A stretch of 64,000 nt of DNA from Oscillospiraceae bacterium. GTDB taxonomy: Bacteria > Bacillota > Clostridia > Saccharofermentanales > Saccharofermentanaceae. A program made the translations under genes and the position numbers. Positions 1 through 64,000 of this stretch are shown here, piece after piece (within the stretch, counting starts at the first letter, position 1; every line of letters starts with the position of its first letter). The notes below the pieces were generated by a model that worked only from the letters and a program-made list of their open reading frames with translations, was not told the DNA's origin and did not search any database. The stretch is taken from contig CACZMA010000003.1 of assembly GCA_902782125.1 (NCBI GenBank), positions 87,429 through 151,428 of the forward strand. Direction: 5' to 3'.

Positions 1-91
1 GATCGACCGTCGGAATTGTCCTGACCTGCAGCTTCGCGTATTCCTTATCCTGCATCCCCATGAGCACTTTGGTAAGATCTTTGTTGTTCAT
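1..91 (-). CDS. 5' fragment of a probable DNA alkylation repair (AlkD-like) protein, runs off the left edge
   Basis: Manual translation from ATG at 91 gives MNNKDLTKVLMGMQDKEYAKLQVRTIPTVD, resembling N-termini of clostridial DNA alkylation repair proteins. GAGGTGA RBS upstream. Only 30 codons are visible. Confidence 0.5.
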   Translation of the reverse strand, partial: MNNKDLTKVLMGMQDKEYAKLQVRTIPTVD

Positions 92-98
92 CAGCTGC

Positions 99-1268
99 TC
101 ACCTCTTCTTCAGGATGCAGACGCATTCACATGATTCGGCCCAGGGGAACATATCGCAGGGCTCGGCGACTTCTGTGTAATAGCCTTTTGCTGCAAAGAG
201 TCTCAGGTCTCGTGCGAGGGTATCGGGACCACACGATACATATACGATCCTCGAAGGTGCCAGCTTCGCACATGCATTGATGAATCTCTTGGTGGTTCCG
301 AGCCTTGTCGGATCAAGGATCACTATATCGCACCTGCCGCCCGCGGAAGCCAGTTCCTCCATATACTCCGTCGCATCGGCGCAGACAAAATCCACATTCT
401 TAACGCGGTTGAGAGAGGCGTTCTTGACAGCATCTCTTACCGCATCGGGATTGAGCTCGACTCCGGTTACGTGGTTCGCATAAGGAGCGACACAGATGGA
501 TATGGTGCCTGTCCCGCAGTAGCAGTCAAGGACCTCTTCTTCCGGTCCCGGCTTTGCCAGCCTGATCGCCGCAGAATAGAGGAGCTCTGCCTGTTTTCTG
601 TTGACCTGGTAGAAGGAAGATGCGGATATCCTGAACTTCTTCCCGAGAAGCTCGTCCGTAATATACCCCGGACCCGTCTCTCTTCTTATGACATCTCCCA
701 AGATCATGGAATTGTGACCGCGGTGTATGCTGATCAGTATCGTTGTTATCTCGGGATGGAGCTTCATGAGCTCCTTGATGAATGCATTCTTCTTGGAGAA
801 ATACCTGCTTCCTATGACCAGGACGACCATTACTTCCCCTGTCGCCTCCGCCACCTTGACCAGGACCTTGCGCAGTTCGCCCGTGCCCGTGGCTTCGCTG
901 AACACGTTTACTCTGAGGCGGCCTGCGATCGAAGCGCAGTCGCGGATTATTGCACCCGCGGTCTCGTTCTCGAGAAGGCAGTCGTCAACGCTTACTATGT
1001 GATGTGAAGACCTCTCATACGGACCGCAAACGATGCGTCCGTTCTTAAGTCTCTTATATGCCGAGTGGACTTTGTTCCTGTAGTGGAACGGAGCCTCGCA
1101 GACGATGATCGGATTGATCTTTATCCCCTTAGGGAGAAGATCCGTCATCATCTTCTGCTTTGCAGTCGCCTGCTCCATGTAACTGCAGCCGGTATAGGCA
1201 CAACCACCGCACTTGTCCGCATAGGGACAGTTGTTTACGGGATTGTCCTCCTTACCGCGCCTGGCCAT
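99..1268 (-). CDS. rlmD: 23S rRNA m5U methyltransferase (RlmD/RumA family), apparently without the N-terminal TRAM domain
   Basis: CPYADKCGGC Fe-S motif, SFYQVN, LDCYCGTGTI SAM motif, ILDPTR, YVSCGPDTLARDL, DMFP; 389 aa. Confidence 0.9.
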   Translation of the reverse strand: MARRGKEDNPVNNCPYADKCGGCAYTGCSYMEQATAKQKMMTDLLPKGIKINPIIVCEAPFHYRNKVHSAYKRLKNGRIVCGPYERSSHHIVSVDDCLLENETAGAIIRDCASIAGRLRVNVFSEATGTGELRKVLVKVAEATGEVMVVLVIGSRYFSKKNAFIKELMKLHPEITTILISIHRGHNSMILGDVIRRETGPGYITDELLGKKFRISASSFYQVNRKQAELLYSAAIRLAKPGPEEEVLDCYCGTGTISICVAPYANHVTGVELNPDAVRDAVKNASLNRVKNVDFVCADATEYMEELASAGGRCDIVILDPTRLGTTKRFINACAKLAPSRIVYVSCGPDTLARDLRLFAAKGYYTEVAEPCDMFPWAESCECVCILKKR

Positions 1269-1269
1269 A

Positions 1270-2124
1270 TTACTCTGCTCCGCAGATCTTTACGCAATTA
1301 TCCACAACATGCTTGAGAAGAACAGATGTTGTAACGGAGCCAACTCCTCCCGGTACGGGTGAGATCGAATCTACGATAGGTTCGACTGCATCGTAATCTA
1401 CATCACCGCAGAGCTTGCCTTCGCTGTCGACATTCATGCCGACGTCTATTACTATCTGACCTTCGCGGACGAAGTCGGGTGTGACCATTCGCGCAACGCC
1501 GCAGCATGCCACGATGATATCTGCAGCACGGCACTCTGCCTTGATGTCGGCAGTCTTGGTGTGGCATACGGTAACGGTAGCATTCTCGGTTATGAGAAGG
1601 AGCGTGACGGGCTTGCCGATGACAAGGCTCCTGCCTATGACGACGGCCTTCTTGCCGCGCGTCTCGATACCGTAGTGGCGGATCATGCTTATGACGGCTT
1701 CAGCCGTGCAGGGCGCAGCTGCATCCTTGCGGCCCTCTATCACTCCCGCGAGATTCCTCGAGTTCATGAAGTCAACATCCTTGCCGGGGTCTATCGTCTC
1801 TATGATGTGGCTGTCGGACAGGTGTTTGGGAAGCGGTCTGAAAACGAGGATGCCGTGAATGTTGCTGTCTTCGTTCATCTTGTCGAAAGCGCTGTCCAGC
1901 TCTTCCTGGGTGCACTCCGCATCCAGCACCGTTACGTCGACCTTGCAGTCGCAGGACTCGAACTTCTTGAGAAGACCTCTCTCATATGCGAGGTCGTCGC
2001 CTCTCTCTCCTACTCTCAATACACCGAGAGTGGGGATGACGCCTTTGCCTGCGAGTCCTTCGATAGCAGGCTTAAGGCCTGATACGATGCTCTCCGATAC
2101 TTCTTTGCCGCCTAATCTTGCCAT
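1270..2124 (-). CDS. folD: Bifunctional methylene-THF dehydrogenase / methenyl-THF cyclohydrolase
   Basis: HGILVFRPLPKHL, KDVD, PCTA, VIGRSLVIGKP, VIDVG, PVPGGVGSVT motifs. Confidence 0.93.
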   Translation of the reverse strand: MARLGGKEVSESIVSGLKPAIEGLAGKGVIPTLGVLRVGERGDDLAYERGLLKKFESCDCKVDVTVLDAECTQEELDSAFDKMNEDSNIHGILVFRPLPKHLSDSHIIETIDPGKDVDFMNSRNLAGVIEGRKDAAAPCTAEAVISMIRHYGIETRGKKAVVIGRSLVIGKPVTLLLITENATVTVCHTKTADIKAECRAADIIVACCGVARMVTPDFVREGQIVIDVGMNVDSEGKLCGDVDYDAVEPIVDSISPVPGGVGSVTTSVLLKHVVDNCVKICGAE

Positions 2125-2134
2125 ATATTCTCCC

Positions 2135-2752
2135 TTATTCGCCCATAAGGCTCTTTCTTACTGTCTCATATGTCTCGTCGCAGCTCGTCCTTACCTCTGC
2201 GACGGCCTTGATCGTCTTCTCATTCAGGTCTTCTGCGTATGCGCGGTCCTTCATGAGCTTGGTATTGATGTATACGTTCATGGCAGCGCCTTCAGCTGCG
2301 GATCTGCAGAGCGCGGCGCCGACTCCGACATCGCTTATCGCGAGCCTCGAGCCGATCACTGCGAGGCGCTCAAGGATCCTGGCCGTCTCGCAGGCCTTGA
2401 CCACCATCTCATAGGGAGCGCTTGCTGCCGTCTTGAGGCATGACTCCAGTATCTCATCTCTGCCGGGTTCGTCTTTCGGGATGGAATATGCCTTCGCCAG
2501 AGGCTCGAAGACCTCTGCATCCTTCTCCACGAGCGTCTTGAAATCGTCGCGCAGTGCACCTGCCTTGGCGATGATCTCCTCTATCTCAGACTGATACTCA
2601 GCGTATTTCTTCTTGCCTGTGGTGAGATTGCCTACCATTGAGCCCAGTGCCGCAGACATTGCTCCTGCAGCTGCCGAAGCTCCTCCGCCGCCCGGTACCG
2701 GTGCAGCCGAAGACAATTCTTCAAGGAACAGTTCCATGCTCTTCTCGATCAT
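2135..2752 (-). CDS. fchA: Formiminotetrahydrofolate cyclodeaminase / methenyl-THF cyclohydrolase (FTCD_C family)
   Basis: LSSAAPVPGGGGASA, AISDVGV, NVYINTK motifs. Start set to ATG 2752 after GAGGTG RBS. Confidence 0.85.
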   Translation of the reverse strand: MIEKSMELFLEELSSAAPVPGGGGASAAAGAMSAALGSMVGNLTTGKKKYAEYQSEIEEIIAKAGALRDDFKTLVEKDAEVFEPLAKAYSIPKDEPGRDEILESCLKTAASAPYEMVVKACETARILERLAVIGSRLAISDVGVGAALCRSAAEGAAMNVYINTKLMKDRAYAEDLNEKTIKAVAEVRTSCDETYETVRKSLMGE

Positions 2753-2802
2753 AAGTACACCTCTTTCAAAACCTGTAACCATACTATTATACAAGGAAAT
2801 AC

Positions 2803-2835
2803 AAAAAGTGCCGCCTCAATATAAGGCAGCACTTT
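2803..2835 (-). terminator. Intrinsic terminator of the NlpC/P60 gene
   Basis: AAAGTGCTGCCTTA-tatt-GAGGCGGCACTTTTT hairpin with U-tract on the minus strand. Confidence 0.75.
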
Positions 2836-2857
2836 GTCATTGTTTTGGTCAAATCCG

Positions 2858-4108
2858 CTACTGGATCATTCGCTTGATGTCTCTTATGGCCATCATGTCG
2901 AGGTTACCGTATTTTACGACGTCTCCGCTTCGTGATGCGTGGATAACCTGTCCTCCGCCAACATAGATCGCGACGTGTCCGCAGTAGCTTCCGTAGTCAT
3001 AGCATATGACATCTCCGACCTGAAGGTCGCTTCGCGGTACGCTTATGCCGTAGCTGTTGCAGATGGCATTCGCTCCGTGAGGCAGATAGACGCCGGCCTG
3101 TGCGTAGCAGTACATTACGAGACCCGAGCAGTCGATTCCGTCATAGGAAGCACCGCCGTATACATAGTCAACACCGAGGAATGTAGCCGCGAGGTTCGCG
3201 ATATCCTGACCGGTCCAGCCTGTGGAAGGAAGCGTTGACGGATCGCCGTATGACTTGGAGTAGCCGCCTCCGCCGCCACCGCCTCCGCCGCTTGACTTCG
3301 GCTTGGGTGTGGGGGTAGGTGTAGGTGTCGGAGGAGGAGTCTGCGTCGTATATGAGATATATACGTAACCCGTAGAACCTCCGGGCGTTGTTACCTTGTA
3401 CCACTTATCACCGACGATAGCGCTGCAGATGAGCTTGTCCTCGTCATTGACGACCGTGACCTGTTCACTCTGAGTTGAAGGTTCGGATCTTACGATGAGG
3501 CTGTCCGTATCTACCCATACCGTACGGTCGATGCTGATCTCGAGCATCGTATCCTGGATGGAGTCGGTAAGGACATATCCTTCCTGTCCGTCTTCCGTCT
3601 GGATCTTGGACCATGTATCGCCGATTCCGATCCTCGTGACTTCCTGTCCCAGATGAAGCTGGCAGATAGTCACGGAGTCCATGTTGGGTGTCTCCTTGAG
3701 GATGGAAGCATTTGCTCTTATGTAGTAGGTGGTGTTGTCAGCCGCAAAACACTGCACATCGAGAAGTTCGATCGGAAGGTTGGACTGATCATATTCCTGA
3801 TAGACGATATACTTGGGAACATCCGAGAAGCTTGTCTCCTGCTCGGCGGCTGCTGCCTGGGCGCCGGTATCGTATGTACCGTTGCTTACATCTGCGAGCA
3901 CAACGCCCTCGCCTACAATATCCTGCGCCTCAACAATGGTGCCTGCGCCTTCCTGGATACCAAATACCTGAGCATATGCTCTCGAGATTATAAGTGCGGG
4001 ACTGACTCCTGCCCTGATACCTATCGGCAGACAAATGACCGGTACGGCCGCAAAGAAACCTACGATAACTGCGAGTATATGCTGTTTACGGTTGTGCTTA
4101 TAAACCAA
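2858..4108 (-). CDS. Membrane-anchored SH3-SH3-NlpC/P60 (C40) peptidoglycan endopeptidase
   Basis: N-terminal TM segment, two SH3b-like repeats, PTPTPT/poly-Gly linker, DCSGLV catalytic Cys, GHVAIY and IHAS His residues. Confidence 0.9.
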   Translation of the reverse strand: MVYKHNRKQHILAVIVGFFAAVPVICLPIGIRAGVSPALIISRAYAQVFGIQEGAGTIVEAQDIVGEGVVLADVSNGTYDTGAQAAAAEQETSFSDVPKYIVYQEYDQSNLPIELLDVQCFAADNTTYYIRANASILKETPNMDSVTICQLHLGQEVTRIGIGDTWSKIQTEDGQEGYVLTDSIQDTMLEISIDRTVWVDTDSLIVRSEPSTQSEQVTVVNDEDKLICSAIVGDKWYKVTTPGGSTGYVYISYTTQTPPPTPTPTPTPKPKSSGGGGGGGGGYSKSYGDPSTLPSTGWTGQDIANLAATFLGVDYVYGGASYDGIDCSGLVMYCYAQAGVYLPHGANAICNSYGISVPRSDLQVGDVICYDYGSYCGHVAIYVGGGQVIHASRSGDVVKYGNLDMMAIRDIKRMIQ

Positions 4109-4197
4109 TGCAGTTTGCTCCCTTTATTATTATGCGCTCATTATACATTGCCATAGCATGCCGTTGCACGCTATTTTCAGGCAAAAATGCGTAAATA

Positions 4198-4227
4198 AAC
4201 GCCGGGAGAACAGACTCTCCCGGCGTT
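4198..4227 (-). terminator. Intrinsic (possibly bidirectional) terminator after rpoC
   Basis: Perfect 12-bp stem AACGCCGGGAGA-acagac-TCTCCCGGCGTT. Confidence 0.8.
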
Positions 4228-4278
4228 ATTATAAACTTTATGGCAGCCTTATTGCTTTACAATTACAAGTCAAATGAC

Positions 4279-7200
4279 TTAAATTCTGTCTCTGTCGAGC
4301 TCGAGCTTAGCTGCTGCTTCCCTGTCCTGCTCGTCGAGGATCGCATCCTTCTCCTTAACGGCCTCGAGGTAAGCGTTCTCGAATAGAGCCTCGTCAGAAG
4401 CTTCGCTTCCGTACTCGTGACCTGTGATGAGGTTTGCATTCTCTCTGATAACAGGAACTGCCGTGATATCGTTGTGAGCCTTGATACCTGTACCGGCAGG
4501 GATGAGGGAACCGATGATAACGTTCTCCTTGATACCTGTGAGGTTGTCTGTCCTGCCCTTGATGACTGCGTCTGTGAGGACCTTCGCAGTCTCCTGGAAG
4601 GATGCTGCAGCCATGAAGGAATCAGCAGCGGTAGCAGCCTTGGCGATACCGAGGAGGATGATGTTGCCCTTTGCGGGTGTAAGACCCTGCTCCTCGCAAT
4701 CTCTGTTCTTGGAGATGAAGTTATACCAGTCAACAGTAGTACCTGTCATGAAGCCTGTGTCGCCCGGTTCATCGATCTTGACACGTCTCATCATCTGCTT
4801 TGCGATGATCTCGATGTGCTTGTCGTTGATGTTAACACCACCGCCTGAGTAGTAAACCTTTGTGATCTCGCTGATGATGTACTTCTGAACGGCACGGATA
4901 TCCTTAACCTTGAGGATCTCCTTAGGATCGATCTTACCGTCGATGATCTGATCGCCGGCTTCGATGAGCTCGCCGTTCTTAACTGTCAGCGTAGCGTGTG
5001 AAGGAACCTTGTACTCAACCTTCTCGATCGGGTTGCCCTTTGCATCGAGGATAGGCTGTGTATCTGCATCGTATACAGGTGTAACGACAATGGTCTTCTG
5101 CTTTGTCTTCTCATTCTCAACGATCCTGACACTACCGGGAACAGAAGAGATGATACCGTGACCCTTAGGATCTCTTGCCTCGAAGATCTCTGTAACTCGA
5201 GGGAGACCCTGAGTGATATCTTCACCGGAAGCAGCGATACCGCCGGAGTGGAACGTTCTCATCGTAAGCTGTGTACCAGGCTCACCGATGGACTGAGCAG
5301 CAATGATACCGACAGCCTCACCGACTGCGACCGGACGGCCTGTAGCGAGGTTGATACCGTAGCACTTTGTGCAGACACCGCGTCTGGAACGGCAGTCGAA
5401 TACGGATCTGATCTTGATCCTGCCGAGGTGCTGGATCTCTGTCTCTGAGAGGACCTTGCCGGAAGCCTCTGCCTCAGCGAGCTTGGCTGCAGCCTTCTCG
5501 TCTCTCTCGGCGATCTTCTCGGGAGTCTCCTCGCCCTTGATCTTGACGGAGTCAATGACCTTCTGGCGTGCTTCTCTTGCAGCTTCCTTAGCCTTATCAA
5601 CGGAATCGCAGATAGCCTCTGCCTTGAGTGCGTCGATGAGCTCGTCCTTTGCAACGATGACTTCGCCTGTCTGGAGGTTCATGATGTCCTCAGCGGCATA
5701 ACGGCCATACAGACGATCGTAAAGTGACTTGATAACGTTGACCTTGTTGTTGGATGTCTCGGTGATCTCCTTGACCCATGTGAAGTCATCGGTACCGCAG
5801 TCTGTCTCTGTAACAACGACGGACTGGGATACGTCAACGAGACGACGTGTAAGGTATCCTGACTCAGCGGTCTTGAGAGCCGTATCGGAGAGGGCCTTAC
5901 GTGCACCGTGTGATGAGATGAAGAACTCGAGCACGTTCATACCTTCACGGAGGTTGGACTTGATCGGGATCTCGATAGTAGCACCGGTCGTATCCTGCAT
6001 GAGTCCACGCATACCTGCGAGCTGCTTGATCTGTGATGTGGAACCACGGGCACCGGAGTCAGCCATCATACGGATAGGATTATAGATATCAAGGTTCTCC
6101 ATGAGGGCCTTGGTGATATCGTCTGTTGTCTTCTCCCAGACCTTAACGACCTGCTTATGGCGCTCGTTCTCTGTGAAGAAACCTTCCATAGCAGCTTCGT
6201 TGATCTCGTCGACCTCAACGTCACCTGCAGCGATCATCTTATCCTTGATGTCAGGGATGATCATGTCTTCGATACCGATGGAGATACCGGAGATCGTTGA
6301 ATACTTATAACCCATTGCCTTTACGTCATCGAGGAATACTGTTGTTCTCTCGAGGCCGTGAACTGCAATGCATCTTGCAATGATCTTCTCGAGCTTCTTC
6401 TTGCCCATTGCAAACTCTGTCTTGCCGCCCTTCTGATCAGCGATCTTAGGGAAGTCGATCTCGAGCTTGAGGTGATTCTCGGGGATGGATCTGTCAACGA
6501 ATCCGAGGTCCTGAGGAACTACCTCGTTGAAGATGAATCTGCCGAGTGTGGACTCTACGAGACCTGTCTCGATCTTGCCGTCGATCTCTCTTGAGACGCG
6601 GACCTTGATCATTGCATGAAGTGTGAGCTGGTGCTGATCGTAAGCCATGATAGCTTCGTCAACGGATGTGAAAGCCATACCCTCACCCTTGTCGCCCGGA
6701 ACTTCCATCGTGAGATAGTAGCATCCGAGGATCATATCCTGTGAAGGAACAGTGATCGGCTTACCGTCCTGAGGCTTGAGCAGGTTGTTGGTAGAGAGCA
6801 TGAGCAGTCTTGCCTCTGCCTGTGCTTCAGGAGAGAGCGGTACGTGTACAGCCATCTGATCTCCGTCGAAGTCGGCGTTGAATCCGGTACATACGAGCGG
6901 ATGGAGCTTGATGGCACGGCCTTCTACGAGTACAGGCTCGAATGCCTGGATGGAAAGTCTGTGGAGCGTAGGCGCACGGTTCAGGAGTACCGGATGATCC
7001 TTGATGATGTCTTCGAGGACATCCCAGACCTCAGGTGCTCTGTTGTCCACGTCCTTACGTGCTGTCTTGATATTGAGCTTGTCATTTGTGTTAACGAGCT
7101 TCTTGATTACGAAGGGCTTGAAGAGCTCGAGTGCCATCTCCTTAGGAAGACCGCACTGATGCATCTTGAGCTCAGGTCCGACGATGATAACCGAACGGCC

Positions 7201-8244
7201 GGAGTAGTCAACACGCTTACCGAGCAGGTTCTGTCTGAAACGTCCCTGCTTACCCTTGAGCATGTCGGAAAGTGACTTGAGCTGTCTGTTGGAAGTAGCG
7301 GATGTGGAGCCCTTGACAGGTGTGCCGTGACGGCCGTTGTCGATAAGAGCGTCAACTGCTTCCTGGAGCATTCTCTTCTCGTTCCTTACGATGATCTCAG
7401 GTGCGCCGAGATCGAGGAGCTTCTTAAGACGGTTGTTTCTTCCGATAACTCTTCTGTAGAGATCGTTAAGATCTGATGTAGCGTAACGGCCGCCGTCGAG
7501 CGGAACCATAGGACGGAGTTCCGGAGGAAGAACCGGGATAACATCCAGGATCATCCACTCAGGCTTATTGTCGGAAGCCTTGAAAGCCTCGCAGATCTCA
7601 AGTCTCTTGTCGATCTTGAGTCTTCTCTGTGTGCTTACGGAACCTGCCTTCTCAGCTGTCAGTTCTTCGATGATGGCATCAACGTCAACCTGTGAGAGCA
7701 GGATCTTGATAGCCTCAGCGCCCATTCTTGCGTCGAAGCCCTTCTTGCCGACCTTAGCCACTACCTGCTTGTACTGGTCTTCAGTCAGGATGTCCATCTT
7801 GTTGAGACCTGTCTCTTCCTGGTTGCCCGGATCGAGTACGATGTACTTTGAGTAGTAGAGAACGCTCTCGAGCTGCTTTACTGTCAGGTCGAGGATGGTT
7901 CCGATCTTAGAAGGCTGAGTCTTGAAGTACCAGATGTGTGATACGGGGCAAGCGAGCTCGATGTGGCCGAGTCTCTCACGGCGGACGGTGTTCTTTGTTA
8001 CCTCAACGCCGCACTTGTCGCAGATCATTCCCTTGAATCTGATCTTCTTGTACTTACCGCAACGGCACTCCCATGACTTCGTGGGTCCGAAGATCTTCTC
8101 GCAGAACAGACCGTCTACTTCAGGTCTCTGTGTACGGTAGTTTATAGTCTCAGGCTTCTTGACTTCACCGTGAGACCAGTCTCTGATGGTCTGGGGTGAA
8201 GCAAGCTGGATGCTTATTTTTGTTATACGATTTGTGTCGTTCAT
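4279..8244 (-). CDS. rpoC: RNA polymerase beta' subunit
   Basis: CRCGKY zinc site, [12 protein letters not shown] active site, [12 protein letters not shown] trigger loop. Start moved to ATG 8244 after GGAGAC RBS. Confidence 0.99.
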
Positions 8245-8330
8245 ATATCTGAAGTCTCCTTCCAATTCGCGCTGCCGTCAGCTTCATCTTAACGGCGGCA
8301 AGGCCTTGCTATTACTTGATTGTCTCCGGA

Positions 8331-11300
8331 TCAGAGGTCGTCACCGTCACCGTCGAAATCATCACCGTCGAAATCATCCTCTGCGATATTGCCGAGCTCG
8401 TCGGATTCAACGAATCCCTCGCTCAGGATATCTGAAGGAACGACCTCATCTTCACCATCAACGTTACGACGCATTGCTTCGTCCATCTCGCTGATAGACT
8501 CGAAGGAATCCTTGTTCTCAGGTGTGTATTCCTTATCGTCGGTATATGTTCTGACATCAAGCGCAAGAGCCTTAAGCTCGTTGACAAGGACGTTGAAGGA
8601 TTCGGGGATACCCGGCTCCGGTACGTTCTTGCCGCGGATGATGGCATCGAAAGTCTTCGATCTGCCCTCGATATCGTCGGACTTGACCGTAAGGATCTCC
8701 TGGAGAGTGTGAGCTGCGCCGTATGCTTCGAGCGCCCAAACTTCCATCTCACCGAATCTCTGTCCGCCGTTCTGGGCTTTACCGCCGAGAGGCTGCTGAG
8801 TAACGAGTGAGTAAGGTCCTGTGGATCTTGCGTGCATCTTATCGTCAACAAGGTGGTGCAGCTTCATGTAGTACATAACGCCTACCGTTACCCTGTTCTC
8901 AAAAGGCTCACCGGTACGGCCGTCGTAGAGGACTGTCTTACCGTCTGAGTCGATGCCTGCAAGCTTGAAAGCGTCTGCGATGTCGTTCTCGTTCGCACCG
9001 TCGAAGACAGGTGTTGCGATCTTCCAGTTGAGCGCTCTTGCAGCTCTTCCGAGGTGTACCTCGAGGAGCTGGCCGATGTTCATTCGTGAAGGAACGCCGA
9101 GAGGGTTGAGGCAGATATCAAGTGTTGTACCGTCCGGGAGGAAAGGCATATCTTCCTCAGGAAGGATCCTGGAGACGACACCCTTGTTTCCGTGACGTCC
9201 TGCCATCTTATCGCCGACAGAGAGCTTACGCTTCTGAGCGACATATACGCGGACTCTCTTGTTTACGCCGTTCTTGAGATTGCCGTTGGTCTCCTTTGTG
9301 GAAACAACGACATCTACTACTACGCCGCCGCCGCCGTGAGGAACACGCTTGGAGGTATCCTTTACCTCACGTGCCTTCTCACCGAAGATAGCCTTGTAGA
9401 GTCTCTCCTCTGCTGTCTGGTCTGTCTCACCCTTAGGCGATACCTTACCGACGAGGATGTCTCCGTCCTTGACCTCGGCACCGATGATAACGATACCGTC
9501 TTCATCGAGGTTGGAGAGAGCTTCATCAGAGACGTTGGGAACCTCTCTTGTGATCTGCTCGGCACCGAGCTTTGTCTCACGTGCCTCACACTCATGCTCT
9601 TCGATATGGATGGATGTATAAACATCATCTCTTACGATTCTCTCGTTTACGAGAACGGCGTCCTCGTAGTTGTAACCTTCCCAGGTCGTGAAGCCGATGA
9701 GAACGTTTCTTCCGAGAGCGAGCTCGCCGTTGTCCGTAGCAGGACCGTCAGCGATCGTATCGCCTGCCTTGACCTTCTCACCGATCTCGACGATAGGGCG
9801 CTGGTTGATACATGTGCTCTGGTTGGATCTCTGGTACTTGGAAAGTGTGTACTTATCAACTGTGCCGTCCTTAGCGGTTACTTCGATCCTGTCAGCGGAT
9901 ACGAAGGAGACAACACCGTCGTGAAGTGCAACGATACATACACCGGAGTCCTTAGCGGCACGGTATTCCATACCTGTACCGATGATAGGTGCCTCAGGCT
10001 TGATAAGAGGTACGGCCTGACGCTGCATGTTCGAACCCATCAGCGCACGGTTCGCGTCGTCGTTGCCGAGGAACGGGATAAGGCTGGTGGATACGGATAC
10101 GAGCTGCTTAGGAGATACGTCCATGTAGTCGATCTGTTCGGGATCGAGCTGCAAGAACTGGTCGAGGTGACGGCAGACGATCTTGTTGTTCTCGAACTTG
10201 CCGTTATCGTCAACGGGCTCGTTAGCCTGAGCGATGTTGTAATCATCCTCTTCGTCGGCAGCCATGTATCTTACTTCGTCAGTTACGACCAGCTTCTCCT
10301 TGTCGAACTTTCTGTAAGGAGTCTCGATGAAGCCGTACTTGTTGATACGTGCATAGATAGCCAGAGACGTCATAAGACCGATGTTCTGACCTTCCGGTGT
10401 CTCGATCGTACACATACGTCCATAGTGTGTGGGGTTGATATCACGGACTTCCATTGAAGCTCTCTCTCTGGAGATACCGCCGGGGCCGAGAGCCGAAAGT
10501 CTTCTCTTGTTCGTAAGCTCAGCCAGAGGGTTGTTCTGGTCAGCAAAAGCCGAGAGCTGGGAAGAACCGAAGAATTCACGGAAGGAAGCTGAGAGAGGTC
10601 TTGTGTTAACAAGGCTCTGTGCCGTAACGACTTCGCCGTCCTTGCCGGAGATCTGGGAGATCCTGTCTCTTGTGTTCTTCTCAACACGAGCGATACCTGT
10701 ACGGAGCTGGCTCTGGAGAAGCTCGCCGACAGATCTTACACGTCTGTTGCCGAGGTGGTCGATGTTATCGATCCTGCCTACGCCTCTGTGGAGTCCGAGG
10801 TAGTAGGAAACGAATGCATAGATATCATCCGTTGTGAGGCAGCGGGGCATGAGCTCTTCCTTACGCTCATAGAGCGCGTTCTCGAGATATCCTGCGATAT
10901 CCTTGCCGCCGTTAGCTCTTGCATCCTCGATGATCTCGCGGAGAATGGATACTCTTACCTTCTCGTTTACGGGTGTGTTGTTGATATCGAAGTTCTTGAG
11001 GTCCTTCTTTGCAAAGCTGTTCCTGATGAATGCATCGGGATCAACTCTGCCGTTACCGATGACCTTGAGCGGCTTCTCATCGAAATCATCCTCATCGGCA
11101 GCCTTAACGAGCTTCCTGGGGAAGATGATTACGTAAGGAACGCCGGCCTCGTCGATCTTGTTAGCGATCTCGGGAGTAACGACAACGCCCTTCTTGGCAA
11201 TGAGCTCACCGTCTTCTGTAGTAACATTCTCGGCGATCTTCTGGTTGATGATCCTTCTGCCGATCGCGAGCTTCTTATTGAGCTTGAAGATACCTACACG

Positions 11301-12272
11301 GTCGAGATCATATCTGAGCGGATCAAAATATGTCTTAGCCATGATGTTCTCGGCATTCTCAACAGAGAAAGGCTCGTTGTTACGTATCTTCTTGAAGAAC
11401 TCGGACAGAGCTGCAACGTAGGGATCAGCCGCATCCTTTGTATCGTCCTTCTCGAGTGTCATCCTGAGGCACTCTTCGTCACCGAACATATTGATGATGT
11501 CCTCGTTTGTTACGAGGGGATTCTCTTTGTTAAGGCATCTGAGGAATACTGACAGAGGGATCTTGTGGGACTTGTCCACAACGATGTTGATGAGCTGATA
11601 CTCATCAGGCTCCTTGGAAACGTCAGCACCCTTTGCAGCCTTCTCCTTTGCGGAGATCTTGTTCTCCTTCTCGTTCTCCTCGATGAGGATCCATGAGCCC
11701 TTGTAAGGAATGAGTTCCGCAGTATAGATGCGGTTACCCATCTTGGATCTTGCCTCGCCGTAGTATGCTCCCGGAGATCTTACGATCTGGTTGATGACTA
11801 CTCGCTCGGCACCGTTGATGATGAATGTACCCTGATCAGTCATGATAGGGAACTCACCAACATAGATAGTCTCTTCGGAGACTGTATTATCTACTTTATT
11901 ATTCAGCTGAACCTTGATGCTGAGTCTGGCAGCATAGTTGCTGTCATTCTTCTTGCACTGGTCGATGACATCTGCCTTTGAAAGCTTAACGGTTCCATTG
12001 GACTTATCCTTCTTGGAACCCGATCTGTCTTCCTTGCCGGAAGGATCACACGGTGTGTCAGGATCGAAGATCTTATCAATAAAATAGATCTCGTACTTGC
12101 CCTGATCATCGGTAACCGGAGAAACTTCATTGAAAACCTGCTGCATTCCTTCGTCAATGAACCACTGATAGGACTGCCTCTGATTCTCGATGAGGTTAGG
12201 TACTTCGATTACTTCGTTGATCTTGGAGTAAGACTGACGTTCTGTCTTGCCTTGTTTAACGGAATGGACCAT
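8331..12272 (-). CDS. rpoB: RNA polymerase beta subunit
   Basis: [50 protein letters not shown] motifs. Confidence 0.99.
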
Positions 12273-12416
12273 AGCTAACGAATCACCTCACACAAAGCTT
12301 GAAACCTTTGGATTTCAAGCGGTTTACAGTGGAAAAGTCTATTTATTTAACATAAAAGACTAATCCCGTCAAGGCAAAAGGGCATAATACCCCTACCCAT
12401 TATGACGCAGTAAACA

Positions 12417-12445
12417 ATTATAAAGGGTCGTTCAAGTTATGTCAA
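12417..12445 (-). promoter_or_regulatory. Perfect sigma-A promoter for rpoBC
   Basis: Minus strand TTGACA-17 nt-TATAAT about 145 nt upstream of the rpoB ATG. Confidence 0.85.
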
Positions 12446-12461
12446 CAGTTTAATTAGGAAA

Positions 12462-14000
12462 TCAATAGGTAAACTGTTCCATCCATCCTTTGTTTACTTC
12501 GTAAGAAGGATTGTTGGCCTGGAGCTGGGTTGCCCAATCGTTGATGGCGGATACGATGAGCTGGTTCTTGACCTGATACTGCCAGCTGGGCTCATTGCAC
12601 TCGAAGTAGTAAACAAGGACCCTTGTCTTATCCTGTGAGAGGATAACGACATAGTCACCCTGGACTCTGGCGGGATCAAAGAGCCATTCGCCTGCCTGGG
12701 TAATATCCGTAGCGAGAGGGGTAGCGCCCTCTACCGTGCTGTTGCTCTGGAATGCAGTGATCTTGGCGCCGGGCACATAACCGCCGCTGATCATCTCGTT
12801 GCTGTCGGATGAATTAGCCTTGCAGATGCTGTAGAAAGTCAGCGAATCAACAGGACCGGAGATGATCTGAGCTGCCTGAGCCTCTGCCTCAGCCTGAAGC
12901 GTGGCAAAGTCTGTTGTCTCAAGATCAAGTGTTGTCGTGAACGGCAGGGTCATAACTCTGTAGGATACCGTAGCAGCATCATCGAGGTAGACCTTGTCAA
13001 AACGGACTACATAGTAACCTGTCTCGGTCGGGATCATGGCTACGTCGCCTTCCTGAGTGTCAGGACCGAAGACGAAGTCGGTGAAGCCTTCAACAAAGTA
13101 ATCAGTGTACTGAGCCGTATAGCCTTCGCACCTTGTCGGATCGCCGTCGTCCTCGAAGCTTGCAAGTGCGCCTTCGTCACCCTTCTCCGTGAGATATGCG
13201 ATAACGGCATCTCGGAATGCCTCCGGGCTGTCCGGAGCGGCAACAACGATCTTGGATGCTGCAGCCTCTGCTTCTTCCATACCTGTTACGTTGCCTTCTG
13301 AGTCAACATCGGCAGGGATGAAGAAATAGTTGAAGTCAGCGAGCTGGTAAGCTGTGGGGTCTGCATCGAACGCAGCCTGGATCTCTTCCTGAGTAGGCAT
13401 GAACTTGAACTGTCCGATGTATTCCTGATACTCGCTCGTGAGGATCTCCTTGGCAAGGATATCCTTATAGACTCTTAAAGACATACCTGTTCCGTATACC
13501 TGGAACAGATACTGGTCGACAGACTGATATCCGTAGAGCGCAGCCATCATCTCGATGTTCTCGCACTGCTTGTCTGCGATCAGGGCAGCCTGCGAATACT
13601 GGAGGAATCCGTCCTGCTCAGCCGCACGGTTGATGAGGATCTGATTCATTACCTGCATACCTACCTGCTGGAGGATCATGTCGCGGTATGTCTCGCCTGT
13701 GGCGGGATCGTATACTTCATCGAGCGTGTCTCTCGTAACATAGCCGTACTGTGAGTACTGCTGGAAGACTTCGCTGAAGTGATAATTCGTCTCGAGGACA
13801 GATACGCTCTCTACCTTCTGGAGCGTAACGCCGTCAGGTGCGGTCTCATAGACTGTCATGCCCGGCAGAAGCTGCGGGATGATACCTGATATATAAATAA
13901 ACCAACCTATGACACATACGGCTATAACACCGATGGTAACGCCGAGAGCTATCTTAACATTCTTGGAACTGCTCTTATGAGTTTTGTTGTTCTTTGCCAT
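12462..14000 (-). CDS. Membrane-anchored acidic SurA/PrsA-like (PPIase-type foldase) surface protein
   Basis: Basic N-terminus plus TM helix, long helical SurA-like region, two parvulin-like segments (e.g. TETGYYVVRF). Family call is by resemblance only. Confidence 0.55.
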   Translation of the reverse strand: MAKNNKTHKSSSKNVKIALGVTIGVIAVCVIGWFIYISGIIPQLLPGMTVYETAPDGVTLQKVESVSVLETNYHFSEVFQQYSQYGYVTRDTLDEVYDPATGETYRDMILQQVGMQVMNQILINRAAEQDGFLQYSQAALIADKQCENIEMMAALYGYQSVDQYLFQVYGTGMSLRVYKDILAKEILTSEYQEYIGQFKFMPTQEEIQAAFDADPTAYQLADFNYFFIPADVDSEGNVTGMEEAEAAASKIVVAAPDSPEAFRDAVIAYLTEKGDEGALASFEDDGDPTRCEGYTAQYTDYFVEGFTDFVFGPDTQEGDVAMIPTETGYYVVRFDKVYLDDAATVSYRVMTLPFTTTLDLETTDFATLQAEAEAQAAQIISGPVDSLTFYSICKANSSDSNEMISGGYVPGAKITAFQSNSTVEGATPLATDITQAGEWLFDPARVQGDYVVILSQDKTRVLVYYFECNEPSWQYQVKNQLIVSAINDWATQLQANNPSYEVNKGWMEQFTY

Positions 14001-14048
14001 ATGGGCCGACCTGCCTTGAATTTAGTGGCTTATAAAAAAGCATTGACT

Positions 14049-14077
14049 ATTATAATTCGGCAGACCTGATAATGCAA
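14049..14077 (-). promoter_or_regulatory. Sigma-A promoter for the 12462-14000 gene
   Basis: Minus strand TTGCAT-17 nt-TATAAT. Confidence 0.65.
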
Positions 14078-14109
14078 GGAAACACTCTAAAGGGGGACAA
14101 ATGCCCTTT

Positions 14110-15456
14110 TTACTCGCCTTTGCCGTCCTTATCGCCTTCCTCGGAGCCCTCTTCGGTCTCGGGATTTGCGTGGATCATGACCTTGGCGATGGCATTCTCG
14201 GCGACCTTGAGCACCTTTATGTCAAGGTTCTTGTAGTGTACGACCGGATGCTCGCGCTCTTCCGGGACGCGGTCGAGCAGCGACAGGACCAGACCTGCGA
14301 TCGTGTCGTACTCATCGTCCGTGAGCTCGACTTCCACAGCATCTTCCAGATCGCTCAGCGTCATGTCGCCTGCGACGATGTAATCGCCGTTGGACAGTCT
14401 TACGAGCTCGTCATCGTCCTCGTCGAACTCGTCGCTTATGTTGCCCACGAGCTCCTCCAGGATATCCTCGATCGTGCAGATGCCCATCGTTCCGCCGTAC
14501 TCATCGACGATAACGGCCATCTGCATGCCTGAATTCTTCATCTCACCGAACAGTGACGAGATCTTGCGGGTCTCGTGCACGACCAGAGGGTCTCTGATGT
14601 ATTTCGAGAGGATGAAGGGGTGTCCGTCGTCGGGAGGCGTGATGCCCAGAAGGTCCTTGATGTGCAGTATGCCCTCGATATCATCTATGGTCTCCCTGTA
14701 GACGGGTATCCTCGTGAACTTCTCTTCCCTGGCGACCTTCATGACCTCGTCGTATTCGGCGTCGATCGGAAGCGAGACGATCTTCTTCCTGTGCGTCATT
14801 ATCTCGGAGACTTCCTTATCGTTGAACTCGAAGACGTTCTCGATCATCTCTTTCTCGTTGTCTTCGATGTTGCCGGACTCGGAGCCGACGTCTACCATCA
14901 TCCTTATCTCTTCCTCGGTAACGGTCTTGTCGTTCTTGTTCGGATCGATCTTGAACAGACGGAGGATGCCGTTGGTGGAAGCCGTCAGGACGATGACGAA
15001 CGGTCTCAGGAATATGCTGAAGAAATTGACCACGCCCGTGACCGCGAAGGCCCACTTCTCGGGATAGGTCTGAGCAACGCGCTTCGGCACGAGTTCTCCC
15101 AGGACAAGGGAGAAATACGACAGTATCACGGTTATGACTACGGTCCAGAGGGTCTCCATCCATGTGTACTGCCCTGCGGGATCGAAGTACACTGCCAGCG
15201 TCCTCGCGAAATTATTCGCGGCAAAAGCCGATGACAGGAATCCTGCCAGTGTCACGCCGACCTGTATGGTCGCGAGGAAACTTCCGGGGTTATCGATGAA
15301 CTTTATGATCCTCTTGGCCTTCTTGTTGCCGTCCTCGGCCATCTTGTGCATCTTCGCGTCGTTAAGCGAGATCACGGCCATCTCCGTGCCGGAGAAGAAA
15401 GCATTGACCAGCACGAAGAAGAATACTACCAGAAGATCTAATACAGTCTTTACCAT
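14110..15456 (-). CDS. CNNM/HlyC/CorC family CBS-domain transporter
   Basis: NAFFSGTEMAVIS, LGELVPK, VSEIMTHR, VDEYGG, IEDILEELVG and a CorC-type C-terminus. ATG overlaps the gatB stop (TAATG). Confidence 0.92.
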   Translation of the reverse strand: MVKTVLDLLVVFFFVLVNAFFSGTEMAVISLNDAKMHKMAEDGNKKAKRIIKFIDNPGSFLATIQVGVTLAGFLSSAFAANNFARTLAVYFDPAGQYTWMETLWTVVITVILSYFSLVLGELVPKRVAQTYPEKWAFAVTGVVNFFSIFLRPFVIVLTASTNGILRLFKIDPNKNDKTVTEEEIRMMVDVGSESGNIEDNEKEMIENVFEFNDKEVSEIMTHRKKIVSLPIDAEYDEVMKVAREEKFTRIPVYRETIDDIEGILHIKDLLGITPPDDGHPFILSKYIRDPLVVHETRKISSLFGEMKNSGMQMAVIVDEYGGTMGICTIEDILEELVGNISDEFDEDDDELVRLSNGDYIVAGDMTLSDLEDAVEVELTDDEYDTIAGLVLSLLDRVPEEREHPVVHYKNLDIKVLKVAENAIAKVMIHANPETEEGSEEGDKDGKGE

Positions 15457-16895
15457 TATCTCATCTGATCAAGCAGCATCTGCAGAGTGGTCCTTACCAT
15501 CTGGGGGTCTGCTTTTCCTTTCAGTGCGCGCATGGACTGTCCGATAAGGAACTGGAAATTCTTCTCGGAGCCTCCGAGGTATTCGGCCACGGCCTTCTCG
15601 TTTGCCGCGAGGACTTCCCTGATGACGGGCTCGATAGCGGAGCTGTCGGATACCTGCGCCAGGTTGTTGGCCTTGATGTACTCTTCGGGATCGACCTTGT
15701 CTGCGAATACCACGCCCAGGACCTGTCGTCCCGTCTTACGGTTGATCTTGCCCTCGGATACGAGATTGATGATCGTGCCCAGGTTCCTGCCGTCGAATTC
15801 CATGTCCTCTACGGCAACATGTGCATCCTTGCAGAGCTTGAGGAGGTCCGTCATGATCCAGTTGGATACATCCTTCGGGCTGCCCGTCATCTCGGACGCG
15901 GTCTCGAAAACGGTAACGAGCGTCGTCGCACCGGTAATGATCTCTGCGTCATATTCGGGAAGGCCCATGTCCCTTACATATCTCTCGCGCTTGGCATCGG
16001 CAAACTCGGGAAGGTTCTTCTTAACTTCGTCAAGATACTCTTCGGAGATCTCGATGGGCATGAGGTCAGGATCCGGGAAGTACTTGTAGTCCTGTGCATT
16101 CTCCTTGGAACGCATCGCATAGGTGTACTCCTTCTCGTCGTCCCAGCGTCTGGTCTCCTGCACGACCTTGCCGCCCTCTTCGATGAGGTCGATCTGTCTG
16201 TCGCGCTCATATTCGATCGCACGCTCGATAGCCTTGAAGCTCGCGATGTTCTTCATCTCGGTCCTGGTGCCGAATTCCTTCTGGCCGACAGGCCTTACCG
16301 AGAGGTTGACGTCAGCTCTCATGGAGCCTTCCTGCATCTTGCAGTCGGATACTCCGAGGTACTGCATTGTATCCCTGAGCTTTGTGAGGTAAGCAGTTAC
16401 CTCTTCGGCACTCCTGAAGTCAGGCTCTGATACGATCTCGAGAAGCGGCACGCCGCATCTGTTGAAGTCGACCATGGTCATTCCCGTTACGGGGTCATGG
16501 ACGAGCTTGCCGGCATCTTCTTCCATGTGGATCTCGTGGATGCCGATGGATTTTGTGCCTTCGCTCGTCTTGATGTCGACATGTCCGTTCCTGCATATCG
16601 GGAAGTAGAGCTGCGATATCTGATATGCCTTGGGAAGATCCGGATAGAAATAATTCTTTCTGTCGAACTTGTTCTTCCTCGTTATCTCACAGTTCAGTGC
16701 GAGGCCTGTCTTGACCGCGTACTCAACTACCTTCCTGTTGAGCGTCGGAAGAGTGCCCGGCATGCCCGAGCATACTTCGCATACGTGTGTATTCGGTTCA
16801 CCGCCGAACTTGGTCGAGCATCCGCAGAAGATCTTGGACTCCGTGGAGAGCTCGCAGTGGACTTCAAGTCCTATCACCATCTCATATTCTTTCAT
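15456..16895 (-). CDS. gatB: Asp/Glu-tRNA amidotransferase subunit B
   Basis: VIGLEVH, KNYFYPDLPK, HMEEDAGK, DFNRCGVPLLEIV. Start ATG 16895. Confidence 0.97.
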   Translation of the reverse strand: MKEYEMVIGLEVHCELSTESKIFCGCSTKFGGEPNTHVCEVCSGMPGTLPTLNRKVVEYAVKTGLALNCEITRKNKFDRKNYFYPDLPKAYQISQLYFPICRNGHVDIKTSEGTKSIGIHEIHMEEDAGKLVHDPVTGMTMVDFNRCGVPLLEIVSEPDFRSAEEVTAYLTKLRDTMQYLGVSDCKMQEGSMRADVNLSVRPVGQKEFGTRTEMKNIASFKAIERAIEYERDRQIDLIEEGGKVVQETRRWDDEKEYTYAMRSKENAQDYKYFPDPDLMPIEISEEYLDEVKKNLPEFADAKRERYVRDMGLPEYDAEIITGATTLVTVFETASEMTGSPKDVSNWIMTDLLKLCKDAHVAVEDMEFDGRNLGTIINLVSEGKINRKTGRQVLGVVFADKVDPEEYIKANNLAQVSDSSAIEPVIREVLAANEKAVAEYLGGSEKNFQFLIGQSMRALKGKADPQMVRTTLQMLLDQMR

Positions 16896-16909
16896 CTTGC
16901 TGCCCCCCT

Positions 16910-18388
16910 TCACATCTTTACCGGCGACTGCTGCTCGTAAGCCTTGTCAGAAGTCGCGCGCTGGAAATCGGAAGCGAAGCCCAGGATGGTCTCTTCACTG
17001 TAATGCTTTCCTATAATCTGCATTCCTACCGGAAGTCCCGATGCGAAGCCGCAGGGAACCGACACCGCGGGAAGGCCCACGATGTTGATAAGGACGGTGC
17101 AGATATCTCCGAGATACATCTTAAGAGGATCGGACAGGCTCTCTCCGGCCTTGAGCGCGGGAGTGGGAGCGACGGGTCCGATGACGACGTCATACTTGGA
17201 GAATGCTTCGTTGAATGCCTGGTAGATCAGGTTCTTAACCTGAAGCGCCTTGTTGTAGTATGCATCATAATAGCCTGACGACAGCACGAAGTTGCCGATC
17301 ATGATCCTTCTCTTGACTTCCATTCCGAAGCCTTCGCTCCTGGATCTGATATAGAGTTCGCCGAGGTCCTGGACGCCTTCGGGACGGAATCCGTACTTGA
17401 TGCCGTCATATCTCGACAGGTTCGAGCATGCCTCGGCACATGCGATGATGTAATAAGTAGGTATCGCGTATTCCATGATTGGGAGCGTGAATCTCTCGAC
17501 CTTCGCACCCTCGCTCTCGAAGACCTTGACGGCGTCCGTTACTGCCGCCTTGACTTCCGGGTCAATGCCTTCGCCGAAGTACTCTTCGGGAATGCCGATG
17601 GTCTTGCCGGCAACAGAATAGTTCCTGATATTGTCTATGTCGAGCTTAGCAGTCTCGGTGGAAGACTGATCCTTCTCGTCAACACCGCAGATGAGGTTAT
17701 ACAGAGAAGCGAGATCAACGGCATCTCTTCCGATGGGACCGATCTGGTCGAGTGAGGAAGCGAATGCGACAAGTCCGTATCTGGATACCGTGCCGTATGT
17801 AGGCTTAAGGCCGGTAACGCCGCAGAATGAAGCGGGCTGTCTGATGGATCCGCCGGTGTCAGAACCGAGCGATACGGGCGCGAGCCTTGCTGCAACTGCA
17901 GCTGCGGAACCGCCGGAAGATCCTCCCGGTACGCGATTCTCACCCCAGGGGTTGAGCGTGGGACCGAAGTAAGATGTCTCGGTGGTGGAGCCCATCGCGA
18001 ACTCGTCCATGTTCGTCTTGCCGAGGATTACCATACCCTCTGCATTTATCTTGTTGATAACGGTGGCATCGTAGGGCGGAACGAAGTTGGCGAGCATCCT
18101 GGATGCACACGTCGTAGCCGTGCCCTTGGTGCAGATATTGTCCTTGATCGCGATGGGAACGCCTGCCAGGTCACCTGTAAGCTTGCCCTGCGCGATCAGG
18201 CTGTCTACCTCTGCGGCACGTGCGAGTGCCGAGTCGCGGCAGACCGTTATGTATGACTTGTAGTCCTTGTCGAGAGACTCGATCGCATCCAGGAAAGCCT
18301 GCGTCGCCTGGACGGAAGTAATCTCGCCGGACTTGATCTTGCTGCCTATGTCGAGAGCGGAGAGCTCTAAGATAGCTTTGTTATCCAT
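16910..18388 (-). CDS. gatA: Asp/Glu-tRNA amidotransferase subunit A
   Basis: AIKDN, GKTNMDEFAMGS, PGGSSGGSAAAV, GSDTGGSIRQPA amidase signature. Start ATG 18388. Confidence 0.97.
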   Translation of the reverse strand: MDNKAILELSALDIGSKIKSGEITSVQATQAFLDAIESLDKDYKSYITVCRDSALARAAEVDSLIAQGKLTGDLAGVPIAIKDNICTKGTATTCASRMLANFVPPYDATVINKINAEGMVILGKTNMDEFAMGSTTETSYFGPTLNPWGENRVPGGSSGGSAAAVAARLAPVSLGSDTGGSIRQPASFCGVTGLKPTYGTVSRYGLVAFASSLDQIGPIGRDAVDLASLYNLICGVDEKDQSSTETAKLDIDNIRNYSVAGKTIGIPEEYFGEGIDPEVKAAVTDAVKVFESEGAKVERFTLPIMEYAIPTYYIIACAEACSNLSRYDGIKYGFRPEGVQDLGELYIRSRSEGFGMEVKRRIMIGNFVLSSGYYDAYYNKALQVKNLIYQAFNEAFSKYDVVIGPVAPTPALKAGESLSDPLKMYLGDICTVLINIVGLPAVSVPCGFASGLPVGMQIIGKHYSEETILGFASDFQRATSDKAYEQQSPVKM

Positions 18389-18401
18389 TGCCGTGCCCCC
18401 G

Positions 18402-18689
18402 TCACTCAAAAGTCTTGGGTACGAGGATCGTACCGTCCTTGGTCTCCGGACTGTTGGAGAGGATGTCCTCTCTCATGTCTTCGTTGACCGCCTTGTCTTC
18501 TCTTGTTACATTGGTGCGCCCGAAAGCATGGCTAAGGGGCTCTGTTCCTGTCGTATCAAGCTCCGAGAGCTTGTCAAAATATCCGAGGATGTCATTGAGT
18601 TTCTCTCTCGTGACTTCCTCATCTGCCTCACTGAGCTCTATCCTGCCCAGTGCCTCAAGATACTTTACGAGGTCTGTTGTGATTTCCAT
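18402..18689 (-). CDS. gatC: Asp/Glu-tRNA amidotransferase subunit C
   Basis: 95-aa ORF with LGRIEL, NVTRED, ILVPK, directly upstream of gatA. Confidence 0.92.
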   Translation of the reverse strand: MEITTDLVKYLEALGRIELSEADEEVTREKLNDILGYFDKLSELDTTGTEPLSHAFGRTNVTREDKAVNEDMREDILSNSPETKDGTILVPKTFE

Positions 18690-18770
18690 AGTCGCTCCTA
18701 AATATAACCGCAATAACGGCACTATAACCTTAGAATTCTATCATGACGGCGCCTTTTAGTAAATAAAATA

Positions 18771-18812
18771 AGAACCGCCGGAGCTTTGAGGGCTTGCCGG
18801 CGGGTCCTTTTT
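18771..18812. terminator. Probable terminator hairpin after the 18831 gene
   Basis: ACCGCCGG...CCGGCGGGT stem flanked by A- and T-tracts. Confidence 0.5.
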
Positions 18813-18830
18813 GTTCAGTATGATACTGGC

Positions 18831-20207
18831 TTACTCTTCGTCAGAATCGACAGGCTCGGGTTCATCGGAAGGCTTGACCTTCTTGGGCTTGTCTTCGGAC
18901 TTGCCGTCTTCCTTCTTGCCTCCGACCATGGAGAAGATAAGAACGACTACGACGCCTACGATGGCAACGCCGCCGACAATCGCAAGAACGATAAGTATCG
19001 TATTTGAGCTGTCTGATGCTCCGGGAACGCCTTCTGCTACGGGCGTGGGAGTCGTGTCGATGTTGAGCGTTACCTGGTTCGTAGCGGGATCGTAAACACC
19101 GGTATCGCCAACGGGAAGTGCGGGCTCGTACGGCTCATCCGTGCCGAACTCATACACGCCGCTGTCAATGATGTCGCTGATCTCCTGGCTCAGAGCGCCG
19201 AGAGCAACGTTGTTGAGCTCATCCTGGGATCTCTCCTCTACTCCGAGGTAGCCTACAACGAAGTAACCGTACTCGTCACTCTTGATGACATCCAGGTCAC
19301 CGACTTCGTGAGTCTCATACGCCCATGCCTCGAAGGCAGGTACCATCTGTCCCTTGGGAACGAGGATGTCGGAAGTCTCGAATACCGTGCCTGCAGCGAG
19401 CAGCTCCTGTGCCTTTGTCTGCATATCGTCAATGTCAGCGCAGTCTGCAAGAAGTGCATTTGCATCTGCTTCAGCCTGTGCGAGGGTGTCTTCACTTGAA
19501 CCTGCAGGTGCATAGAACAGAGCATATCTGATGTTCGGGACATACTTCTCTTCGTCGGTGAATGCGTACTTCTCGCAGTAATCATCGGAATATGCCTCTG
19601 CGAGGTAGTACAGCTCGAGCGTCTCCCTGAACGCATCCTCAGTCATCTCCGGGCCGAAATACAGCTGGAGGTACTCGTCCAGAGTCATGCCCTGGGGTGT
19701 GGCAGAATCAACGGCAAGAGATTCGATCATGTCGTCAATCGCCGTCATCGTCTCATCTGTAAGAGAGATGCCTTCTTCTTCGGCCTTCCTGCAGACGATC
19801 ATGGTGCTCTCTATGGTGTTCTCCGCATATGCGACATAGTAATCGCCGAATGTGGCAAAATCGCCGCCGAACTCTGCGGAAAGATCGATGTATCCTTCGG
19901 ATGTAGCAGGAGCCTGTCCGTAGTAAGCGTAATTGCTGAGGTCCATGAATGCGTTGATGAAGTAGAAATCCGTAACATAGGTCGGGATCGGCTCTCCGTC
20001 GAACGTGTACTGGTGTCCGAGGTAGCCTCCGATCTGGCTTCCGTACATCGTCTCGAAAGTAAGTTCCTGCGTCGTCTCCGATGTCTGCTCACCGCCGAGC
20101 TCAGGGAGTGTCTCCCCCGTGGTCTCGTCCGCCAGGACTGTTCCTGCAGGTGCCATGAGCATCGTTGCCATTACCGCGCCTGCGATGATCTTCTGAATCT
20201 TTTTCAT
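18831..20207 (-). CDS. Secreted acidic SurA/PPIase-like protein with a C-terminal TM anchor
   Basis: Signal peptide, parvulin-like GQMVPAFEAWA / SDEYGYFVV segment, C-terminal hydrophobic helix and basic tail. Confidence 0.55.
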   Translation of the reverse strand: MKKIQKIIAGAVMATMLMAPAGTVLADETTGETLPELGGEQTSETTQELTFETMYGSQIGGYLGHQYTFDGEPIPTYVTDFYFINAFMDLSNYAYYGQAPATSEGYIDLSAEFGGDFATFGDYYVAYAENTIESTMIVCRKAEEEGISLTDETMTAIDDMIESLAVDSATPQGMTLDEYLQLYFGPEMTEDAFRETLELYYLAEAYSDDYCEKYAFTDEEKYVPNIRYALFYAPAGSSEDTLAQAEADANALLADCADIDDMQTKAQELLAAGTVFETSDILVPKGQMVPAFEAWAYETHEVGDLDVIKSDEYGYFVVGYLGVEERSQDELNNVALGALSQEISDIIDSGVYEFGTDEPYEPALPVGDTGVYDPATNQVTLNIDTTPTPVAEGVPGASDSSNTILIVLAIVGGVAIVGVVVVLIFSMVGGKKEDGKSEDKPKKVKPSDEPEPVDSDEE

Positions 20208-20216
20208 TTTTACTCC

Positions 20217-21323
20217 TTAACCTGTTATCTTGCTGAAATCCTCGGCCGCATCCGCGATCGTGTCATCCATGTCGTTATACTTGTACTTGCCGAGCCTTCC
20301 GCCGAAGAATACGCCGGAGTCGGCATCAGCGAGCTCTCTGTATCTGGCATAGAGCTCGTTGTTCTTGTCGTTGTTGACGGGATAGTAAGGCTCATCGCCT
20401 ATCTTCCAGTCAGCAGGATACTCTCTTGTTACGACAGTACCCTTGCAGGTGTTGAACTCGAAGTGCTTGTGCTCGATCACGCGTGTGTACGGGGTCTCCG
20501 CATCCGTGTAATTGATGACGGCATTGCCCTGATAGTCATCGACATCAGGCATCTGCTCCGTCTCGAACCTTAAGCTCCTATACTCGAGATTGCCGAACCT
20601 GTATCCGTAATACTCGTCGATCATGCCGGTATAGATGACCTTGTCTGCAAGAGCTGACAGTTCATCCTTGTGCTCCGTGTAATCGATACCCGTGCGGACT
20701 TCTATTCCCCGGAGCATGTTCTCGATCCAGGCGGTATAGCCTCCGATCGGAATGCCCTGATAGTCATCATTGAAGTAGTTATTGTTATAGGTGAGCCTTA
20801 CCGGAAGCCTCTTGATGATGAATGCCGGAAGCTCTGTTGCCTTCCTGCCCCACTGCTTCTCGGTATAGCCCTTGACGAGCTTGTTGTAGATATCGGGACC
20901 TATGAGTGAGATCGCCTGTTCTTCGAGGTTCTTTGGTTCGTCGACTGCGCCCATGGCTCTCTGTTCTTCCAGCTTAGCTCTTGCTTCTTCAGGCGTTACG
21001 ACTCCCCACATCTTGTTGAAGGTATACATGTTGAAGGGCATCGAATAGATCTCGCCCTTGTAGTTTGCAACTACCGTGTTGGTGTACCTGTTGAAGTCGG
21101 CAAACTTGTTCGCGAATTCCCAGACTTCCTTATTGCTTGTGTGGAATATGTGTGCTCCGTATCTGTGGACATTAATGCCGTTCACGTCTTCGGTATACAC
21201 ATTGCCTGCGACATGGGAACGCCTGTCGATGACCAGACACTTGTATCCCTTGTCAGTCGCGAGCCTGGCTATGGTAGCACCGTAAAGACCTGCGCCGACT
21301 ATCAAGAAATCAAATTCACTCAT
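20217..21323 (-). CDS. glf: UDP-galactopyranose mutase
   Basis: IVGAGLYG FAD motif, HRYGAHIFHT, YTEKQWG, EPYYP, GRLGKYKY. Real start ATG 21323; the track ORF is over-extended. Confidence 0.96.
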   Translation of the reverse strand: MSEFDFLIVGAGLYGATIARLATDKGYKCLVIDRRSHVAGNVYTEDVNGINVHRYGAHIFHTSNKEVWEFANKFADFNRYTNTVVANYKGEIYSMPFNMYTFNKMWGVVTPEEARAKLEEQRAMGAVDEPKNLEEQAISLIGPDIYNKLVKGYTEKQWGRKATELPAFIIKRLPVRLTYNNNYFNDDYQGIPIGGYTAWIENMLRGIEVRTGIDYTEHKDELSALADKVIYTGMIDEYYGYRFGNLEYRSLRFETEQMPDVDDYQGNAVINYTDAETPYTRVIEHKHFEFNTCKGTVVTREYPADWKIGDEPYYPVNNDKNNELYARYRELADADSGVFFGGRLGKYKYNDMDDTIADAAEDFSKITG

Positions 21324-21438
21324 TACAGATTCTCCTGATTCCAAATTACATAACTTCGGATAATATACACCATTTTCGGGAAGATATGTATTTTGGCTTG
21401 TGTGCCGGAGTGTTACCATTAGTAAAAGGAGTCCTCCT

Positions 21439-22566
21439 ATGTCTGCAAGAACAAAAGTTATAGTGGCAGGATGCGTATGCATCGACATCTCTCCCGAATT
21501 TCTCAGCGGAAGTGTCGCGGAGATCGGAGATCTGCTCAAGCCGGGAAAACTTATAGAGGCCGGCAAGGCGACCATCTCTCCCGGAGGCGCCGTCTCCAAT
21601 ACGGGACTGGCTCTTAAGGCTCTCGGTGAGGATGTTGTATTGATGGCCAGGATCGGCGATGACCTCCTGGGCGATACATTGTCCGGAATATTGTCGAGAT
21701 ACGGAGTAAACGACCTCATGATCCGCGCATCAGGCGAGGACACTGCCTATTCGGTCGTGCTCGCTGTCCCCGGCATAGACAGGATCTTCATTCACAATTC
21801 CGGAGCAAATCACACTTTCTGTGCAGACGATGTGCCTCAGGAAGGACTCGAGAATGCCGCGATCTTCCACTTCGGTTATCCCCCTCTCATGCGGACCATG
21901 TACACGGACGGCGGTGCTGAGCTGGTAAAGGTCATGACAAAGGCAAAGGACGCGGGATGCATAACGTCGCTCGACATGGCAATGGCAGATCCCGAATCCG
22001 AAGCAGGTCAGATCGACTGGCCTTCCATCCTGAAGAAGGTACTTCCCCTGACAGATATCTTCGTTCCGAGCTTCGAAGAACTCATGTTCATGCTGGACCG
22101 TGACGGATATGACAGGCTTAAGGCGGAAGCCGGGAACGGTGATATAACAGACATCATAGATCTTGACAAGGATATAAAGCCGCTTGCGGACAAGTGCATG
22201 GCGATGGGGACGAAGGTACTCCTCCTCAAATGCGGAGTGCCGGGTCTGTATCTCAGGACTGCGGACAAAGACAGCCTGTCGGCGATCGCGGAGATGACCG
22301 GGATCGATGCCGCCGGGTGGAGCGGAAAAGATGTTTTCGAGAGATCGTATGTTGCCGAGAGAGTCGTATCTGCGACAGGCGCTGGAGACACGAGCATAGC
22401 AGGGTTCCTGGCCGGCATGCTTCACGGAGAGTCCGCCGAAGACTGCCTGCACATAGCTGCTGCAGCGGGAGCTCTCAGCGTAACGGAATATGCCGCCGTA
22501 AGCGCACTGATGCCGCTGGCGGATATTAAGGCAAAGATCGAGAGCGGCTGGGATAAGATCGGTTAA
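21439..22566 (+). CDS. PfkB-family carbohydrate kinase
   Basis: GGAVSNTG N-terminal signature, SATGAGDT anion-hole motif. ATG 21439 after AGGAG. Confidence 0.88.
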
Positions 22567-24263
22567 GCGCCGAACTTGCGGTATCTCTGATATCTTGCTT
22601 CGCAGAGAGCGCTGCTGTCGAATACGAGATTAGCCTTGATGAATTCCGTCAGTCCGTTCTTGATGCGTGAAGTTACCGATCCGAGGTTCTCTTCCTTGAG
22701 GTCCTCAGGCTCGTCGATGACTTTCTCGACTATCCCGAGATCCAGCATGTCCTTCGCGGTAAGCTTCATCTCAGAAGCGGCTTCGTTAGCCCTCTTGGAA
22801 TCCTTCCAGAGGATCGAAGCATAACCTTCGGGTGACAATATCGCATAGATGGAATTCTCGAGCATCCAGATCTGGTCTGACACAGCCAGTGCGAGTGCTC
22901 CGCCGGAACCTGCCTCGCTGATGATCACTGACAGTACGGGGACCTTGAGGGAAGACATCTCATAGAGGTTCCTCGCGATGGCTTCACCCTGTCCTCTCTC
23001 CTCAGCTTCCAGTCCGCAGTATGCACCTGGTGTGTCAACGAAACATATAACCGGACGGCCGAACTTCTCTGCCTGCTTCATGAGACGAAGTGCTTTGCGG
23101 TATCCGTCGGGAGAAGGCATGCCGAAGTTCCTTACGACATTCTCCTTTGTATCGTGTCCCTTGGACTCTGCGATGACGGTCACGGTGTGTCCTCCGAAGG
23201 TCGCGATGCCTCCCATGATAGCCTGATCGTCTCTAACATAACGGTCACCGTGGAACTCGATAAAATCAGGGAAGATATCTTCGATGTAATCTTCTGCAAC
23301 AGGTCTGTCCTTACCCCTGGAGATCATTACCTTATCCCAGGGCGTGAGCTTGCCTGACTTCTTGGCAATCTTCTCTTCCTTGTACTTAACTTCCTTGAAC
23401 TCACCCTTGTTCTCGTGCATGGCAAGGATGCGCCCGATGTATTCCTTCATGTCGGATCTTGAGACGATGTCATCGACGAAGCCGTGCTCCTTGAGATATT
23501 CGCTTCTCTGGAATCCCTCGGGAAGCTTCTGGCCGATGGTCTGCTCGATGACTCTGGGACCTGCAAAACCTATCAGCGCTTCAGGCTCTGCGAGGATGAT
23601 GTCTCCCAGCATCGCAAAGCTTGCGGTGACTCCGCCGGTGGTAGGGTCCGTAAGGACTGTTATGTAAAGAAGACCTGCATCGGAATGCCTCTTAAGTGCT
23701 GCCGATGTCTTTGCCATCTGCATCAGAGACACGATGCCTTCCTGCATCCTCGCGCCGCCAGATGCCGTGAAGATTATCACGGGGAGCTTCTGTTCGGTCG
23801 CCTTCTCCACCATTCTCGTTATCTTCTCGCCGACGACTTCACCCATGGAAGCCATCATGAAGCGGCAGTCCATCACCGCGATCGCAGCCTGAGAACCGTC
23901 GATCAAACACTTACCCGTAACAACAGCCTCATCGAGACCGGTCTTGTCACGGAGCTTTGCAAGCTTGTCTTCATATCCGGGAGTGCCTAAGGGATTAGTC
24001 TCCCTGATGTCGGTATCCCACTCCTCAAAAGTTCCTTCATCCGCCATCATGGCGATCCTGGTGCTCGCATACATGCGGAAGTAATTGCCGCACGAAGGAC
24101 ATACAAAAAGATCCTTGCGGAGCTCTTCGGAGAAGATGGTCTCGCCGCATCTTGCGCACTTATGGAAAAGGCCCTGGGGAGCGGAAGGGATCTGCTCCTC
24201 GTTCTTGTTCTCGGGTTCTGATGATGTTGTCTGTGTCTTCTTAAAAAGGTAACGAAGTTCCAT
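22563..24263 (-). CDS. accDA: Acetyl-CoA carboxylase carboxyltransferase, fused beta (AccD) + alpha (AccA)
   Basis: CARC...CPSC zinc finger, SGGARMQEG and [10 protein letters not shown] (AccD), followed in frame by DTPGAY and [10 protein letters not shown] (AccA). Confidence 0.93.
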
Positions 24264-24266
24264 ATC

Positions 24267-25610
24267 TTACTTCCTGGAATGCTTGTCTATAAAATCGATA
24301 TCTGTGTTGCCTTCAACAAAATCCTTATCGGTAAGGATCCCGTACTGATAGTCAACATTGGTCTTTATGCCGGTAATGATGACTTCGCCGAGAGCAGTCT
24401 GCGCCTTCCTGATGGCTTCTTCCCTGGTCGGTGCCCATACCGATAACTTGGCGAGCATCGAATCATAGTAAGGCGGGATCTCGAGTCCGCTGTATACCGC
24501 GGAATCAATCCTTACTCCCTTGCCTCCGGGAAGATAAACGGACTCTATCTTGCCGGGGCACGGTCTGAACTTGTGCTCGGGATCTTCTGCGTTGATCCTC
24601 ACTTCGATCGAGTGGCCGTTCAGCGTGATATCGTCCTGTGTGTATTCGAGCTTCTCGCCCGAAGCGATCCTGATCTGCTCTTTGATGAGGTCTATTCCCG
24701 TGACCCACTCCGTAATCGGATGCTCTACCTGGATCCTGGTATTCATCTCCATGAAGTAGAATTTGCCGCTCGGTTCGAGAAGGAACTCACAGGTTCCGGC
24801 ATTCTCGTAATTGACTGCCTTTGCCGCCCTTACCGCAGCCTCGCAGATCTCCCTGCGCTTGTCTTCCGTAAGGACCTCACACGGGGTCTCTTCGATGAGC
24901 TTCTGGTGGTTCCTCTGGATGGAGCAGTCACGCTCTCCAAGGTGGATTACATTGCCGAACTTATCCGCAAGGATCTGGACCTCGATGTGCTTGGGGTGCT
25001 CGACGTAATGCTCGATGTACATCGAGTCGTCACCGAAAGCATTCTTTGCCTCCGACTGAGCCGTAAGGAAAGCAGCTTCGAATGCCTCACTGCTCTTCGC
25101 GACTCTCATGCCCTTGCCGCCGCCTCCGAGTGAAGCCTTGATCATGACAGGGTATGTCGCGATGTCTGCCAGTCTTAATCCGTCAGATACGGACGTAACG
25201 GCCTCAGCGCTTCCCGGGATCGTCGGAACGCCTGCATCCATCATGGTCTTCTTGGCCTGGGCCTTGTTGCCGGATGCCGCGATCATGTCGGATGTGGGTC
25301 CGATGAAGGTTATGTTGCATCGCTCGCAGATGCGGGCGAATTTCGCGTCCTCGGAGAGGAATCCGAAGCCCGGATGTATGGCGTCAGCGCCGGAAGTGAT
25401 CGTCGCGGAGATGATCCTTCCGATATTGAGATAGCTCTCTGAGGAAGGTGCGGGACCGATGCAGATCGTCTGGTCTGCGAGCATCGCATGAAGGGCATTC
25501 CTGTCCGCCTCGGAACATACTGCAACAGTCTCGATGCCCATCTCACGGCACGCTCTGATGATGCGGACCGCGATCTCTCCCCTGTTTGCTATCAGTACTT
25601 TCTTTATCAT
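24267..25610 (-). CDS. accC: Biotin carboxylase
   Basis: ANRGEIA, HPGFGFLSE, ERDCSIQR, EMNTRIQVEH, YYDSML. Confidence 0.97.
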   Translation of the reverse strand: MIKKVLIANRGEIAVRIIRACREMGIETVAVCSEADRNALHAMLADQTICIGPAPSSESYLNIGRIISATITSGADAIHPGFGFLSEDAKFARICERCNITFIGPTSDMIAASGNKAQAKKTMMDAGVPTIPGSAEAVTSVSDGLRLADIATYPVMIKASLGGGGKGMRVAKSSEAFEAAFLTAQSEAKNAFGDDSMYIEHYVEHPKHIEVQILADKFGNVIHLGERDCSIQRNHQKLIEETPCEVLTEDKRREICEAAVRAAKAVNYENAGTCEFLLEPSGKFYFMEMNTRIQVEHPITEWVTGIDLIKEQIRIASGEKLEYTQDDITLNGHSIEVRINAEDPEHKFRPCPGKIESVYLPGGKGVRIDSAVYSGLEIPPYYDSMLAKLSVWAPTREEAIRKAQTALGEVIITGIKTNVDYQYGILTDKDFVEGNTDIDFIDKHSRK

Positions 25611-25625
25611 CTTAGTTGCCTTCGC

Positions 25626-26060
25626 TTACTGAAGGATCGCAAACTTCAGGATCGTCTGTACTGCGACCTTGCCGTCTACCGTAGCGATGCCCTCGCCGAT
25701 ACCGACGGGACCTCTTACGGCAGTGATCTTTGTCTCAAGCCTTACCGTATCACCGGGTACGATGGCCTTCTTGAACTTGCACTTGTCGATGCCTGCGAAA
25801 ACAGCGATCTTACCCTTGAACTCTTCCTGGGAGAGGATGGCAACGGCGCCTGCCTGGGCAAGAGCCTCTACCGTGATAACGCCCGGAACGATTGGCATCT
25901 CGGGGAAGTGTCCTCTGAAGAAATACTCGTCGTAGGTAAAGTTCTTGTAAGCTACTGCATATTCACCCGGGACATAATCCTCGACTCTGTCGATGAGGAG
26001 GAAAGGATGTCTGTGGGGAATGATCTTCATGATCTCCTGTGTTGTAAGTGCGTTTGCCAT
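25626..26060 (-). CDS. fabZ: 3-hydroxyacyl-ACP dehydratase
   Basis: IPHRHPFLLID, GHFPEMPIVPGV, EALAQ. Start ATG 26060. Confidence 0.95.
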   Translation of the reverse strand: MANALTTQEIMKIIPHRHPFLLIDRVEDYVPGEYAVAYKNFTYDEYFFRGHFPEMPIVPGVITVEALAQAGAVAILSQEEFKGKIAVFAGIDKCKFKKAIVPGDTVRLETKITAVRGPVGIGEGIATVDGKVAVQTILKFAILQ

Positions 26061-26076
26061 GAGTATTTCTCCTTTA

Positions 26077-26568
26077 TCAATTGATCTTGAAGAGGGGCTG
26101 TCCGAATTCAACGGGCGCTCCGTTATCAACAAGTATGTCTGCAACAGTACCGTCGCAGTCGGACTCGATCTCGTTCATCATCTTCATTGCTTCGACGATG
26201 GCGAGGACCTGTCCCTTCTTTACCCTGTCGCCGATCTTTACAAAAGGCTCGGCATCCTGCGCGGGTGCTGCATAGAATGTTCCGACGAGAGGTGACTTGA
26301 TGACGAAAGCCTCGTCTTCTTCGTCTTCGGCGCCGGAAGCTGCTTCTGCAGCGGTAGCCATTGCCATCGATATATCAGGCATCGAGAGGGCAACAGGTGC
26401 ATTTGCGGGTGCTGCCTGATAAATGCCCGTGGTCCTGTTCGAGTGCAGTGTTATGGAGAAATCTCCCTCCTTGTAATCGAAGCTCTCAAGACCTGATTCC
26501 GATACGGCCTTGATAAGGGTAGTCATGTCATCTAAGGACAGTCCCGTGCGTGTATTCTTCTCTGCCAT
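26077..26568 (-). CDS. accB: Biotin carboxyl carrier protein
   Basis: SPLVGTFY and EAMKMMNEI biotinylation motif. Confidence 0.96.
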   Translation of the reverse strand: MAEKNTRTGLSLDDMTTLIKAVSESGLESFDYKEGDFSITLHSNRTTGIYQAAPANAPVALSMPDISMAMATAAEAASGAEDEEDEAFVIKSPLVGTFYAAPAQDAEPFVKIGDRVKKGQVLAIVEAMKMMNEIESDCDGTVADILVDNGAPVEFGQPLFKIN

Positions 26569-26580
26569 TTGCCTTCCTCC

Positions 26581-27831
26581 TTACTCTTCGAATCTCTTTA
26601 CGATGAGGGATGCGTTGTGTCCGCCGAATCCGAGGTTGTTTGTCATCGCATATCTGATCTGTCTTTCCTTCGGTTCGAAGAATGTGTAGTCGAGATCCAT
26701 CTCTCCCTCACTCTCCTTCGATCCTGCCGTAACGTGTACGAACGAATCCTGGATGGCCTTTACGCATACGATTAGCTCGATGCCGCCGGCACCGCCGAGG
26801 AGGTGGCCCGTCATAGACTTGGTCGAGTTGATGGAGATGTTCCTGATGTCTTCGTGGAACGCATACTTCATCGCTCTTGTCTCGAAGAGGTCATTGTGAT
26901 GCGTGGACGTTCCGTGTGCGTTGATGTAATCGATCTGCGAAGGCTCGATGCCTGCTTCCTTCATGGCAATGATCATCGCCATGCCTGCACCGGAACCGTC
27001 TTCTGCAGGAGAAGTGATGTGATATGCATCGCATGTCGCACCGTAACCTGCAACTTCGCAGTAGATCTTCGCGCCCCTTGCCTTGGCATGCTCATACTCT
27101 TCGAGGACGACAACACCTGAACCTTCACCGATGACAAAGCCATCTCTGTCCTTATCGAAAGGTCTCGATGCCGTCTCGGGATCGTCGTTCATGGACAGAG
27201 CCGTAAGTGCGGTGAATCCCTGAACGCCGGAGGGGCATACTGCAGCCTCGCAGCCGCCTGTCACCATAACATCGGCATCGCCGTACTTGATCGCCTTGAA
27301 AGCATCTCCGATGGAATGAGCGCCTGTGGCACAAGCCGTAACGATACATGTGTTGATGCCCTGCATTCCATATTTGATGGCAATGTTTGCCGATGCCATG
27401 TTGGCGATCATCATCGGAATATAAAGAGGTGCGATCTTGCCGCTTCTCTCGAACTTGATCTGCTCTCTCTCGTGTGCCTGCATGGAACCTACGCCGGAGC
27501 TTACGATAACGCCGTATCTGTAGGGATCTTCCATTACCACCTTGCCGTCTTCGCCTATCTGAAGACCTGCATCTCTGAGGGCTTCATCTGCAGCGGCGAT
27601 CGCGAAATGGCAGAACTCCTCCATTCTCTTCGCGGTCTTGAAATCCATATAAGCCTTAGGGTCGAAGTCTCTGACTTCACCTGCGAGCTTAACCTTGAAA
27701 TTCGTTGTGTCGAACTTCGTGATAGGGCCGATGCCGGTCTTGCCGCGCTTCAATCCCTGCCAGAAATCATTAACGTTGTTTCCGAGCGGGGTAACTGCGC
27801 CCATACCTGTTATTACGACTCTTCTTGACAT
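26581..27831 (-). CDS. fabF: 3-oxoacyl-ACP synthase II
   Basis: VVITGMG, TACATG, NAHGTST, GHLLG, GFGGHN. Confidence 0.96.
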   Translation of the reverse strand: MSRRVVITGMGAVTPLGNNVNDFWQGLKRGKTGIGPITKFDTTNFKVKLAGEVRDFDPKAYMDFKTAKRMEEFCHFAIAAADEALRDAGLQIGEDGKVVMEDPYRYGVIVSSGVGSMQAHEREQIKFERSGKIAPLYIPMMIANMASANIAIKYGMQGINTCIVTACATGAHSIGDAFKAIKYGDADVMVTGGCEAAVCPSGVQGFTALTALSMNDDPETASRPFDKDRDGFVIGEGSGVVVLEEYEHAKARGAKIYCEVAGYGATCDAYHITSPAEDGSGAGMAMIIAMKEAGIEPSQIDYINAHGTSTHHNDLFETRAMKYAFHEDIRNISINSTKSMTGHLLGGAGGIELIVCVKAIQDSFVHVTAGSKESEGEMDLDYTFFEPKERQIRYAMTNNLGFGGHNASLIVKRFEE

Positions 27832-27855
27832 CTGCTTTATCTCCTTTTGTTCTTT

Positions 27856-28602
27856 TTACATATGCATTCCGCCGTCGACGGAGAGGACCTGACCCGTGAT
27901 GTACGAAGCATCATCAGAGCAGAGGAATCCTACCGCTGCCGCGATATCTTCCGGCTGTCCGTAACGCTTGAGCGGGATGAGTTCAAAAAGACCTTCCTTC
28001 TGTTTGTCGGTGAGGACGGCAGTCATGGAAGTCTCGACGAATCCGGGAGCGACTGCATTGAATGTGATATTCCTTGAAGCGAACTCTCTGGCGCATGATT
28101 TTGTCATGCCGATGATCCCGGCTTTGGATGCGGAATAGTTTGCCTGTCCTGCGTTGCCCTGAAGACCTACGATGGAAGAGATATTAACTACTCTTCCTTC
28201 CCTCTTCTTCATCATTACGGGCGTGCAGTGCTTGATGAAATTGAATGTACCCTTGAGGTTGACCGAGATAACGGAATCGAAGTTCTCTTCACTCATCTTG
28301 AGCATCAGTCCGTCTCTTGTGATGCCTGCATTGTTGACGAGGATATAGATTCCTCCGAAGTCTTCTACGATCTTTGCAACGGTCTCGCCGACCTTGTCAA
28401 AATCAGCTACATCGCACTGATATGCTTTTGCATCTACGCCAAGAGCCTTGACTTCGTTAACCGCGTCTTCGTTCTTCTCCGGTGCGGATGAAGCGACCAT
28501 CGCGACGTTATATCCGTTCTTCGCGAGCCTTTTTGCGATAGCAAGACCGATGCCTCTTGAAGCACCTGTTACTACCGCTGTTTTTCTCTCTGTGTCTGAC
28601 AT
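27856..28602 (-). CDS. fabG: 3-oxoacyl-ACP reductase
   Basis: TGASRGIG, NNAGITRD, YSASK; lies within the fab operon. Confidence 0.96.
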   Translation of the reverse strand: MSDTERKTAVVTGASRGIGLAIAKRLAKNGYNVAMVASSAPEKNEDAVNEVKALGVDAKAYQCDVADFDKVGETVAKIVEDFGGIYILVNNAGITRDGLMLKMSEENFDSVISVNLKGTFNFIKHCTPVMMKKREGRVVNISSIVGLQGNAGQANYSASKAGIIGMTKSCAREFASRNITFNAVAPGFVETSMTAVLTDKQKEGLFELIPLKRYGQPEDIAAAVGFLCSDDASYITGQVLSVDGGMHM

Positions 28603-28617
28603 TTTAAGTCTCCTTTA

Positions 28618-29535
28618 TCACCCTATTGTCTGAAGCAGTTTCTCTATGTCTTCAGGTGTTGATACACCGATAACTTTTATCCCGGGAACCGTCTTCCTTA
28701 CGAAGCCTGCGATCGTCCTTCCGGGTCCGACTTCGATGATCGTATCGACGCCCGCCTTCTCCAGTTCATACAGTGTCTGCTCCCACATGACGGGGCTAGA
28801 TACCTGAGCCTGAAGAAGATCTTTGATCTTATCCTTGTCCGTGACAGGAGTCGCATTAACGTTGGGAATGTAAGGCAGTTGAAGATCCTTGAATTCCACA
28901 CTCTCAAGTTCCTTGCCGAGCTCTGCTCCCGCACCTTCAAGAAGAGGTGAATGGAACGGACCCGAGACATTGAGTTCGACTACCTTCTTGGCACCTGCTT
29001 CGGTGCAGAGAGGCATGGCTTCCTGCACGGCTTCCTTCCTGCCTGTGATGACTATCTGTCCGGGGCAGTTGAAATTCGCAGGCCATACGCCCTCGATCTT
29101 GTCCGTTATCGACTCGACTGTCTCCTTATCAAGACCGATGACTGCTGCCATGGAGCCTTGCCCTGTGGGAACCGCATTCGACATGAGGCGTCCTCTTACT
29201 CTTGTAAGAGCCACGGCATCCCTGAAGCTCAGGGCGCCTGCCGCATAGAGGCTGCAGTACTCGCCGAGTGAGAGGCCTGCCGTGATGTCAGGCTTGATCC
29301 CTGCTTTGAGAAGAGCATCAGTGATGATGCAGCATGCCGTAACGAGAGCAGGCTGTGTGAACTCCGTGATGTTGATGTCTTCGTTGGGTTCGAACAGGAG
29401 CTTGTTCATATCGATGCCGGAAGCATCAGATGCTTCTGCGATCATGTCCTTATAGCAGACTTCGGACTTAACGAATCCTTCGGCCATTCCTACCTGCTGT
29501 ACGCCCTGTCCCGGATAGCAAAAAGCGATCTTCAT
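28618..29535 (-). CDS. fabD: Malonyl-CoA:ACP transacylase
   Basis: PGQG, TQPAL, GLSLGE, SGPFHS, EVGPG. Confidence 0.96.
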   Translation of the reverse strand: MKIAFCYPGQGVQQVGMAEGFVKSEVCYKDMIAEASDASGIDMNKLLFEPNEDINITEFTQPALVTACCIITDALLKAGIKPDITAGLSLGEYCSLYAAGALSFRDAVALTRVRGRLMSNAVPTGQGSMAAVIGLDKETVESITDKIEGVWPANFNCPGQIVITGRKEAVQEAMPLCTEAGAKKVVELNVSGPFHSPLLEGAGAELGKELESVEFKDLQLPYIPNVNATPVTDKDKIKDLLQAQVSSPVMWEQTLYELEKAGVDTIIEVGPGRTIAGFVRKTVPGIKVIGVSTPEDIEKLLQTIG

Positions 29536-29536
29536 A

Positions 29537-30469
29537 TCAGACTTCCAACTTTCTTCCGAGGAGTTCGTCTGCCTGTGTGAACATATCCTCTATGATCTTA
29601 GCTGCAGGTCTCTGCTCCTTGATCATTCCGGAGATCTGTCCTGCCATGAACGTACCGTCCTTGGTATCGCCGTCTACTACTGCTCTTCTGAGCGAACCAA
29701 CCGTGAACTGCTCGAGCTCATCAAGGCCTGCGCCCTTTGCTTCGAGCTCAAGGTATTTCTTTGTGAGCTGGTTCCTGATCTGACGAACGGGATGACCTGT
29801 GGATCTTCCCGTAACCTTTGTAGATGTATCGTTTGCCTTGAGGATCATGTCCTTATAGTTCTGGTGGATATTTGCTTCGTCGCAGGCGCAGAATACCGTT
29901 CCGCACTGAACTGCCTCGGCGCCGAGCATGAATGCCGCTGCCACACCTCTGCCGTCAGCGATACCGCCTGCTGCAACAACAGGGATCTTGACTGCATCAA
30001 CGACCTGGGGAACCAGTGTCATCGTTGTAGCCTCACCGATGTGTCCGCCTGACTCCGTACCTTCCGCAACGACGGCGTCAGCACCGCATCTCTCCATTCT
30101 GATGGCATATGCGACGGATGCGATTACAGGGATTACGATGATGCCTGCATTCTTCCACATCTCCATGTATTTCTCCGGAGAACCTGCACCGGTCGTAACG
30201 ACCTTGACCTTCTCCTCTGCGAGTACTTCTGCGATCTGGGGAGCTCTCGGATTCATGAGCATGAGGTTAACGCCGAAGGGCTTGTCCGTAGCTTCTCTGC
30301 ACTTGTGGATCTGATCTCTTACCCAGACCTCGTCTGCGCCGCCGCATCCGATAAGTCCGAGACCGCCTGCGTTGCTTACTGCTGCCGCAATGTGGTAATC
30401 AGCTACCCAGGCCATTCCGCCCTGGATGATGGGGTACTTAATTCCGATTAAATCCGTGATCCTTGTCAT
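29537..30469 (-). CDS. fabK: Enoyl-ACP reductase II (FMN-dependent)
   Basis: PIIQGGMAW, ESGGHIG, AAGGIADGRG, FMAGQ. Confidence 0.94.
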   Translation of the reverse strand: MTRITDLIGIKYPIIQGGMAWVADYHIAAAVSNAGGLGLIGCGGADEVWVRDQIHKCREATDKPFGVNLMLMNPRAPQIAEVLAEEKVKVVTTGAGSPEKYMEMWKNAGIIVIPVIASVAYAIRMERCGADAVVAEGTESGGHIGEATTMTLVPQVVDAVKIPVVAAGGIADGRGVAAAFMLGAEAVQCGTVFCACDEANIHQNYKDMILKANDTSTKVTGRSTGHPVRQIRNQLTKKYLELEAKGAGLDELEQFTVGSLRRAVVDGDTKDGTFMAGQISGMIKEQRPAAKIIEDMFTQADELLGRKLEV

Positions 30470-30491
30470 CTTAAATCTCCTTTATATCTCA

Positions 30492-31466
30492 TTAGTATTC
30501 GATATAGTTTGCGTTCCATACGAGGCCTGCTCCGAAGCTGGCCATTACTATCTTCTGACCTCTTACGAGCTGACCCTTGTCATTCATCTCCTTGAGAAGG
30601 ATCGGGATGCTCGCAGAAGCGCAGTTGCCTGTGTTCATGATGTTCATCGGGAACTTCTCGATCGGCTGCTTCAGCTTCTTGGCAGTTGCCTCGATGATCC
30701 TCTGGTTTGCCTGGTGGAGGATGAAGTAGTCGATCCCGTCCAGCTCAAAACCGTACTTTGCGGACAGGTCCGTGATGATCTTCGGGACTTCCGTTATGGC
30801 GAACTTGAAGACTTCCCTTCCGTTCATGTTGAATCCGGTGAGCTTGTCGAAGCCCTCCTCGTCTTTGCGGTACGGCTGTCTTGCAGACTCGCAGTGAAGA
30901 CATACTCCTCTCTTGCCTGAAGACCTCATGATGAACTCATTGCGCTTGCCTTCTTCGGCCCTGACCACGGCACATCCTGCGCCGTCGCCAAAGAGGATGC
31001 AGGAGCTTCTGTCTGTCCAGTCCACAAAGTTAGAATTGCACTCTACGCCTGCGATGAGTGCCAGCTTTGCATTGCCTGTCTCTATGAAGCTCTCTACCGT
31101 GTTATATGCAGCGATAAAACCGGGGCATGCCGAATTGACATCGAAGCATCCGCAGTTCTCGGAAGCGCCGACCGCTTCCTGTATCGTTGTCGACATTGTG
31201 GGGAAGATCAGATCAGGCGTTGTCGACGCAGTTACTATGAGATCGATATCCTGCGGGTCTATGCCTGCAGCTTCGACTGCCTGCCTGGCAGCCTTGACGA
31301 CCATAGTAGAACACCTGTCCTTAGCAGGATCTGCTATGTGTCTCTGCTTGATACCGGACCTCTCCGTGATCCACTCATCGCTGGTATCCACCATCTTCGA
31401 CAGATCGTCGTTTGTGAGGATCTTCTCGGGAAGATATGAACCCAGACCTATGATCTTGCCAGTCAT
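30492..31466 (-). CDS. fabH: 3-oxoacyl-ACP synthase III
   Basis: DTSDEWI, SACPGF, LFGDGAG, HQAN, GNCASAS, FGAGL. Confidence 0.95.
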   Translation of the reverse strand: MTGKIIGLGSYLPEKILTNDDLSKMVDTSDEWITERSGIKQRHIADPAKDRCSTMVVKAARQAVEAAGIDPQDIDLIVTASTTPDLIFPTMSTTIQEAVGASENCGCFDVNSACPGFIAAYNTVESFIETGNAKLALIAGVECNSNFVDWTDRSSCILFGDGAGCAVVRAEEGKRNEFIMRSSGKRGVCLHCESARQPYRKDEEGFDKLTGFNMNGREVFKFAITEVPKIITDLSAKYGFELDGIDYFILHQANQRIIEATAKKLKQPIEKFPMNIMNTGNCASASIPILLKEMNDKGQLVRGQKIVMASFGAGLVWNANYIEY

Positions 31467-31502
31467 TAAAACACTCCTGATATAACCTGACAGTCCCGCA
31501 AA

Positions 31503-31538
31503 ATACTTTGACTATCAAAGGTTTGATAATCAAAGTAT
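31503..31538. promoter_or_regulatory. Two tandem FabT-type operator boxes upstream of fabH
   Basis: ACTTTGACTATCAAAGG (31505-31521) and GGTTTGATAATCAAAGT (31520-31536) fit the TTTGA-N3-TCAAA FabT pattern. Together they form a 36-bp near-palindrome. Confidence 0.75.
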
Positions 31539-31590
31539 CTCACAGACATGCAAAAAAGTCAAGTCAGAACAAGAGCGGTGGCACCCGGAC

Positions 31591-31989
31591 TCAGTACCAG
31601 TCCTCTATCCGTAAACCCTGTACTCGATTGAATTCTCTTGTATTGTGAGTAATGAGGACCGCATCTGAAGACCTGGCATGTGCGGCTATGAGCATATCCA
31701 TTCCGCCAATGATACGCCCTTCCTGCTTAAGCTGCTTTCTGATCTCACCATATGCATATGCGGCTTGATCGTCATAGGGAACGATATCTATTTTCAGCAG
31801 AAAGAAATTGAGAGCAGCCAGATTCTTCTCCCTGTTTGAAGAGTTCTCAACACCAAACATCAGCTCGGAAAGAGTTATGGCAGAGATGCAAAGAGAATCC
31901 TTGGGAGCAGATATGATGCGGTCTCTGATGTTAATGGAATTACCCTTCAGATAGTCGATGCAGACATTTGTATCAAGCATGTATCTCAT
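31591..31989 (-). CDS. vapC: VapC PIN-domain toxin
   Basis: YMLDTNVCI, ITLSEL, MDMLIAAHA, THNTREF; 132 aa. Overlaps the antitoxin stop. Confidence 0.93.
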   Translation of the reverse strand: MRYMLDTNVCIDYLKGNSINIRDRIISAPKDSLCISAITLSELMFGVENSSNREKNLAALNFFLLKIDIVPYDDQAAYAYGEIRKQLKQEGRIIGGMDMLIAAHARSSDAVLITHNTREFNRVQGLRIEDWY

Positions 31990-32219
31990 AGGTCTTCTCT
32001 GTCAGGCAACTCGTCCTGTTCTCTGCCAGATACCATGAAATCAACGGTAGCTGCGCCGAATGCTTCAAGCAGCAATCCGTCGACTTTGTCAGATGGAATG
32101 ATCATGACGATATCGCCGATCTTCTTGATGACAGCGCCTTTATCTGTATCAAACCTGCATTCCTTGGGCAATCGCACTGCCTGGCTGCCGCCGTTCTCAA
32201 AGAATCTTGCCTCGGTCAT
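31986..32219 (-). CDS. vapB: VapB antitoxin (AbrB/SpoVT-type)
   Basis: FENGGSQAVRLPKECRF. Start ATG 32219 after GGAGG. Confidence 0.9.
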   Translation of the reverse strand: MTEARFFENGGSQAVRLPKECRFDTDKGAVIKKIGDIVMIIPSDKVDGLLLEAFGAATVDFMVSGREQDELPDREDL

Positions 32220-32238
32220 AATGCACACCTCCGGATTG

Positions 32239-32284
32239 TATATACCTGTGTATATATTTTATCGCGGAGTGTCCGGCTTATCAA
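32239..32284 (-). promoter_or_regulatory. vapBC sigma-A promoter and inverted-repeat operator
   Basis: Minus strand TTGATA-17 nt-TAAAAT (32284-32256), immediately followed by the inverted repeat TATATAC-N4-GTATATA (32239-32256). Confidence 0.7.
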
Positions 32285-32286
32285 CA

Positions 32287-32304
32287 CTGCGATCCGGATC
32301 GCAG
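32287..32304. repeat. Perfect 18-bp palindrome between the asparaginase-like gene and the vapBC promoter
   Basis: CTGCGATCCGGATCGCAG equals its own reverse complement. There is no U-tract and its function is unknown. Confidence 0.6.
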
Positions 32305-32322
32305 ACCTTAACAGAAACGTTA

Positions 32323-33153
32323 TCAGCAGAGGATCGCTTCTGCCCAGGCGCCTTCAAACGGCATGCTTTGCAATGGTATCGCACCTGCGCCGATGAGTTC
32401 TCTTAAGCTCTCATAGATGTTGCCGCCGGAAGGTATGGGTGCGAGGAAGACCTTGATGCCTTCGGCAGTCCAGCGCCTGATATAAGGAACAAGCGATACC
32501 GGCGCCGTGCCCGAGTGGTAGCAGTCAATAAGAACTCTGTCAAAGCCGCTGCCCGGTATGACCGCGCCCGGCGCAGCAGGTATGACGAGAAGCTTCGGCA
32601 GCGGTTCGTCCGACAGGAACCTCCGTCTTCTCTTCTCTAGGATGTCCATACCTGAGAAATTCTCGAAAGTATCAGGGTGCTCACCGTAACGGCCGCTGAT
32701 GTCCGCCGACGTCACGCGGTCCAGCGGGATCGACCGTCCTTCGCAGACGACGCCGCTCTTTCCTTCTTCGAGGAATCTTATGCCGTCAGTTATCTGCTTC
32801 AGGTAATCCGAATCCGGATCGTCCGGCGGGAGAACGCTTCCTGCAATCTGGACAGGTACCGCGACTCCCAGCACCCTGTGCGCCAGCTGTGCAAAGAAGG
32901 CCATCGTATCCGTACCGTGCAGTATGAGCACGCCTTCGGGACAGATCTCTTCCATGTCTTTTGTGATCGCCTTAAGCGCCTCGCGGTAAGTCTCTGCGGT
33001 CGCATTCTCTGATGAGTAGGTCATGGGGCTTCTTACCACGGCATCGGTACCTTCGGGAAGGATGTCCGTCATATCCCTGCCGAGCACGACAGTTCCGCGC
33101 CCGTCCTTGTGTGAACCTATGGTGCCTCCGAGTAATTCAACGAGGATCTTCAA
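32323..33153 (-). CDS. Asparaginase-domain protein (short, divergent)
   Basis: LGGTIGS and LHGTDTMAF motifs. Probable TTG start at 33153. Confidence 0.75.
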   Translation of the reverse strand: MKILVELLGGTIGSHKDGRGTVVLGRDMTDILPEGTDAVVRSPMTYSSENATAETYREALKAITKDMEEICPEGVLILHGTDTMAFFAQLAHRVLGVAVPVQIAGSVLPPDDPDSDYLKQITDGIRFLEEGKSGVVCEGRSIPLDRVTSADISGRYGEHPDTFENFSGMDILEKRRRRFLSDEPLPKLLVIPAAPGAVIPGSGFDRVLIDCYHSGTAPVSLVPYIRRWTAEGIKVFLAPIPSGGNIYESLRELIGAGAIPLQSMPFEGAWAEAILC

Positions 33154-33212
33154 ATCATTGCCCCGACCTTTATAGTAGAATAATGAAAACATTATAGAAC
33201 ACGAGGATTTTT

Positions 33213-33977
33213 ATGAGAATAGTAAGCTGGAACGTGAACGGCATCAGAGCCGTGGCAGGCAAGGGGTTTGCCGAGTCGGTCTCCAAGATGGATGCAGACA
33301 TTATCGGCATTCAGGAGATCAAGGCAAACATCGAGCAGCTCTCACCCGAGATAACGGATATGGCTCCCTATAAGAGCTACTTCTATTCGGCTGAGAGAAA
33401 GGGCTATTCAGGCACGGCGCTCTATACTAAGATGCCGTGTGAGGTATCCTATGGTCTCGGCACCGAGGAATTCGATCATGAAGGAAGAGTCATCCGCGCA
33501 GATTACGGTGACTTTGCACTGTTCAACATCTACTTCCCGAACGGCGGAAGAGGAGATGATTACGTTAAGTTCAAGCTGAGATTCTACGACTGTTTCCTGG
33601 ATCTGGTTACGGAACTTCAGAAGCAGGGCCGCGAGGTCATATGCTGCGGCGACGTCAATACTGCGCACAAGGAGATCGACCTGTCGAATCCGAAGGCTAA
33701 CTCAAAGGTGTCGGGCTTCCTTCCCGAAGAGCGCGCCTACATGGATAAGTTTGCGGACAGGGGCCTCATCGACACCTTCAGGATGCTCCATCCCGACAAG
33801 GCCGAGGCCTATTCCTGGTGGTCATATAAGACATTTGCAAGAGACAGGAACGTCGGCTGGAGGATCGATTATTTCTTCGTCACGGAAGGTCTCAGATCCA
33901 AGGTTATAGAGTCGGATATGATGAGCGATGTGATGGGTTCGGATCACTGCCCGATATACCTCGATCTGGATATCTGA
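33213..33977 (+). CDS. xth: Exodeoxyribonuclease III / AP endonuclease
   Basis: SWNVNGIRA, QEIK, EGRV, NIYFPNG, CGDVNTAH, GWRIDYF, GSDHCP. Confidence 0.96.
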   Translation: MRIVSWNVNGIRAVAGKGFAESVSKMDADIIGIQEIKANIEQLSPEITDMAPYKSYFYSAERKGYSGTALYTKMPCEVSYGLGTEEFDHEGRVIRADYGDFALFNIYFPNGGRGDDYVKFKLRFYDCFLDLVTELQKQGREVICCGDVNTAHKEIDLSNPKANSKVSGFLPEERAYMDKFADRGLIDTFRMLHPDKAEAYSWWSYKTFARDRNVGWRIDYFFVTEGLRSKVIESDMMSDVMGSDHCPIYLDLDI

Positions 33978-34048
33978 CATCAGGATATTATGATAAGATT
34001 ATCAATGTAACGACAGGCACTTTGCATCACATAACGGAGAACAAGAAT

Positions 34049-34984
34049 ATGGGTTTGAATTTCAGGAAATCTATCTCACTCGGCAACGGATTGAAGCTTA
34101 ACCTCAGCAAGTCAGGACCGAGCTTATCTTTCGGCAAGAGCGGTATGCGCCAGTCTATCAATCTCAAGGGACAGACACGCACGAGCGTGGGCATTCCCGG
34201 TACGGGTGTTTACTATACCAAGACGAGCAACGTGAAGAACCTTTTCGGAGGCAAGGATAAGAAAGCTGCCGCTGCAAAAGGTGCGAAGACTGCAGCCAAG
34301 ACCTCAGCTGCCTCCAAGGGCCTGTCCGAAGCAGAGCTCGAGCAGAACCGCAATATAGTCGCAGAGTACGAGGCAGCAGTAGAGCAGCTCAAGTCCATCC
34401 ACAAGCTGAGCGACGGCGCCATCGACTGGACGACGCTTACGGCAGGCGATCTGGCACCCTTCGCGCAGAGCGTCCTGGCAGGTGATATCGATTCGTACTT
34501 CAAGGTAATAGAAGAAGTCGGCCCGTTCGATGACCTTCTCGAATACGGAAGCAGCTTCGAAGTCGGAACGGACGATCCTTCGATCCTCGAAGTCGAGTTC
34601 AACGTAAAGTCAAAAGAGGTCCTCCCGACCACCGTTCTGAGCCTCAAGGCTGACGGTACGGTCTCCGAGAAGGAGATGACCAAGACGGCATACTTTGATC
34701 TCATGAGAGACTACGTCTCGAGCACGATCTTAAGAGTAGCGAGAGATACTTTCGCACTTCTTCCGGTACAAACTGTCTTAATCCACGCACAGGATGTTCA
34801 GGTCAACAGCGCTACCGGACAGGACGAGGAGTTCACTCTCGTATCCGCAAAGATAACCAGGAACCAGATCGGAGGCATCAACTTCGAGAGAGTCGATCCT
34901 TCCGACTGCCTCAATTCGTTCGAATGCAATGAGAAGTTCCGTAAAACAGAAGGATACGCTCCCGTGGACCGCATCCTTCCTTAA
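34049..34984 (+). CDS. DUF4236 domain protein
   Basis: N-terminus MGLNFRKSISLGNGLKLNLSKSG...GIPGTGVYY is typical of DUF4236. Confidence 0.8.
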   Translation: MGLNFRKSISLGNGLKLNLSKSGPSLSFGKSGMRQSINLKGQTRTSVGIPGTGVYYTKTSNVKNLFGGKDKKAAAAKGAKTAAKTSAASKGLSEAELEQNRNIVAEYEAAVEQLKSIHKLSDGAIDWTTLTAGDLAPFAQSVLAGDIDSYFKVIEEVGPFDDLLEYGSSFEVGTDDPSILEVEFNVKSKEVLPTTVLSLKADGTVSEKEMTKTAYFDLMRDYVSSTILRVARDTFALLPVQTVLIHAQDVQVNSATGQDEEFTLVSAKITRNQIGGINFERVDPSDCLNSFECNEKFRKTEGYAPVDRILP

Positions 34985-35005
34985 GTTCGGTTATTAACTT
35001 CAGCT

Positions 35006-35923
35006 TTATCTCAGGAATCCTTCGATGATCTTCGCTTCGGCCTGTGCCTCGGTGAGGCCTAAGGTCATGAGCTTCGTTATCTGTTCGCCTGCGATCTTAC
35101 CTATCGCTGCCTCGTGAATAAGCGAAGCATCGACGCACGCCGCCTTGAGCTTCGGGGTAGCCACGATGACACCCTTGTCCATGATGATTGAATCGCATTC
35201 TGCGTGGCCGTGGCATCTTGCATTGCCTGCGATATCGATAATGACATCCTGAGCTGACTCGCCCTTTGCAACGCCTCTGCTGATGATGTCGCAGCTCGAA
35301 TCGTCACCGTCCAGAGTTACGATTAGCTCTGCCTTGGCAGTCTGATCGGAGTTGGTAAGGATCTTGTCATGGATGCGGAGTGTCGCACCCTCGCCGACCT
35401 TTGCCTTTGTGATCCTCAGAGTGTCGTTGATGCCGCCGATCTGAGATGTCTCCATCTCAACGGTAGATCCTTCAGCCAGATCCACCTCGGTAGTCGGATT
35501 CATCAGGCGCTTGCCTTCGCCCGTACCTTCGCCGTAATGCTTCTCGATATACTTCAGGCGGGAATTCCTGCCGACATGGAAAGAGTGCACGCCGTCGTGT
35601 CTGCTGTCCTGTCCGCCGCAGTTGCTTATACCGCATCCTGCCACGATGACGACGTCACAGTCTTCGCCGATGAAGAACTCGTTGTACACCGTCTCCTTGT
35701 GTCCTGACTTGCTTATGATGACAGGGATATGGCAGGACTCGTTCTTTGTGCCGTCCTTGATATAGATGTTGATGCCCTTTCCGTCTTCCCTGGATTCGAT
35801 ATCGATATTTGCAGTCGAATTACGCGCTTCGCTCTTGCCGTTGTTCCTTATGTTGAAGGCGCCTACGGGAAGCGAATCAAGCTCTGCCACTTCTTTAAGT
35901 ATCTTCTTCTCAAGATCATCCAT
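35006..35923 (-). CDS. SufB/SufD-family Fe-S scaffold (SmsB-like)
   Basis: Beta-helix-type repeats, GHAECDSII, HEAAIGKI, MTLGLTEAQAE C-terminus; 305 aa. Confidence 0.85.
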   Translation of the reverse strand: MDDLEKKILKEVAELDSLPVGAFNIRNNGKSEARNSTANIDIESREDGKGINIYIKDGTKNESCHIPVIISKSGHKETVYNEFFIGEDCDVVIVAGCGISNCGGQDSRHDGVHSFHVGRNSRLKYIEKHYGEGTGEGKRLMNPTTEVDLAEGSTVEMETSQIGGINDTLRITKAKVGEGATLRIHDKILTNSDQTAKAELIVTLDGDDSSCDIISRGVAKGESAQDVIIDIAGNARCHGHAECDSIIMDKGVIVATPKLKAACVDASLIHEAAIGKIAGEQITKLMTLGLTEAQAEAKIIEGFLR

Positions 35924-36647
35924 TGCAGGTTACCCCCTCTGCTCCGGCTACCACGCAGCCTCTGCGGTGCCTTCTCTCATTCATGCCGAGCTCATCCATG
36001 ATGACTTCGCTGTCATCGTATCTGTCGATCTGTCCGTCCTTGAGGTAGATGATCTTATCGGATATCTCCAATATCCTCTCCTGATGGCTGATGATGAGGA
36101 TGTTGCCCTGCGTTACATCGCCCAGCTTCTCGAAGACTTCTATGAGGTTCTGGAAGCTCCACAGGTCGATGCCTGCCTCGGGCTCATCGAAAAGGCTCAG
36201 CTTACCGCCTCTTGCAGCCGCCGTGGCGATCTCGATCCTCTTCATCTCACCGCCCGAGAGCGTATCGTTGATCTCACGGTCGAGATAATCCTTCGGGCAA
36301 AGACCTACCGCCCTTAAGTACTTGCCCATGTTCACTTCATCGCCCTTGGCAATGGAGATGACATCTCTGACGCGGAGTCCCTTGAACCTTACGGGCTGCT
36401 GGAATGCAAAGCTCATTCCCTTGTCCGCACGCTCGTTGATGGGAAGATCCGTTATGTCTTCTCCGTCGAAGATCACCCTGCCTGATGTCGGCTTGATGAT
36501 GCCCATAATGACCTTGAGCAGGGTTGATTTACCGCTGCCGTTAGGACCTGTCACCGCGACGAACTTGTCGTCTATCTTAATGCTTATGTCCTTGAGGATC
36601 TCCTTGCCGTCATCGGCGCGGAAGCCTATGTTCTGCAGTTCGAGCAT
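35916..36647 (-). CDS. SufC-like ABC ATPase (SmsC-like)
   Basis: GPNGSGKST, LSGGEMKRIE, FDEPEAGIDLWSF, ISHQ. Real start ATG 36647. Overlaps the sufB-like gene. Confidence 0.85.
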   Translation of the reverse strand: MLELQNIGFRADDGKEILKDISIKIDDKFVAVTGPNGSGKSTLLKVIMGIIKPTSGRVIFDGEDITDLPINERADKGMSFAFQQPVRFKGLRVRDVISIAKGDEVNMGKYLRAVGLCPKDYLDREINDTLSGGEMKRIEIATAAARGGKLSLFDEPEAGIDLWSFQNLIEVFEKLGDVTQGNILIISHQERILEISDKIIYLKDGQIDRYDDSEVIMDELGMNERRHRRGCVVAGAEGVTCNG

Positions 36648-36723
36648 ATATATTCTCCTTGAACGGTTCTTTATTTTCCGCACATACTTTAAACTGTTTG
36701 GGTGTAATAAACAATAGTTATTT

Positions 36724-36737
36724 TCGACATATGTCGA
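36724..36737. promoter_or_regulatory. Perfect 14-bp palindrome in the divergent sufC/nudix intergenic region, candidate operator
   Basis: TCGACATATGTCGA flanked by T- and A-tracts. Confidence 0.45.
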
Positions 36738-36811
36738 TAAAATTTTACTGACAACCTTGTACAGCGTGTGGCATAATACACCGAGTAATAAAAAGGCGGG
36801 GCACCCTGATA

Positions 36812-37432
36812 ATGGACGATAAGAGGATATCAGAGATAGCACATGAACTGGCGGCGATAGCAACTGCCGGCAAGTTCTATACCAAGAATAAGTTCGATAC
36901 GGAACACTATGAGAATATCCTGGCACTTGCCAGAGAGCTGCTTACCATCGGCACGGACATAACGCCCGAACAGGCAGCCGAACTCCTTGAAGGGAATGAC
37001 GGCTATCAGACCCCTAAGGTGGAGACGCGCGCAGTCATCTTCAACGAAGAGGAGAAGATCCTTCTGGTAAGGGATTTTGACGGCAGATGGAATCCGCCCG
37101 GAGGCTGGTGCGAGCACAATCTGTCGATCTACGACAACACGATCAAGGAAGTGCGCGAGGAGACCGGTCTTACGGCCGAGCCGTACCGTCTGGCTGCCGT
37201 CTTCGACCACAGGAAGAGCAACAACGCGAACTCTTTCTTCTCCATCTGCAAGTGCTTCGTACTCTGCAAAAACCTCGGCGGAAGCTTTGTCCCGAATATC
37301 GAGACGACGGAGACGGGGTATTTTGCCCTTGATGATCTTCCTGACATCAATACCCACAAGTGCACGCCCCGTGAGCTCGAGATCTGCCTTAAGGCTTACA
37401 GGGCTGATACCTGGGAAACTGTATTCGAATAA
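36812..37432 (+). CDS. Nudix hydrolase with an N-terminal Nudix_N domain (YjhB-like)
   Basis: GYQTPKVETRAVIF and PGGWCEHNLSIYDNTIKEVREETGL Nudix box. Confidence 0.9.
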   Translation: MDDKRISEIAHELAAIATAGKFYTKNKFDTEHYENILALARELLTIGTDITPEQAAELLEGNDGYQTPKVETRAVIFNEEEKILLVRDFDGRWNPPGGWCEHNLSIYDNTIKEVREETGLTAEPYRLAAVFDHRKSNNANSFFSICKCFVLCKNLGGSFVPNIETTETGYFALDDLPDINTHKCTPRELEICLKAYRADTWETVFE

Positions 37433-37454
37433 GCATTCGTTATATAATATCCTT

Positions 37455-39107
37455 ATGAGAAAAAACGACTCCTACATCTTCGTCACGCAGGACAAGCTTG
37501 CTGACTTTGCCAGATATAACATCGGTCTTGCGGATATCCTGAACGTAGATCTTGATGACATCCCCGAACTCGAGCCTGACGTCTTCGACTTCGAGAATGA
37601 TTATCCCATGTCTCTTGATGACCTGAAGAGCGCGCTCGAGAACTTCAGGGACGAGGATACTGATGTATATGAGTTCCTTCTTAACTGGTGGTATCCGACG
37701 CTGCTGTATTTCTACGACAGCCTCTGCCTTGACGAGGTAATGGGTCCTGATGCCGATCTCGTGGGAACCATCGATGTGCCCGATCTTCCGGTCACGGAAG
37801 AAGACCTTATCGCGACCATATTCAATGTCATCGGCAGATCCGTGCATTCACCGACATTCCCGACGAATGCCGCTTCACTTGCCCGCGTCCTCGATATCGA
37901 ATCCATGATAGAGATGATCGACAACTTCAACGAGGACCGTGACCTTCCGGTAGACAAGAGAAGGTACACCACCCCTCAGAAGATCGCGTTCATCAACCAC
38001 TGGAACAACGACCTCATGCTCGAGGATGCACCTGAGCATACCAGACGCATGTTCAGGAAGTTCACGGACGAGCTTGCGGAAGAGAAGGTTTTCGATGCGA
38101 TCAAGATCAAGGCGTACTGCCTGTACGGCGGCAACTCGGTGTATCCGTGCGACTATGCCGCATCGGCAAAGCTCCTGGAGATCCTGTGGAAGGACTTCAG
38201 CTTCGGGTATGCGGCAGACACTCTCGGTTATATCTACTATTACGGCAGACTGACGGACGGCAGGCCGGACTATGAGAAGGCCTTTTTCTATTTCACCGTG
38301 GCATCAGCCTATAACATAACGGAGGCAAGATATAAGCTCGCCGACATGTTCCTCAACGGATACTATGTCGCGCCCAATCCGCCGCTCGCCTATCAGACGT
38401 ACATCAAGCTCTACAACGAGACGAGATACTATTTTGAAGACGGCGATTACGGCTGTGATTTTGCGGACTGTGCCCTGAGGATGGAGCGCGTTCTGTCCCT
38501 CATGCCGGTCCAGTGCGTTCACAAGTATAAGATCCTTCTGGAAGCAGCTTATGCGATAGACAAGAGGATCAGATACAACAAGGAGATCGGCGATGACAGC
38601 GTGGCAGCTTCGATCAGGGAGAAGCTCGCACAGGCAAAGCAGGAAGTGATGGGCTTCCCGACTTTCAATTACGGCTCGCGCACGCAGCGCCTCGGCAACA
38701 ACAACACTACCGAGCCGATAGAGGAATTCGTCAACAGCTTCAAGACCTCTTATGCCATGAGCGTAAAGAGGACCGGAAGCAGGTTCAAGATCACCTTAAG
38801 CCGCATGCCTCAGGTGTTCGGCGGCAAAGTCCAGTTGTCGCTGTCGACGCAGCCGTGGGTGGATTTTACGGGACTTGTGAGCAAGTTCGATCTGACGGTC
38901 GATGCCGGAGAGAACACGCAGTTCCTCGACTTCCTCATCGACAGGAAGGGCGGCAAGTGCGAGTTCGACGCATTAACGGTATCTGACCCCATCGAATACT
39001 CTGACCTCACGTCATTCTCATTCTATGACCATGGAAGACTTGTCTGCATGTTTACGGCAGACAGGGTGTTCTTCAACAAGCCGAAGGACGAATCGGAAGA
39101 TAACTGA
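37455..39107 (+). CDS. Sel1-like repeat protein
   Basis: TLGYIYYYG...DYEKAFFYF and ARYKLADMFLNGYYV repeats. Start ATG 37455; the track ORF extension overlaps nudix. Confidence 0.75.
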   Translation: MRKNDSYIFVTQDKLADFARYNIGLADILNVDLDDIPELEPDVFDFENDYPMSLDDLKSALENFRDEDTDVYEFLLNWWYPTLLYFYDSLCLDEVMGPDADLVGTIDVPDLPVTEEDLIATIFNVIGRSVHSPTFPTNAASLARVLDIESMIEMIDNFNEDRDLPVDKRRYTTPQKIAFINHWNNDLMLEDAPEHTRRMFRKFTDELAEEKVFDAIKIKAYCLYGGNSVYPCDYAASAKLLEILWKDFSFGYAADTLGYIYYYGRLTDGRPDYEKAFFYFTVASAYNITEARYKLADMFLNGYYVAPNPPLAYQTYIKLYNETRYYFEDGDYGCDFADCALRMERVLSLMPVQCVHKYKILLEAAYAIDKRIRYNKEIGDDSVAASIREKLAQAKQEVMGFPTFNYGSRTQRLGNNNTTEPIEEFVNSFKTSYAMSVKRTGSRFKITLSRMPQVFGGKVQLSLSTQPWVDFTGLVSKFDLTVDAGENTQFLDFLIDRKGGKCEFDALTVSDPIEYSDLTSFSFYDHGRLVCMFTADRVFFNKPKDESEDN

Positions 39108-39114
39108 TCCGGCC

Positions 39115-40530
39115 TTACAGTGAGAGCTTGTTATATGTCCAGGGATTGCTGCTGGTGAAGCTGTCCGGGAACTTACCCTTAGAGAAGAGCTGGAATCTCA
39201 TTGCCCTTACCGACTTCATGTACGGCTTGCAGGCATTGCCTATCTCGCGGCAGAGCTTCTCGGCACCCTCTTCGGGACAGTCAACGATGCAGATATAAGC
39301 CCTGTCCTTCGGATCTTCCGAATTAGTGCTCATGAGGACTGCTATCTTGGCGATCTCGGGATGTGTATCACCGAACTTCCTGACCGCCTGCGCGAGCAGC
39401 TTGAACTCGCCTGTCTCCTTCGGCTTGGATACGATCATCTTCTTTGCGGGAGACAGGGGTGTCACTACTGTAGGCTTCTCGTTAACTGCATCGAATCCCG
39501 ACTTGTCTGCAGCATCTTCGCCGTACTTCTCGGAGAAATGTCCGGTGAGGCAGAGGCTCTCGACGAGATTCTTGGGGAAAGTGAACACAACGGGACCGTG
39601 GGGATTGACCACAAAGCCCGCATGTCTGTCGTCCTTTGCAATGGCAGCGATCTTAGCGAAAGACATATTGAGCGCTGCCTGCTTCTCCTTGTTAAGCGAC
39701 TTGAAGTTACCCTTCGAGAGCGTGTTGGCATCGGTATAAACGGGAAGCAGGATCTTCTCGGGATCGTTCTTATCCTTCATGCCGGGGAATCCGATCCTCT
39801 TCTTGTTCGGATCACCGGGATCTGCCGAGATATTCGCGGGAACAAGGAAGCTTGAATCTATCGCGACGGCCATCATCGAACCAAAATAATCCTGATTGCC
39901 GTGGAATCTTACATACTCAGCCATCATGGCCAGGAATCTGGGGTTCTCGAGGAACGCTTCCTGCTCACCGTGCTTCAGAGTCTTGGGAGCCTTTCCGGTA
40001 AGAACGGCATATCGTCCGATCGGTCTTGAAGCCGCTTCATCCGGAGTCTCGGGAGCCGGAAGGTCACCCTTCGATACTTCGATCTCGACTCTCTCGTTCT
40101 CAGCCTCGTCCAGGATGGTATGCTCTTCGTTCCTGATCTGCAGGACCTCGAGCTTATGCACCTCACCGTGACCGTGCAGGACATAGATCTCGTCACCCTT
40201 CTTCAGCTTGCCTCTGAGCATGCCTCCGAAAACAAGCGCACCCTCGTTATCGGGCTCAACCTGGGGAACATCATCTATCAAAAGGAAGAAGTTATCTCCC
40301 TGCTTATCGAGAGCAAGGACCTGCTCTGCGCCGAATGCAGCCTTCGCCTCTATGGCTTCAGCCTCAGCCTTCTCTCGGGCAGCGGCCTCTTCCCTCTCCC
40401 TTATCCTCTCTTCTTTTTCCTGCTGAACTTCTTCCCTTGCTTCAAGGATGACCTTCATCTCTTCAGCGATCTCGCTGTTCTGAAGAAGATCATCATCCTT
40501 GCCGTTGTCTTTCCTGCCGAAAAGTCCCAT
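39115..40530 (-). CDS. SseB-family protein with an EF-Tu domain II-like beta-barrel and SseB_C
   Basis: LPVYTD and VVNPHG SseB motifs, C-terminal SseB_C-like segment. An upstream FFLLIDDV...GKLKKGDEI segment resembles EF-Tu domain II. Start ATG 40530. Confidence 0.65.
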   Translation of the reverse strand: MGLFGRKDNGKDDDLLQNSEIAEEMKVILEAREEVQQEKEERIREREEAAAREKAEAEAIEAKAAFGAEQVLALDKQGDNFFLLIDDVPQVEPDNEGALVFGGMLRGKLKKGDEIYVLHGHGEVHKLEVLQIRNEEHTILDEAENERVEIEVSKGDLPAPETPDEAASRPIGRYAVLTGKAPKTLKHGEQEAFLENPRFLAMMAEYVRFHGNQDYFGSMMAVAIDSSFLVPANISADPGDPNKKRIGFPGMKDKNDPEKILLPVYTDANTLSKGNFKSLNKEKQAALNMSFAKIAAIAKDDRHAGFVVNPHGPVVFTFPKNLVESLCLTGHFSEKYGEDAADKSGFDAVNEKPTVVTPLSPAKKMIVSKPKETGEFKLLAQAVRKFGDTHPEIAKIAVLMSTNSEDPKDRAYICIVDCPEEGAEKLCREIGNACKPYMKSVRAMRFQLFSKGKFPDSFTSSNPWTYNKLSL

Positions 40531-40613
40531 GTGTAGGTTATCCCCCTGACATACAGTCTTAATTTTACCCAACGATTATAGCATACTGCCGCCGCCTTTA
40601 CTTTAATTGTAAA

Positions 40614-41228
40614 ATGGGCTTAAATAATGCTATGTACGATAAACAGGAGATATTTCTTAAGGCCGTAGAGGCTTATAACCACGCAGAAGATACGATAATG
40701 CGTATCGACAGCGTCTTCCGCACAATATCCGGTAATGATTATGATCCGGAGACGACGCTCGCACAGTTCGATATACTGCTGCAGGGCGTGCTCGTCAGTG
40801 TCGCGTGTTCAGACATGATCTTCGATGACATCGAGCAGCAGTTCATACAGAACATCGCAGTGCACGGAGACCTTTTTGACTATATAAGAACAGATTCTAA
40901 CGGAGAGGTCGATCTTACCTGGGAAGACTTTGCCGGGGCAGAGACGAAGGGCCAGCTGTCGCTGGTGTCCATTCTCCCGCAGGTGCTCGCAGACCAGTGC
41001 GAGAGCTTCGTGCTTCCCCTTGCCGCAGTTGATTTCTCTTACAGTCAGTACGGCAATCTGCCGACTACCCCCGGTGATTTCCTGCGTTCGATAGAGAGCG
41101 ATATGATAACGATAGCAACGCTCCTTGCTTTCGTTGACGATGAAGGAGAGCCGGTCGAGGTCAATGCTGCCGCAGAGATGATCTACGCATTAGTCGAGAG
41201 ACATTGGAAAGGCCTGATCGAGGCCTGA
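40614..41228 (+). CDS. Hypothetical protein (acidic, helical)
   Basis: 204-aa ORF with normal codon usage and no recognised motif. An alternative start lies at 40632. Confidence 0.65.
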   Translation: MGLNNAMYDKQEIFLKAVEAYNHAEDTIMRIDSVFRTISGNDYDPETTLAQFDILLQGVLVSVACSDMIFDDIEQQFIQNIAVHGDLFDYIRTDSNGEVDLTWEDFAGAETKGQLSLVSILPQVLADQCESFVLPLAAVDFSYSQYGNLPTTPGDFLRSIESDMITIATLLAFVDDEGEPVEVNAAAEMIYALVERHWKGLIEA

Positions 41229-41229
41229 A

Positions 41230-42618
41230 TCAGACACCGAATTCCTGAGCCCAGTATGTACCGTATGCTCCGTCTCCCGAGACGCAGTATGCAGCGCCCA
41301 TTGTCTTATAGTCGGGATTGAGCATGTTGGCTTTATGCGAAGGTGAATCGACCCAGGCCTGGAATACTTCAGATGCAGACTGCTGCCCGCACGCGATATT
41401 CTCACCGTACATTATCGAAGAATTGACAGTCCACCATTCGGATCCGTCAGGTCTGATGTGCGCCATGTTCTGATCGTCCGAGGCGTAAGGAAGTTCTGCC
41501 GCCCTTACGTTGGCGCAGCTCGCGAGGTCATCGCTCCATGACAGAGGAGCAAGACCGTTCTCGGCACGCAGATCGTTAACCATCGCAAGAAGGCTTCCGG
41601 CTTCGGTATTGGGTGCCGTATTGTTGGCAACGTCAGCGCTCGGAGCCTGCGGTGCAGGCGTCGTCGAAGCATCAGATGAAGAAGATGACGAAGAACCGCT
41701 GCTGCCCGATCCGCCGCTGCCTGAACCGTCGTCAGGCGCAGATTCATCACCGGTACCGCTCTGTTCTTCCGGCATTACCTCCGACAGCAGATCCGCCTTG
41801 AGGTAGTAGATGTTGCTTGCAAACTCGAGCTGTGCCCAGCCGTCATCGCTGAATGCCAGGACGTTGACCATCGTTCCGCTGTCAGCAGCATAAGAACCGG
41901 AAGTCTCTGCGGAAGGCAGATTACGGAGCTGCGTTGTCTCATCTATGAGATAGAATTTGCCGCCGGGAACGGGACTGAAGAACTTGCATCCGACAAGATC
42001 GCCGTCTTCTCCGGCCGAAGAGGAGACTATGTCTTCAGGCAGATACAGATCCTCGTCGTTCCAGTCCTCAGGCCTGATAGTCGGTACCAGATTCTTTGCC
42101 ACCACGTATTTGACACCATCGTCATATACGGCTGCCCAGCCGTTATCGGAGATCGCTACTACCTGGATGATCCTTCCGGCCTCCAATACACCGGTATATT
42201 CTGCATATTCGCTGGGGTATCTGTATGACTCCGTGTCCTGAATGAACACATAAAAACTGTTCTCTTCATCAAGCTTTGTGAAGCAGACCGTCTCGCCGGT
42301 ATACAGAGGCATTGTATTGGAGCTGCCGCCCTTGCTGCCGTCTTCCATTCCCGGATTGATTACATCAACACTGAGATTCTTAACGCCCTTGACGACCTCT
42401 TCGGGAGCAGGGACTTCGACCTGAGTCTCTTCTACAGGTCTGGTCGCCACGTCAGGAAGCATCGTCGCCCTGACATTCTTCTCGGCCAGCTGCGGTATGA
42501 CGATATATCCGTACATGCAGCAGCACAATACGAATGTGATAAACATCATTCCCGTCGCAAGAGCAGTCAGACTGCTATGCTTCTTTTTCCCATCTTGTCT
42601 CTTATCTTCTGACATCAA
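41230..42618 (-). CDS. Membrane-anchored CAP/SCP-domain protein with SH3-like modules
   Basis: TM helix, Ser/Gly-rich linker, C-terminal VNDLRAENGL, GENIACG, WVDSPSHKANML, YWAQEF. Confidence 0.88.
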   Translation of the reverse strand: MMSEDKRQDGKKKHSSLTALATGMMFITFVLCCCMYGYIVIPQLAEKNVRATMLPDVATRPVEETQVEVPAPEEVVKGVKNLSVDVINPGMEDGSKGGSSNTMPLYTGETVCFTKLDEENSFYVFIQDTESYRYPSEYAEYTGVLEAGRIIQVVAISDNGWAAVYDDGVKYVVAKNLVPTIRPEDWNDEDLYLPEDIVSSSAGEDGDLVGCKFFSPVPGGKFYLIDETTQLRNLPSAETSGSYAADSGTMVNVLAFSDDGWAQLEFASNIYYLKADLLSEVMPEEQSGTGDESAPDDGSGSGGSGSSGSSSSSSSDASTTPAPQAPSADVANNTAPNTEAGSLLAMVNDLRAENGLAPLSWSDDLASCANVRAAELPYASDDQNMAHIRPDGSEWWTVNSSIMYGENIACGQQSASEVFQAWVDSPSHKANMLNPDYKTMGAAYCVSGDGAYGTYWAQEFGV

Positions 42619-42718
42619 TTATTCCCTCTATGATGCATTCAGCAGATTGAGATAATAATACACCTGATAAGTGTATCGGTGTACCTAAAAAAACCGCCTC
42701 ATGGTGCCAAGGATCCTG

Positions 42719-42747
42719 TTGACATAGTAGCGATTGTGTACTATCAT
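42719..42747 (+). promoter_or_regulatory. Sigma-A-like promoter upstream of the 42861 gene
   Basis: TTGACA-17 nt-TATCAT. A second candidate, TCGACA-17 nt-TATTAT, lies nearer the ATG. Confidence 0.5.
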
Positions 42748-42860
42748 GCAGAAGATAATAAGTATGTAATTAGGATTAACTATCCGTGACCGTCGTTTGT
42801 CAAATAAAATCGACATTTGCGCGGCTCTTTGCTATTATAGGATGCATTGGAGGTAAGGAT

Positions 42861-44486
42861 ATGAATAAGAAAGTATTGATCATTGCCGGCTGTGCAGTCG
42901 GCGTCCTTGCGTTAGCAGGCGGAATAACGGCAGCCATCATACTGAACACACCGGAGTCTCTCCTTGTTCGCGCGGCTGCAAACACGGCAAAGGATATCAG
43001 GAATCTTGAATGGTATAAGCTGATGGACGATGTTGCCAACGGCGGCTCTGTAGAGATATCTGCAAATCTCGCTCCCGTAATGGAAGACGGAGATGACCTT
43101 TACGTCGATGCTAAGTTCTACGAAGATGCTTCCAAGGGTAACGGTGCCTTAGTTGTCAGCGCCCTTGACGAAGATAAGGAAACCATCGTATCGTTCAATG
43201 CCGCATATGACAAGAATGCCCTTACTCTGAGCTGCCCCGAAGCAGATGATGAAGTATACGGCTTCGATCTTAAGAACATCGAGGATAATATAGAGGACTC
43301 ACCTTTTGATCCCGAGAACTATGATCCGTATGATTACAGCAATTATGATTCCAACAGCTATAAGTATGCCATTTTCGGACAGTATCTTATGAACCTCGGC
43401 TCCAACATTGAGGGCGACACCAAGATACAGAGCATGGCAGAGAAGCTCGAAGAGAAATACCGTAATCTCTTCATCAAGGAGCTCGTCGCAAATTCTGACG
43501 TAACCAAGAGCTCTGAGACGGTCACCTGCGGATCCGATAAGATCTCATGCAATGTCGTAACAGTCGAATTCGATGAAGAGCAGCTCGGCGATATCATGCT
43601 GAATATCATTGAATATGCGCAGGACGATAAGGAACTCGAAGAATACATCGAACTGCTCGCAGCAAATGCCGATAACGACAATCTGGATCTCGCTGATGAA
43701 TTCTACGATGAGCTGGATGATCTTGAAGATGAGATCGAAGAAGATATGAGCGATGCAGAGCTTGATTTCTGTGCAAAGTTCTATATCTCCAAGTCCGGAA
43801 CAAAGTTTGTAAAGGCGGAGATCGAGGCCGAGGCCGTTACTTCTGACGAATATTACGGAGAGGAGACTTCGAACGTGAGCATCTCACTCGAACTCGGAAA
43901 GAATCTCGACGGTGTCGGAGAGAAGTCACTTACGGTCGAGACTGAAGTAACCCGCGATGGCTACAACGATTCGGGACTAGTAGAGCTCAGCTATGAGATA
44001 GAGCAGAACGACAGCAAAGCTTATGCTGCAACACTGACTCTCTCGACAGAAGATTCGACGTCCTGGGACGACGGCTATGATCCTTATGAGCATCAAAACG
44101 AATTTACCCTCGAATTCAACTGGGATAAGAAGAGCGGCGACCTTACGATCGAATACGAAAGCGAGAAACAAGAGTGGCAGGACTCAGCGCCCTACTTCAT
44201 TCTCGAAGCCAACATGCTCGATAACGGCGATACGCGTACGATCATCCTGGAAGACATGGAATATGAGAGCGGATACTCGTATGACTATCAGGATGATGAT
44301 GATCCGTTTAATAATATCGGAGATTTCGAGTTCACCATCGTTCTTGACCGTAACGATAAGGCTCCTGCTCCGGCAAAGGACTTTACCGAGCTGACAGAAC
44401 TTGATGAAGACGAGATCGATGAGATCCTGGAAGACATTGACAAAGAGATCGAAGCCATCTGGGAGGATATGGATTACGATTTCTGA
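42861..44486 (+). CDS. Very acidic membrane-anchored hypothetical surface protein
   Basis: ATG 42861 after GGAGG, N-terminal TM helix, D/E/Y-rich body, terminator follows. Confidence 0.75.
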   Translation: MNKKVLIIAGCAVGVLALAGGITAAIILNTPESLLVRAAANTAKDIRNLEWYKLMDDVANGGSVEISANLAPVMEDGDDLYVDAKFYEDASKGNGALVVSALDEDKETIVSFNAAYDKNALTLSCPEADDEVYGFDLKNIEDNIEDSPFDPENYDPYDYSNYDSNSYKYAIFGQYLMNLGSNIEGDTKIQSMAEKLEEKYRNLFIKELVANSDVTKSSETVTCGSDKISCNVVTVEFDEEQLGDIMLNIIEYAQDDKELEEYIELLAANADNDNLDLADEFYDELDDLEDEIEEDMSDAELDFCAKFYISKSGTKFVKAEIEAEAVTSDEYYGEETSNVSISLELGKNLDGVGEKSLTVETEVTRDGYNDSGLVELSYEIEQNDSKAYAATLTLSTEDSTSWDDGYDPYEHQNEFTLEFNWDKKSGDLTIEYESEKQEWQDSAPYFILEANMLDNGDTRTIILEDMEYESGYSYDYQDDDDPFNNIGDFEFTIVLDRNDKAPAPAKDFTELTELDEDEIDEILEDIDKEIEAIWEDMDYDF

Positions 44487-44509
44487 TCTGACCTTTGATC
44501 TGACTTATG

Positions 44510-44539
44510 AGCCCCGGACCTGACGGTTCGGGGCTTTTT
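44510..44539 (+). terminator. Intrinsic terminator
   Basis: AGCCCCGGACC-tgac-GGTTCGGGGCT followed by TTTT. Confidence 0.8.
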
Positions 44540-44666
44540 ATCGCCAGGTCAAAATTGAATGCATTTTTTTAATCAATTATTGTAATTGTCTTTATAGGAA
44601 TTTATAATTTATTAGCTTAAAGTCGATGCGTCTATGCATCGGTAATCCAACACAAAGGGGTGCCCA

Positions 44667-45794
44667 ATGAAGAAAGTTCTGGTTTGCAAGGAGAACCTGC
44701 CGGCCGAGACACGTGTGGCCCTGATCCCTGATGACATCAAGAAGCTCTCAGGTATGGGATTCGAATTCACGGTTGTATCCGGAGCAGGACAGAAGAGCGG
44801 CTTTGAAGACTCTTCCTACGAAGCCGTCGGCGCTAAGATCGTCTCCAAAGAAGAAGACGGATATCAAGATGCCGACATCATCGTAAGGATCTTAAAGCCT
44901 GAGACATCGAAAGGAATGAAGCCTGATACGCTTCATGTCAGTTTCCTCGATCCCTTCAACGAGAAGGCGCTCCTCAAGGAATTCGCAGATAATCAGATCC
45001 AGGCAGTATCTCTCGAGATGATCCCGAGGACCACCCTGGCCCAGAAGATGGATGTTCAGTCCTCACAGACTTCACTCGCAGGTTATGTCGCAGTTCTCAA
45101 TGCTGCCACAAGACTTCCCAAGATCCTGCCTATGATGGTTACCCCTGCAGGTAACATCAACCCCGCGAGATGCTTCATCATCGGCGTAGGCGTTGCAGGC
45201 CTTCAGGCTATCGCTACCGCGAAGAGACTCGGTGCAAGAGTTGATGCTTTCGATACGAGACCGGTCGTAGAAGAGCAGGTAAAGTCCCTCGGCGCCAACT
45301 TCGTTAAGATCGACCTCGGCGATATGGGACAGACCTCACAGGGTTATGCCAAGGAGCTTACCCCCGAGCAGATCGCAAAGCAGCAGGAAGCTCAGGCAAA
45401 GGTATGCGAGAAGGCTAACATCGTCATCACGACGGCGAAAGTTTTCGGAAGGAAGGCTCCGCTCCTCATCAAGAAGGACGTCCTCGACCGCATGCAGCCC
45501 GGCGCAGTCATCGTAGACATGGCGGTTGCCACGGGCGGTAACGTTGAAGGTTCTTCCCCTGACCATGAGGTCATCACGGATAACGGCGTCATCATCCTCC
45601 CCGGCGACGAGCTTCAGCGCCAGGTACCGTGGGACGCTTCCAAGATGCTGTCCGGCAACATCTCCGCGTTCCTCACGCATTTCTACAACAAAGAGACCAA
45701 GGAATTCGAGGTCAACCTCGAAGACGAGATAATGAAGGGCTGCCTGCTTACAAAGGGCGGCGCCATCATCCACGAAAGATTCAAGGAGGCATAA
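44667..45794 (+). CDS. pntAA: NAD(P) transhydrogenase alpha subunit, soluble domain I
   Basis: ETRVALIP, EMIPRTTLAQKMDV, GVGVAGLQAI, DMAVATGGNV. Confidence 0.93.
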   Translation: MKKVLVCKENLPAETRVALIPDDIKKLSGMGFEFTVVSGAGQKSGFEDSSYEAVGAKIVSKEEDGYQDADIIVRILKPETSKGMKPDTLHVSFLDPFNEKALLKEFADNQIQAVSLEMIPRTTLAQKMDVQSSQTSLAGYVAVLNAATRLPKILPMMVTPAGNINPARCFIIGVGVAGLQAIATAKRLGARVDAFDTRPVVEEQVKSLGANFVKIDLGDMGQTSQGYAKELTPEQIAKQQEAQAKVCEKANIVITTAKVFGRKAPLLIKKDVLDRMQPGAVIVDMAVATGGNVEGSSPDHEVITDNGVIILPGDELQRQVPWDASKMLSGNISAFLTHFYNKETKEFEVNLEDEIMKGCLLTKGGAIIHERFKEA

Positions 45795-45796
45795 TA

Positions 45797-46102
45797 ATGG
45801 ACGGACAGACAATTATGCTGCTGATATTCGTTTTCATCATCGCAGCTTTCCTCGGAGTCGAACTTATCTCCAAGGTTCCCTCCCAGCTTCATACTCCGCT
45901 CATGAGCGGTACCAACGCCATCTCCGGCATCACGATCGTCGGTGCCATCGCGGCTTGCGCTATCAACGTAGATAACCATGTCTTCGGCATGATCCTCGGC
46001 GGCATCGCCATCCTCTTTGCCACCATCAACGTCATCGGCGGCTACTTCGTAACCGACAGGATGCTCGCAATGTTCAAGAAGAAGGAGGATAAGAAGAAAT
46101 AA
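45797..46102 (+). CDS. pntAB: NAD(P) transhydrogenase alpha subunit, membrane part
   Basis: LHTPLMSGTNAISG and NVIGGYFVTDRML. ATG 45797 after GGAGG. Confidence 0.93.
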   Translation: MDGQTIMLLIFVFIIAAFLGVELISKVPSQLHTPLMSGTNAISGITIVGAIAACAINVDNHVFGMILGGIAILFATINVIGGYFVTDRMLAMFKKKEDKKK

Positions 46103-47520
46103 TGGAATTCATAGATTTTTTCTGCATCTTCCTTTACATGATCGCGAGCGTGCTCTTCATCATGGGCATCAAGAAGCTCGGAAAGGCAGATTCTGCCCGT
46201 AAGGGTAACCTGATGTCCTCCATCGGTATGGGCATCGCCGTTCTCTCCGTCCTCATCTCACAGGATGTCTTCGACGGAGGCGTGATCGCTTACGTTATCA
46301 TCATCCTTGCCATCATCGCAGGATCCGTTATCGGCTTCATCTGGGCCAAGAAGGTCGAGATGACCGGTATGCCTCAGCTCGTTGCACTCTTCAACGGCTT
46401 CGGCGGTCTGTCATCAATGCTCGTTGCTATCTCCCAGTACTGCGCGCTCAGCGGCGGCTCTGACGCGGTAGGAACAGACGCATTCACATCACTGACTCTG
46501 GGTCTCACGATCCTCATCGGTGCTGTTGCATTCACGGGTTCAATCATCGCCTGGGGCAAGCTCGCAGGCCTCAAGATGTTCAAGAAGAACATCTCCATCC
46601 CCGGCAAGAACTTCATCAACGCAGGCATTACTTTCGTTGCTGTCCTCGGAATCATCTTCTACATGATCGATCCTGAAGGCGGTCTCGGTATTGCAGGCAT
46701 CATCATCACGACAGTCGCTTCACTCGTCCTCGGTGTAACACTCGTTATTACCATCGGCGGTGGCGATATGCCGGTAATCATCTCATTCCTGAATGCACTG
46801 TCAGGTCTCGCTGCTGCTTTCGCAGGCTTCCCTATCGGCAACACGGTACTTATCGTATCCGGCTGTCTCGTAGGCGCTTCCGGCGTCATCCTTACGCTCA
46901 TCATGTGCAAGGCAATGAACAAGAGCTTTGCATCCCTCCTCTTCAAGACAGTCAAGAAGAAGGCATCTGCCGCTACCGGCGAGCACAAGGAGCCCAAGGC
47001 AATGTCCGTCGAGGATGCATTCCTTATCCTCGAGGCTGCAAAGAGCGTCGTTATCGTACCGGGTTACGGTATGGCTGTTGCCCAGGCTCAGCATGCTGTT
47101 AAGGAACTCTGCGACGTGCTCGAAGACAACGGCTGCGAAGTCAACTTCGCGATCCACCCCGTTGCAGGCCGTATGCCCGGTCACATGAACGTTCTCCTCG
47201 CTGAGGCTAACGTTCCTTACGAGCAGCTCAAGACATCCGACGAACTCAATCCTCAGATGGCAAATACCGATATCGCCATCGTCATCGGCGCCAACGACGT
47301 TGTTAACCCTGCGGCTATCAACGACGAGAGCTCACCGCTGTACGGCATGCCTATCGTAAATGCTTACGAGGCACGCACGGTATTCGTCCTCAAGAGAGGT
47401 CAGGGTACAGGCTTCTCCGGCATCGAGAACCCGTTGTTCACGATGGACAACACCGTCATGATCTACGGCGATGCTAAGCAGACTGTATCGCAGCTGGTTG
47501 TTGAGTTCGAGAACGACTGA
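46102..47520 (+). CDS. pntB: NAD(P) transhydrogenase beta subunit
   Basis: MTGMPQLVALFNGFGG, GGGDMPVIIS, VPGYGMAVAQ, HPVAGRMPGHMNVLLAEA, GDAK. TAATG coupling to pntAB. Confidence 0.96.
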   Translation: MEFIDFFCIFLYMIASVLFIMGIKKLGKADSARKGNLMSSIGMGIAVLSVLISQDVFDGGVIAYVIIILAIIAGSVIGFIWAKKVEMTGMPQLVALFNGFGGLSSMLVAISQYCALSGGSDAVGTDAFTSLTLGLTILIGAVAFTGSIIAWGKLAGLKMFKKNISIPGKNFINAGITFVAVLGIIFYMIDPEGGLGIAGIIITTVASLVLGVTLVITIGGGDMPVIISFLNALSGLAAAFAGFPIGNTVLIVSGCLVGASGVILTLIMCKAMNKSFASLLFKTVKKKASAATGEHKEPKAMSVEDAFLILEAAKSVVIVPGYGMAVAQAQHAVKELCDVLEDNGCEVNFAIHPVAGRMPGHMNVLLAEANVPYEQLKTSDELNPQMANTDIAIVIGANDVVNPAAINDESSPLYGMPIVNAYEARTVFVLKRGQGTGFSGIENPLFTMDNTVMIYGDAKQTVSQLVVEFEND

Positions 47521-47542
47521 TAACTGTCAGACAAAAACAATT

Positions 47543-47572
47543 AAGGGTGCTCACAATGTGGGCACCCTTTTT
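47543..47572 (+). terminator. Intrinsic terminator of the pnt operon
   Basis: AAGGGTGCTCAC-aat-GTGGGCACCCTT followed by TTT. Confidence 0.85.
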
Positions 47573-47600
47573 ATATGAAATTGGTTTAACTCCTGCCTGA

Positions 47601-47672
47601 GAGTGAACGCTGTGCGAGCGGACTTCCGCACAAGCGAAGCGCGGAGGACTATAGCGAGCATAACGTTCACTC
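47601..47672. repeat. 72-nt structured palindromic element (REP-like)
   Basis: 9-bp terminal inverted repeat GAGTGAACG/CGTTCACTC, inner stems TGTGC/GCATA and CTTCCGC/GCGGAGG, three GCGA motifs. Confidence 0.5.
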
Positions 47673-47676
47673 GAGT

Positions 47677-48705
47677 TTAATTGAAGTTATAGAATTTCTG
47701 TGCGAGCTTATAAGCGCTCAAAGACATCAGTCTGCCGCTCTTGCCCGGCAATGTCATTATCGTGCCGCAGATTCCAAAGCGGAACTTGGTATAGAGCATC
47801 TTATCCCTGGCAATATATTCGAGGAGCGCAGTCCTCTTGTCGATAGCTTCGCGGCTTCCGTCAAGAAGGAGGAGCACCATTGAGACCGTGGTGATGATCT
47901 CGAGATAGTTGTACAGATACTGTGCGCGGCGCTTGTTCTTCTTGATCTCGCTCTTATTGGTTATATAGAAATCCAGCATGCGGTAATTGACCGACAGCTG
48001 CTGGTCTACACGCTTTACCATTACCGACTCGTTGACGGACTGGTCTTCTCTGCCGATGAAGTAGTAATAGAAGTTGACGTTAAGATAATACATGCGCTCG
48101 ACATGGAGGAGCGGCTCGAATACGAAGATGTTATCGACATAGAAGGTGTGTCTGGGAAGCTTGAGGTCCATATCGCGGAGGATCTGGGTCCTGAAGATCA
48201 CCGAATGCATCAGCATATAGTCACCCGGCTTAAAGTGGGATGTGATCTCCCAGTCGAAGACGAAGTTCTGAGGCATGATGCCTTCGAATGACATTACCTT
48301 CTTCTTATCATCTGCCACACCGACCTTGTCGTAAACGAAGTTGGATATGAGCATATCGATCGGGGTGTCTTCGGTGGTGAAATACTTAAGCGTATCAAGG
48401 ACCTTGAGAAGAGCATCCTCTCCGACCTTGTCGTCACTGTCTACGACCTTGAAGTACATGCCTGTGGCATTCTCCATGCCTGCATTGACTGCAGCGCCGT
48501 GGCCGCCGTTAGACTGATGGATCGCCTTGACAATCGTAGGATACTTGGCAGCATAATCGTCTGCTATCTTCGCAGTGTCATCAGAAGAACCGTCGTCAAC
48601 GATGATTATCTCGATGTCCTCGCCGCCGGGAAGAAGTGATTCGACGGCATTGGACATGTATTCGGCTGAATTATAACAGGGAACCGTTACGCTCAGTATC
48701 TTCAT
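47677..48705 (-). CDS. Glycosyltransferase family 2
   Basis: VTVPCYNS, VDDGSSD, NGGHGAAVN, KVVDSDD. Confidence 0.92.
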   Translation of the reverse strand: MKILSVTVPCYNSAEYMSNAVESLLPGGEDIEIIIVDDGSSDDTAKIADDYAAKYPTIVKAIHQSNGGHGAAVNAGMENATGMYFKVVDSDDKVGEDALLKVLDTLKYFTTEDTPIDMLISNFVYDKVGVADDKKKVMSFEGIMPQNFVFDWEITSHFKPGDYMLMHSVIFRTQILRDMDLKLPRHTFYVDNIFVFEPLLHVERMYYLNVNFYYYFIGREDQSVNESVMVKRVDQQLSVNYRMLDFYITNKSEIKKNKRRAQYLYNYLEIITTVSMVLLLLDGSREAIDKRTALLEYIARDKMLYTKFRFGICGTIMTLPGKSGRLMSLSAYKLAQKFYNFN

Positions 48706-48924
48706 AGCGCATTCCCCGTTCGTGTGTATTTCCCTTTTATATTCAAGGCATTACAGCCGTTGACAAACATATAACCTCAACCACCCGTGATTGTAGTGCT
48801 TATATTATATATATTAGAAAACATTTTGACATACAAAGTTTGTGGCTAAAGAGGGGAATTTTGACATTTATTTTCCCCATTTCCTACAAAAAACGGCATA
48901 AGCCGCCCCGGTCCGGGACGGGAA

Positions 48925-48960
48925 CAAAAACAAATGCCGGAGCAGCTCTTTTGCCCCGGC
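48925..48960 (-). terminator. Terminator of the serpin gene
   Basis: Minus strand GCCGGGGCA-aaagagc-TGCTCCGGC followed by ATTTGTTTTT. Confidence 0.65.
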
Positions 48961-49000
48961 ACTTATATAACACTGTTACAAACCGCTCTGTTGCAAGGAA

Positions 49001-50305
49001 TCAGCCGACTGAGTTGACCGTGCCGACGAAGATGGGATTCATCGTCTCAACATCTACGATCGCATAAGCAAACGACCTGTCGCAGAATACTTCATAATAC
49101 TCTACGGGCTCGGGCTCACATGCCATAGCTCCGTCAACCATGACTGCGGTGACTGCTGCTGCCTTTGTTCCGTTACGGTCTACCTCGATAAATGTCTTAT
49201 GAAGTACCTTTGAGATGGACAGTTTTGTCTCTGTGGTAATACCGGTAAAATCTGCGCTGTTTTCATCAAATGCATCCTCTATTCCCAGGTCCTTGAGAAC
49301 ATCGTTGATCGTGATCTCATATTCAGATGTGAACTCGGGGATCTTGGTTGATACTTCACAGCCGTACTTCGCGCTGCTTATGAACTCGATATAGTCCTCT
49401 CCGGAGAAGGAACCGATGAACTCGTTCGCACTGATGCTCTCATCCGAAGGAAGGATAGCTACGAAAGCATACTCGCCGCCCTCATAGTACTTCATGAAGC
49501 CTGTTGCCTTATCGCTCTCGAAGTAGACGGACTCCATGCCGTTCAGGAATGTTACCGTCTCGCTCGAGCCGGAAGAAGCGGTGAACTCGCCGTCTTCCAC
49601 CTGGTAATCTTCATAAGCATCAGCCCACTCGCCTTCAAATGCGATGGCATTAACGAGCACCATGGCAGTCTCAGGCTCAAGTTGGTCTATTATCTTATCT
49701 ATCATGCCGTTCGTGTTATCTTCAACCCATCCGTTGATCTCACCTGCCGTGTCGTCACTGAATTCTTCGACAGTGATCTCGGCATTGAACGTATCTTCCA
49801 CATAATCCACGAAATTGCTGCTAACCTTGTCTCCCAGGATGGTGCTGTTGTTCCAGATGGCATTGGCACAGGAGAACTCCACTCCCTCGGAATCGTTGAT
49901 CTTATCCATCATGGATGCCGCGAAAGCCTGCTGCTCAACAGCATCTCCGCCTTCGGAGAACGCATTGGTGATCTGATCCAGGGTATCGCCGTTTGCTCCG
50001 GCTGCTGCCAGATCCATGGCAAACATAATGGATGCGGGCGAGATCATGATGTTCTTGTCTTTGTCTTCATAGCCGGCCGTTGTTGACATGATGTCGAATG
50101 CGTACTTGTTGTAATCAGAGCTGTAGCTCTTCTCATCGTAGTCCGCATCCCTGACTTCATCGTAATCAAAAGCCGCCTCGGCCTTGGGGTCGTCTTCGAC
50201 CTTTACCTTCTTATCTTTCTTCCCGGGCATGCTGCAAGCCGTAAAGGACAGAAGCATCGCACCTGCGAGCGCACCACACATTACCTTCTTATCAAACACT
50301 TTCAT
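49001..50305 (-). CDS. Serpin (serine protease inhibitor), lipoprotein
   Basis: Lipobox LSFTAC, NIMISPASI, LVNAIAFEGEW, IPEFTSEY, HKTFIEVDRNGTKAAAVT hinge, DRSFAYAIVD...IFVG signature. Confidence 0.93.
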   Translation of the reverse strand: MKVFDKKVMCGALAGAMLLSFTACSMPGKKDKKVKVEDDPKAEAAFDYDEVRDADYDEKSYSSDYNKYAFDIMSTTAGYEDKDKNIMISPASIMFAMDLAAAGANGDTLDQITNAFSEGGDAVEQQAFAASMMDKINDSEGVEFSCANAIWNNSTILGDKVSSNFVDYVEDTFNAEITVEEFSDDTAGEINGWVEDNTNGMIDKIIDQLEPETAMVLVNAIAFEGEWADAYEDYQVEDGEFTASSGSSETVTFLNGMESVYFESDKATGFMKYYEGGEYAFVAILPSDESISANEFIGSFSGEDYIEFISSAKYGCEVSTKIPEFTSEYEITINDVLKDLGIEDAFDENSADFTGITTETKLSISKVLHKTFIEVDRNGTKAAAVTAVMVDGAMACEPEPVEYYEVFCDRSFAYAIVDVETMNPIFVGTVNSVG

Positions 50306-50337
50306 TTCTCATACCTCCTTGTTTGATCCTACCATAT

Positions 50338-50364
50338 ATACAGACTTAGTAGCAAAATGTTGCA
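50338..50364 (-). promoter_or_regulatory. Candidate ECF-sigma promoter of the serpin gene
   Basis: Minus strand TGCAACATTT-N9-GTCTGTAT, 32 nt before the ATG. Same motif as at 52875-52902. Confidence 0.7.
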
Positions 50365-50383
50365 AACTATCTTGCAAAAAAAT

Positions 50384-50413
50384 AAAAAGTTTCCCCAGAA
50401 TCTGAGGAAACCC
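50384..50413 (-). terminator. Intrinsic terminator between the Yip1-like gene and the serpin promoter
   Basis: Minus strand GTTTCCTCAG-att-CTGGGGAAAC followed by TTTTT. Confidence 0.75.
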
Positions 50414-50438
50414 TTTATCTGTAAGTGTTTGACGTCTG

Positions 50439-51326
50439 TTAGAACAGGAATGAGATGAGGAATGTGATGCCCAGGCATGCAGCGTGGACATAGATCTTCC
50501 TGTTGCCTGTAAGACCTGTCTCGTCATTTACACCCTCATAGAGCATGAGGATCATGTATACGAGACCTGCCATGCTTATTCCGGTTCCGAAGTTACCGTA
50601 GATCAGGCTGCAGAAAGGTGCGATGACTGATCTGATGATGTATCCGACACCGACTGACATTGCAGCGATGGAGAGGAGCTTGGAGTAATTCCACTTCTCT
50701 TTCAGGATCGAGCCTGCGATATAGTAAGCGCCTGCAAGACCGAATGTGAGCATTGCAAACATTACGAAGCTGCCGAAGAATGTCAGGAATGCTGAGAGGA
50801 ATCCGAACCAGGGGTCGATGATGAAACCCGTAATGCAGTTGACGATCGAACGCAGGATCGTGAGAACAACAATGACGATACCTGACAGGATCGCGGAATT
50901 GGCAAATGCAGTATAGCGCTCCTTCTCTTCGATCACGCCTGTAAAAGGCTTAGTGGATGCATTGAAGAGAGTCTTAAAAAACTGGTCGAACGGAAGCATC
51001 GAGGATTCCTTCTTCGCAGCCTGCGGAGCGGGCTGGGGCTGGGGTTCCTGCTTGGGTGCTTCAGCAGCTGCTGCGGCTGCCGTTGTAGCTGCGGTTGCTG
51101 CCGCCTCTTCAGCGGGTGCTTCAGGTGTTGCTTCGGGTTCAGCTGCGGGAGCCTCGGGCTCTTCTGCAGGCTGAGGTTCAGCGGGTGTTTCTTCTACAGC
51201 GGGTGCTTCCTCTGCTGCCGGAGCCTCTTCAGCTGCGGGTGCTTCGGGGATCGGTGTTCCGCAGGATGTGCAGAATTTGGCTGTGTCGGAAAGTTCGTTA
51301 CCACAATTGGGACACTTCATAGACAT
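50439..51326 (-). CDS. Zinc-ribbon + Pro/Ala/Glu linker + Yip1-like multi-TM membrane protein
   Basis: CPNCG...FCTSCG, EEAPAA repeats, about five hydrophobic segments at the C-terminus. Confidence 0.8.
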   Translation of the reverse strand: MSMKCPNCGNELSDTAKFCTSCGTPIPEAPAAEEAPAAEEAPAVEETPAEPQPAEEPEAPAAEPEATPEAPAEEAAATAATTAAAAAAEAPKQEPQPQPAPQAAKKESSMLPFDQFFKTLFNASTKPFTGVIEEKERYTAFANSAILSGIVIVVLTILRSIVNCITGFIIDPWFGFLSAFLTFFGSFVMFAMLTFGLAGAYYIAGSILKEKWNYSKLLSIAAMSVGVGYIIRSVIAPFCSLIYGNFGTGISMAGLVYMILMLYEGVNDETGLTGNRKIYVHAACLGITFLISFLF

Positions 51327-51375
51327 TTACCTGCTTTCATAAAGTTATAACGAGTATAACATATTACGGAGGATA

Positions 51376-52239
51376 TCAGTATTCTTCGATAACTGTCCTC
51401 AAGCTCTCTTCCGGTACGGGCGAGTCGAACACGATGAGATATGACTTGCCGTCATGCTCAAAGACCGCCGCATTGAAATTACTTACATCGGGTGTGTCCG
51501 TATTGACCAGTGCATACGAGATGCCGCTGCCCGTGACTCCGGTCGTGGAATTGGAAGCGTTCACTGTTACACCGTTAAGATAAGTCGAAGCGAGATCCAC
51601 GCCTTCATCGGCAATGTACAGTGTGCCTGAATTGGAAGCGGCGTTGAATGTGATTATGCTTGTGCCGTTCTCCACGGACATGCTGGTCTCTACGCTGCCT
51701 TCGCCGCCATCGGGGATAAGCGCCACGATGTCTTCGTCGGGAGCATAAGTCTCCGGTCCTTTCGCAGGTCTCGTCACAACAGTTGTCGCATTTTCCGTAG
51801 GAGCAGTAGTCTCTTCTTCCCATTCTTCGCCTTCGTCATATCCGCCGTAGGAATCCGTACCGGCATCCGCGTCGCTGTCGCAGAATTCGTCCACAGCAGC
51901 TTCTCCGGCAGCTTCCGCACCGCCGTCATATGCTTCAGTCTGAGCTGCCGTATCGGGCTTTGATGACTTTGACTTGGACGAAGATGAAGACATCGCGTTG
52001 GACAGGAACGCTATCGCTATGCCGCCCACGATCAGAAGGGATGCCGCGATCGAGATTATCGCTGCTATCGGAACAGGCCTCTTCTTACGTACAACGGGCA
52101 TGGGTGTTACTTCCGCCGCGCTGCCGCCTTCCGCCTTCTGTTCGGCAATGGCCTTGGAGACGTTCGCAAGCACACGGGCCTTCATCTCGTCCGTGACTTC
52201 GATATGACTCATGTACTCATTGTACTTATTCAAAGTCAT
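51376..52239 (-). CDS. Probable membrane anti-sigma factor
   Basis: Overlaps the ECF sigma stop. Short cytoplasmic N-terminus, one TM helix (IAAIISIAASLLIVGGIAIAFL), acidic extracellular domain. Confidence 0.7.
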   Translation of the reverse strand: MTLNKYNEYMSHIEVTDEMKARVLANVSKAIAEQKAEGGSAAEVTPMPVVRKKRPVPIAAIISIAASLLIVGGIAIAFLSNAMSSSSSKSKSSKPDTAAQTEAYDGGAEAAGEAAVDEFCDSDADAGTDSYGGYDEGEEWEEETTAPTENATTVVTRPAKGPETYAPDEDIVALIPDGGEGSVETSMSVENGTSIITFNAASNSGTLYIADEGVDLASTYLNGVTVNASNSTTGVTGSGISYALVNTDTPDVSNFNAAVFEHDGKSYLIVFDSPVPEESLRTVIEEY

Positions 52240-52843
52240 TTGCCTCCTTCAGTATTTCCTTCAGCTTGTCCCTGGCGCGCTTCAGGTCGGACCTTATGGT
52301 CGCTTCCTTGCGCCCGAGTATATTCGCGATCTCCGCAGTCTTGTAACCTTCCTGATAGAACAGGTGGATGACTTCCCTCTGATTATCCGGGAGCTTCTTT
52401 ACCGCTTCCCACACATAAGACAGGTCGTCCTCTTCCTCTTCAGGCGCCGCGCCGGCGATCTCCTCGTTCAGCTCTTCCGAGCTCCTCACGCGGTTGTACT
52501 CGATACGGTTCTTGGCAAGGTTTGCCGCCACCGTGAGAAGCCATGCCTTACGGTGCTTCTCGTTCTCGAAAACAGGCTTCGTCGTGACAAACTTGATCAG
52601 GGTCTCCTGCAAGATGTCCTCGGCATCCTCCATGTTGTGCAGATAAGAATAGGCGAGCCTGAGGATGGCATTGCCGAGCTGATCCATAATCTCTACGGTC
52701 TCGCGCTCGAGACGTTCCTGTTCTGTCTCGGCACCGGCAGCTTCTACGGCAGTTCCTCCTGTACCGGCATCCGCGAAAAGCACACTCACCAGCCTTACGG
52801 CAGTAAGGATGAATCGCGGAAATAAAGCAAGCGCTCCGGTCAT
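52226..52843 (-). CDS. ECF RNA polymerase sigma factor
   Basis: AEDILQETLIK region 2, AWLLTVAAN, LPDNQREVIHLFY...TAEIANILG region 4. GGGGAG RBS. Confidence 0.93.
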   Translation of the reverse strand: MTGALALFPRFILTAVRLVSVLFADAGTGGTAVEAAGAETEQERLERETVEIMDQLGNAILRLAYSYLHNMEDAEDILQETLIKFVTTKPVFENEKHRKAWLLTVAANLAKNRIEYNRVRSSEELNEEIAGAAPEEEEDDLSYVWEAVKKLPDNQREVIHLFYQEGYKTAEIANILGRKEATIRSDLKRARDKLKEILKEANDFE

Positions 52844-52874
52844 TTGGTCTCCCCTTTATCCGCTTCTGTCCTTA

Positions 52875-52902
52875 ATACAGACGAAGCGGAACAAATGTTG
52901 CA
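52875..52902 (-). promoter_or_regulatory. Candidate autoregulatory ECF promoter
   Basis: Minus strand TGCAACATTT-N10-GTCTGTAT (includes CGTC), 31 nt before the sigma ATG. Confidence 0.7.
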
Positions 52903-53008
52903 ATAAACAGATAGATTATACCCTATTAGGATAAAGTCTTCTTACTGAAACACATAATTCACATTCCTTTAATTTACATAGTAATAAAAACTATTCATAA
53001 TAGTATCT

Positions 53009-54859
53009 ATGAGAAGCGGCACTGACAGGATCTTCTTTAAGAGCGGACTGAGGTATTTCCTGGTCCTGGTATTCACTACGCTCATTTTCCTTATAATCCT
53101 GGGTCTGCAGCTGCTCTCCGTAAGCATCACCACTTTCTATTATCTGGGTGTAACGCTGATGTTCCTGTCGTTCCTGATGAACATCGCGCTCGACAAATTC
53201 GGTTTCTACGCATCTTTTGTGCTGAACTTCCTGCAGTTCCTGGCATATGCATACGAGTATCTTGTCATGGACAATGGTGCGGCTCCGGTCATGATGGCCA
53301 TGACATTCACGGTCATGACCATGGATCTGTTCCTGCAGTACTACATCATCCGCATGGCCAACAAGATCTATGAGGACTGGAAGACCAACAGGAAGGAAAG
53401 GAATGCCCGCATAGCAAAGGAGCTCGAGGAAGAGATGTTCTCGAGGACAAGCCTCATCGTCAATCACGAGGAGATGGACAAGAAGAACGAGAACATAAGC
53501 GAAGCTCTGGGCGAGAGCCTGGCAAGCTCGATCGATCCTCTCACAACTCTCCCCGGAAGAGAGATGATCACGGCCAGGATGGACAGGCATATCGCAGACG
53601 ATGTTGCCACCATGCAGTCAGCCAAGACACCTGACGCGCAGTGTCATCCCTTCTCCGTCATATATGTCGGTCTCGACGGCTATGAGGATCTCAGCCGCGA
53701 GATCGGATACAAGTCAATGGACCTCTTTATCCAGAATATGGCTCACCGCGTCCGCGAGGCCGCCCTGCCCTCTGACATGGTCGCAAGGCTGGTCAATGCC
53801 GAGTTCATCGTGCTGTCAAGAAGGTCGATGAGCGATCTGGAGTCGGACGCCTATGCCCGTAAGCTCGCGACATCCTGCATGAAGGCTTTCGAGAGCGGAA
53901 GCGATAAGCTCTCCGTAAGCGTATCCTGCGGAGTGGCGAATTACCCCCGTGACGGAAGGATCGCAGGCGAACTCATCGCCAAGGCGGAAGAGGCAAGGCT
54001 TGCGGTAAGAGATACCGAACACGGCAAGGTCGGCAAGATCTCCATGACAAAGTACGCAGACATGGCCAAGGTCATGGAACGCGCGGGTAAGCTCTTCGAA
54101 GGCAAGACGCAGCATGAGATCACGTCGATCTTCGAATCTGCGATAGAAGACGGAAGCCTGCACATGATATATCAGCCCTGCTTTACTCAGGACAGGACTC
54201 TCCTGGGCTTCGAGGCGTTCATGAGATTCGAGCACGGCAAGGACCTTATCCCGCCCCAGGTGTTCCTCTCGGCTGCAGAGAATGCGGATTACATCAACAG
54301 GATCGGCGGATTCTCGATAGACCAGAGCCTCAAGGCGCTCGCGCTCTTCGATGCCAACCGCCCGGGACTTACGATGAACCTCAATATCTCCACGAGCCAG
54401 CTCAAGAACCCCGGATTCATCAATATGCTGTCCAATGCGGTATCCAATGCCGACTGCAAACTCATGAACCTGATGCTGGACATTCCCGAAGAAGGCCTGT
54501 TCACGGAGTTGCCTGACATCAAGGAAGCTATCGAGAAGCTGTCTGCCAAGGGAGTGAAGATGGCACTGGATAATTTCGGACGCGGCTATTCTTCGTTCAA
54601 TGCGATCCCGCTCCTGCCCATCACGGTGCTGAAGCTGGACGGTAACTTTACGGGTAATCTTGCGTCGGATGCAAATGTCCGCGTGCTCTCTGCGTCCGTG
54701 ATCTCACTGATGCACGATATCGACATCAAGGTCTGTGCCACCGGAGTAGGCTCCGATGAGCAGTTCAGGATCCTCGCCGAGCAGGGATGCGACATCTTCC
54801 AGGGCAAATACCTTGGCCCTGCAATGACGCTGGAAGAAGCTTTGGAATCTATTACCTGA
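53009..54859 (+). CDS. Membrane-bound GGDEF-EAL protein, both domains degenerate
   Basis: N-terminal TM helices, DPLTTLPGR, RLVNAEF in place of GGDEF, EAFMR, DNFGRGYSS, ATGVG in place of EGVE. Confidence 0.88.
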   Translation: MRSGTDRIFFKSGLRYFLVLVFTTLIFLIILGLQLLSVSITTFYYLGVTLMFLSFLMNIALDKFGFYASFVLNFLQFLAYAYEYLVMDNGAAPVMMAMTFTVMTMDLFLQYYIIRMANKIYEDWKTNRKERNARIAKELEEEMFSRTSLIVNHEEMDKKNENISEALGESLASSIDPLTTLPGREMITARMDRHIADDVATMQSAKTPDAQCHPFSVIYVGLDGYEDLSREIGYKSMDLFIQNMAHRVREAALPSDMVARLVNAEFIVLSRRSMSDLESDAYARKLATSCMKAFESGSDKLSVSVSCGVANYPRDGRIAGELIAKAEEARLAVRDTEHGKVGKISMTKYADMAKVMERAGKLFEGKTQHEITSIFESAIEDGSLHMIYQPCFTQDRTLLGFEAFMRFEHGKDLIPPQVFLSAAENADYINRIGGFSIDQSLKALALFDANRPGLTMNLNISTSQLKNPGFINMLSNAVSNADCKLMNLMLDIPEEGLFTELPDIKEAIEKLSAKGVKMALDNFGRGYSSFNAIPLLPITVLKLDGNFTGNLASDANVRVLSASVISLMHDIDIKVCATGVGSDEQFRILAEQGCDIFQGKYLGPAMTLEEALESIT

Positions 54860-54872
54860 TCTTAAGAATAAA

Positions 54873-55613
54873 TCAGTCCAGAAGATCTGCGAGAGAGCTG
54901 ATCTCATCGCAGGGCAGGTTACGTGCGACCGTGGGAGACTGCTCTGTCTGGATATAGCAAGCTGCCATGTTCGCAGCCATACCGCCCCTGACATCGCCGA
55001 ACTCGTCAGATCCGATGAGAACGCAGTCCTTTGCCTTGATCTCGGAATTCTTAAGTGCAGCGGTGAAGAATGCCTTGGAGGGCTTCTTTGCTCCGATCTC
55101 GGAAGAGATCTGGATGCCGTCGAACAGGTCGATCAAGCCGAGGCTCTCAAGCTCCGGGATGGAGAAGCATGCCTGGCCGTTAGTGAACAGATAGATCTTC
55201 TTGCCCCTCTTCTTCAGTTCCTCGAGGACCTTCTTTGCCTCGGGATAGAGAGCGAGCTTGGTTATGGAGATGCTCCTGAAGGTGAGCGCAGCCTCATCGA
55301 CCTCCGATGAGAATACCCTGCAGCCCTTCTGGGTGAACAGTTCCTTGAATACTTCGGACAGATCGAAGTCGGCCTCTTCGGCAGCGAGCTTGGACTTGCC
55401 CTTCTTGGATTTCTTGGCGGAAGCTTCGGCGTGCTCACGGCAGAGTCTCGAATATTCCTCGCGGAACTCGACTTCGTCGTAGCTTGCGCCCTTCATGGAA
55501 TAATATCTTGCCATGGAGCTCCAGAGATACGGAAGGTTCTCATCCGTGCGGATATCTACCAGAGTGCCATATAAACTGAATACGAAGTTGTTTTTTGTGT
55601 CAAACATAGCCAT
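54873..55613 (-). CDS. HAD-superfamily protein lacking the motif I nucleophile Asp
   Basis: FSLYGTLVD (motif I), FTNG, KKPS, IGSDEFGD. Confidence 0.8.
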   Translation of the reverse strand: MAMFDTKNNFVFSLYGTLVDIRTDENLPYLWSSMARYYSMKGASYDEVEFREEYSRLCREHAEASAKKSKKGKSKLAAEEADFDLSEVFKELFTQKGCRVFSSEVDEAALTFRSISITKLALYPEAKKVLEELKKRGKKIYLFTNGQACFSIPELESLGLIDLFDGIQISSEIGAKKPSKAFFTAALKNSEIKAKDCVLIGSDEFGDVRGGMAANMAACYIQTEQSPTVARNLPCDEISSLADLLD

Positions 55614-55722
55614 AAGCCCCCTTCAATCTGACAATCCAAAATAATAATATATTATTTTTTTGCGTTCGTGGGGATTATTTGATTTGTTTATCTGACTAAA
55701 TAAGCAGCCGGAAGGGGATTTT

Positions 55723-56325
55723 TTATGTTTTTCCTGCAACAAATTCGATGATCCGGGCCGCATGGTCCGCTCCGAGCACATCAGTATTGATGCAGAGATC
55801 GTATGTCGCGGCATAGCCCCACTCGTTCCCGGAGAACTGATTATAGTAGGCTGCACGCTCCTTATCGGCACGCAGGACCTTCTTTTTGGCCTCTTTCTCG
55901 GTCAGATGTTCTCTATTCATAACATGAACTATGCGGGATTCGACCGAAGCGGTAATAAAAACGCTCAGGAGGTTGGGCTTCTCTGCAAGGATCTCGTTCG
56001 CACGGCGGCCGACGATGACGCAGGGGCCTTCTGCGGCGATCTTCTCTATGACTTCTCTCTGGGCATTGGCGGCGATCTGCCTTACCGATGAATATGTCGG
56101 GCTCATATAGCCTACCGACATGTAGAGCGCCGCGTCGTTGATCTCCTTCTCGTCGACGCTGGCCAGGTATTTCTCGTCCAGGCCGCTGCTCCTGGCAGTC
56201 TCTGCGAGGAGTTCCGAATCGTAATACGGGATCTTCAGGTCTTCTGCGACCTGTCTGCCGATCGACCTTCCTCCTGCTCCGTAAGACCTTCCTATCGTTA
56301 TGATCTTTCCTGTTGCAGCTGCCAT
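55723..56325 (-). CDS. Cytidylate kinase-like family protein
   Basis: ITIGRSYGAGGRSIG, CVIVGRRAN, YDLCINT. ATG 56325 after GGAGGTG. Confidence 0.85.
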   Translation of the reverse strand: MAAATGKIITIGRSYGAGGRSIGRQVAEDLKIPYYDSELLAETARSSGLDEKYLASVDEKEINDAALYMSVGYMSPTYSSVRQIAANAQREVIEKIAAEGPCVIVGRRANEILAEKPNLLSVFITASVESRIVHVMNREHLTEKEAKKKVLRADKERAAYYNQFSGNEWGYAATYDLCINTDVLGADHAARIIEFVAGKT

Positions 56326-56358
56326 ACAGTCACCTCCCGGTCTCGAACCCTCAAAAGG

Positions 56359-56383
56359 ATTATATGTATGCTTCAAGCATACA
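56359..56383 (-). promoter_or_regulatory. Perfect 19-bp palindrome abutting a TATAAT -10 box, candidate operator
   Basis: TGTATGCTT-C-AAGCATACA (56365-56383), immediately upstream on the minus strand of TATAAT (56364-56359). Confidence 0.6.
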
Positions 56384-56428
56384 CTTTTTTCGCGCGGCTG
56401 ACACGCGTAAAAAGTATCTTCCGGTGTA

Positions 56429-57193
56429 TTACTCTGCCTCGGCGTCTTCGTTTGCTTTCTCCTCTTCCTTCGCGGCGGCAGCATGCTTCATGTGCCAGAA
56501 GTAATAGCAGATGCTTCCCACGAGGAAAGTTACGATGATGAGGGCGCCGATTATGAAGAGCCTTATATAGTTGCCGTTGTTGAGCGCACTGCCTCCGATG
56601 GCGGAGAGGAATATCGCCGGGAACCTTCCGATAAAGGTTATCGCGATCCAGACGGGAAGCTTCATGTCAGTAAATCCGATGAAATATGTAATGATGTCCT
56701 TGGGCGTTCCCGGGATTAGGAAGAGTATGAACGTCACCATGTCCCTCTTGGGCGAATACTTGAGGAACTTGACCTGATCGAGCTTGTCCTTCGGCACAAA
56801 GAGTTCGACGAACCTCATGCCGAACTTCCTTACCATGAGGAACACGAACAGACTGCCCACCGTCATGGCAACATCGGCGATGATGGAACCCAGCACGGTC
56901 CCGAAAGCATATCCCGCGGCAACCTCGAAGGGACCGCCGGGAATAACAGCCGCGACGACCTGCAGGAACATGCAGATCATGAACATTATGATGCTCCACG
57001 GCTTCTTGTCGTGCATATAGGCACGGAACTCGGCAGGGTTCTCCGCCATCTCGAGCATCGGCTTGCAGATGAGGAAAGACAGCACGATCACCACCGAGAA
57101 GATGGCGACCAGGAGCAGGATCGCGAGGGCTCTCTTGCGTATGGTCTCTTTACTTGCCGGCTGCTTTTTTTCCGGATTCTTTTTTGTTCTCAT
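56429..57193 (-). CDS. TVP38/TMEM64 (DedA/VTT) membrane protein
   Basis: FLQVVAAVIPGGPFEVAAGYAFG, FLIPGTPKD, GRFPAI. Confidence 0.88.
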   Translation of the reverse strand: MRTKKNPEKKQPASKETIRKRALAILLLVAIFSVVIVLSFLICKPMLEMAENPAEFRAYMHDKKPWSIIMFMICMFLQVVAAVIPGGPFEVAAGYAFGTVLGSIIADVAMTVGSLFVFLMVRKFGMRFVELFVPKDKLDQVKFLKYSPKRDMVTFILFLIPGTPKDIITYFIGFTDMKLPVWIAITFIGRFPAIFLSAIGGSALNNGNYIRLFIIGALIIVTFLVGSICYYFWHMKHAAAAKEEEKANEDAEAE

Positions 57194-58430
57194 TTTCTTC
57201 TTTCTGCTCGAGCTGCTTCAGCTTGGCGACGATATAGTCAGCGGTATTGGAGGCACCTTCGCCCCTGCACTGCCAGATCTCTTCCCTCGCCTGTGCGCGG
57301 GTCTCCTTGAACTTGGGGTTGGTCAGACACTCTTCGATAAGGTCCTTGACGCCTGCGGCATTGTCTATCGTAAGACCCATGCCGATCTTTGGGAGCATCG
57401 TGAGCGACCAGGGCTCTTCCTTCAGGAAGTAGTAGTCATACTGACCCTTGTCGAACTCGATGTCTGCATATATGACGGGCTTGTCGAAGATGAATGCGAA
57501 GTCCAGCATGACACCCGAGAAGTCGGAGATCATGATGTCGGACCTTCTCAGAACTTCGAAGTTGTCATTGTCCCTGTTCCACTCGAGGTTCTCGCTGTCC
57601 GGGAACTCCGCCATGAGACGGTCGATGACGTCCTTATCCGCGGTAAACGACTGCGGGTGAGGCCTTATGATGACGTGGTAGCCTGTATCGAGAAGATTCT
57701 TTATCATCGTCTCGCCGTATCTTACGAGAAGACTGGAAACGCCCCACGAAGGCGCGAGAAGGACCGTTGTCTTGTCCGACTTCGGTGCGGGACCTGCAGC
57801 CTCGACGCGCTTCATCATCTCGTCCATATAGGGGATGCCGACGATCCTGAGTTCCTTCTTGGGAAGTCCGCGGAGCTTCTCGAGTTCTCTTATCTGATCG
57901 ATCTGCACCTGGCCCGAGAAGAGTATCGCATCAAAATAGTCGAGCTCGAACATCCTGTAGGATGCCGCATCTCTCGGAGCGTGCATAATGTGCACATAGT
58001 AATCAACGGATCTCGATCGCTTCCACTGGAGAACGTCGAGGCCCGGGGTGGTACAGAACACCAATGTGGCATTGAGCATGTTGAGCCTTGTGAAGGCCTT
58101 GTTGCCCTCGCCGATGAATTCAGTCTTGATGTGCTTGTATTCCTTGGACAGCGCCGGATCATCAGGCGACGATGTCATGAATACGGTATTTACTCCTCTT
58201 GCTTCGAGTTCGTCGCAGATGGGTTCGAATGTGTTCCAGTAACGCTTCGAATCCGAATAGATGACAAGCGGGATCCTGTTCTTGTCCGCTTTCCTTCCTG
58301 CGCCTGACTTGAGCTTGATGATGAGAGTCCTGACAAGATAGACGGCCGCACTCAGGATGCCTATCAGGACCGTGAAGAGCATCGAGCCCGTGCCCGGATC
58401 GATGTAAAGACTGAAGAGCTGATTAACCAT
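57150..58430 (-). CDS. CDP-glycerol:glycerophosphotransferase (TagB/TagF-like) family protein
   Basis: YIDPGTGS leader plus TM helix, VGIPYMD, VLLAPSWG, IRPHPQ, ISDFSGVMLDFAFIFDKPVI. Confidence 0.85.
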   Translation of the reverse strand: MVNQLFSLYIDPGTGSMLFTVLIGILSAAVYLVRTLIIKLKSGAGRKADKNRIPLVIYSDSKRYWNTFEPICDELEARGVNTVFMTSSPDDPALSKEYKHIKTEFIGEGNKAFTRLNMLNATLVFCTTPGLDVLQWKRSRSVDYYVHIMHAPRDAASYRMFELDYFDAILFSGQVQIDQIRELEKLRGLPKKELRIVGIPYMDEMMKRVEAAGPAPKSDKTTVLLAPSWGVSSLLVRYGETMIKNLLDTGYHVIIRPHPQSFTADKDVIDRLMAEFPDSENLEWNRDNDNFEVLRRSDIMISDFSGVMLDFAFIFDKPVIYADIEFDKGQYDYYFLKEEPWSLTMLPKIGMGLTIDNAAGVKDLIEECLTNPKFKETRAQAREEIWQCRGEGASNTADYIVAKLKQLEQKEENENKKESGKKAAGK

Positions 58431-59541
58431 TGATGTACTCCATAAAGTTGTTCTTGTTCTCTATCGCCGTTGTCGTCGGTCTTCCGAGATCCGCTCTCGC
58501 TCCGACCTGACACTTTATCTCAATGAATATGAGCTCATCCGACGTCCTTGCTTCTTCAAGCGCGGAGGCAAGACCTTCTTCATCCGATACGGTAAGAGCC
58601 TTCGGATATCCGCAGGCCCGGGCCACGCCGGGAAGATCAACGGAGCCTGCGACAGTGGGCATTCCTCCGACAGTCTCGTGAGCTTCATTGTTGATAACGA
58701 TGTGGACCATGTTGGAAGGTTTGTTCTCTCCTATCACGGCCATCGAACCCATGTGCATGAGAGCAGCGCCGTCGCCGTCGATGCACCATACCTTGAGCTC
58801 AGGCCTGTTGAGCGCCACGCCGAGTGCGATGCTCGAGCAGTGACCCATGGAACCGACGGTAAGGAAATCATACTTGTGGCTCATGCCCTGCGCCGTACGG
58901 TACTCGAAGAGTTCTCTCGATATCTTGCCCGTCGTGGACACGATGGGATCTTCTCCTGCCGCAGCTGCGATCTGCCCTACCACGAACTCGCGGTTAAGGG
59001 TAAAGGCATTGCTGTAATCGACTTTGCCTTCGAACTCGAGCGCGCCTTTGCGCACGACGAATGCGACCTGCTTGCCGTTTGCAAGAAGTCCTTTGAACCC
59101 GTCTATAACCCCGGCAAGTTCTTCCTCGGTCGTATCGGGACCTATCACAAAGTTGGCGACATCCATATCGTCTAAGAGCTTTGTCGTGACCATTCCCTGA
59201 TAGATGTGCTGGGGCTCGTCATGAACGCCGGGCTCGCCTCTCCATCCGATGATGAATATCGTCGGTATGGCATACACCTTGTCATTAAGAAGCGATGCAA
59301 GAGGATTGATTATGTTGCCCTCGCCGGAATTCTGCATATAGACGACGGGCACCTTGCCGGTCGCCATGTGATAGCCTGCCGCGAGTGCAGCACAGTTACC
59401 TTCGTTCGCAGCTATGATGTGATGGTGCGGGTCTATCCCGTACTTGCTCATGAGGCAGTTGCACAGCGCCTTGAGCTGCGAATCCGGAACTCCCGTATAG
59501 AAGTCCGCGCCTATAAGATCCATCAGTCTTTCAACTCTCAT
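58423..59541 (-). CDS. aepY: Phosphonopyruvate decarboxylase
   Basis: GVPDSQLK, AANEGN, YMQNSGEGN, EPQH, TVGSMGH, IDGDGAALMHMG...NN TPP motif. Confidence 0.95.
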   Translation of the reverse strand: MRVERLMDLIGADFYTGVPDSQLKALCNCLMSKYGIDPHHHIIAANEGNCAALAAGYHMATGKVPVVYMQNSGEGNIINPLASLLNDKVYAIPTIFIIGWRGEPGVHDEPQHIYQGMVTTKLLDDMDVANFVIGPDTTEEELAGVIDGFKGLLANGKQVAFVVRKGALEFEGKVDYSNAFTLNREFVVGQIAAAAGEDPIVSTTGKISRELFEYRTAQGMSHKYDFLTVGSMGHCSSIALGVALNRPELKVWCIDGDGAALMHMGSMAVIGENKPSNMVHIVINNEAHETVGGMPTVAGSVDLPGVARACGYPKALTVSDEEGLASALEEARTSDELIFIEIKCQVGARADLGRPTTTAIENKNNFMEYING

Positions 59542-59551
59542 ATCTGTCTCC

Positions 59552-60535
59552 TCACAGGTTGTGGTAGATGTTCACTATGTCTTCGTGCGTAAGCGCCACC
59601 GGGTTGTTCGAGAGCCTGTCGAGATTGACGCTGTCTGCAAGACCGTCATAATCTTCTTCGGCTATCTCCGGCTTCGGGAGTGCCAGGTATTCGAAGAATT
59701 CCCTGAACTGCGCCTTGTAGTCTTCGACGAACTTCATGTTGTCCGTCCTGCCTTCCATGAAGTCCCACAGTGCGTTAACGCAGAGGAGCGCCGCATGTCC
59801 GTGGGCAAGCCCGTACTTTGTCGTAAGCTTGTAGCAGAGGGCGTGGCCTCCGGTCGTTTTCGTTATGTTGATGGCTTCGCCTGCTTCGAATGCAGCATCC
59901 ATCATCGCACCGAAGGTCGTATCGTCGCTCTCGAGATAGGCCTTGTAGCCGGTAAAGATCTTATCGAGCGCGCTGTATGAGAACTTCCTGCTCTCTTCGC
60001 ATGTGGCGGCAGACCATGCGGATTCGACTGCATGGCAGACCGCATCCGACAGTGTCGCCTTCTTCTGATAGAGCGGCAGGCCTTCCAATACGGAAGGATC
60101 GATGAGGACCACATCCGGCAGCATAGAATCAGATGTCAGAGATGTCTTGGTGCCGTTATCGTAGATGACCGCAAATCTCGTTGCCTCGCTTCCCGTTCCG
60201 GCCGTGGTCGGGATGGCTGCAAAAGGCACCTTAAGTTCACCTTCGAACTTTATGGCCTTGGCAACATCCATCGCACTTCCGCCGCCTGCACCGACGATCG
60301 TATCGGCACCGCTCTCCCTGAATGCTTCAATGCCCTTCACAACGGAAGAGTGATCCGGGTTAGGCGTAAAATCCCTGAAGTAAGTGATCCTGAATCCGAC
60401 AGCCGCCAGGCAGTCAAGGAACCTTCCGGGCGCAATGCCTGCGAACGAATTGCCGCACACCACGAACAGGCTCTTAAGACCTCTCGCGGACAGCCACCTT
60501 GCAAACTCGTTGTAGTCTCTTATAACTTCGCTCAT
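59552..60535 (-). CDS. Iron-dependent (group III) alcohol dehydrogenase, probable phosphonoacetaldehyde reductase
   Basis: GAGGGSAMDVAK, IPTTAGTGSE, DAVCHAVES, GHALCY...HGH. Lies between pepM and ppd. Confidence 0.85.
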   Translation of the reverse strand: MSEVIRDYNEFARWLSARGLKSLFVVCGNSFAGIAPGRFLDCLAAVGFRITYFRDFTPNPDHSSVVKGIEAFRESGADTIVGAGGGSAMDVAKAIKFEGELKVPFAAIPTTAGTGSEATRFAVIYDNGTKTSLTSDSMLPDVVLIDPSVLEGLPLYQKKATLSDAVCHAVESAWSAATCEESRKFSYSALDKIFTGYKAYLESDDTTFGAMMDAAFEAGEAINITKTTGGHALCYKLTTKYGLAHGHAALLCVNALWDFMEGRTDNMKFVEDYKAQFREFFEYLALPKPEIAEEDYDGLADSVNLDRLSNNPVALTHEDIVNIYHNL

Positions 60536-62541
60536 AATTCCTCCGGAATAAGCCTGATGATCTGCTTGAATCCCATCAGGTGTTCGTCAGCTTCCTTCGC
60601 GCGGTGATTCTTAAGGATCTCCTCGGCAGTCTGCTGCATCGCGGGAACCTCTGCTCTCATGAGCTGGTTCGCATATATGACGACATTGACACCGAGCTTC
60701 TTCCACTCGTCTTCCTTAACGGAATTGAACGATGTGGGAACGATGACTATCGGTGTGACCTTGTCCTGACTTCTGAACTTGTTGATGAACTCGATGATCT
60801 CATCCGGGTCAGGTCTTCTCGAGTGGATCATGATGCCGTCTGCGCCAGCCTTGACGAAAGCAAACGCACGCTCCAGAGCGTCCTCCATTCCGCGCTCCAG
60901 GATAAGGCTCTCGATCCTGGCGATGATCATGAAGTCAGATGACTTCTGCGCCTTCTTGCCGGCAGCGATCTTCGCGCTCATCTCCTCTATCGTAGCCTGT
61001 GTCTGCTCGACTTCGGTACCGAACAGGGAATTCTTCTTGAGGCCCTTCTTATCCTCGATGATGACGGCAGATACGCCGAGCTTCTCGAGTGATCTTACCG
61101 TGTATACGAAATGCTCCGTAAGTCCGCCTGTATCTCCGTCGAAGATGATCGGCTTCGTCGTGACTTCGGTGATATCGTCTATCGTCCTGAACCTTGATGT
61201 CATGTCGACGAGCTCGATATCGGGCTTGCCCTTCGCGGTCGAATCGCAAAGCGATGATATCCACATGCCGTCGAACTGATAAGATGCGCCGCCGTCGTGG
61301 ACCACCGTATTCTCTACAATGAGTCCGCTGATGCCGTCATGCGCTTCCATCATCGTTACAAGGCCCTTCATCGCGATGAGCTTCCTGAGCCTTCCGCGCC
61401 TGTTATCGGGCAGCGAGAGCTCGAGTCTCGCGCGGTTATCAACTTCCTTGAGCCTGGGATCGGATGAATAAGGGAACTCGACGAGCCTGCCGCCGTATGT
61501 TCCGAGAAGTTCTATTACCTCCTCACGGATGCTCTTCTGGAATCCTTCCTTCCAGTTATCGCCGTGAACTATGATGTCCGGATGATACTGCTCGATCACA
61601 TCCTTGTAGCTGAGCGTATCCTGTTCAACTACCTTCCAGACGCCCTTTACCGACTTGAACATCGCGCAGCGCTCCTCGAAAGGAACGAGCGGATAGCGCT
61701 TGTAGGATGCCACTGCCTCATCGCTCATGACGCCGGCTATCACTCTTCCGAGCCTTACCGCTCTCTTGATGAGCTTAAGGTGTCCGCTGTGCAGGATGTC
61801 CGTAGAGAAACAGATATATACCGTCGTGTTCTTGATGGCTTCGAGCCTGTCCGATACAGTCTTCAGATCCTCGGGGTTATCGACCTCGCCGCAGAGCATC
61901 TCTCCGACGTCGTACGGCTTGATCTCAGTATCAGCGGAGACCTCATTAAGAGCCTTCTCCGCATAGCAGTTTGTGTTGTCTTCTTCGCAGTATCTTACGA
62001 TGGCAGCAAGCCACACTTCCCAGTCCTTGCGTGTGAGCTTGTACAGGGGCTGAGCTGCTACCGCGTCATCGAAAAACTCCACTCCTACCTTCGTGATCCT
62101 GCCGCCTTCCACGACCGCCTTGAAGTCCTTCTCGGGAAGAGGAACTGAAGAAGATACCGTCATGGCAGAACCTTCCTGCTCGAGCATGCCGTCCAATACG
62201 GCATTCTCGAAAACAAGGTCTCCGTGCATGAGCAGGATGTCGTCATGGAGAAGCTCTCTTGCCATGTATATCGAGTAGATGTAGTTCGTCTTGTCATAGA
62301 CGGGGTTCGCTACATATGTGATGTTTATCGGCAGTCTGAGAGACGCGATGTAGCTCTCGAGCACATCTGCAAAAGGGCCCGTCGTCATGACGATGTCGGT
62401 GATGCCGACATCAGCGAGCTGGCTGAGCTGCCTGCTTACGATCGTCTTGCCGATGGAGAGTTCCGTCATGCATTTGGGATGCTCGTTTGTAAGGTCTCCC
62501 ATTCTCTTGCCGAGTCCGGAGTTAAGGATAAGTGCTTTCAT
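60532..62541 (-). CDS. pepM: Triple fusion: NTP-transferase + TagD-like cytidylyltransferase + PEP phosphomutase
   Basis: NSGLGKRMG...HPKC (NTP transferase), DILHSGH and VHGDNW (HxGH cytidylyltransferase), MEAHDGISG and EDKKGLKKNS (EDK-X5-NS PepM motif). ATG 62541 overlaps the upstream TAA. Confidence 0.95.
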   Translation of the reverse strand: MKALILNSGLGKRMGDLTNEHPKCMTELSIGKTIVSRQLSQLADVGITDIVMTTGPFADVLESYIASLRLPINITYVANPVYDKTNYIYSIYMARELLHDDILLMHGDLVFENAVLDGMLEQEGSAMTVSSSVPLPEKDFKAVVEGGRITKVGVEFFDDAVAAQPLYKLTRKDWEVWLAAIVRYCEEDNTNCYAEKALNEVSADTEIKPYDVGEMLCGEVDNPEDLKTVSDRLEAIKNTTVYICFSTDILHSGHLKLIKRAVRLGRVIAGVMSDEAVASYKRYPLVPFEERCAMFKSVKGVWKVVEQDTLSYKDVIEQYHPDIIVHGDNWKEGFQKSIREEVIELLGTYGGRLVEFPYSSDPRLKEVDNRARLELSLPDNRRGRLRKLIAMKGLVTMMEAHDGISGLIVENTVVHDGGASYQFDGMWISSLCDSTAKGKPDIELVDMTSRFRTIDDITEVTTKPIIFDGDTGGLTEHFVYTVRSLEKLGVSAVIIEDKKGLKKNSLFGTEVEQTQATIEEMSAKIAAGKKAQKSSDFMIIARIESLILERGMEDALERAFAFVKAGADGIMIHSRRPDPDEIIEFINKFRSQDKVTPIVIVPTSFNSVKEDEWKKLGVNVVIYANQLMRAEVPAMQQTAEEILKNHRAKEADEHLMGFKQIIRLIPEEL

Positions 62542-64000
62542 TACCATTCCCCCTCATATGTCCAATTGTCTTTGTTCCACAGATCGTCTTTTACGGAATA
62601 CCAGTATCCGGGAAGATACGTGGTGCCGTTGTTCTTGTCTACTTCCCACTCCGTGGAATTGAAGAGAAGCAGATCGCCGTATTTGTCTTCGTTCGTGATC
62701 GGGTTGCCCGTGTAAGGGTTAACCGGATCGTCTACAACATCCTTCAGTGCAAGATACGGTGTATCCGCATTGGTCATGAATTCGTCTGAAGTGGTAAAGC
62801 CCGTGGCGCCGAAGTCCTTGACCATGAACAGCGGCGTGAACCACTCCGCATCGAGTCCGACCTCGAGGTCAGACAGGAACAGATCCGAGAATCCTCCGAG
62901 ACCCGATCCGTGATCTGCGACCACGATGATCTTCGTGTTGTCATACACGCCCTGCTCACGCAGATAGTCGAGCCAGTCGGCAAGTGCATAGAGCGATGCG
63001 GTGTTGATCTGATAGTGTGCGTAATCGAACGAGTCGAGCATGATCATGGTCTTGCCGTTAACGGTGAACCTCGCCATGTTCGTCTGATCGAATACGGTGT
63101 TGTCGATATAATCTGCAGGCAGATAATCGGGCTCAGACAGGAGCGCCGGATTGTGTGTCGACTTGCATGTGAAGAACAGGAAATTGTTCGAAGATCCGTT
63201 ATCGATTATGGTCATAGATTCAAGGCCCAGGAGCGCATAGTACTCGGACTCAAAATCCTTGTTGTGTCCGTATGCCGTGGAAGGGCCCGTGATGACCTGC
63301 GAAGACTCTGAGATATCGACCAGCGTCGTCTCGTTGTAATTGCCGTTGTCGTAGAAGATGCTCTGCAGGAGAACGGGCGCCGACTTGTAGAGCGAATACG
63401 AGAAGAGGTTGTGTCTGATCTCATCGTCGTATGCTTTGCCGAAATCTATTCTCGAATACTTGAAGAGCGTGTTGTATGCCTTAACGCCTTCCATGTCATC
63501 GAAGATGCCGAGGCTCGGATACCAGGTGTAGCCCGCATAAGAAGGATTGATCATGACGGAATTGAATCCGTTCTCCGAGAAGATCGCGGGAAGCACCTTG
63601 AGCGCTTCGTCGTGCTTATCCATGAGAAGCTCGTCGTCTCTTGCATTGAGCTTGTCGGGAGTATATTCGTATCCGCCGTAGAGTGCCGGTGCCGCGAAGT
63701 TCGTCCACGCACCGAATGAGATGGTGTTGCTGTAGTAAGTAAATCCGTCGAGTCTCTCTTCAAGGTCAGGGTGCTCTGCAAGGATATAGGGGATCATCGG
63801 TCCTATCGCACGGTCGAGCATGATGACGACGACGTTCTGTCCTTCTGTGGACAGGGTGAACTCCGGCATCTCGGTCGAATACTGACCCTTGACTGTCTTA
63901 TATCCCTCTTCGATCTTAACGGCGTTGACGATACCCATTACAAAGAACACAAGCGAAGCGGATATCGCGATGACCGCAGCAGCAGTTCTTGCAAATCTTA
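62541..64000 (-). CDS. LtaS/sulfatase-fold (alkaline phosphatase superfamily) membrane phosphotransferase, 5' end outside the window
   Basis: Frame stays open to 64000 (a TM helix precedes the domain). VMLDRAIG, AWTN (Thr nucleophile position), STHNP, VADHG motifs. Confidence 0.75.
   Translation of the reverse strand, partial: RFARTAAAVIAISASLVFFVMGIVNAVKIEEGYKTVKGQYSTEMPEFTLSTEGQNVVVIMLDRAIGPMIPYILAEHPDLEERLDGFTYYSNTISFGAWTNFAAPALYGGYEYTPDKLNARDDELLMDKHDEALKVLPAIFSENGFNSVMINPSYAGYTWYPSLGIFDDMEGVKAYNTLFKYSRIDFGKAYDDEIRHNLFSYSLYKSAPVLLQSIFYDNGNYNETTLVDISESSQVITGPSTAYGHNKDFESEYYALLGLESMTIIDNGSSNNFLFFTCKSTHNPALLSEPDYLPADYIDNTVFDQTNMARFTVNGKTMIMLDSFDYAHYQINTASLYALADWLDYLREQGVYDNTKIIVVADHGSGLGGFSDLFLSDLEVGLDAEWFTPLFMVKDFGATGFTTSDEFMTNADTPYLALKDVVDDPVNPYTGNPITNEDKYGDLLLFNSTEWEVDKNNGTTYLPGYWYSVKDDLWNKDNWTYEGEW

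Follow-up and report, generated by a model that had tools for sequence, protein, structure and literature searches.

A stepwise remodelled rifampicin pocket in the only housekeeping RpoB of a rumen Clostridia bacterium

Introduction

Functional variants of the rifampicin pocket of RpoB, the beta subunit of RNA polymerase (RNAP), are frequent in nature (Yang et al., Nature 2023; PMC10550828). In the same study, every single substitution was made at positions 510-537 and 563-572 of Escherichia coli RpoB. Nearly all changes at positions 516, 526 and 572 were found to give high-level rifampicin resistance in E. coli, and the natural variant 526N was found to combine a fast polymerase with high-level resistance. 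In a survey by Bolourchi et al. (PNAS 2025; PMC12337354), 8% of 18,127 species are predicted to be intrinsically resistant; 144 of the predicted resistant species are Clostridia, and 546 of the surveyed species carry 526N.

The described systems that come closest to the locus presented here are the Mollicutes, Erysipelotrichales and Bifidobacteriales, in which, as here, Asn526 is lineage-fixed in a single-copy housekeeping RpoB (PMC10550828 and PMC12337354). Intrinsic rifampicin resistance is predicted for these lineages and reported for Mollicutes in the same sources. Unlike in the Mollicutes type, however, 526N was here preceded by one step and followed by another, in a series in which Q513, I572 and several second-shell residues were also replaced, and it belongs to a subgroup of one rumen Clostridia genus in which intermediates are extant. 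Clinical Staphylococcus aureus carrying H481N and I527M (PMC10604019) has the same residue pair and is also a Firmicute, but that pair is recent and was selected by therapy in a pathogen, whereas here it is ancient, fixed in many species and set amid further changes.

Other natural variants share single aspects of this locus. Gln567 occurs naturally in Epsilonproteobacteria and Aquificae (Yang et al. 2023), likewise in organisms of the digestive tract, but here it is joined with alleles that have the opposite, 'fast' signature in E. coli. Lineage-fixed pocket changes with natural rifamycin resistance are also known as 531N in spirochaetes and Streptomyces and as 522D/531N in the rifamycin producer Amycolatopsis; here, in contrast, other residues are affected, S531 is unchanged and the obvious selective cause that applies to the producers is lacking. 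The rpoB2-type paralogues of Nocardia and Nonomuraea resemble our case in that several pocket substitutions are combined in one RpoB, but these genera keep a second, sensitive copy, whereas the genome studied here has one rpoB and no duplicated paralogue.

Results

A single housekeeping rpoB gene

We analysed a 64,000-nucleotide stretch of a rumen Clostridia genome, referred to as the window; all coordinates are window positions, and all features described are located on the minus strand. The open reading frame at 8331..12272 encodes a 1313-aa protein that was identified as RpoB by profile match and by its relatives of solved structure. It matched the RpoB equivalog models NF001616 (1548.7 bits, cut-off 896) and TIGR02013 (1514.4 bits, cut-off 801) over the full length, and its closest solved relatives are Clostridia RNAP beta chains, which align end to end with E=0. 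The gene rpoC, encoding the beta' subunit of 1328 aa, is located directly downstream (4279..8265). A six-frame search of the 2.14 Mb genome, which is 97.8% complete, yielded one copy of rpoB, and a second rpoB paralogue was thus rejected. Because it adjoins rpoC and is single in the genome, this gene is the housekeeping copy, and its product is the only housekeeping RpoB of this bacterium.

The proteins of near relatives are deposited as Saccharofermentans sp. and also under 'Ruminococcaceae bacterium' YAD3003, a cultured rumen isolate whose NCBI lineage is unclassified Oscillospiraceae.

Substitutions in the rifampicin pocket

Residue numbers follow E. coli K-12 RpoB (NC_000913), based on an alignment with the window RpoB. 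Because E. coli residues 505-582 and window residues 567-644 align without indels, this numbering is unambiguous. The aligned segment, which comprises clusters I and II and fork loop 2 (10341..10574), carries 15 substitutions compared to the canonical-pocket relatives within the genus.

Three direct rifampicin-contact residues are replaced, namely, Q513A (codon GCT, 10548..10550), H526N (codon AAC, 10509..10511) and I572M (codon ATG, 10371..10373). The replaced second-shell residues are M515A (10542..10544; Gly in the genus ancestor), L538I (10473-10475) and F545M (10452-10454) in the fork-loop-2 stretch at 10452..10475, H551N, P560T (codon ACG, 10407..10409), P567Q (codon CAG, 10386..10388), and I145V and S147N. 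A first-pass annotation of this DNA had listed Q513A, M515A, H526N and I572M. Re-translation and alignment with E. coli placed all four at the codons where they had been described; the list was correct as far as it went but left out every second-shell change other than M515A. The same annotation had pointed to Ile at the V146 position (ERVVINQ) in the N-terminal rifampicin cluster, which reads RVVINQ in the window (E. coli 143-148; 11787..11804). This Ile is present, but the canonical-pocket relatives, which read ERVIISQ, have it as well; V146I is therefore ancestral in the order and uninformative, is a conservative exchange outside the lineage-specific change, and was rejected as a resistance determinant. 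The derived changes in this cluster are I145V and S147N.

Over the 38-residue site, the window RpoB differs from E. coli at 8 positions and the canonical-pocket relatives at 4-5, while 'most species' have been described to differ at fewer than five. D516, S531, F514, R529, L511 and L533 are still canonical in the window, so some affinity for rifampicin may persist.

Fixation and rarity of the pocket

A back-translated pattern of the 17-residue pocket motif was found to be encoded in 37/100 species genomes of the genus, with many synonymous differences. At the protein level, 27 clusters from ENA, NCBI, JGI and Logan, including the window's own and that of isolate YAD3003, share the 78-residue pocket, one of them with T573N as the only difference. 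An assembly artefact was rejected because the 37 species genomes encode an identical motif, as do another 26 independent clusters of proteins; a recent laboratory mutant was rejected as well because the motif is common to these species genomes and differs among them synonymously. The first-pass annotation had suggested aligning RpoB across related genomes and had named canonical Q513 and H526 in relatives as the sign of an artefact. Instead, the same motif was found in the 37 species genomes, and the pocket residues are common to a large subclade.

In the background sample, the replaced residues hardly vary. In the 78 diverse genomes listed, Q513, L538, H551 and P560 were each present in 78/78 and M515, H526 and I572 each in 77/78. 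All seven of these near-invariant positions (513, 515, 526, 538, 551, 560 and 572) are replaced in the window, which is far beyond chance variation. Ala513 was detected in 5/401 sampled Clostridia genomes, all from this genus (1/216 genera). The change from Gln (CAR) to Ala (GCN) requires two nucleotide changes, which accounts for the absence of Q513A from catalogues of single-step mutants, and a literature search for Q513A together with rpoB found no paper.

Stepwise origin of the pocket

To place the changes, an RpoB tree was built after removal of the 78 pocket residues, and the pocket changes were mapped onto it by parsimony. Three nested clades were recovered, each with an SH-aLRT of 100: 30 rows without Q513 contain 26 rows with N526, and these contain 24 rows with the full set of A513, A515, N526, T560, Q567 and M572. 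The first stem carries Q513A, L538I, S552P, S553T and P567Q; the second carries G515A, Q518N, H526N, F545L and V581I; and the third carries D541E, L545M, P560T, I572M and T577I. Q513A and P567Q thus arose together as the first step, H526N belongs to the second, and P560T and I572M belong to the third. Intermediates have survived with canonical, A513/Q567, S513/N526 and full-set pockets, and two of the stages are represented by the cultured isolates YRB3002 (A513/G515/H526/Q567) and YAD3003.

The three stems account for 5.4% of the tree length and hold 15/59 pocket changes compared to 3.2 expected (binomial P=4e-7); the stems were picked after the data had been seen, and the effect is large. 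The crown of the derived clade, whose members share only 82-87% identity outside the pocket, shows 1 pocket change compared to 6.6 expected (P=0.008). As for 526N, its presence in 37/100 species and throughout the 24-row clade with an SH-aLRT of 100 marks it as a lineage-wide state. The single, nested and stepwise origin of the pocket and its fixation are well supported. The remodelling took place stepwise in an ancestor, and purifying selection now maintains the pocket across a large subclade. The earlier description of a fixed state rather than a single selected mutation holds, given a single-copy rpoB, the motif in over a third of the species genomes and one nested origin.

Changes across the whole polymerase

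Using 83 background sequences, we defined 494 RpoB columns with a conservation of at least 95%, of which 21 carry changes that have become fixed in the derived clade. Changed columns are more frequent in the rifampicin region (7/61) than elsewhere (14/426; odds ratio 3.8, P=0.0096). Beyond the pocket, P372N and G373N alter the conserved RPGEP motif (11376..11381), which we take to be the beta gate loop. Three insertions were gained in RpoB: one of approximately 23 aa (window residues 80-102; 11967..12035) is found only in the clade without Q513 and was gained at the Q513A node, while one of approximately 22 aa (window residues 203-225; 11598..11666) is found only in the derived clade, where a further one of 4 aa was gained. 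In beta', 20/481 otherwise invariant columns are changed in the derived clade, including R312H, R314T and T317K, presumably rudder positions, and A456G, which adjoins the catalytic NADFDGD loop.

We then compared RNAP subunits with control proteins by dividing the length of the stem that separates the derived from the canonical clade by the within-clade diversity, using p-distances on 9-11 genomes. This stem ratio was 0.91 for RpoB (pocket masked), 1.08 for RpoC, 1.23 for RpoA and 1.14 for SigA, compared to 0.06-0.49 for 14/15 control proteins (GatA, GatB, GyrB, a RecF-like and a ParA-like protein, S4, S13, L17 and others). The remaining control, ribosomal protein S11, is an unexplained outlier with a ratio of 1.64. 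An exact rank test of the RNAP subunits against the controls gave P=0.003. The distance to an outgroup, given as derived minus canonical clade, was +0.031 for RpoB and +0.052 for RpoC but -0.010 for GatB. The tip of the sigma-A region 3.2 finger, GEEEDSHLVDFI, which faces the pocket, has the same sequence in the derived clade and in its canonical-pocket relatives within the genus; hence, there is no co-change at the expected direct partner.

Because rpoA, sigA and rpoBC are located on different contigs, the unlinked rpoA and sigA share the long stem, and the derived clade nests within the genus, a horizontal replacement of rpoBC was ruled out. With an unusually long stem in alpha, beta, beta' and sigma-A, the pocket appears to be where changes are most concentrated within a remodelling of the entire polymerase, a pattern that need not reflect selection by rifamycins.

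Expected effect on rifamycins

The expected effect of the single substitutions was taken from the E. coli screen (PMC10550828), in which fc_rif denotes the log fold change under rifampicin and sensitive alleles and stop codons score approximately -2 to -3. The 526N allele belongs to the top tier (+2.33) and 572M reaches +0.70, while 513A scores +0.11, comparable to the classic resistant alleles 513K (+0.11) and 513L (+0.24). The value for 567Q is -0.65. For M515A, which the first-pass annotation had listed with the pocket changes, the case is weaker, as 515A behaves like a sensitive allele in E. coli (-2.67). In S. aureus, H481N alone confers only low-level resistance (PMC5784246), and the pair H481N and I527M, equivalent to E. 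coli H526N and I572M, is listed with an MIC of >128 ug/mL (PMC10604019).

Based on the E. coli saturation mutagenesis and the S. aureus MIC for the double mutant, the clade is likely to be naturally insensitive to rifamycins owing to reduced rifamycin binding. The phenotype of 526N is not guaranteed: according to the survey, Bifidobacterium carries it without clear enrichment under rifampicin (PMC12337354). A literature search for rifampicin susceptibility data on Saccharofermentans-like isolates found none. Because 526N, which belongs to the validated panel in the sense of Bolourchi et al. 2025, is present at 10509-10511, the protein is, judged by its sequence, a member of the class of predicted intrinsically rifampicin-resistant RpoB variants.

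As a possible independent sign of rifamycin exposure, we considered Arr (PF12120), an ADP-ribosyltransferase that confers enzymatic rifamycin resistance. It is absent from the bacterium's own genome and from the other 24 genus genomes searched and was detected in 1/41 relatives; its absence from these 25 genomes leaves no independent sign of rifamycin pressure.

Discussion

The order in which the alleles appeared can be set against their E. coli phenotypes. Hypersensitivity to 5FU, which Yang et al. take as the signature of a fast polymerase, is strong for 515A (-5.11), 526N (-4.87) and 572M (-2.80), while 567Q is resistant to 5FU (+1.37) and bicyclomycin (+0.59) and was read by the authors as slow and stringent-like (PMC10550828). 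In the same screen, 513A is mildly resistant to 5FU (+0.62) and costly (fitness -0.73, plate -6.39). The pocket series would thus combine 'fast' alleles (515A, 526N, 572M) with 'slow, stringent-like' ones (567Q and perhaps 513A), labels that come from E. coli single mutants and may not transfer to the background of this clade. In the lineage, the slow-type alleles came earlier and the fast-type alleles came later. Because alleles of both types are combined and the burst of change extends across the holoenzyme, we interpret the series as compensated retuning of the polymerase's kinetics. As judged from other species, rifamycin contacts would be lost, and rifampicin or rifaximin would inhibit the enzyme only poorly; such insensitivity would follow from the retuning, without rifamycin necessarily having acted as the selecting agent. 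We consider this account, in which kinetics were retuned with compensation throughout the holoenzyme and rifamycin insensitivity probably followed, to be reasonably probable.

The main rival is that a natural pocket-binding compound, such as rifamycin, sorangicin, kanglemycin or an unknown analogue, selected for resistance step by step and that the other RNAP changes were compensatory. The enrichment at contact residues keeps this explanation alive: three direct contacts were changed one after another, all of them to residues that are resistant in the E. coli screen, and pocket columns are 3.8-fold enriched among the changed conserved columns (P=0.0096). In Mycobacterium tuberculosis, compensatory rpoA and rpoC changes sweep after rpoB resistance, a precedent that counts in favour of drug selection. 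Selection by such compounds is also the cause that the survey proposes for other resistant lineages (PMC12337354). Nevertheless, the rumen has no known producer of such compounds, and Arr is missing from all 25 genus genomes searched. Moreover, the series opens with Q513A and P567Q, a step that scores poorly for resistance in E. coli (fc_rif of +0.11 and -0.65, respectively) and carries a cost there, and resistance offers no reason for M515A, P560T or the insertions. On balance, we regard drug selection followed by compensation as rather unlikely.

Alternatively, the changes could have been fixed by chance, through neutral or nearly neutral drift while the ancestral population was small, in which case they would have no functional meaning and drug sensitivity might have been kept by epistasis. 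The bacteria are host-associated and have small genomes of about 2-3 Mb, the long stem extends across the whole RNAP, and the survey authors allow for neutral origins and report failed predictions (PMC12337354). Against drift, the changes are concentrated on three branches, after which the pocket hardly varies in a crown with only 82-87% identity outside it, the long stem is not common to the controls, and the changed positions are near-invariant in the 78 diverse genomes. We consider this explanation improbable.

A further conjecture, which we hold to be a long shot, is that the stepwise pocket, the co-accelerated alpha, beta' and sigma-A subunits and the RpoB insertions together reflect an arms race with a rumen-native agent that targets RNAP. 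Candidates would be a natural product that binds the pocket or a protein, encoded by a phage or plasmid, that docks near the RNA-DNA hybrid. If this were true, the clade would point to polymerase inhibitors of a new class that are present in gut ecosystems. Finally, the probability of an artefact, of a mutant that arose recently in the laboratory or of an additional paralogue like rpoB2 of Nocardia is negligible, given one rpoB in the genome and the motif in 37 species genomes and many independent assemblies.

Natural pocket variants were already known, and the RpoB variant described here reveals no new resistance mechanism; its particular value is a stepwise series of many residues with living intermediates. 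The clade provides a natural experiment in the rebuilding of a near-invariant site that tunes polymerase kinetics and in the changes that this requires elsewhere in the holoenzyme. It also leads to the prediction that widespread fibre-associated Clostridia of the rumen escape rifamycins, which would bear on the effects of rifaximin and rifampicin on the microbiome and could be used for the selective isolation of these bacteria.

Pocket substitutions and an Arr-type domain in relatives

Substitutions in the rifampicin pocket have also arisen outside the derived clade, by which we mean genus members with A513, A515, N526, T560, Q567 and M572 (E. coli numbering). H526N alone has occurred independently in several other Clostridia lineages and was found in 12 of 83 background sequences; it is seen at the locus L031, from another family of the order (genome G027), and in the proteins P0078, P0081, P0084-87 and P0096-101. 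Protein P0051, from a genus member whose pocket is otherwise canonical, has acquired both I572M and H551N separately. Of the 25 genus genomes searched, not one carries an Arr-type rifampin ADP-ribosyltransferase domain; one relative from another family of the order has such a domain (G038:C7:138576-138872, 152 bits).

Changes in and around the RNA polymerase genes

RpoB lengthens from about 1250 aa in canonical relatives through about 1280 aa in the intermediates, which lack both Q513 and the full pocket set, to about 1307-1322 aa in the derived clade. Its N-terminal third carries two lineage-specific insertions, one of about 23 aa (11967-12035) that is also present in the intermediate clades, and one of about 22 aa (11598-11666) that is confined to the derived clade. 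The C-terminal tail of RpoB is acidic (…[15 protein letters not shown]). Directly upstream of rpoB, a position usually occupied by the rplJ-rplL pair, the window instead encodes a fast-evolving 512-aa protein (12462-14000) with an N-terminal membrane anchor and about 40% identity within the genus; gatB-gatA lies further upstream, beyond this gene.

In β′ (rpoC, 4279-8265), residues that are invariant in relatives are altered in the derived clade: R312H, R314T and T317K, in what we take to be the rudder region, N274G and G433S, and A456G, which adjoins the catalytic NADFDGD motif. The stem separating derived from canonical sequences, relative to within-clade diversity, was as long for ribosomal protein S11 (ratio 1.64, 122 columns) as for the RNA polymerase subunits; its neighbours S13, S4 and L17 showed no long stem (0.24-0.36). 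The S11 comparison was taken from the rpoA locus of the genome containing the window (L180) and of relatives (L174-L184).

The sigma region 3.2 finger of sigma-A (G000:C15:12885-13595, locus L139) reads HLVDFI across the whole genus versus HLGDFI in the order's outgroups; the change coincides, at the genus base, with RpoB M515G.

Follow-up and report, generated by a model that had tools for sequence, protein, structure and literature searches.

The 98% complete genome of a rumen member of the Clostridia carries six minus-strand phosphonate and envelope genes in one tightly coupled operon. Judging from their sequences, the encoded proteins very probably form 2-hydroxyethylphosphonate (HEP), use CTP to activate it and hand it to membrane enzymes. 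The TagF-like, YidC-transferase and DedA genes of this operon, together with neighboring cytidylate-kinase-like and HAD genes, make up a constant "installer" locus in the genus. This locus is independent of the head group with which it is supplied, a point that the earlier note on this DNA overlooked. HEP-type clusters and triple PepM fusions have already been catalogued and are not new; the installer genes appear to be undescribed in the literature searched, uncharacterised yet widespread. The relevant features of the window (the whole stretch of 64,000 nucleotides that was analysed) are as follows.

62541..64000, minus strand: YidC-like::5TM::EptA/LtaS-like transferase fusion (YidC_Sulf1; 60KD_IMP and Sulfatase), C-terminal 486 codons in the window
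61843..62547, minus strand: LicC/PntC-like nucleotidyltransferase domain, residues 1-235 of the triple fusion (PF12804 and PF00483)
61462..61830, minus strand: Fom1-type cytidylyltransferase (CyTase) domain, residues 240-362 of the triple fusion (PDB 5x3d)
60532..61398, minus strand: PEP mutase (PepM/Ppm) domain, residues 384-671 of the triple fusion (TIGR02320)
59552..60535, minus strand: compact PhpC-type Fe/Zn alcohol dehydrogenase (ADH) of 327 residues, predicted phosphonoacetaldehyde reductase (PF00465, 126 bits)
58423..59541, minus strand: phosphonopyruvate decarboxylase (Ppd; TIGR03297)
57150..58430, minus strand: TagF-like phosphotransferase with an N-terminal TM helix (PF04464)
56429..57193, minus strand: DedA/VTT-family membrane protein (PF09335)
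55723..56325, minus strand: cytidylate-kinase-like protein of about 200 residues from the ATG at 56325, start and Shine-Dalgarno sequence read (PF13189, 180 bits)
54873..55613, minus strand: HAD-family hydrolase resembling pyrimidine 5'-nucleotidases (PF00702 and PF13419)

Translational coupling is evident at each junction of the six-gene operon, and on re-reading, the genes and junctions matched exactly those described previously. On the minus strand, the stop of the YidC fusion and the start of the PepM gene read GAATGGTAATGAAA, in which the stop codon TAA and the second ATG (at 62541) overlap as TAATG; a GAGGGGG Shine-Dalgarno sequence lies 7 nt upstream, and this second ATG is likely the true start of the triple fusion. 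The PepM and ADH genes meet at ATGA (60532-60535), a 10-nt gap with GGAG inside it separates the ADH and Ppd genes, and the remaining junctions are overlaps of 8 nt (Ppd/TagF-like; ATGGTTAA) and 44 nt (TagF-like/DedA). The conserved cytidylate-kinase-like and HAD genes downstream of DedA had been missed by the earlier note. Just past position 64000 lies a divergent paralogous pair of TagF-like and YidC-transferase genes.

What had been called a nucleotidyltransferase-PepM fusion is indeed a PepM fusion, but one of three domains, two of them different nucleotidyltransferases. The PepM domain scores 398.2 bits against TIGR02320 (equivalog cut-off 319.55), matches PDB 1m1b (E=1e-42) and carries, as EDKKGLKKNS at residues 498-507, the signature EDKxxxxxNS that sets Ppm apart from isocitrate-lyase relatives. 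Ppd scores 457.4 bits against TIGR03297 (equivalog cut-off 312.5) and consists of TPP_enzyme_N and TPP_enzyme_C alone, without a middle domain. The Fom1-type domain, which is N-terminal to PepM in the fusion and has HSGH as its HxGH motif, matches the Fom1 CyTase (5x3d) at about 50% identity (E=1.5e-34, 122 bits), with no other cytidylyltransferase above 56 bits (ECT 56, TagD 36). Sequence comparison places it nearest to the one known CMP-HEP-making enzyme. Note that Fom1-type CyTase-PepM fusions are found equally in AEP-type clusters, so likeness to Fom1 is by itself no proof of HEP specificity. The LicC/PntC-like domain, in which the GxGxR motif reads LNSGLGKRMG, gives weak PDB matches to LicC (1jyk) and to the Treponema denticola PntC fusion (6pd1), with E of about 1e-7 over 115-134 residues; enzymes of the PntC/LicC type are marked by a GxGxR(L/M) signature, the LicC fold and, in assays, a preference for AEP or P-choline. 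That the fusion has two nucleotidyltransferase domains, only one of which is accounted for, counts against the CMP-HEP model.

PhpC/FomC-type enzymes were recognised as group III ADHs of PF00465 that have the metal ligands and whose genes accompany pepM and ppd where an AEP transaminase gene would otherwise stand. The ADH of the operon agrees with this description in gene content and ligands, and its reductase activity is predicted from sequence. When compared to 369-residue orthologues it has two internal deletions; the metal ligands D164, H231, H245 and H247 are invariant. Its best NCBIfam match, TIGR03405, reaches 129 bits, far under the equivalog cut-off of 424, and enzymes of the PhpC type are very divergent (PMC13576164). 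The gene is under purifying selection, with dN/dS of 0.06-0.075 against its two nearest relatives. Across 80 related loci, ADH and AEP transaminase (AEPT) genes are almost mutually exclusive: loci with a three-domain PepM have an ADH in 33 of 40 cases and an AEPT in none, whereas those with a two-domain PepM have an ADH in 1 of 40 and an AEPT in 34 of 40 (Fisher p=3e-14). Moreover, the reported lack of an AEP transaminase in the window holds for the entire genome, the sequence past 64000 included; no PhnW/AEPT was found in this 98% complete assembly, in which the highest-scoring class V aminotransferase (138 bits; cut-off 361) adjoins SerA. With no AEP transaminase in the genome, phosphonoacetaldehyde has no plausible sink other than the PhpC-type ADH. 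The likeness of the CyTase to Fom1, the near-exclusivity of ADH and AEPT, and the absence of PhnW/AEPT thus bear out the earlier assignment of PepM, Ppd and Fe-ADH to a route to HEP.

We entertained the idea that AEP is made after all, by an unrecognised aminotransferase. The genome does encode a nucleotidyltransferase fused to a PLP-fold domain of the class I/II aminotransferase type (at C5), comparable to the T. denticola PntC::AEPT fusion, and in a congener (G141) the orthologue of this gene sits inside the locus. However, the best family match of the C5 fusion is the threonine-phosphate decarboxylase CobD (173 bits) and not an AEP transaminase. Furthermore, an orthologue with 64% identity works in a congener that has no PepM (G017), so its substrate is not derived from phosphonoacetaldehyde, and the ADH is conserved and under selection. 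We therefore think it highly improbable that the product is AEP.

In Streptomyces wedmorensis, Fom1 (CyTase::PepM), Fom2 (Ppd) and FomC (Fe-ADH) open the fosfomycin pathway with the four activities that are predicted for this operon (PepM, Ppd, phosphonoacetaldehyde reductase and HEP cytidylylation), and there too the CyTase is fused N-terminally to PepM. Since equivalents of Fom1, Fom2 and FomC carry out the first three steps of fosfomycin biosynthesis, the product might be a diffusible, antibiotic-type phosphonate, the membrane proteins serving in export or self-protection. The operon is, however, without the tailoring genes Fom3 and Fom4; no radical-SAM methyltransferase, HEPD/MPnS-type oxygenase, epoxidase, ATP-grasp enzyme or NRPS is encoded in it or in its flanks, and its partners are all envelope transferases, which makes a natural product of this kind very doubtful. 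It has, in addition, the LicC/PntC-like domain and its membrane-transferase partners. With membrane transferases as its partners, CMP-HEP probably serves here as a donor and not, as in the fosfomycin pathway, as a short-lived intermediate.

In Pnt clusters, PntC cytidylyltransferases provide nucleotidyl activation of phosphonates for cell-surface decoration (Rice et al. 2019, PMC6697681). Triple fusions of PF12804, PF01467 and Ppm make up 2.9% of Ppm, and PhpC-type enzymes occur in 8.5% of ppm neighborhoods (PMC6697681; Li & Horsman 2022, PMC8942020). Clusters of the Pnt/HEP type, mostly for AEP, are tied to LicD-like phosphotransferases or glycosyltransferases (PMC6697681, PMC8942020), and a partner that is a glycerophosphotransferase or of the sulfatase family appears in neither paper. 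In contrast, the genome analysed here encodes no LicD, and the transferases are the TagF-like enzyme and the YidC::EptA/LtaS-like fusion. Both this absence of LicD and the resemblance of the middle domain to the Fom1 CyTase are in keeping with the earlier proposal of cytidylyl activation followed by use of the donor by the TagF-like enzyme.

The assignments of the Fe-ADH, Ppd, TagF-like and DedA genes in the earlier note stood up to family searches. The TagF-like protein scores 44.7 bits against PF04464 (Glyphos_transf; cut-off 22.1), and its AF2 model (pLDDT 84.5) has TagF as its top PDB fold (3l7k, E=4.6e-11). Residues H147, H150 and H258 are invariant and the RPHP, APSW and SDFSGV motifs align with TagF, H258 in RPHP aligning with RMHY; score, a GT-B-like fold nearest to TagF and conserved catalytic histidines thus place the protein in the TagF family. 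In common with TagF/TarF it has PF04464, the best structural match and a proposed reaction in which the hydroxyl of an acceptor would attack a cytidine-linked donor at the distal phosphorus and CMP would be released. It differs from TagF in its single N-terminal TM helix and invariant N-terminal motif YIDPGTGSMLF, is only about 15% identical to it, and its donor would be a phosphonate anhydride. Precedent for a non-glycerol donor comes from Clostridioides difficile CD0244; this TagF-like enzyme is proposed to take a CDP-activated head group other than glycerol and place it directly on sugar (PMC10714395). The DedA protein scores 64.8 bits against PF09335 (cut-off 33.9), which puts it in the DedA/VTT family of polytopic membrane proteins; polyprenyl phosphate and phospholipid are its candidate substrates.

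The product described as an LtaS-like transferase does have an EptA/LtaS-like domain, but the description was incomplete, as the gene is cut at the window end. The full gene extends to window-equivalent position 65123 (G000:C3:149969-152551) and encodes 860-862 residues, with 80.9 bits for 60KD_IMP and 35-37.7 bits for the Sulfatase family; it is a member of a large uncharacterised family of YidC::5TM::alkaline-phosphatase-superfamily fusions. In the AF2 model (pLDDT 89), five helices at residues 239-414 precede the alkaline-phosphatase-superfamily domain. The best PDB folds are MCR-1, PbgA, LtaP/LtaS, EptA (all of these full-length matches) and phosphonate monoester hydrolase, and the modelled protein is structurally as near to MCR-1, EptA and PbgA as to LtaS. 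Across 34 homologues, residues D437, T474, H657, D737 and H738 do not vary; the model places T474 at the N-terminal end of a helix, and D437 as well as D737/H738 just after beta-strands. Five TM helices, an extracytoplasmic alkaline-phosphatase fold, a Thr nucleophile and Asp/Asp-His metal ligands are what define LtaS/EptA-type enzymes, and the fusion has them all; PG or PE may be its donor. It differs from LtaS, EptA, MCR-1 and PbgA in its low identity to them (11-16%), in its fused N-terminal YidC-like domain and in belonging to a family that is multi-copy per genome.

The N-terminal 225 residues score 81-91 bits against PF02096 and match the Escherichia coli and Bacillus YidC structures. 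An arginine in the hydrophilic groove (TM1) is reportedly essential in Gram-positive YidC (work by Kumazaki et al. in 2014). The fusion domain has the YidC/Oxa1 insertase fold but not the arginine, which is replaced by Ser or Asn in all 8 fusion copies aligned and kept in the genome's own housekeeping YidC. It also differs from insertases in having a family-specific FKGDERFM motif and in being permanently joined to an enzyme.

These results do not support the "teichoic-acid-like polymer" of the earlier note. The LtaS-like protein is equally near the non-LtaS enzymes named above, and the genome has no TagD-type CDP-glycerol supply. In a teichoic acid system (poly-glycerol or poly-ribitol phosphate), TagD or TarIJ would feed the TagF-like enzyme with CDP-glycerol or CDP-ribitol; a genome-wide search for the CDP-glycerol supply with TIGR01518 returned only the PepM-fused CyTase domain (41 bits; cut-off 165). 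Both TagF and LtaS polymerise a phospho-head group that bears a hydroxyl, and these two and a TagF-like capsule polymerase are among the best fold matches, so the TagF-like or LtaS-like enzyme might use the free hydroxyl of HEP to build poly(hydroxyethylphosphonate), a teichoic-acid analogue with C-P bonds in its backbone. However, such installer pairs also work with AEP and with a supply of the amino-alcohol type (NT::CobD-like), neither polymerisable in this way. Single-unit transfer is therefore more parsimonious, and we consider polymerisation improbable.

Installer and phosphonate genes are linked beyond this genome too. Gene order is identical in 11-12 related loci; DedA directly follows the TagF-like gene in 11 of them, and in 11 a cytidylate-kinase-like gene, its copies 70-97% identical, lies downstream of DedA. 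The congener without PepM (G017) keeps the HAD, cytidylate-kinase-like, TagF and DedA genes (the kinase-like gene there adjoining TagF) and two YidC-transferases, and has an NT::CobD-like fusion as its supply. The synteny of the HAD gene, for which TIGR02253 and TIGR02254 score under cut-off, is kept in the closest relatives as well as in G017. Within the genus, then, the installer locus is supplied by HEP, AEP or the nucleotidyltransferase::CobD-like fusion, and pairs of TagF-like and YidC-transferase genes adjoin both HEP-type and AEP-type clusters. The second such pair in our genome probably serves the NT::CobD-like head group. PepM and YidC-transferase genes co-occur in 23 genomes, with PepM only in 5, the transferase only in 11 and neither in 112 (p=2e-14), an association confounded by shared ancestry because most positives belong to one genus; within the genus, p=0.003. 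YidC-transferase genes are found in about 10 PepM-less genomes and in many copies (up to 8 or more per genome), which argues that they are not phosphonate-specific.

Taken as a whole, we favor, with somewhat better than even confidence, a model in which HEP made by the operon is converted to CMP-HEP and attached to the cell envelope. On sequence and family tests, the PepM domain would convert PEP to phosphonopyruvate, Ppd would convert this to phosphonoacetaldehyde, the ADH would reduce the aldehyde to HEP, and the nucleotidyltransferase part of the fusion would join HEP and CTP to give CMP-HEP. The membrane-anchored TagF-like enzyme would then use CMP-HEP at the cytoplasmic face, passing the phosphonyl head group to a hydroxyl on a membrane-bound acceptor, for which a lipid is the simplest choice, and releasing CMP that the adjacent cytidylate-kinase-like protein may recycle (possibly its role). 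The product could cross the membrane by way of DedA, the YidC-like domain with its lost groove arginine, or both. EptA transfers phosphoethanolamine and LtaS glycerol phosphate; by analogy, the extracytoplasmic EptA/LtaS-like domain, with its Thr nucleophile and D/D-H metal site, may move HEP from the lipid donor to the final envelope acceptor, which might be a lipid, a glycan or a protein.

The gene content would agree equally well with a TagF-like enzyme that acts directly on a nascent glycan. In such a scheme, close to that of the earlier note, the enzyme would move HEP from CMP-HEP to a lipid-linked precursor of a wall polymer or glycan while this is still in the cytoplasm, before its export, with the YidC-transferase and DedA doing a separate job (another decoration, or carrier-lipid recycling). 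TagF-family enzymes normally act at the cytoplasmic face on lipid-linked polymer precursors, CD0244 is proposed to decorate sugar directly, and a Xylanibacter HEP module with a single cytoplasmic LicD in an EPS locus indicates that one transferase can suffice; YidC-transferase copies without an adjoining TagF-like gene also exist, for example at C7 in this genome. However, many loci have a TagF-like and a YidC-transferase gene paired beside phosphonate genes, and the YidC domain can be fused to either partner (in other taxa, YidC::TagF-like fusions adjoin the three-domain PepM in L034 and L042), which argues for one machine. Moreover, no glycan-assembly genes (glycosyltransferases, flippase or polymerase) lie in or beside the operon. 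We regard direct decoration as possible but rather unlikely.

As to the lipid relay, we suggest tentatively, and with distinctly less confidence than we have in the model as a whole, that the YidC/Oxa1-fold domain, having lost the insertase arginine, has been permanently built into a machine that transfers small molecules. The domain would dock the YIDPGTGSMLF segment of the TagF-like enzyme and conduct a HEP phosphonolipid from the cytoplasmic TagF-like site to the extracytoplasmic EptA/LtaS-like site. If so, the trio would by itself act as a "make donor lipid, flip, transfer" relay for any CMP- or CDP-activated head group supplied next door. The installer enzymes offer concrete candidates for the missing step in which phosphonates are fixed to bacterial surfaces.

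The earlier note had described six genes, encoding an LtaS-like transferase (below, the YidC-transferase), a nucleotidyltransferase-PepM fusion, an Fe-ADH (ADH), Ppd, a TagF-like transferase and a DedA protein. All six were found, as minus-strand open reading frames, where they had been placed, and every junction described between them was borne out when the minus strand was read. At the TAATG junction (62541), a GAGGGGG Shine-Dalgarno sequence stands 7 nt upstream, and thus the second ATG is the likely start of the PepM fusion. The other junctions are an ATGA at 60532-60535, a 10-nt gap that contains GGAG, an 8-nt overlap that reads ATGGTTAA, and a 44-nt overlap. Profile searches (Pfam and NCBIfam) agreed with the gene families assigned: against their equivalog models, PepM scored 398 bits (TIGR02320) and Ppd 457 bits (TIGR03297), both over the cut-off, and Fe-ADH, Glyphos_transf, VTT/DedA and Sulfatase each scored over the Pfam cut-off. 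The window spans positions 87429-151428 of contig C3 in the genome under study (2.14 Mb, 24 contigs, 97.8% complete). Its nearest public loci are in rumen MAGs labelled Clostridiales, Ruminococcaceae and Saccharofermentans, so that "anaerobic Firmicute" is a reasonable description of the organism.

Features around the operon
52226-52843, minus strand: ECF sigma factor, just downstream of the locus
53009-54859, plus strand: GGDEF-EAL protein, just downstream of the locus
Downstream of the operon, alongside the next gene: HAD hydrolase gene
Real start near 56325: cytidylate-kinase-like (Cmk-like) gene (PF13189), downstream of DedA, from which it is separated by some 100 nt that include a hairpin
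56365-56383: this hairpin, 8-bp perfect (TGTATGCTTcaaGCATACA), with an A-run before it and TATAAT after it on the minus strand; it may be a terminator, a processing site or part of a promoter context
65235-69136 in window-equivalent positions (3663-7564 of L001, a stretch of the same genome), plus strand: paralogous TagF-like and YidC-transferase pair, divergent and immediately upstream of the operon

Promoter and terminator scans performed no better than on shuffled sequences, yielding only the hairpin and some promoter-like hexamers within the divergent 110 nt that separate the operon from the paralogous pair, and an Rfam scan of the window gave no match. The paralogous TagF-like protein (427 aa, 55% identical) and YidC-transferase (873 aa, 49% identical) probably serve the other head group, the one that the nucleotidyltransferase::CobD-like fusion described below would supply. 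(A GDSL lipase and a NUDIX/NrtR-type regulator come after this pair.)

The absence of a visible AEP transaminase (AEPT) from the window proved to hold for the whole genome, as judged by TIGR03301 and Schwartzia AEPT queries, and none was present when the contig was read further upstream, beyond position 64000. The best TIGR03301 match in the genome, a class V aminotransferase, reaches 138 bits where the cut-off is 361; because phosphoglycerate dehydrogenase (SerA) adjoins it, we regard it as a serine-pathway enzyme. A genuine AEPT from Schwartzia (locus L050), used as query, matched only this SerA-adjoining gene, at 28% identity. A cryptic AEP route would be the rival to a route ending in 2-hydroxyethylphosphonate (HEP); with this serine-pathway enzyme as the only gene that the two genome-wide searches brought up, AEP was rejected as the product.

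The related loci recovered by a scan of a genome collection (n = 80) divide by the domain structure of PepM.

Related loci by PepM type
Three-domain PepM: 40 loci; Fe-ADH in 33, AEPT in 0
Two-domain PepM (cytidylyltransferase-PepM): 40 loci; Fe-ADH in 1, AEPT in 34

PepM type is strongly associated with ADH (Fisher p = 3e-14 over the 80 loci), and two-domain loci usually carry a separate MarR::LicC-like nucleotidyltransferase as well. This clean split argues that phosphonoacetaldehyde (PAA) is consumed either by ADH or by AEPT, as alternatives; PhpC and AEPT are alternative branch points in Li & Horsman, where HEP-type neighbourhoods (8.5%) had already been catalogued (PMC8942020). The route from PepM through Ppd and ADH to HEP is thus backed by family assignment, by the lack of an AEPT in the genome, and by the 33/40 versus 0/40 split. 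(The sole locus of the 80 with both AEPT and ADH is L085, an AEP-type cluster of Clostridiales Firm_14, in which positions 5523-7808 encode a 761-aa protein whose C-terminal half is a PhpC-like ADH. In Butyrivibrio sp. X503, positions 11310-15030 of L047 place a metallophosphoesterase, an NAD epimerase/dehydratase, a DUF6564 protein and a saccharopine-dehydrogenase-like protein between cytidylyltransferase-PepM and Ppd. Neither AEPT nor ADH is present in this cluster, which may represent a further phosphonate branch; a TagF-like gene and two YidC-transferases adjoin it.)

The description of the PepM protein as a nucleotidyltransferase fusion stood as regards the fusion but not as regards a single nucleotidyltransferase domain, since the protein has three domains, two of them nucleotidyltransferases.

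Domains of the PepM protein
aa 1-235: LicC/PntC-like nucleotidyltransferase, GxGxR motif
aa 240-362: PF01467 cytidylyltransferase, HSGH motif
aa 384-671: PepM, EDKKGLKKNS

The middle domain matches the structure of the Fom1 HEP cytidylyltransferase (5x3d) with 122 bits and about 50% identity, whereas its matches to ethanolamine-phosphate cytidylyltransferase and to TagD reach 56 and 36 bits. Both nucleotidyltransferase types occur in HEP-type and in AEP-type clusters, and either could be the one that activates HEP. Triple fusions of PF12804, PF01467 and Ppm (2.9% of Ppm) have been catalogued before. (Oribacterium sinus DSM 17245, represented by L043 and L045, carries a three-domain PepM without Ppd or ADH within 10 kb on either side.)

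At 327 aa the ADH is compact: where orthologues have 369 aa, it lacks about 21 and 23 residues at two internal sites, a form that the genome shares with only its two closest relatives. A decaying pseudogene could account for the short length; the gene, however, has a dN/dS of 0.06-0.075 and retains both its NAD motif and its predicted metal ligands, so that this explanation was rejected and the ADH is, by these measures, functional. The sub-threshold TIGR03405 score of the ADH is attributable to the family, as PhpC-type enzymes are very divergent while reducing PAA efficiently (PMC13576164). (Note that the ADH (59552-60535) of this genome and of its two nearest relatives, L006 and L007, is only 44-46% identical to that of other congeners, as against 76-85% for PepM, Ppd and the TagF-like protein on either side. 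With the two deletions, this pattern suggests that the ADH gene alone has changed at an accelerated rate or been replaced.)

The first gene of the operon runs past the end of the window, and fetching the contig beyond 64000 showed that the "LtaS-like transferase" of the earlier note does contain a sulfatase-family domain but is a larger protein of about 860 aa, in which a YidC/60KD_IMP domain (81 bits) and five TM helices precede that domain. Its model (pLDDT 89) gave as best fold matches full-length MCR-1, PbgA, LtaP/LtaS, EptA and phosphonate monoester hydrolases. Residues D437, T474, H657, D737 and H738 are invariant in 34 homologues and, in the model, occupy the metal-ligand and Thr-nucleophile places of the alkaline phosphatase superfamily. 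Given a basic linker after the YidC-like domain and then the five helices, this sulfatase-family (EptA/LtaS-like) domain is predicted to lie outside the membrane. The genome has a separate housekeeping YidC, whose TM1 groove arginine is Ser or Asn in every aligned fusion copy. The fused domain is therefore probably no ordinary insertase, and a YidC fold put to a use other than protein insertion would be of broader interest. At 50% identity (E<=1e-30) the family comprises 1,457 or more clusters, its 150 best matches being almost all 820-950 aa, and is multi-copy, with three members in this genome and up to 8 or more in congeners. It is not phosphonate-specific, and occurs in about 10 PepM-less genomes. 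(The third copy, at 44258-46876 of contig C7, or 6258-8879 of L086, has no adjacent TagF-like gene; its neighbours encode a GT2, an LPG_synthase_TM protein and an Rce1-like CAAX protease. Schwartzia too has an Rce1-like gene (L050 6877-7602), there beside the TagF-like gene.)

For the TagF-like protein and the transferase domain alike, sequence searches of PDB reached only E = 0.06-0.7, and we therefore used AF2 and Foldseek. The top PDB fold match of the TagF-like model (pLDDT 84.5) is TagF. The protein has an invariant YIDPGTGSMLF ahead of its N-terminal TM helix and invariant histidines, including an RPHP site that aligns with TagF. A TagF-like capsule polymerase also ranks near the top of the fold matches, and HEP polymerisation is an unlikely rival to transfer of single phosphonyl groups.

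The order YidC-transferase, PepM, ADH, Ppd, TagF-like, DedA, Cmk-like, with three-domain PepM, is kept in 11-12 related loci, across which the YidC-transferase is 57-92% identical. TagF-like and YidC-transferase pairs also lie beside AEP-type clusters, for example in the cultured Schwartzia succinivorans DSM 10502 and Butyrivibrio sp. X503. Two loci, L034 and L042, have the YidC domain fused instead to the TagF-like partner, beside a three-domain PepM. Among 151 genomes of the order, 23 have PepM and the transferase, 5 PepM only, 11 the transferase only and 112 neither (p = 2e-14, kinship ignored); within the genus the counts are 21, 2, 2 and 5 (p = 0.003, kinship ignored). Decisive for the independence of the TagF-like, YidC-transferase and DedA set (hereafter the installer) is a congener without PepM, G017, whose syntenic locus holds HAD, Cmk-like and TagF-like genes, a nucleotidyltransferase (NT)::CobD-like fusion, a LuxR-type regulator, DedA and two YidC-transferases. 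A second congener, G141, has the HEP operon and the NT::CobD-like gene in one locus, and the genome under study carries that gene away from the operon:

45479-47317 of contig C5 (5479-7317 of L087), minus strand: NT::CobD-like fusion, 612 aa
47443-50553 of contig C5 (7443-10553 of L087): protein of 1036 aa that combines a TIR/ThsB-like domain at its N-terminus with PQQ/beta-propeller repeats, adjoining the fusion gene and probably a defence gene

The fusion joins a LicC-like nucleotidyltransferase to a class I/II aminotransferase-fold domain whose best match, below cut-off, is the threonine-phosphate decarboxylase CobD (173 bits), and its orthologues inside the installer loci of G141 and G017 are 56-64% identical. 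As a cryptic AEPT it was rejected, being CobD-like and having an orthologue that works in the PepM-less congener; it probably makes a CDP-activated amino-alcohol head group. Thus, the installer is constant and its head-group supply swaps; within one genus, supplies of HEP, AEP and amino-alcohol type replace one another.

Returning to the operon with HEP as its probable product, family assignments indicate that PEP would be converted to phosphonopyruvate, PAA and HEP, and HEP would very probably be activated to CMP-HEP. By analogy with LtaS and EptA, the TagF-like enzyme would place the phosphonyl group on an acceptor in the membrane, the intermediate would cross with the help of DedA and/or the YidC-like domain, and the Thr-nucleophile domain would pass HEP to a final acceptor outside; the released CMP may be recycled by the kinase-like protein. 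The teichoic-acid-like polymer proposed earlier is not supported, since neither TagD nor LicD was found in the genome, and a classical teichoic acid was rejected on the same grounds. Two further rivals are direct HEP transfer to a glycan precursor and a diffusible natural product; neither glycan-assembly nor antibiotic-tailoring genes occur in the operon or its flanks. In other genomes the HEP module has different partners: LicD, within an EPS locus, in Xylanibacter, and a stand-alone sulfatase-family membrane protein in Anaerovibrio; cultured carriers of the module are Xylanibacter ruminicola D31d and Anaerovibrio slackiae WCA-693-APC-5D-A. Judged by gene content, the operon is unlikely to make either a glycerol-phosphate teichoic acid or a fosfomycin-like product.

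Phosphonate surface decoration is genetically common, but for the most part it is not known which enzymes attach the activated phosphonate; Rice et al. (2019) called the tailoring steps "enigmatic" (PMC6697681). In the literature searched, neither YidC-sulfatase fusions nor phosphonate clusters with glycerophosphotransferases were the subject of any paper, and no description of an installer of TagF-like and YidC::EptA/LtaS-like proteins came to light. The locus provides a defined candidate set for attachment: the TagF-like protein, the YidC::EptA/LtaS-like fusion and DedA. In rumen and gut Clostridia the YidC-transferase family seems to act as a general installer of head groups, and swapping among HEP, AEP and amino-alcohol head groups could underlie surface variation in the rumen that is relevant to phage, host and phosphatase resistance.

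Follow-up and report, generated by a model that had tools for sequence, protein, structure and literature searches.

On the minus strand of the window (the whole stretch of 64,000 nt that was analysed), positions 60532 to 62547 form a single open frame of 671 aa. The second ATG, at 62541, is the likely start and gives a protein of 669 aa; it is preferred to the in-frame ATG further upstream, at 62547, because of the spacing of the RBS (GAGGGGG, 6 nt before) and of a TAATG overlap with the stop codon (TAA) of the preceding gene, and the N-terminus of the relatives, MKALIL, agrees with this choice. A plus-strand reading of 60532-62541 was rejected, as it contains many stops. Pfam recognizes three domains in the protein: NTP_transf_3/NTP_transferase at residues 4-124, CTP_transf_like at 250-344 and PEP_mutase at 387-645. 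The original prediction had placed such a three-domain anatomy in one ORF at 60532-62541: the coordinates matched exactly, the strand being minus, and the two motifs that it named, NSGLGKR and HSGH, are found at residues 9-15 and 253-256. The three domains are hereafter called NNT, CyT* and PepM (Table 1). At the 3' end of the gene, its stop overlaps the start of the gene for Fe-ADH, an Fe-dependent alcohol dehydrogenase, as ATGA. Scans for promoters and terminators gave no signal above chance.

Table 1. Features of the phosphonate locus, from the upstream gene to the downstream genes, with the evidence for each
Feature	Positions	Strand	Evidence or remark
YidC-like and LtaS/sulfatase-like fusion, up to 862 aa, 3' part	62541..64000	-	upstream gene; runs past the window end
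NNT-CyT*-PepM ORF	60532..62541	-	Pfam and NCBIfam domain matches
NNT, LicC/PntC-like nucleotidyltransferase domain, residues 3-238	61834..62541	-	PF12804, 34.7 bits vs cut-off 27
NSGLGKR, GxGxR nucleotide-binding signature, Asn-Ser for the usual Ala-Ala	62503..62523	-	residues 9-15
MHGDLVF; His108 at the position of PntC Glu104, Asp110 the metal-binding Asp	62209..62229	-	alignment
YAEKALN; Glu197 equivalent to PntC Glu196 / LicC Asp192 (head-group contact)	61945..61965	-	alignment
GEVDNPEDL; Glu221-x-Asp223 aligned with the LicC/PntC ExD pair	61864..61890	-	alignment
CyT*, HxGH cytidylyltransferase-like domain, residues 240-362	61462..61830	-	PF01467, 57.3 bits; 5x3d, E 1e-33
HSGH, first HxGH-family signature, retained, residues 253-256	61780..61791	-	motif search
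PYSSDPRLK, in place of Fom1 PYTPGISST / TagD PRTEGISTT	61447..61473	-	alignment; second signature absent
PEP mutase domain, residues 387-670	60538..61389	-	TIGR02320; PDB 1m1b and 5unc matches, E about 1e-42
EDKKGLKKNS, Ppm-specific EDKx5NS motif, residues 498-507	61027..61056	-	motif search
Fe-ADH, likely phosphonoacetaldehyde reductase (makes HEP, 2-hydroxyethylphosphonate)	59552..60535	-	best NCBIfam match TIGR03405 (phosphonate-linked Fe-ADH), under its cut-off
Phosphonopyruvate decarboxylase (Ppd)	58423..59541	-	TIGR03297, 457 bits vs cut-off 312.5
TagF-like (Glyphos_transf) transferase, candidate HEP transferase	57150..58430	-	PF04464
DedA/VTT membrane protein, cytidylate-kinase-like protein, HAD pyrimidine-nucleotidase-like hydrolase	54873..57193	-	downstream genes

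Judged from its sequence, the C-terminal domain is a bona fide PEP mutase. It scores 398.2 bits with the NCBIfam model TIGR02320 (PEP mutase), which exceeds the curated equivalog threshold of 319.55; it carries EDKxxxxxNS, the motif that separates Ppm from its isocitrate-lyase relatives (PMC6697681); and the phosphonopyruvate-consuming enzyme Ppd is encoded two genes downstream. The gene order and overlaps indicate that the fusion gene is translationally coupled to Fe-ADH and Ppd in a HEP cassette. Certainly it speaks against this reading that Fe-ADH does not reach the curated threshold of its phosphonate-linked model; on the other hand the phosphonate type is its best match and Ppd scores above its own cut-off. 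The link between the fusion and HEP, already proposed, was borne out. An orthologue of the AEP transaminase was not found in the genome (97.8% complete).

The class to which this rumen Clostridia gene belongs, as an ordinary member, is known and already counted, and the architecture is in itself no discovery. Single cytidylyltransferase-PepM fusions had rightly been given as established (Fom1; Rice et al. 2019, PMC6697681), and the double fusion is counted in the same survey: 2.9% of 1485 non-redundant Ppm are fused to both PF12804 and PF01467 (Rice et al. 2019, Nat Commun 10:3698, PMC6697681). These “both” fusions (PF12804 + PF01467 + PF13714) have the same three domains, and EDKx5NS, as the window protein; the class was only counted there, without expression, substrate assignment or remark on motif loss. 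The triple fusion is common: the 120 best-matching database relatives share it without exception, and the gut and rumen species in which it is seen number in the dozens. Cultured carriers include Oscillibacter sp. 1-3, Angelakisella massiliensis, Domibacillus robiginosus and Natronincola peptidivorans. Surface phosphonate decoration is common in gut and rumen bacteria. The conserved core of 80 loci consists of NNT, CyT, PepM, Fe-ADH and Ppd only; conservation of the DedA/VTT, cytidylate-kinase-like and HAD genes is limited to the closest relatives.

NNT is likely the HEP-activating enzyme, because its catalytic motifs are complete, PntC is structurally its nearest relative, a His takes the place of a Glu in its pocket, and members of its family are fused to Fe-ADH and LicD. 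Its AF2 model (pLDDT 97) has PntC-AEPT as top Foldseek match (6pd2, TMq 0.85; LicC, 1jyk, TMq 0.79), and the family profile aligns with LicC and PntC over the full length. Residues G11, G13, R15, K25 (the catalytic Lys), D110, E221 and D223 are invariant across 31 family members; the Asn-Ser pair is also invariant in NNT, AAG being retained in the amine-branch paralogues. In PntC, Glu104 binds the amine of the substrate and forms with Glu196 an acidic head-group pair (PMC6697681). This acidic pair for an amine or ammonium head group, Asp105 and Asp192 in LicC, is replaced by His108 and Glu197 in NNT; Glu is kept at the position of His108 in the AEP-branch and aminotransferase-fused paralogues. 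The pocket of NNT thus looks like a variant, neither of the AEP nor of the choline type, which would suit a hydroxyl head group. As for its partners, some family members are directly fused to Fe-ADH and others to Fe-ADH plus LicD; NNT is confined to Fe-ADH-type phosphonate loci (AEPT in 0 of 68), PepM is present in every NNT-bearing genome (121 relatives), and at one locus, L163, NNT stands beside a plain PepM, CyT being absent. We also considered NNT and Fe-ADH as a TarI/TarJ-like polyol-phosphate module; this was not supported, Fe-ADH being nearest to the phosphonate-linked type, with only a weak resemblance to glycerol-1-phosphate dehydrogenase, and no NNT occurring without PepM among the 121 relatives.

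The middle domain had been described as TagD-like, which did not hold as far as family membership goes: its scores with the TIGR01518 profile are only 37.8 and 41.3 bits, where 165.4 would be required, and the domain is instead a module of the Fom1 type (119 bits with 5x3d), its AF2 model superimposing on this Fom1 CyTase structure with TMt 0.94, an rmsd of 1.2 Å and 44% identity. Of 76 triple fusions, 73 retain HxGH; CyT* also still has the KR and HGD(D/N)W motifs. The second signature of HxGH cytidylyltransferases, RTEG(I/V)ST(S/T), has a role in CTP/PPi binding (PMC6060094). GISST was found in none of the 76 triple fusions, 5 NNT-CyT(-FeADH) proteins and 15 CyT domains of AEP operons; it is present in 6-7 of the 8 CyT-only HEP loci, for example in the L110 type, and also in Fom1, TagD and ECT. 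Among the types with a PF12804 partner that were tallied, two loci (L102 and L106) are the sole exceptions: NNT stands there alongside a motif-complete CyT, so that one activity does not always shut out the other. CyT* lies outside the Fom1-type clade, which has 98% support in a quick tree of 139 columns with many unresolved forks, and its match to Fom1 is of 119 bits vs 202 for the CyT-only type.

We infer that CyT* most likely descends from a Fom1-type HEP cytidylyltransferase and is no longer an activating enzyme. Several observations count against such a loss of activity: HxGH and the KR and HGD(D/N)W motifs are retained, the fold is nearly identical to that of HEP-CMP-bound Fom1, L102 and L106 have both NNT and a motif-complete CyT, and purifying selection is as strong on CyT* as on NNT, with dN/dS about 0.08, an approximate value as dS is near saturation. 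This strong selection on both nucleotidyltransferase domains may therefore reflect a second role for CyT*. Neither is CyT* a mere relic, because NNT-CyT and NNT-CyT-FeADH proteins show it accompanying NNT away from PepM too. Its retention looks like that of a conserved, non-canonical module, which might act as a scaffold, in dimerisation, or in nucleotide binding or regulation. A more precise scenario can be put forward tentatively: CyT* would be a conserved pseudo-cytidylyltransferase, which lost its PPi-binding signature after a PF12804 enzyme took over phosphonate activation in AEP and HEP operons, and was then kept under strong selection as a sensor of nucleotide or CMP-phosphonate, or as a scaffold. 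Such a domain could control the PEP mutase or serve as partner to the PntC-like domain. If this is true, CyT* represents a recurrent non-orthologous displacement in which the displaced domain is retained.

Altogether, we give a probability of about 0.55 to the reading in which the product of the fusion gene is the first enzyme in a cassette for surface tailoring with HEP, with NNT as activator and CyT* as a non-canonical domain. The substrates that we infer for this cassette draw the following route. The PepM domain would convert PEP to phosphonopyruvate; with the products of the next two genes, Ppd would decarboxylate phosphonopyruvate and Fe-ADH would reduce the aldehyde to HEP; NNT would then form CMP-HEP and PPi from HEP and CTP; and the TagF-like enzyme would move HEP onto a cell-envelope polymer, a place that LicD would fill in other species. 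To our knowledge, nothing of the HEP pathway has been worked out beyond the first three enzymes, and a CMP-HEP-forming module, once known, shows experimenters what to express. Such knowledge would also yield a sequence rule, based on His or Glu in the PntC pocket and on the presence or absence of GISST in the HxGH domain, for reading from genomes the phosphonate and the active enzyme.

The original prediction went further, and had both nucleotidyltransferases active on two substrates: one would give CMP-HEP and the other a CDP or CMP donor, CDP-glycerol or that of another polyol phosphate, so that backbone and decoration would be supplied by one polypeptide. The strong purifying selection on both domains speaks for it, and so does the separate clade of CyT*, apart from the HEP enzymes of the Fom1 type, as this might point to a new specificity. 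The locus holds two TagF-like genes, the only PF04464 genes of the genome, in which the TIGR01518 profile finds no TagD. HEP is also reportedly, after Yu et al. in 2014, esterified to glycerol in actinomycete phosphonoglycans. We nevertheless do not favour this proposal and consider it unlikely: CyT* is without the CTP/PPi-binding signature common to all characterised members of its family while NNT is fully equipped, CyT* is no member of TagD, and the core of 80 loci holds no extra enzyme for a second substrate. Moreover, a congener without PepM, CyT or TagD keeps a [YidC-LtaS][TagF][YidC-LtaS] module, and this polymer module is therefore independent of the fusion protein for CDP-glycerol. 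The same congener weakens the idea, tried separately, that CyT* replaces TagD in feeding the TagF-like enzymes. The number of LicD/TagF transferase domains per dual-nucleotidyltransferase locus (0-3, mean 1.1, n = 48) does not separate dual from single loci, the comparison set being 3 well-covered CyT-only loci.

It is quite improbable that the roles are the reverse, CyT* being the HEP cytidylyltransferase as in Fom1, and NNT activating another compound, for instance phosphocholine, an inositol phosphate or a sugar phosphate. Certainly the closest solved relative of CyT* is the HEP-CMP-bound Fom1 domain, CyT alone is enough in 8 HEP-type loci, and the full length of NNT also shows a resemblance to inositol-1-phosphate cytidylyltransferase; but the stand-alone CyT domains bear the GISST that CyT* lacks, the fusions to Fe-ADH/LicD and the restriction to Fe-ADH-type phosphonate loci tie NNT to this pathway, locus L163 does without CyT, and the change from Glu to His tracks the hydroxyl vs amine branch. 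Finally, that both domains act on HEP (redundantly, with different nucleotides or for different transferases) is just as doubtful: the nearest characterised relative of each uses a small phosphonate, L102 and L106 join NNT to a motif-complete CyT, and the invariant Asn-Ser before GxGxR of NNT could shift its base preference, but plain redundancy is unlikely to persist across dozens of species at a dN/dS of 0.08, and the signature loss of CyT* speaks against its full activity.

Among known systems, TagD (1coz) shares with CyT* the HxGH Rossmann-like fold, at about 22% identity, but its RTEGISTT is not in CyT*. PntC (Tde1415 PntC-AEPT, 6pd1/6pd2; Ari-PntC) and LicC (1jyk) have the same fold and the same catalytic motifs as NNT. 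The logic of the PntC-AEPT fusion is even mirrored in the NNT relatives, a nucleotidyltransferase being joined in each case to an enzyme that converts phosphonoacetaldehyde: AEPT for PntC, Fe-ADH for NNT. NNT differs from PntC by His108 in place of Glu104, by Asn-Ser in place of Ala/Gly before GxGxR, and by a partner that is an alcohol dehydrogenase and not a transaminase. Fom1 of Streptomyces wedmorensis (CyTase-PepM) has, like the window protein, an HxGH domain before PepM, followed by Ppd and Fe-ADH towards HEP. However, Fom1 keeps PYTPGISST and is without PF12804, whereas the window protein has PYSSDPRLK and an additional PntC-like domain; and Fom1 leads to an antibiotic pathway, whereas the window protein most likely leads to a surface polymer.

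Read on the plus strand, positions 60532-62541 are full of stops; the minus strand carries a single open frame, 60532..62547, whose translation has 671 residues. The sequence before the start is GAGGGGGA-ATG-GTA-ATG. Because the second ATG (62541) has a purine-rich site 6 nt before it and shares bases with the TAA that ends the upstream gene (TAATG), and because all relatives begin with MKALIL, the protein is most likely of 669 aa. With this start the coordinates of the original prediction are exact, and its reading of one ORF holding an NTP-transferase (here NNT), an HxGH domain (CyT*) and a PEP mutase (PepM) is borne out by Pfam and by the NCBIfam PEP mutase equivalog (398 bits, cut-off 320), the quoted NSGLGKR and HSGH being found in the translation. 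The stop overlaps the next start as ATGA.

Features of the phosphonate operon and of compared loci (L-numbers); other positions are those of the window or residues of the three-domain protein
Feature	Position	Strand	Remark
YidC-like + LtaS/sulfatase-like fusion	62541-64000, runs off window	minus	upstream of three-domain gene; up to 862 aa in genome
Three-domain gene	60532-62541	minus	
NTP_transf_3/NTP_transferase	residues 4-124		Pfam
NSGLGKR	residues 9-15		
CTP_transf_like	residues 250-344		Pfam
HSGH	residues 253-256		
PEP_mutase	residues 387-645		Pfam
EDKKGLKKNS	residues 498-507		
Fe-dependent alcohol dehydrogenase (Fe-ADH)	59552-60535	minus	TIGR03405 best NCBIfam match, under cut-off
Phosphonopyruvate decarboxylase (Ppd)		minus	after Fe-ADH; TIGR03297, 457 bits vs 312.5
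TagF-like transferase		minus	after Ppd
DedA/VTT protein		minus	after TagF-like gene
Cytidylate-kinase-like protein (PF13189) + HAD pyrimidine-5'-nucleotidase-like hydrolase	54873-56484	minus	operon end
YidC-LtaS-like fusion	L003:70-2658	minus	module
Second TagF-like gene	L003:2764-4047	plus	module
YidC-LtaS-like fusion	L003:4044-6665	plus	module
PF12804-aminotransferase fusion	L004:5480-7318	minus	612 aa; genome contig C5
TIR/beta-propeller protein	L004:7444-10554	plus	1036 aa
Short-chain dehydrogenase with PF01467	L018:4502-5671	plus	
NNT + Fe-ADH + GT2 + LicD giant	L106:10001-14521	plus	
Radical-SAM-CyT fusion	L087:2155-3474	plus	Synergistales
Radical-SAM-CyT fusion	L061:2505-3938	plus	Synergistales

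The architecture is real, common and already catalogued. The 120 best-scoring relatives in the database, at 67-98% identity, without exception have the same three Pfam families, and their sole name, where one is given, is "phosphoenolpyruvate mutase". Among 1485 motif-bearing Ppm sequences, Rice et al. (2019) counted PF12804 fusions at 33.0%, PF01467 fusions at 23.6% and double fusions at 2.9%, the last being neither characterised nor discussed (PMC6697681); in the later literature searched we found both Pfam numbers together only in the same group's 2022 inventory.

All the operon genes, from the YidC-LtaS-like fusion to the HAD hydrolase, lie densely packed on one strand. PepM, Ppd and Fe-ADH form the established route to 2-hydroxyethylphosphonate, HEP (PMC8942020). 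The locus Fe-ADH scores below the cut-off of TIGR03405, the phosphonate-linked model that is its best NCBIfam match. Most relatives have an Fe-ADH of about 370 aa; that of the locus has 327 aa, a short form common to the nearest relatives (L022, L023, L159). The genome, 97.8% complete, yielded no AEP transaminase (AEPT) orthologue, no LicD and no TagD over cut-off; its only two PF04464 genes are both within this locus. The cytidylate-kinase-like and HAD hydrolase genes, which close the operon in the nearest relatives only, may handle the CMP freed by transferases.

NNT and CyT travel together. In 80 NNT-seeded loci from species genomes, 68 have a complete PepM gene, and all 68 have both domains (52 fused, 16 as adjacent genes); Fe-ADH is present in 59 of these 68 and AEPT in none. 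Metagenome loci with complete PepM (38) have both in 29 cases, CyT only in eight and NNT only in one, L163, which has a plain 290-aa PepM and may represent a complete loss of CyT. Five forms occur among 121 same-family genomes: the triple fusion, CyT-PepM alone, an NNT-CyT-Fe-ADH fusion, NNT-CyT alone, and NNT alone beside Fe-ADH. Among the carriers are Clostridia of rumen and gut, Synergistales, Erysipelotrichaceae, Treponema, Domibacillus and Natronincola. A buffalo-rumen Clostridiales MAG is the closest relative, and its gene order is identical. In the same family an AEP operon, [wHTH-PF12804 nucleotidyltransferase][AEPT][CyT-PepM][Ppd], is conserved in about 17 of 20 loci (L182-L201). One locus, L018, unites AEP and HEP gene sets and has a short-chain dehydrogenase with a fused, very divergent C-terminal PF01467 domain.

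Among PDB structures the AF2 model of NNT (pLDDT 97) lies closest to PntC-AEPT (TMq 0.85), then to LicC and inositol-1-phosphate cytidylyltransferase. The family profile gives full-length alignments to LicC (92 bits) and to PntC (75 bits); G11, G13, R15, K25, D110, E221 and D223 are invariant. In Tde-PntC the AEP amine is touched by Glu104 and Glu196, both of which are Asp in LicC (PMC6697681); at these places NNT has an invariant His108 and Glu197. As a control we took those PF12804 enzymes of this bacterial family that lie beside amine-forming enzymes: the wHTH-nucleotidyltransferase of the AEP operons and a nucleotidyltransferase-aminotransferase fusion both have Glu at the first position. 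The pocket therefore appears to track the head group, His with hydroxyl and Glu with amine, which points to HEP as the probable NNT substrate. The latter fusion (class I/II aminotransferase-like domain) has retained both Glu of the PntC-type pocket, a sign that it may activate an amine-bearing phosphate or phosphonate; it adjoins YidC-LtaS arrays in L024, L026-L030 and L032. In L004 a protein with an N-terminal ThsB-like TIR domain and beta-propeller repeats is a possible defence gene.

CyT* is not the TagD-like domain that had been proposed: TIGR01518 gives 38-41 bits for a required 165, which rules TagD out, and among solved structures it is nearest to the cytidylyltransferase domain of Fom1, with 119 bits and an identity of about 44% (AF2 model on HEP-CMP-bound 5x3d, rmsd 1.2 A, TMt 0.94). 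CyT from loci with no other nucleotidyltransferase reaches 202 bits to Fom1. Such domains form a supported clade with two CyT-PepM genes beside NNT-FeADH and with radical-SAM-CyT fusions, and this clade has the second family signature, as do Fom1 (PYTPGISST), TagD (PRTEGISTT) and human ECT (RTQGVSTT). This signature is described as strictly conserved, contacting CTP and expected to coordinate pyrophosphate (PMC6060094). In its place CyT* has PYSSDPRLK; the replacing segment is variable and predicted helical. The HxGH domain has lost the signature nearly everywhere a PF12804 partner of the tallied types occurs: the signature is found in 0/76 triple fusions, 0/5 NNT-CyT(-FeADH) proteins, 0/15 AEP-operon CyT domains and 2/28 split loci, against 6-7/8 CyT-only HEP loci. 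The GISST motif is missing from the CyT of L182-L201 too.

CyT* is nevertheless unlikely to be a simple relic, since HxGH is retained in 73/76 triple fusions, about 28% of its columns are at least 95% conserved, its dN/dS of about 0.08 equals that of NNT (PepM 0.03; values approximate, dS near saturation), and it accompanies NNT even in PepM-less proteins. Because this selection is strong, the two activating domains may still charge two substrates; we found no positive support for this reading, however, and its TagD/glycerol-phosphate form falls with the TagD score. Of the original prediction the architecture stands and the interpretation is supported only in part.

In the best-supported account PepM, Ppd and Fe-ADH would make HEP; NNT would convert it to CMP-HEP; the operon TagF-like enzyme, or LicD in other species, would decorate a polymer of the envelope with the phosphonyl group; this polymer would be made by the adjoining YidC-LtaS-like/TagF-like module, which is independent of the phosphonate genes; and CyT* would descend from the original activating domain of Fom1 type and be kept in a non-canonical state. 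Plausibly, CyT-PepM stood alone at first, then NNT was gained (with L102 and L106 as intermediates), then the CyT signature was lost, and last the adjacent genes fused. In the module, the second TagF-like gene is flanked by fusions of 862 and 873 aa, each with a YidC/60KD_IMP insertase-like membrane domain N-terminal to the LtaS/sulfatase-like one; relatives have up to 4 tandem copies, and a congener without PepM (L202) keeps the module.

In Synergistales, directly after a triple-fusion gene, lies a radical-SAM domain fused to a motif-complete Fom1-type cytidylyltransferase. Fom3 acts on CMP-HEP in fosfomycin synthesis, and by this analogy the fusion hints at a modified HEP.

A search with NNT residues 1-238 against 1.84 billion representatives (E <= 1e-30, full-length matches) returned 214 clusters, with proteins of about 240 (free-standing), 375-440, about 600, 670, 750-780, 900 and 1228 aa. 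In the samples run through Pfam, the direct fusion partner of NNT is Fe-ADH, Fe-ADH with LicD, or Fe-ADH with two LicD; a metagenome locus has NNT-FeADH-GT2-LicD-LicD in 1506 aa. Giants with Fe-ADH, sometimes GT2, and one or two LicD are seen in L106, P0153 (912 aa) and P0238 (1228 aa), and would bring synthesis, activation and transfer within one polypeptide. Like the characterised Treponema PntC-AEPT, NNT-FeADH joins a nucleotidyltransferase to a phosphonoacetaldehyde-converting enzyme.
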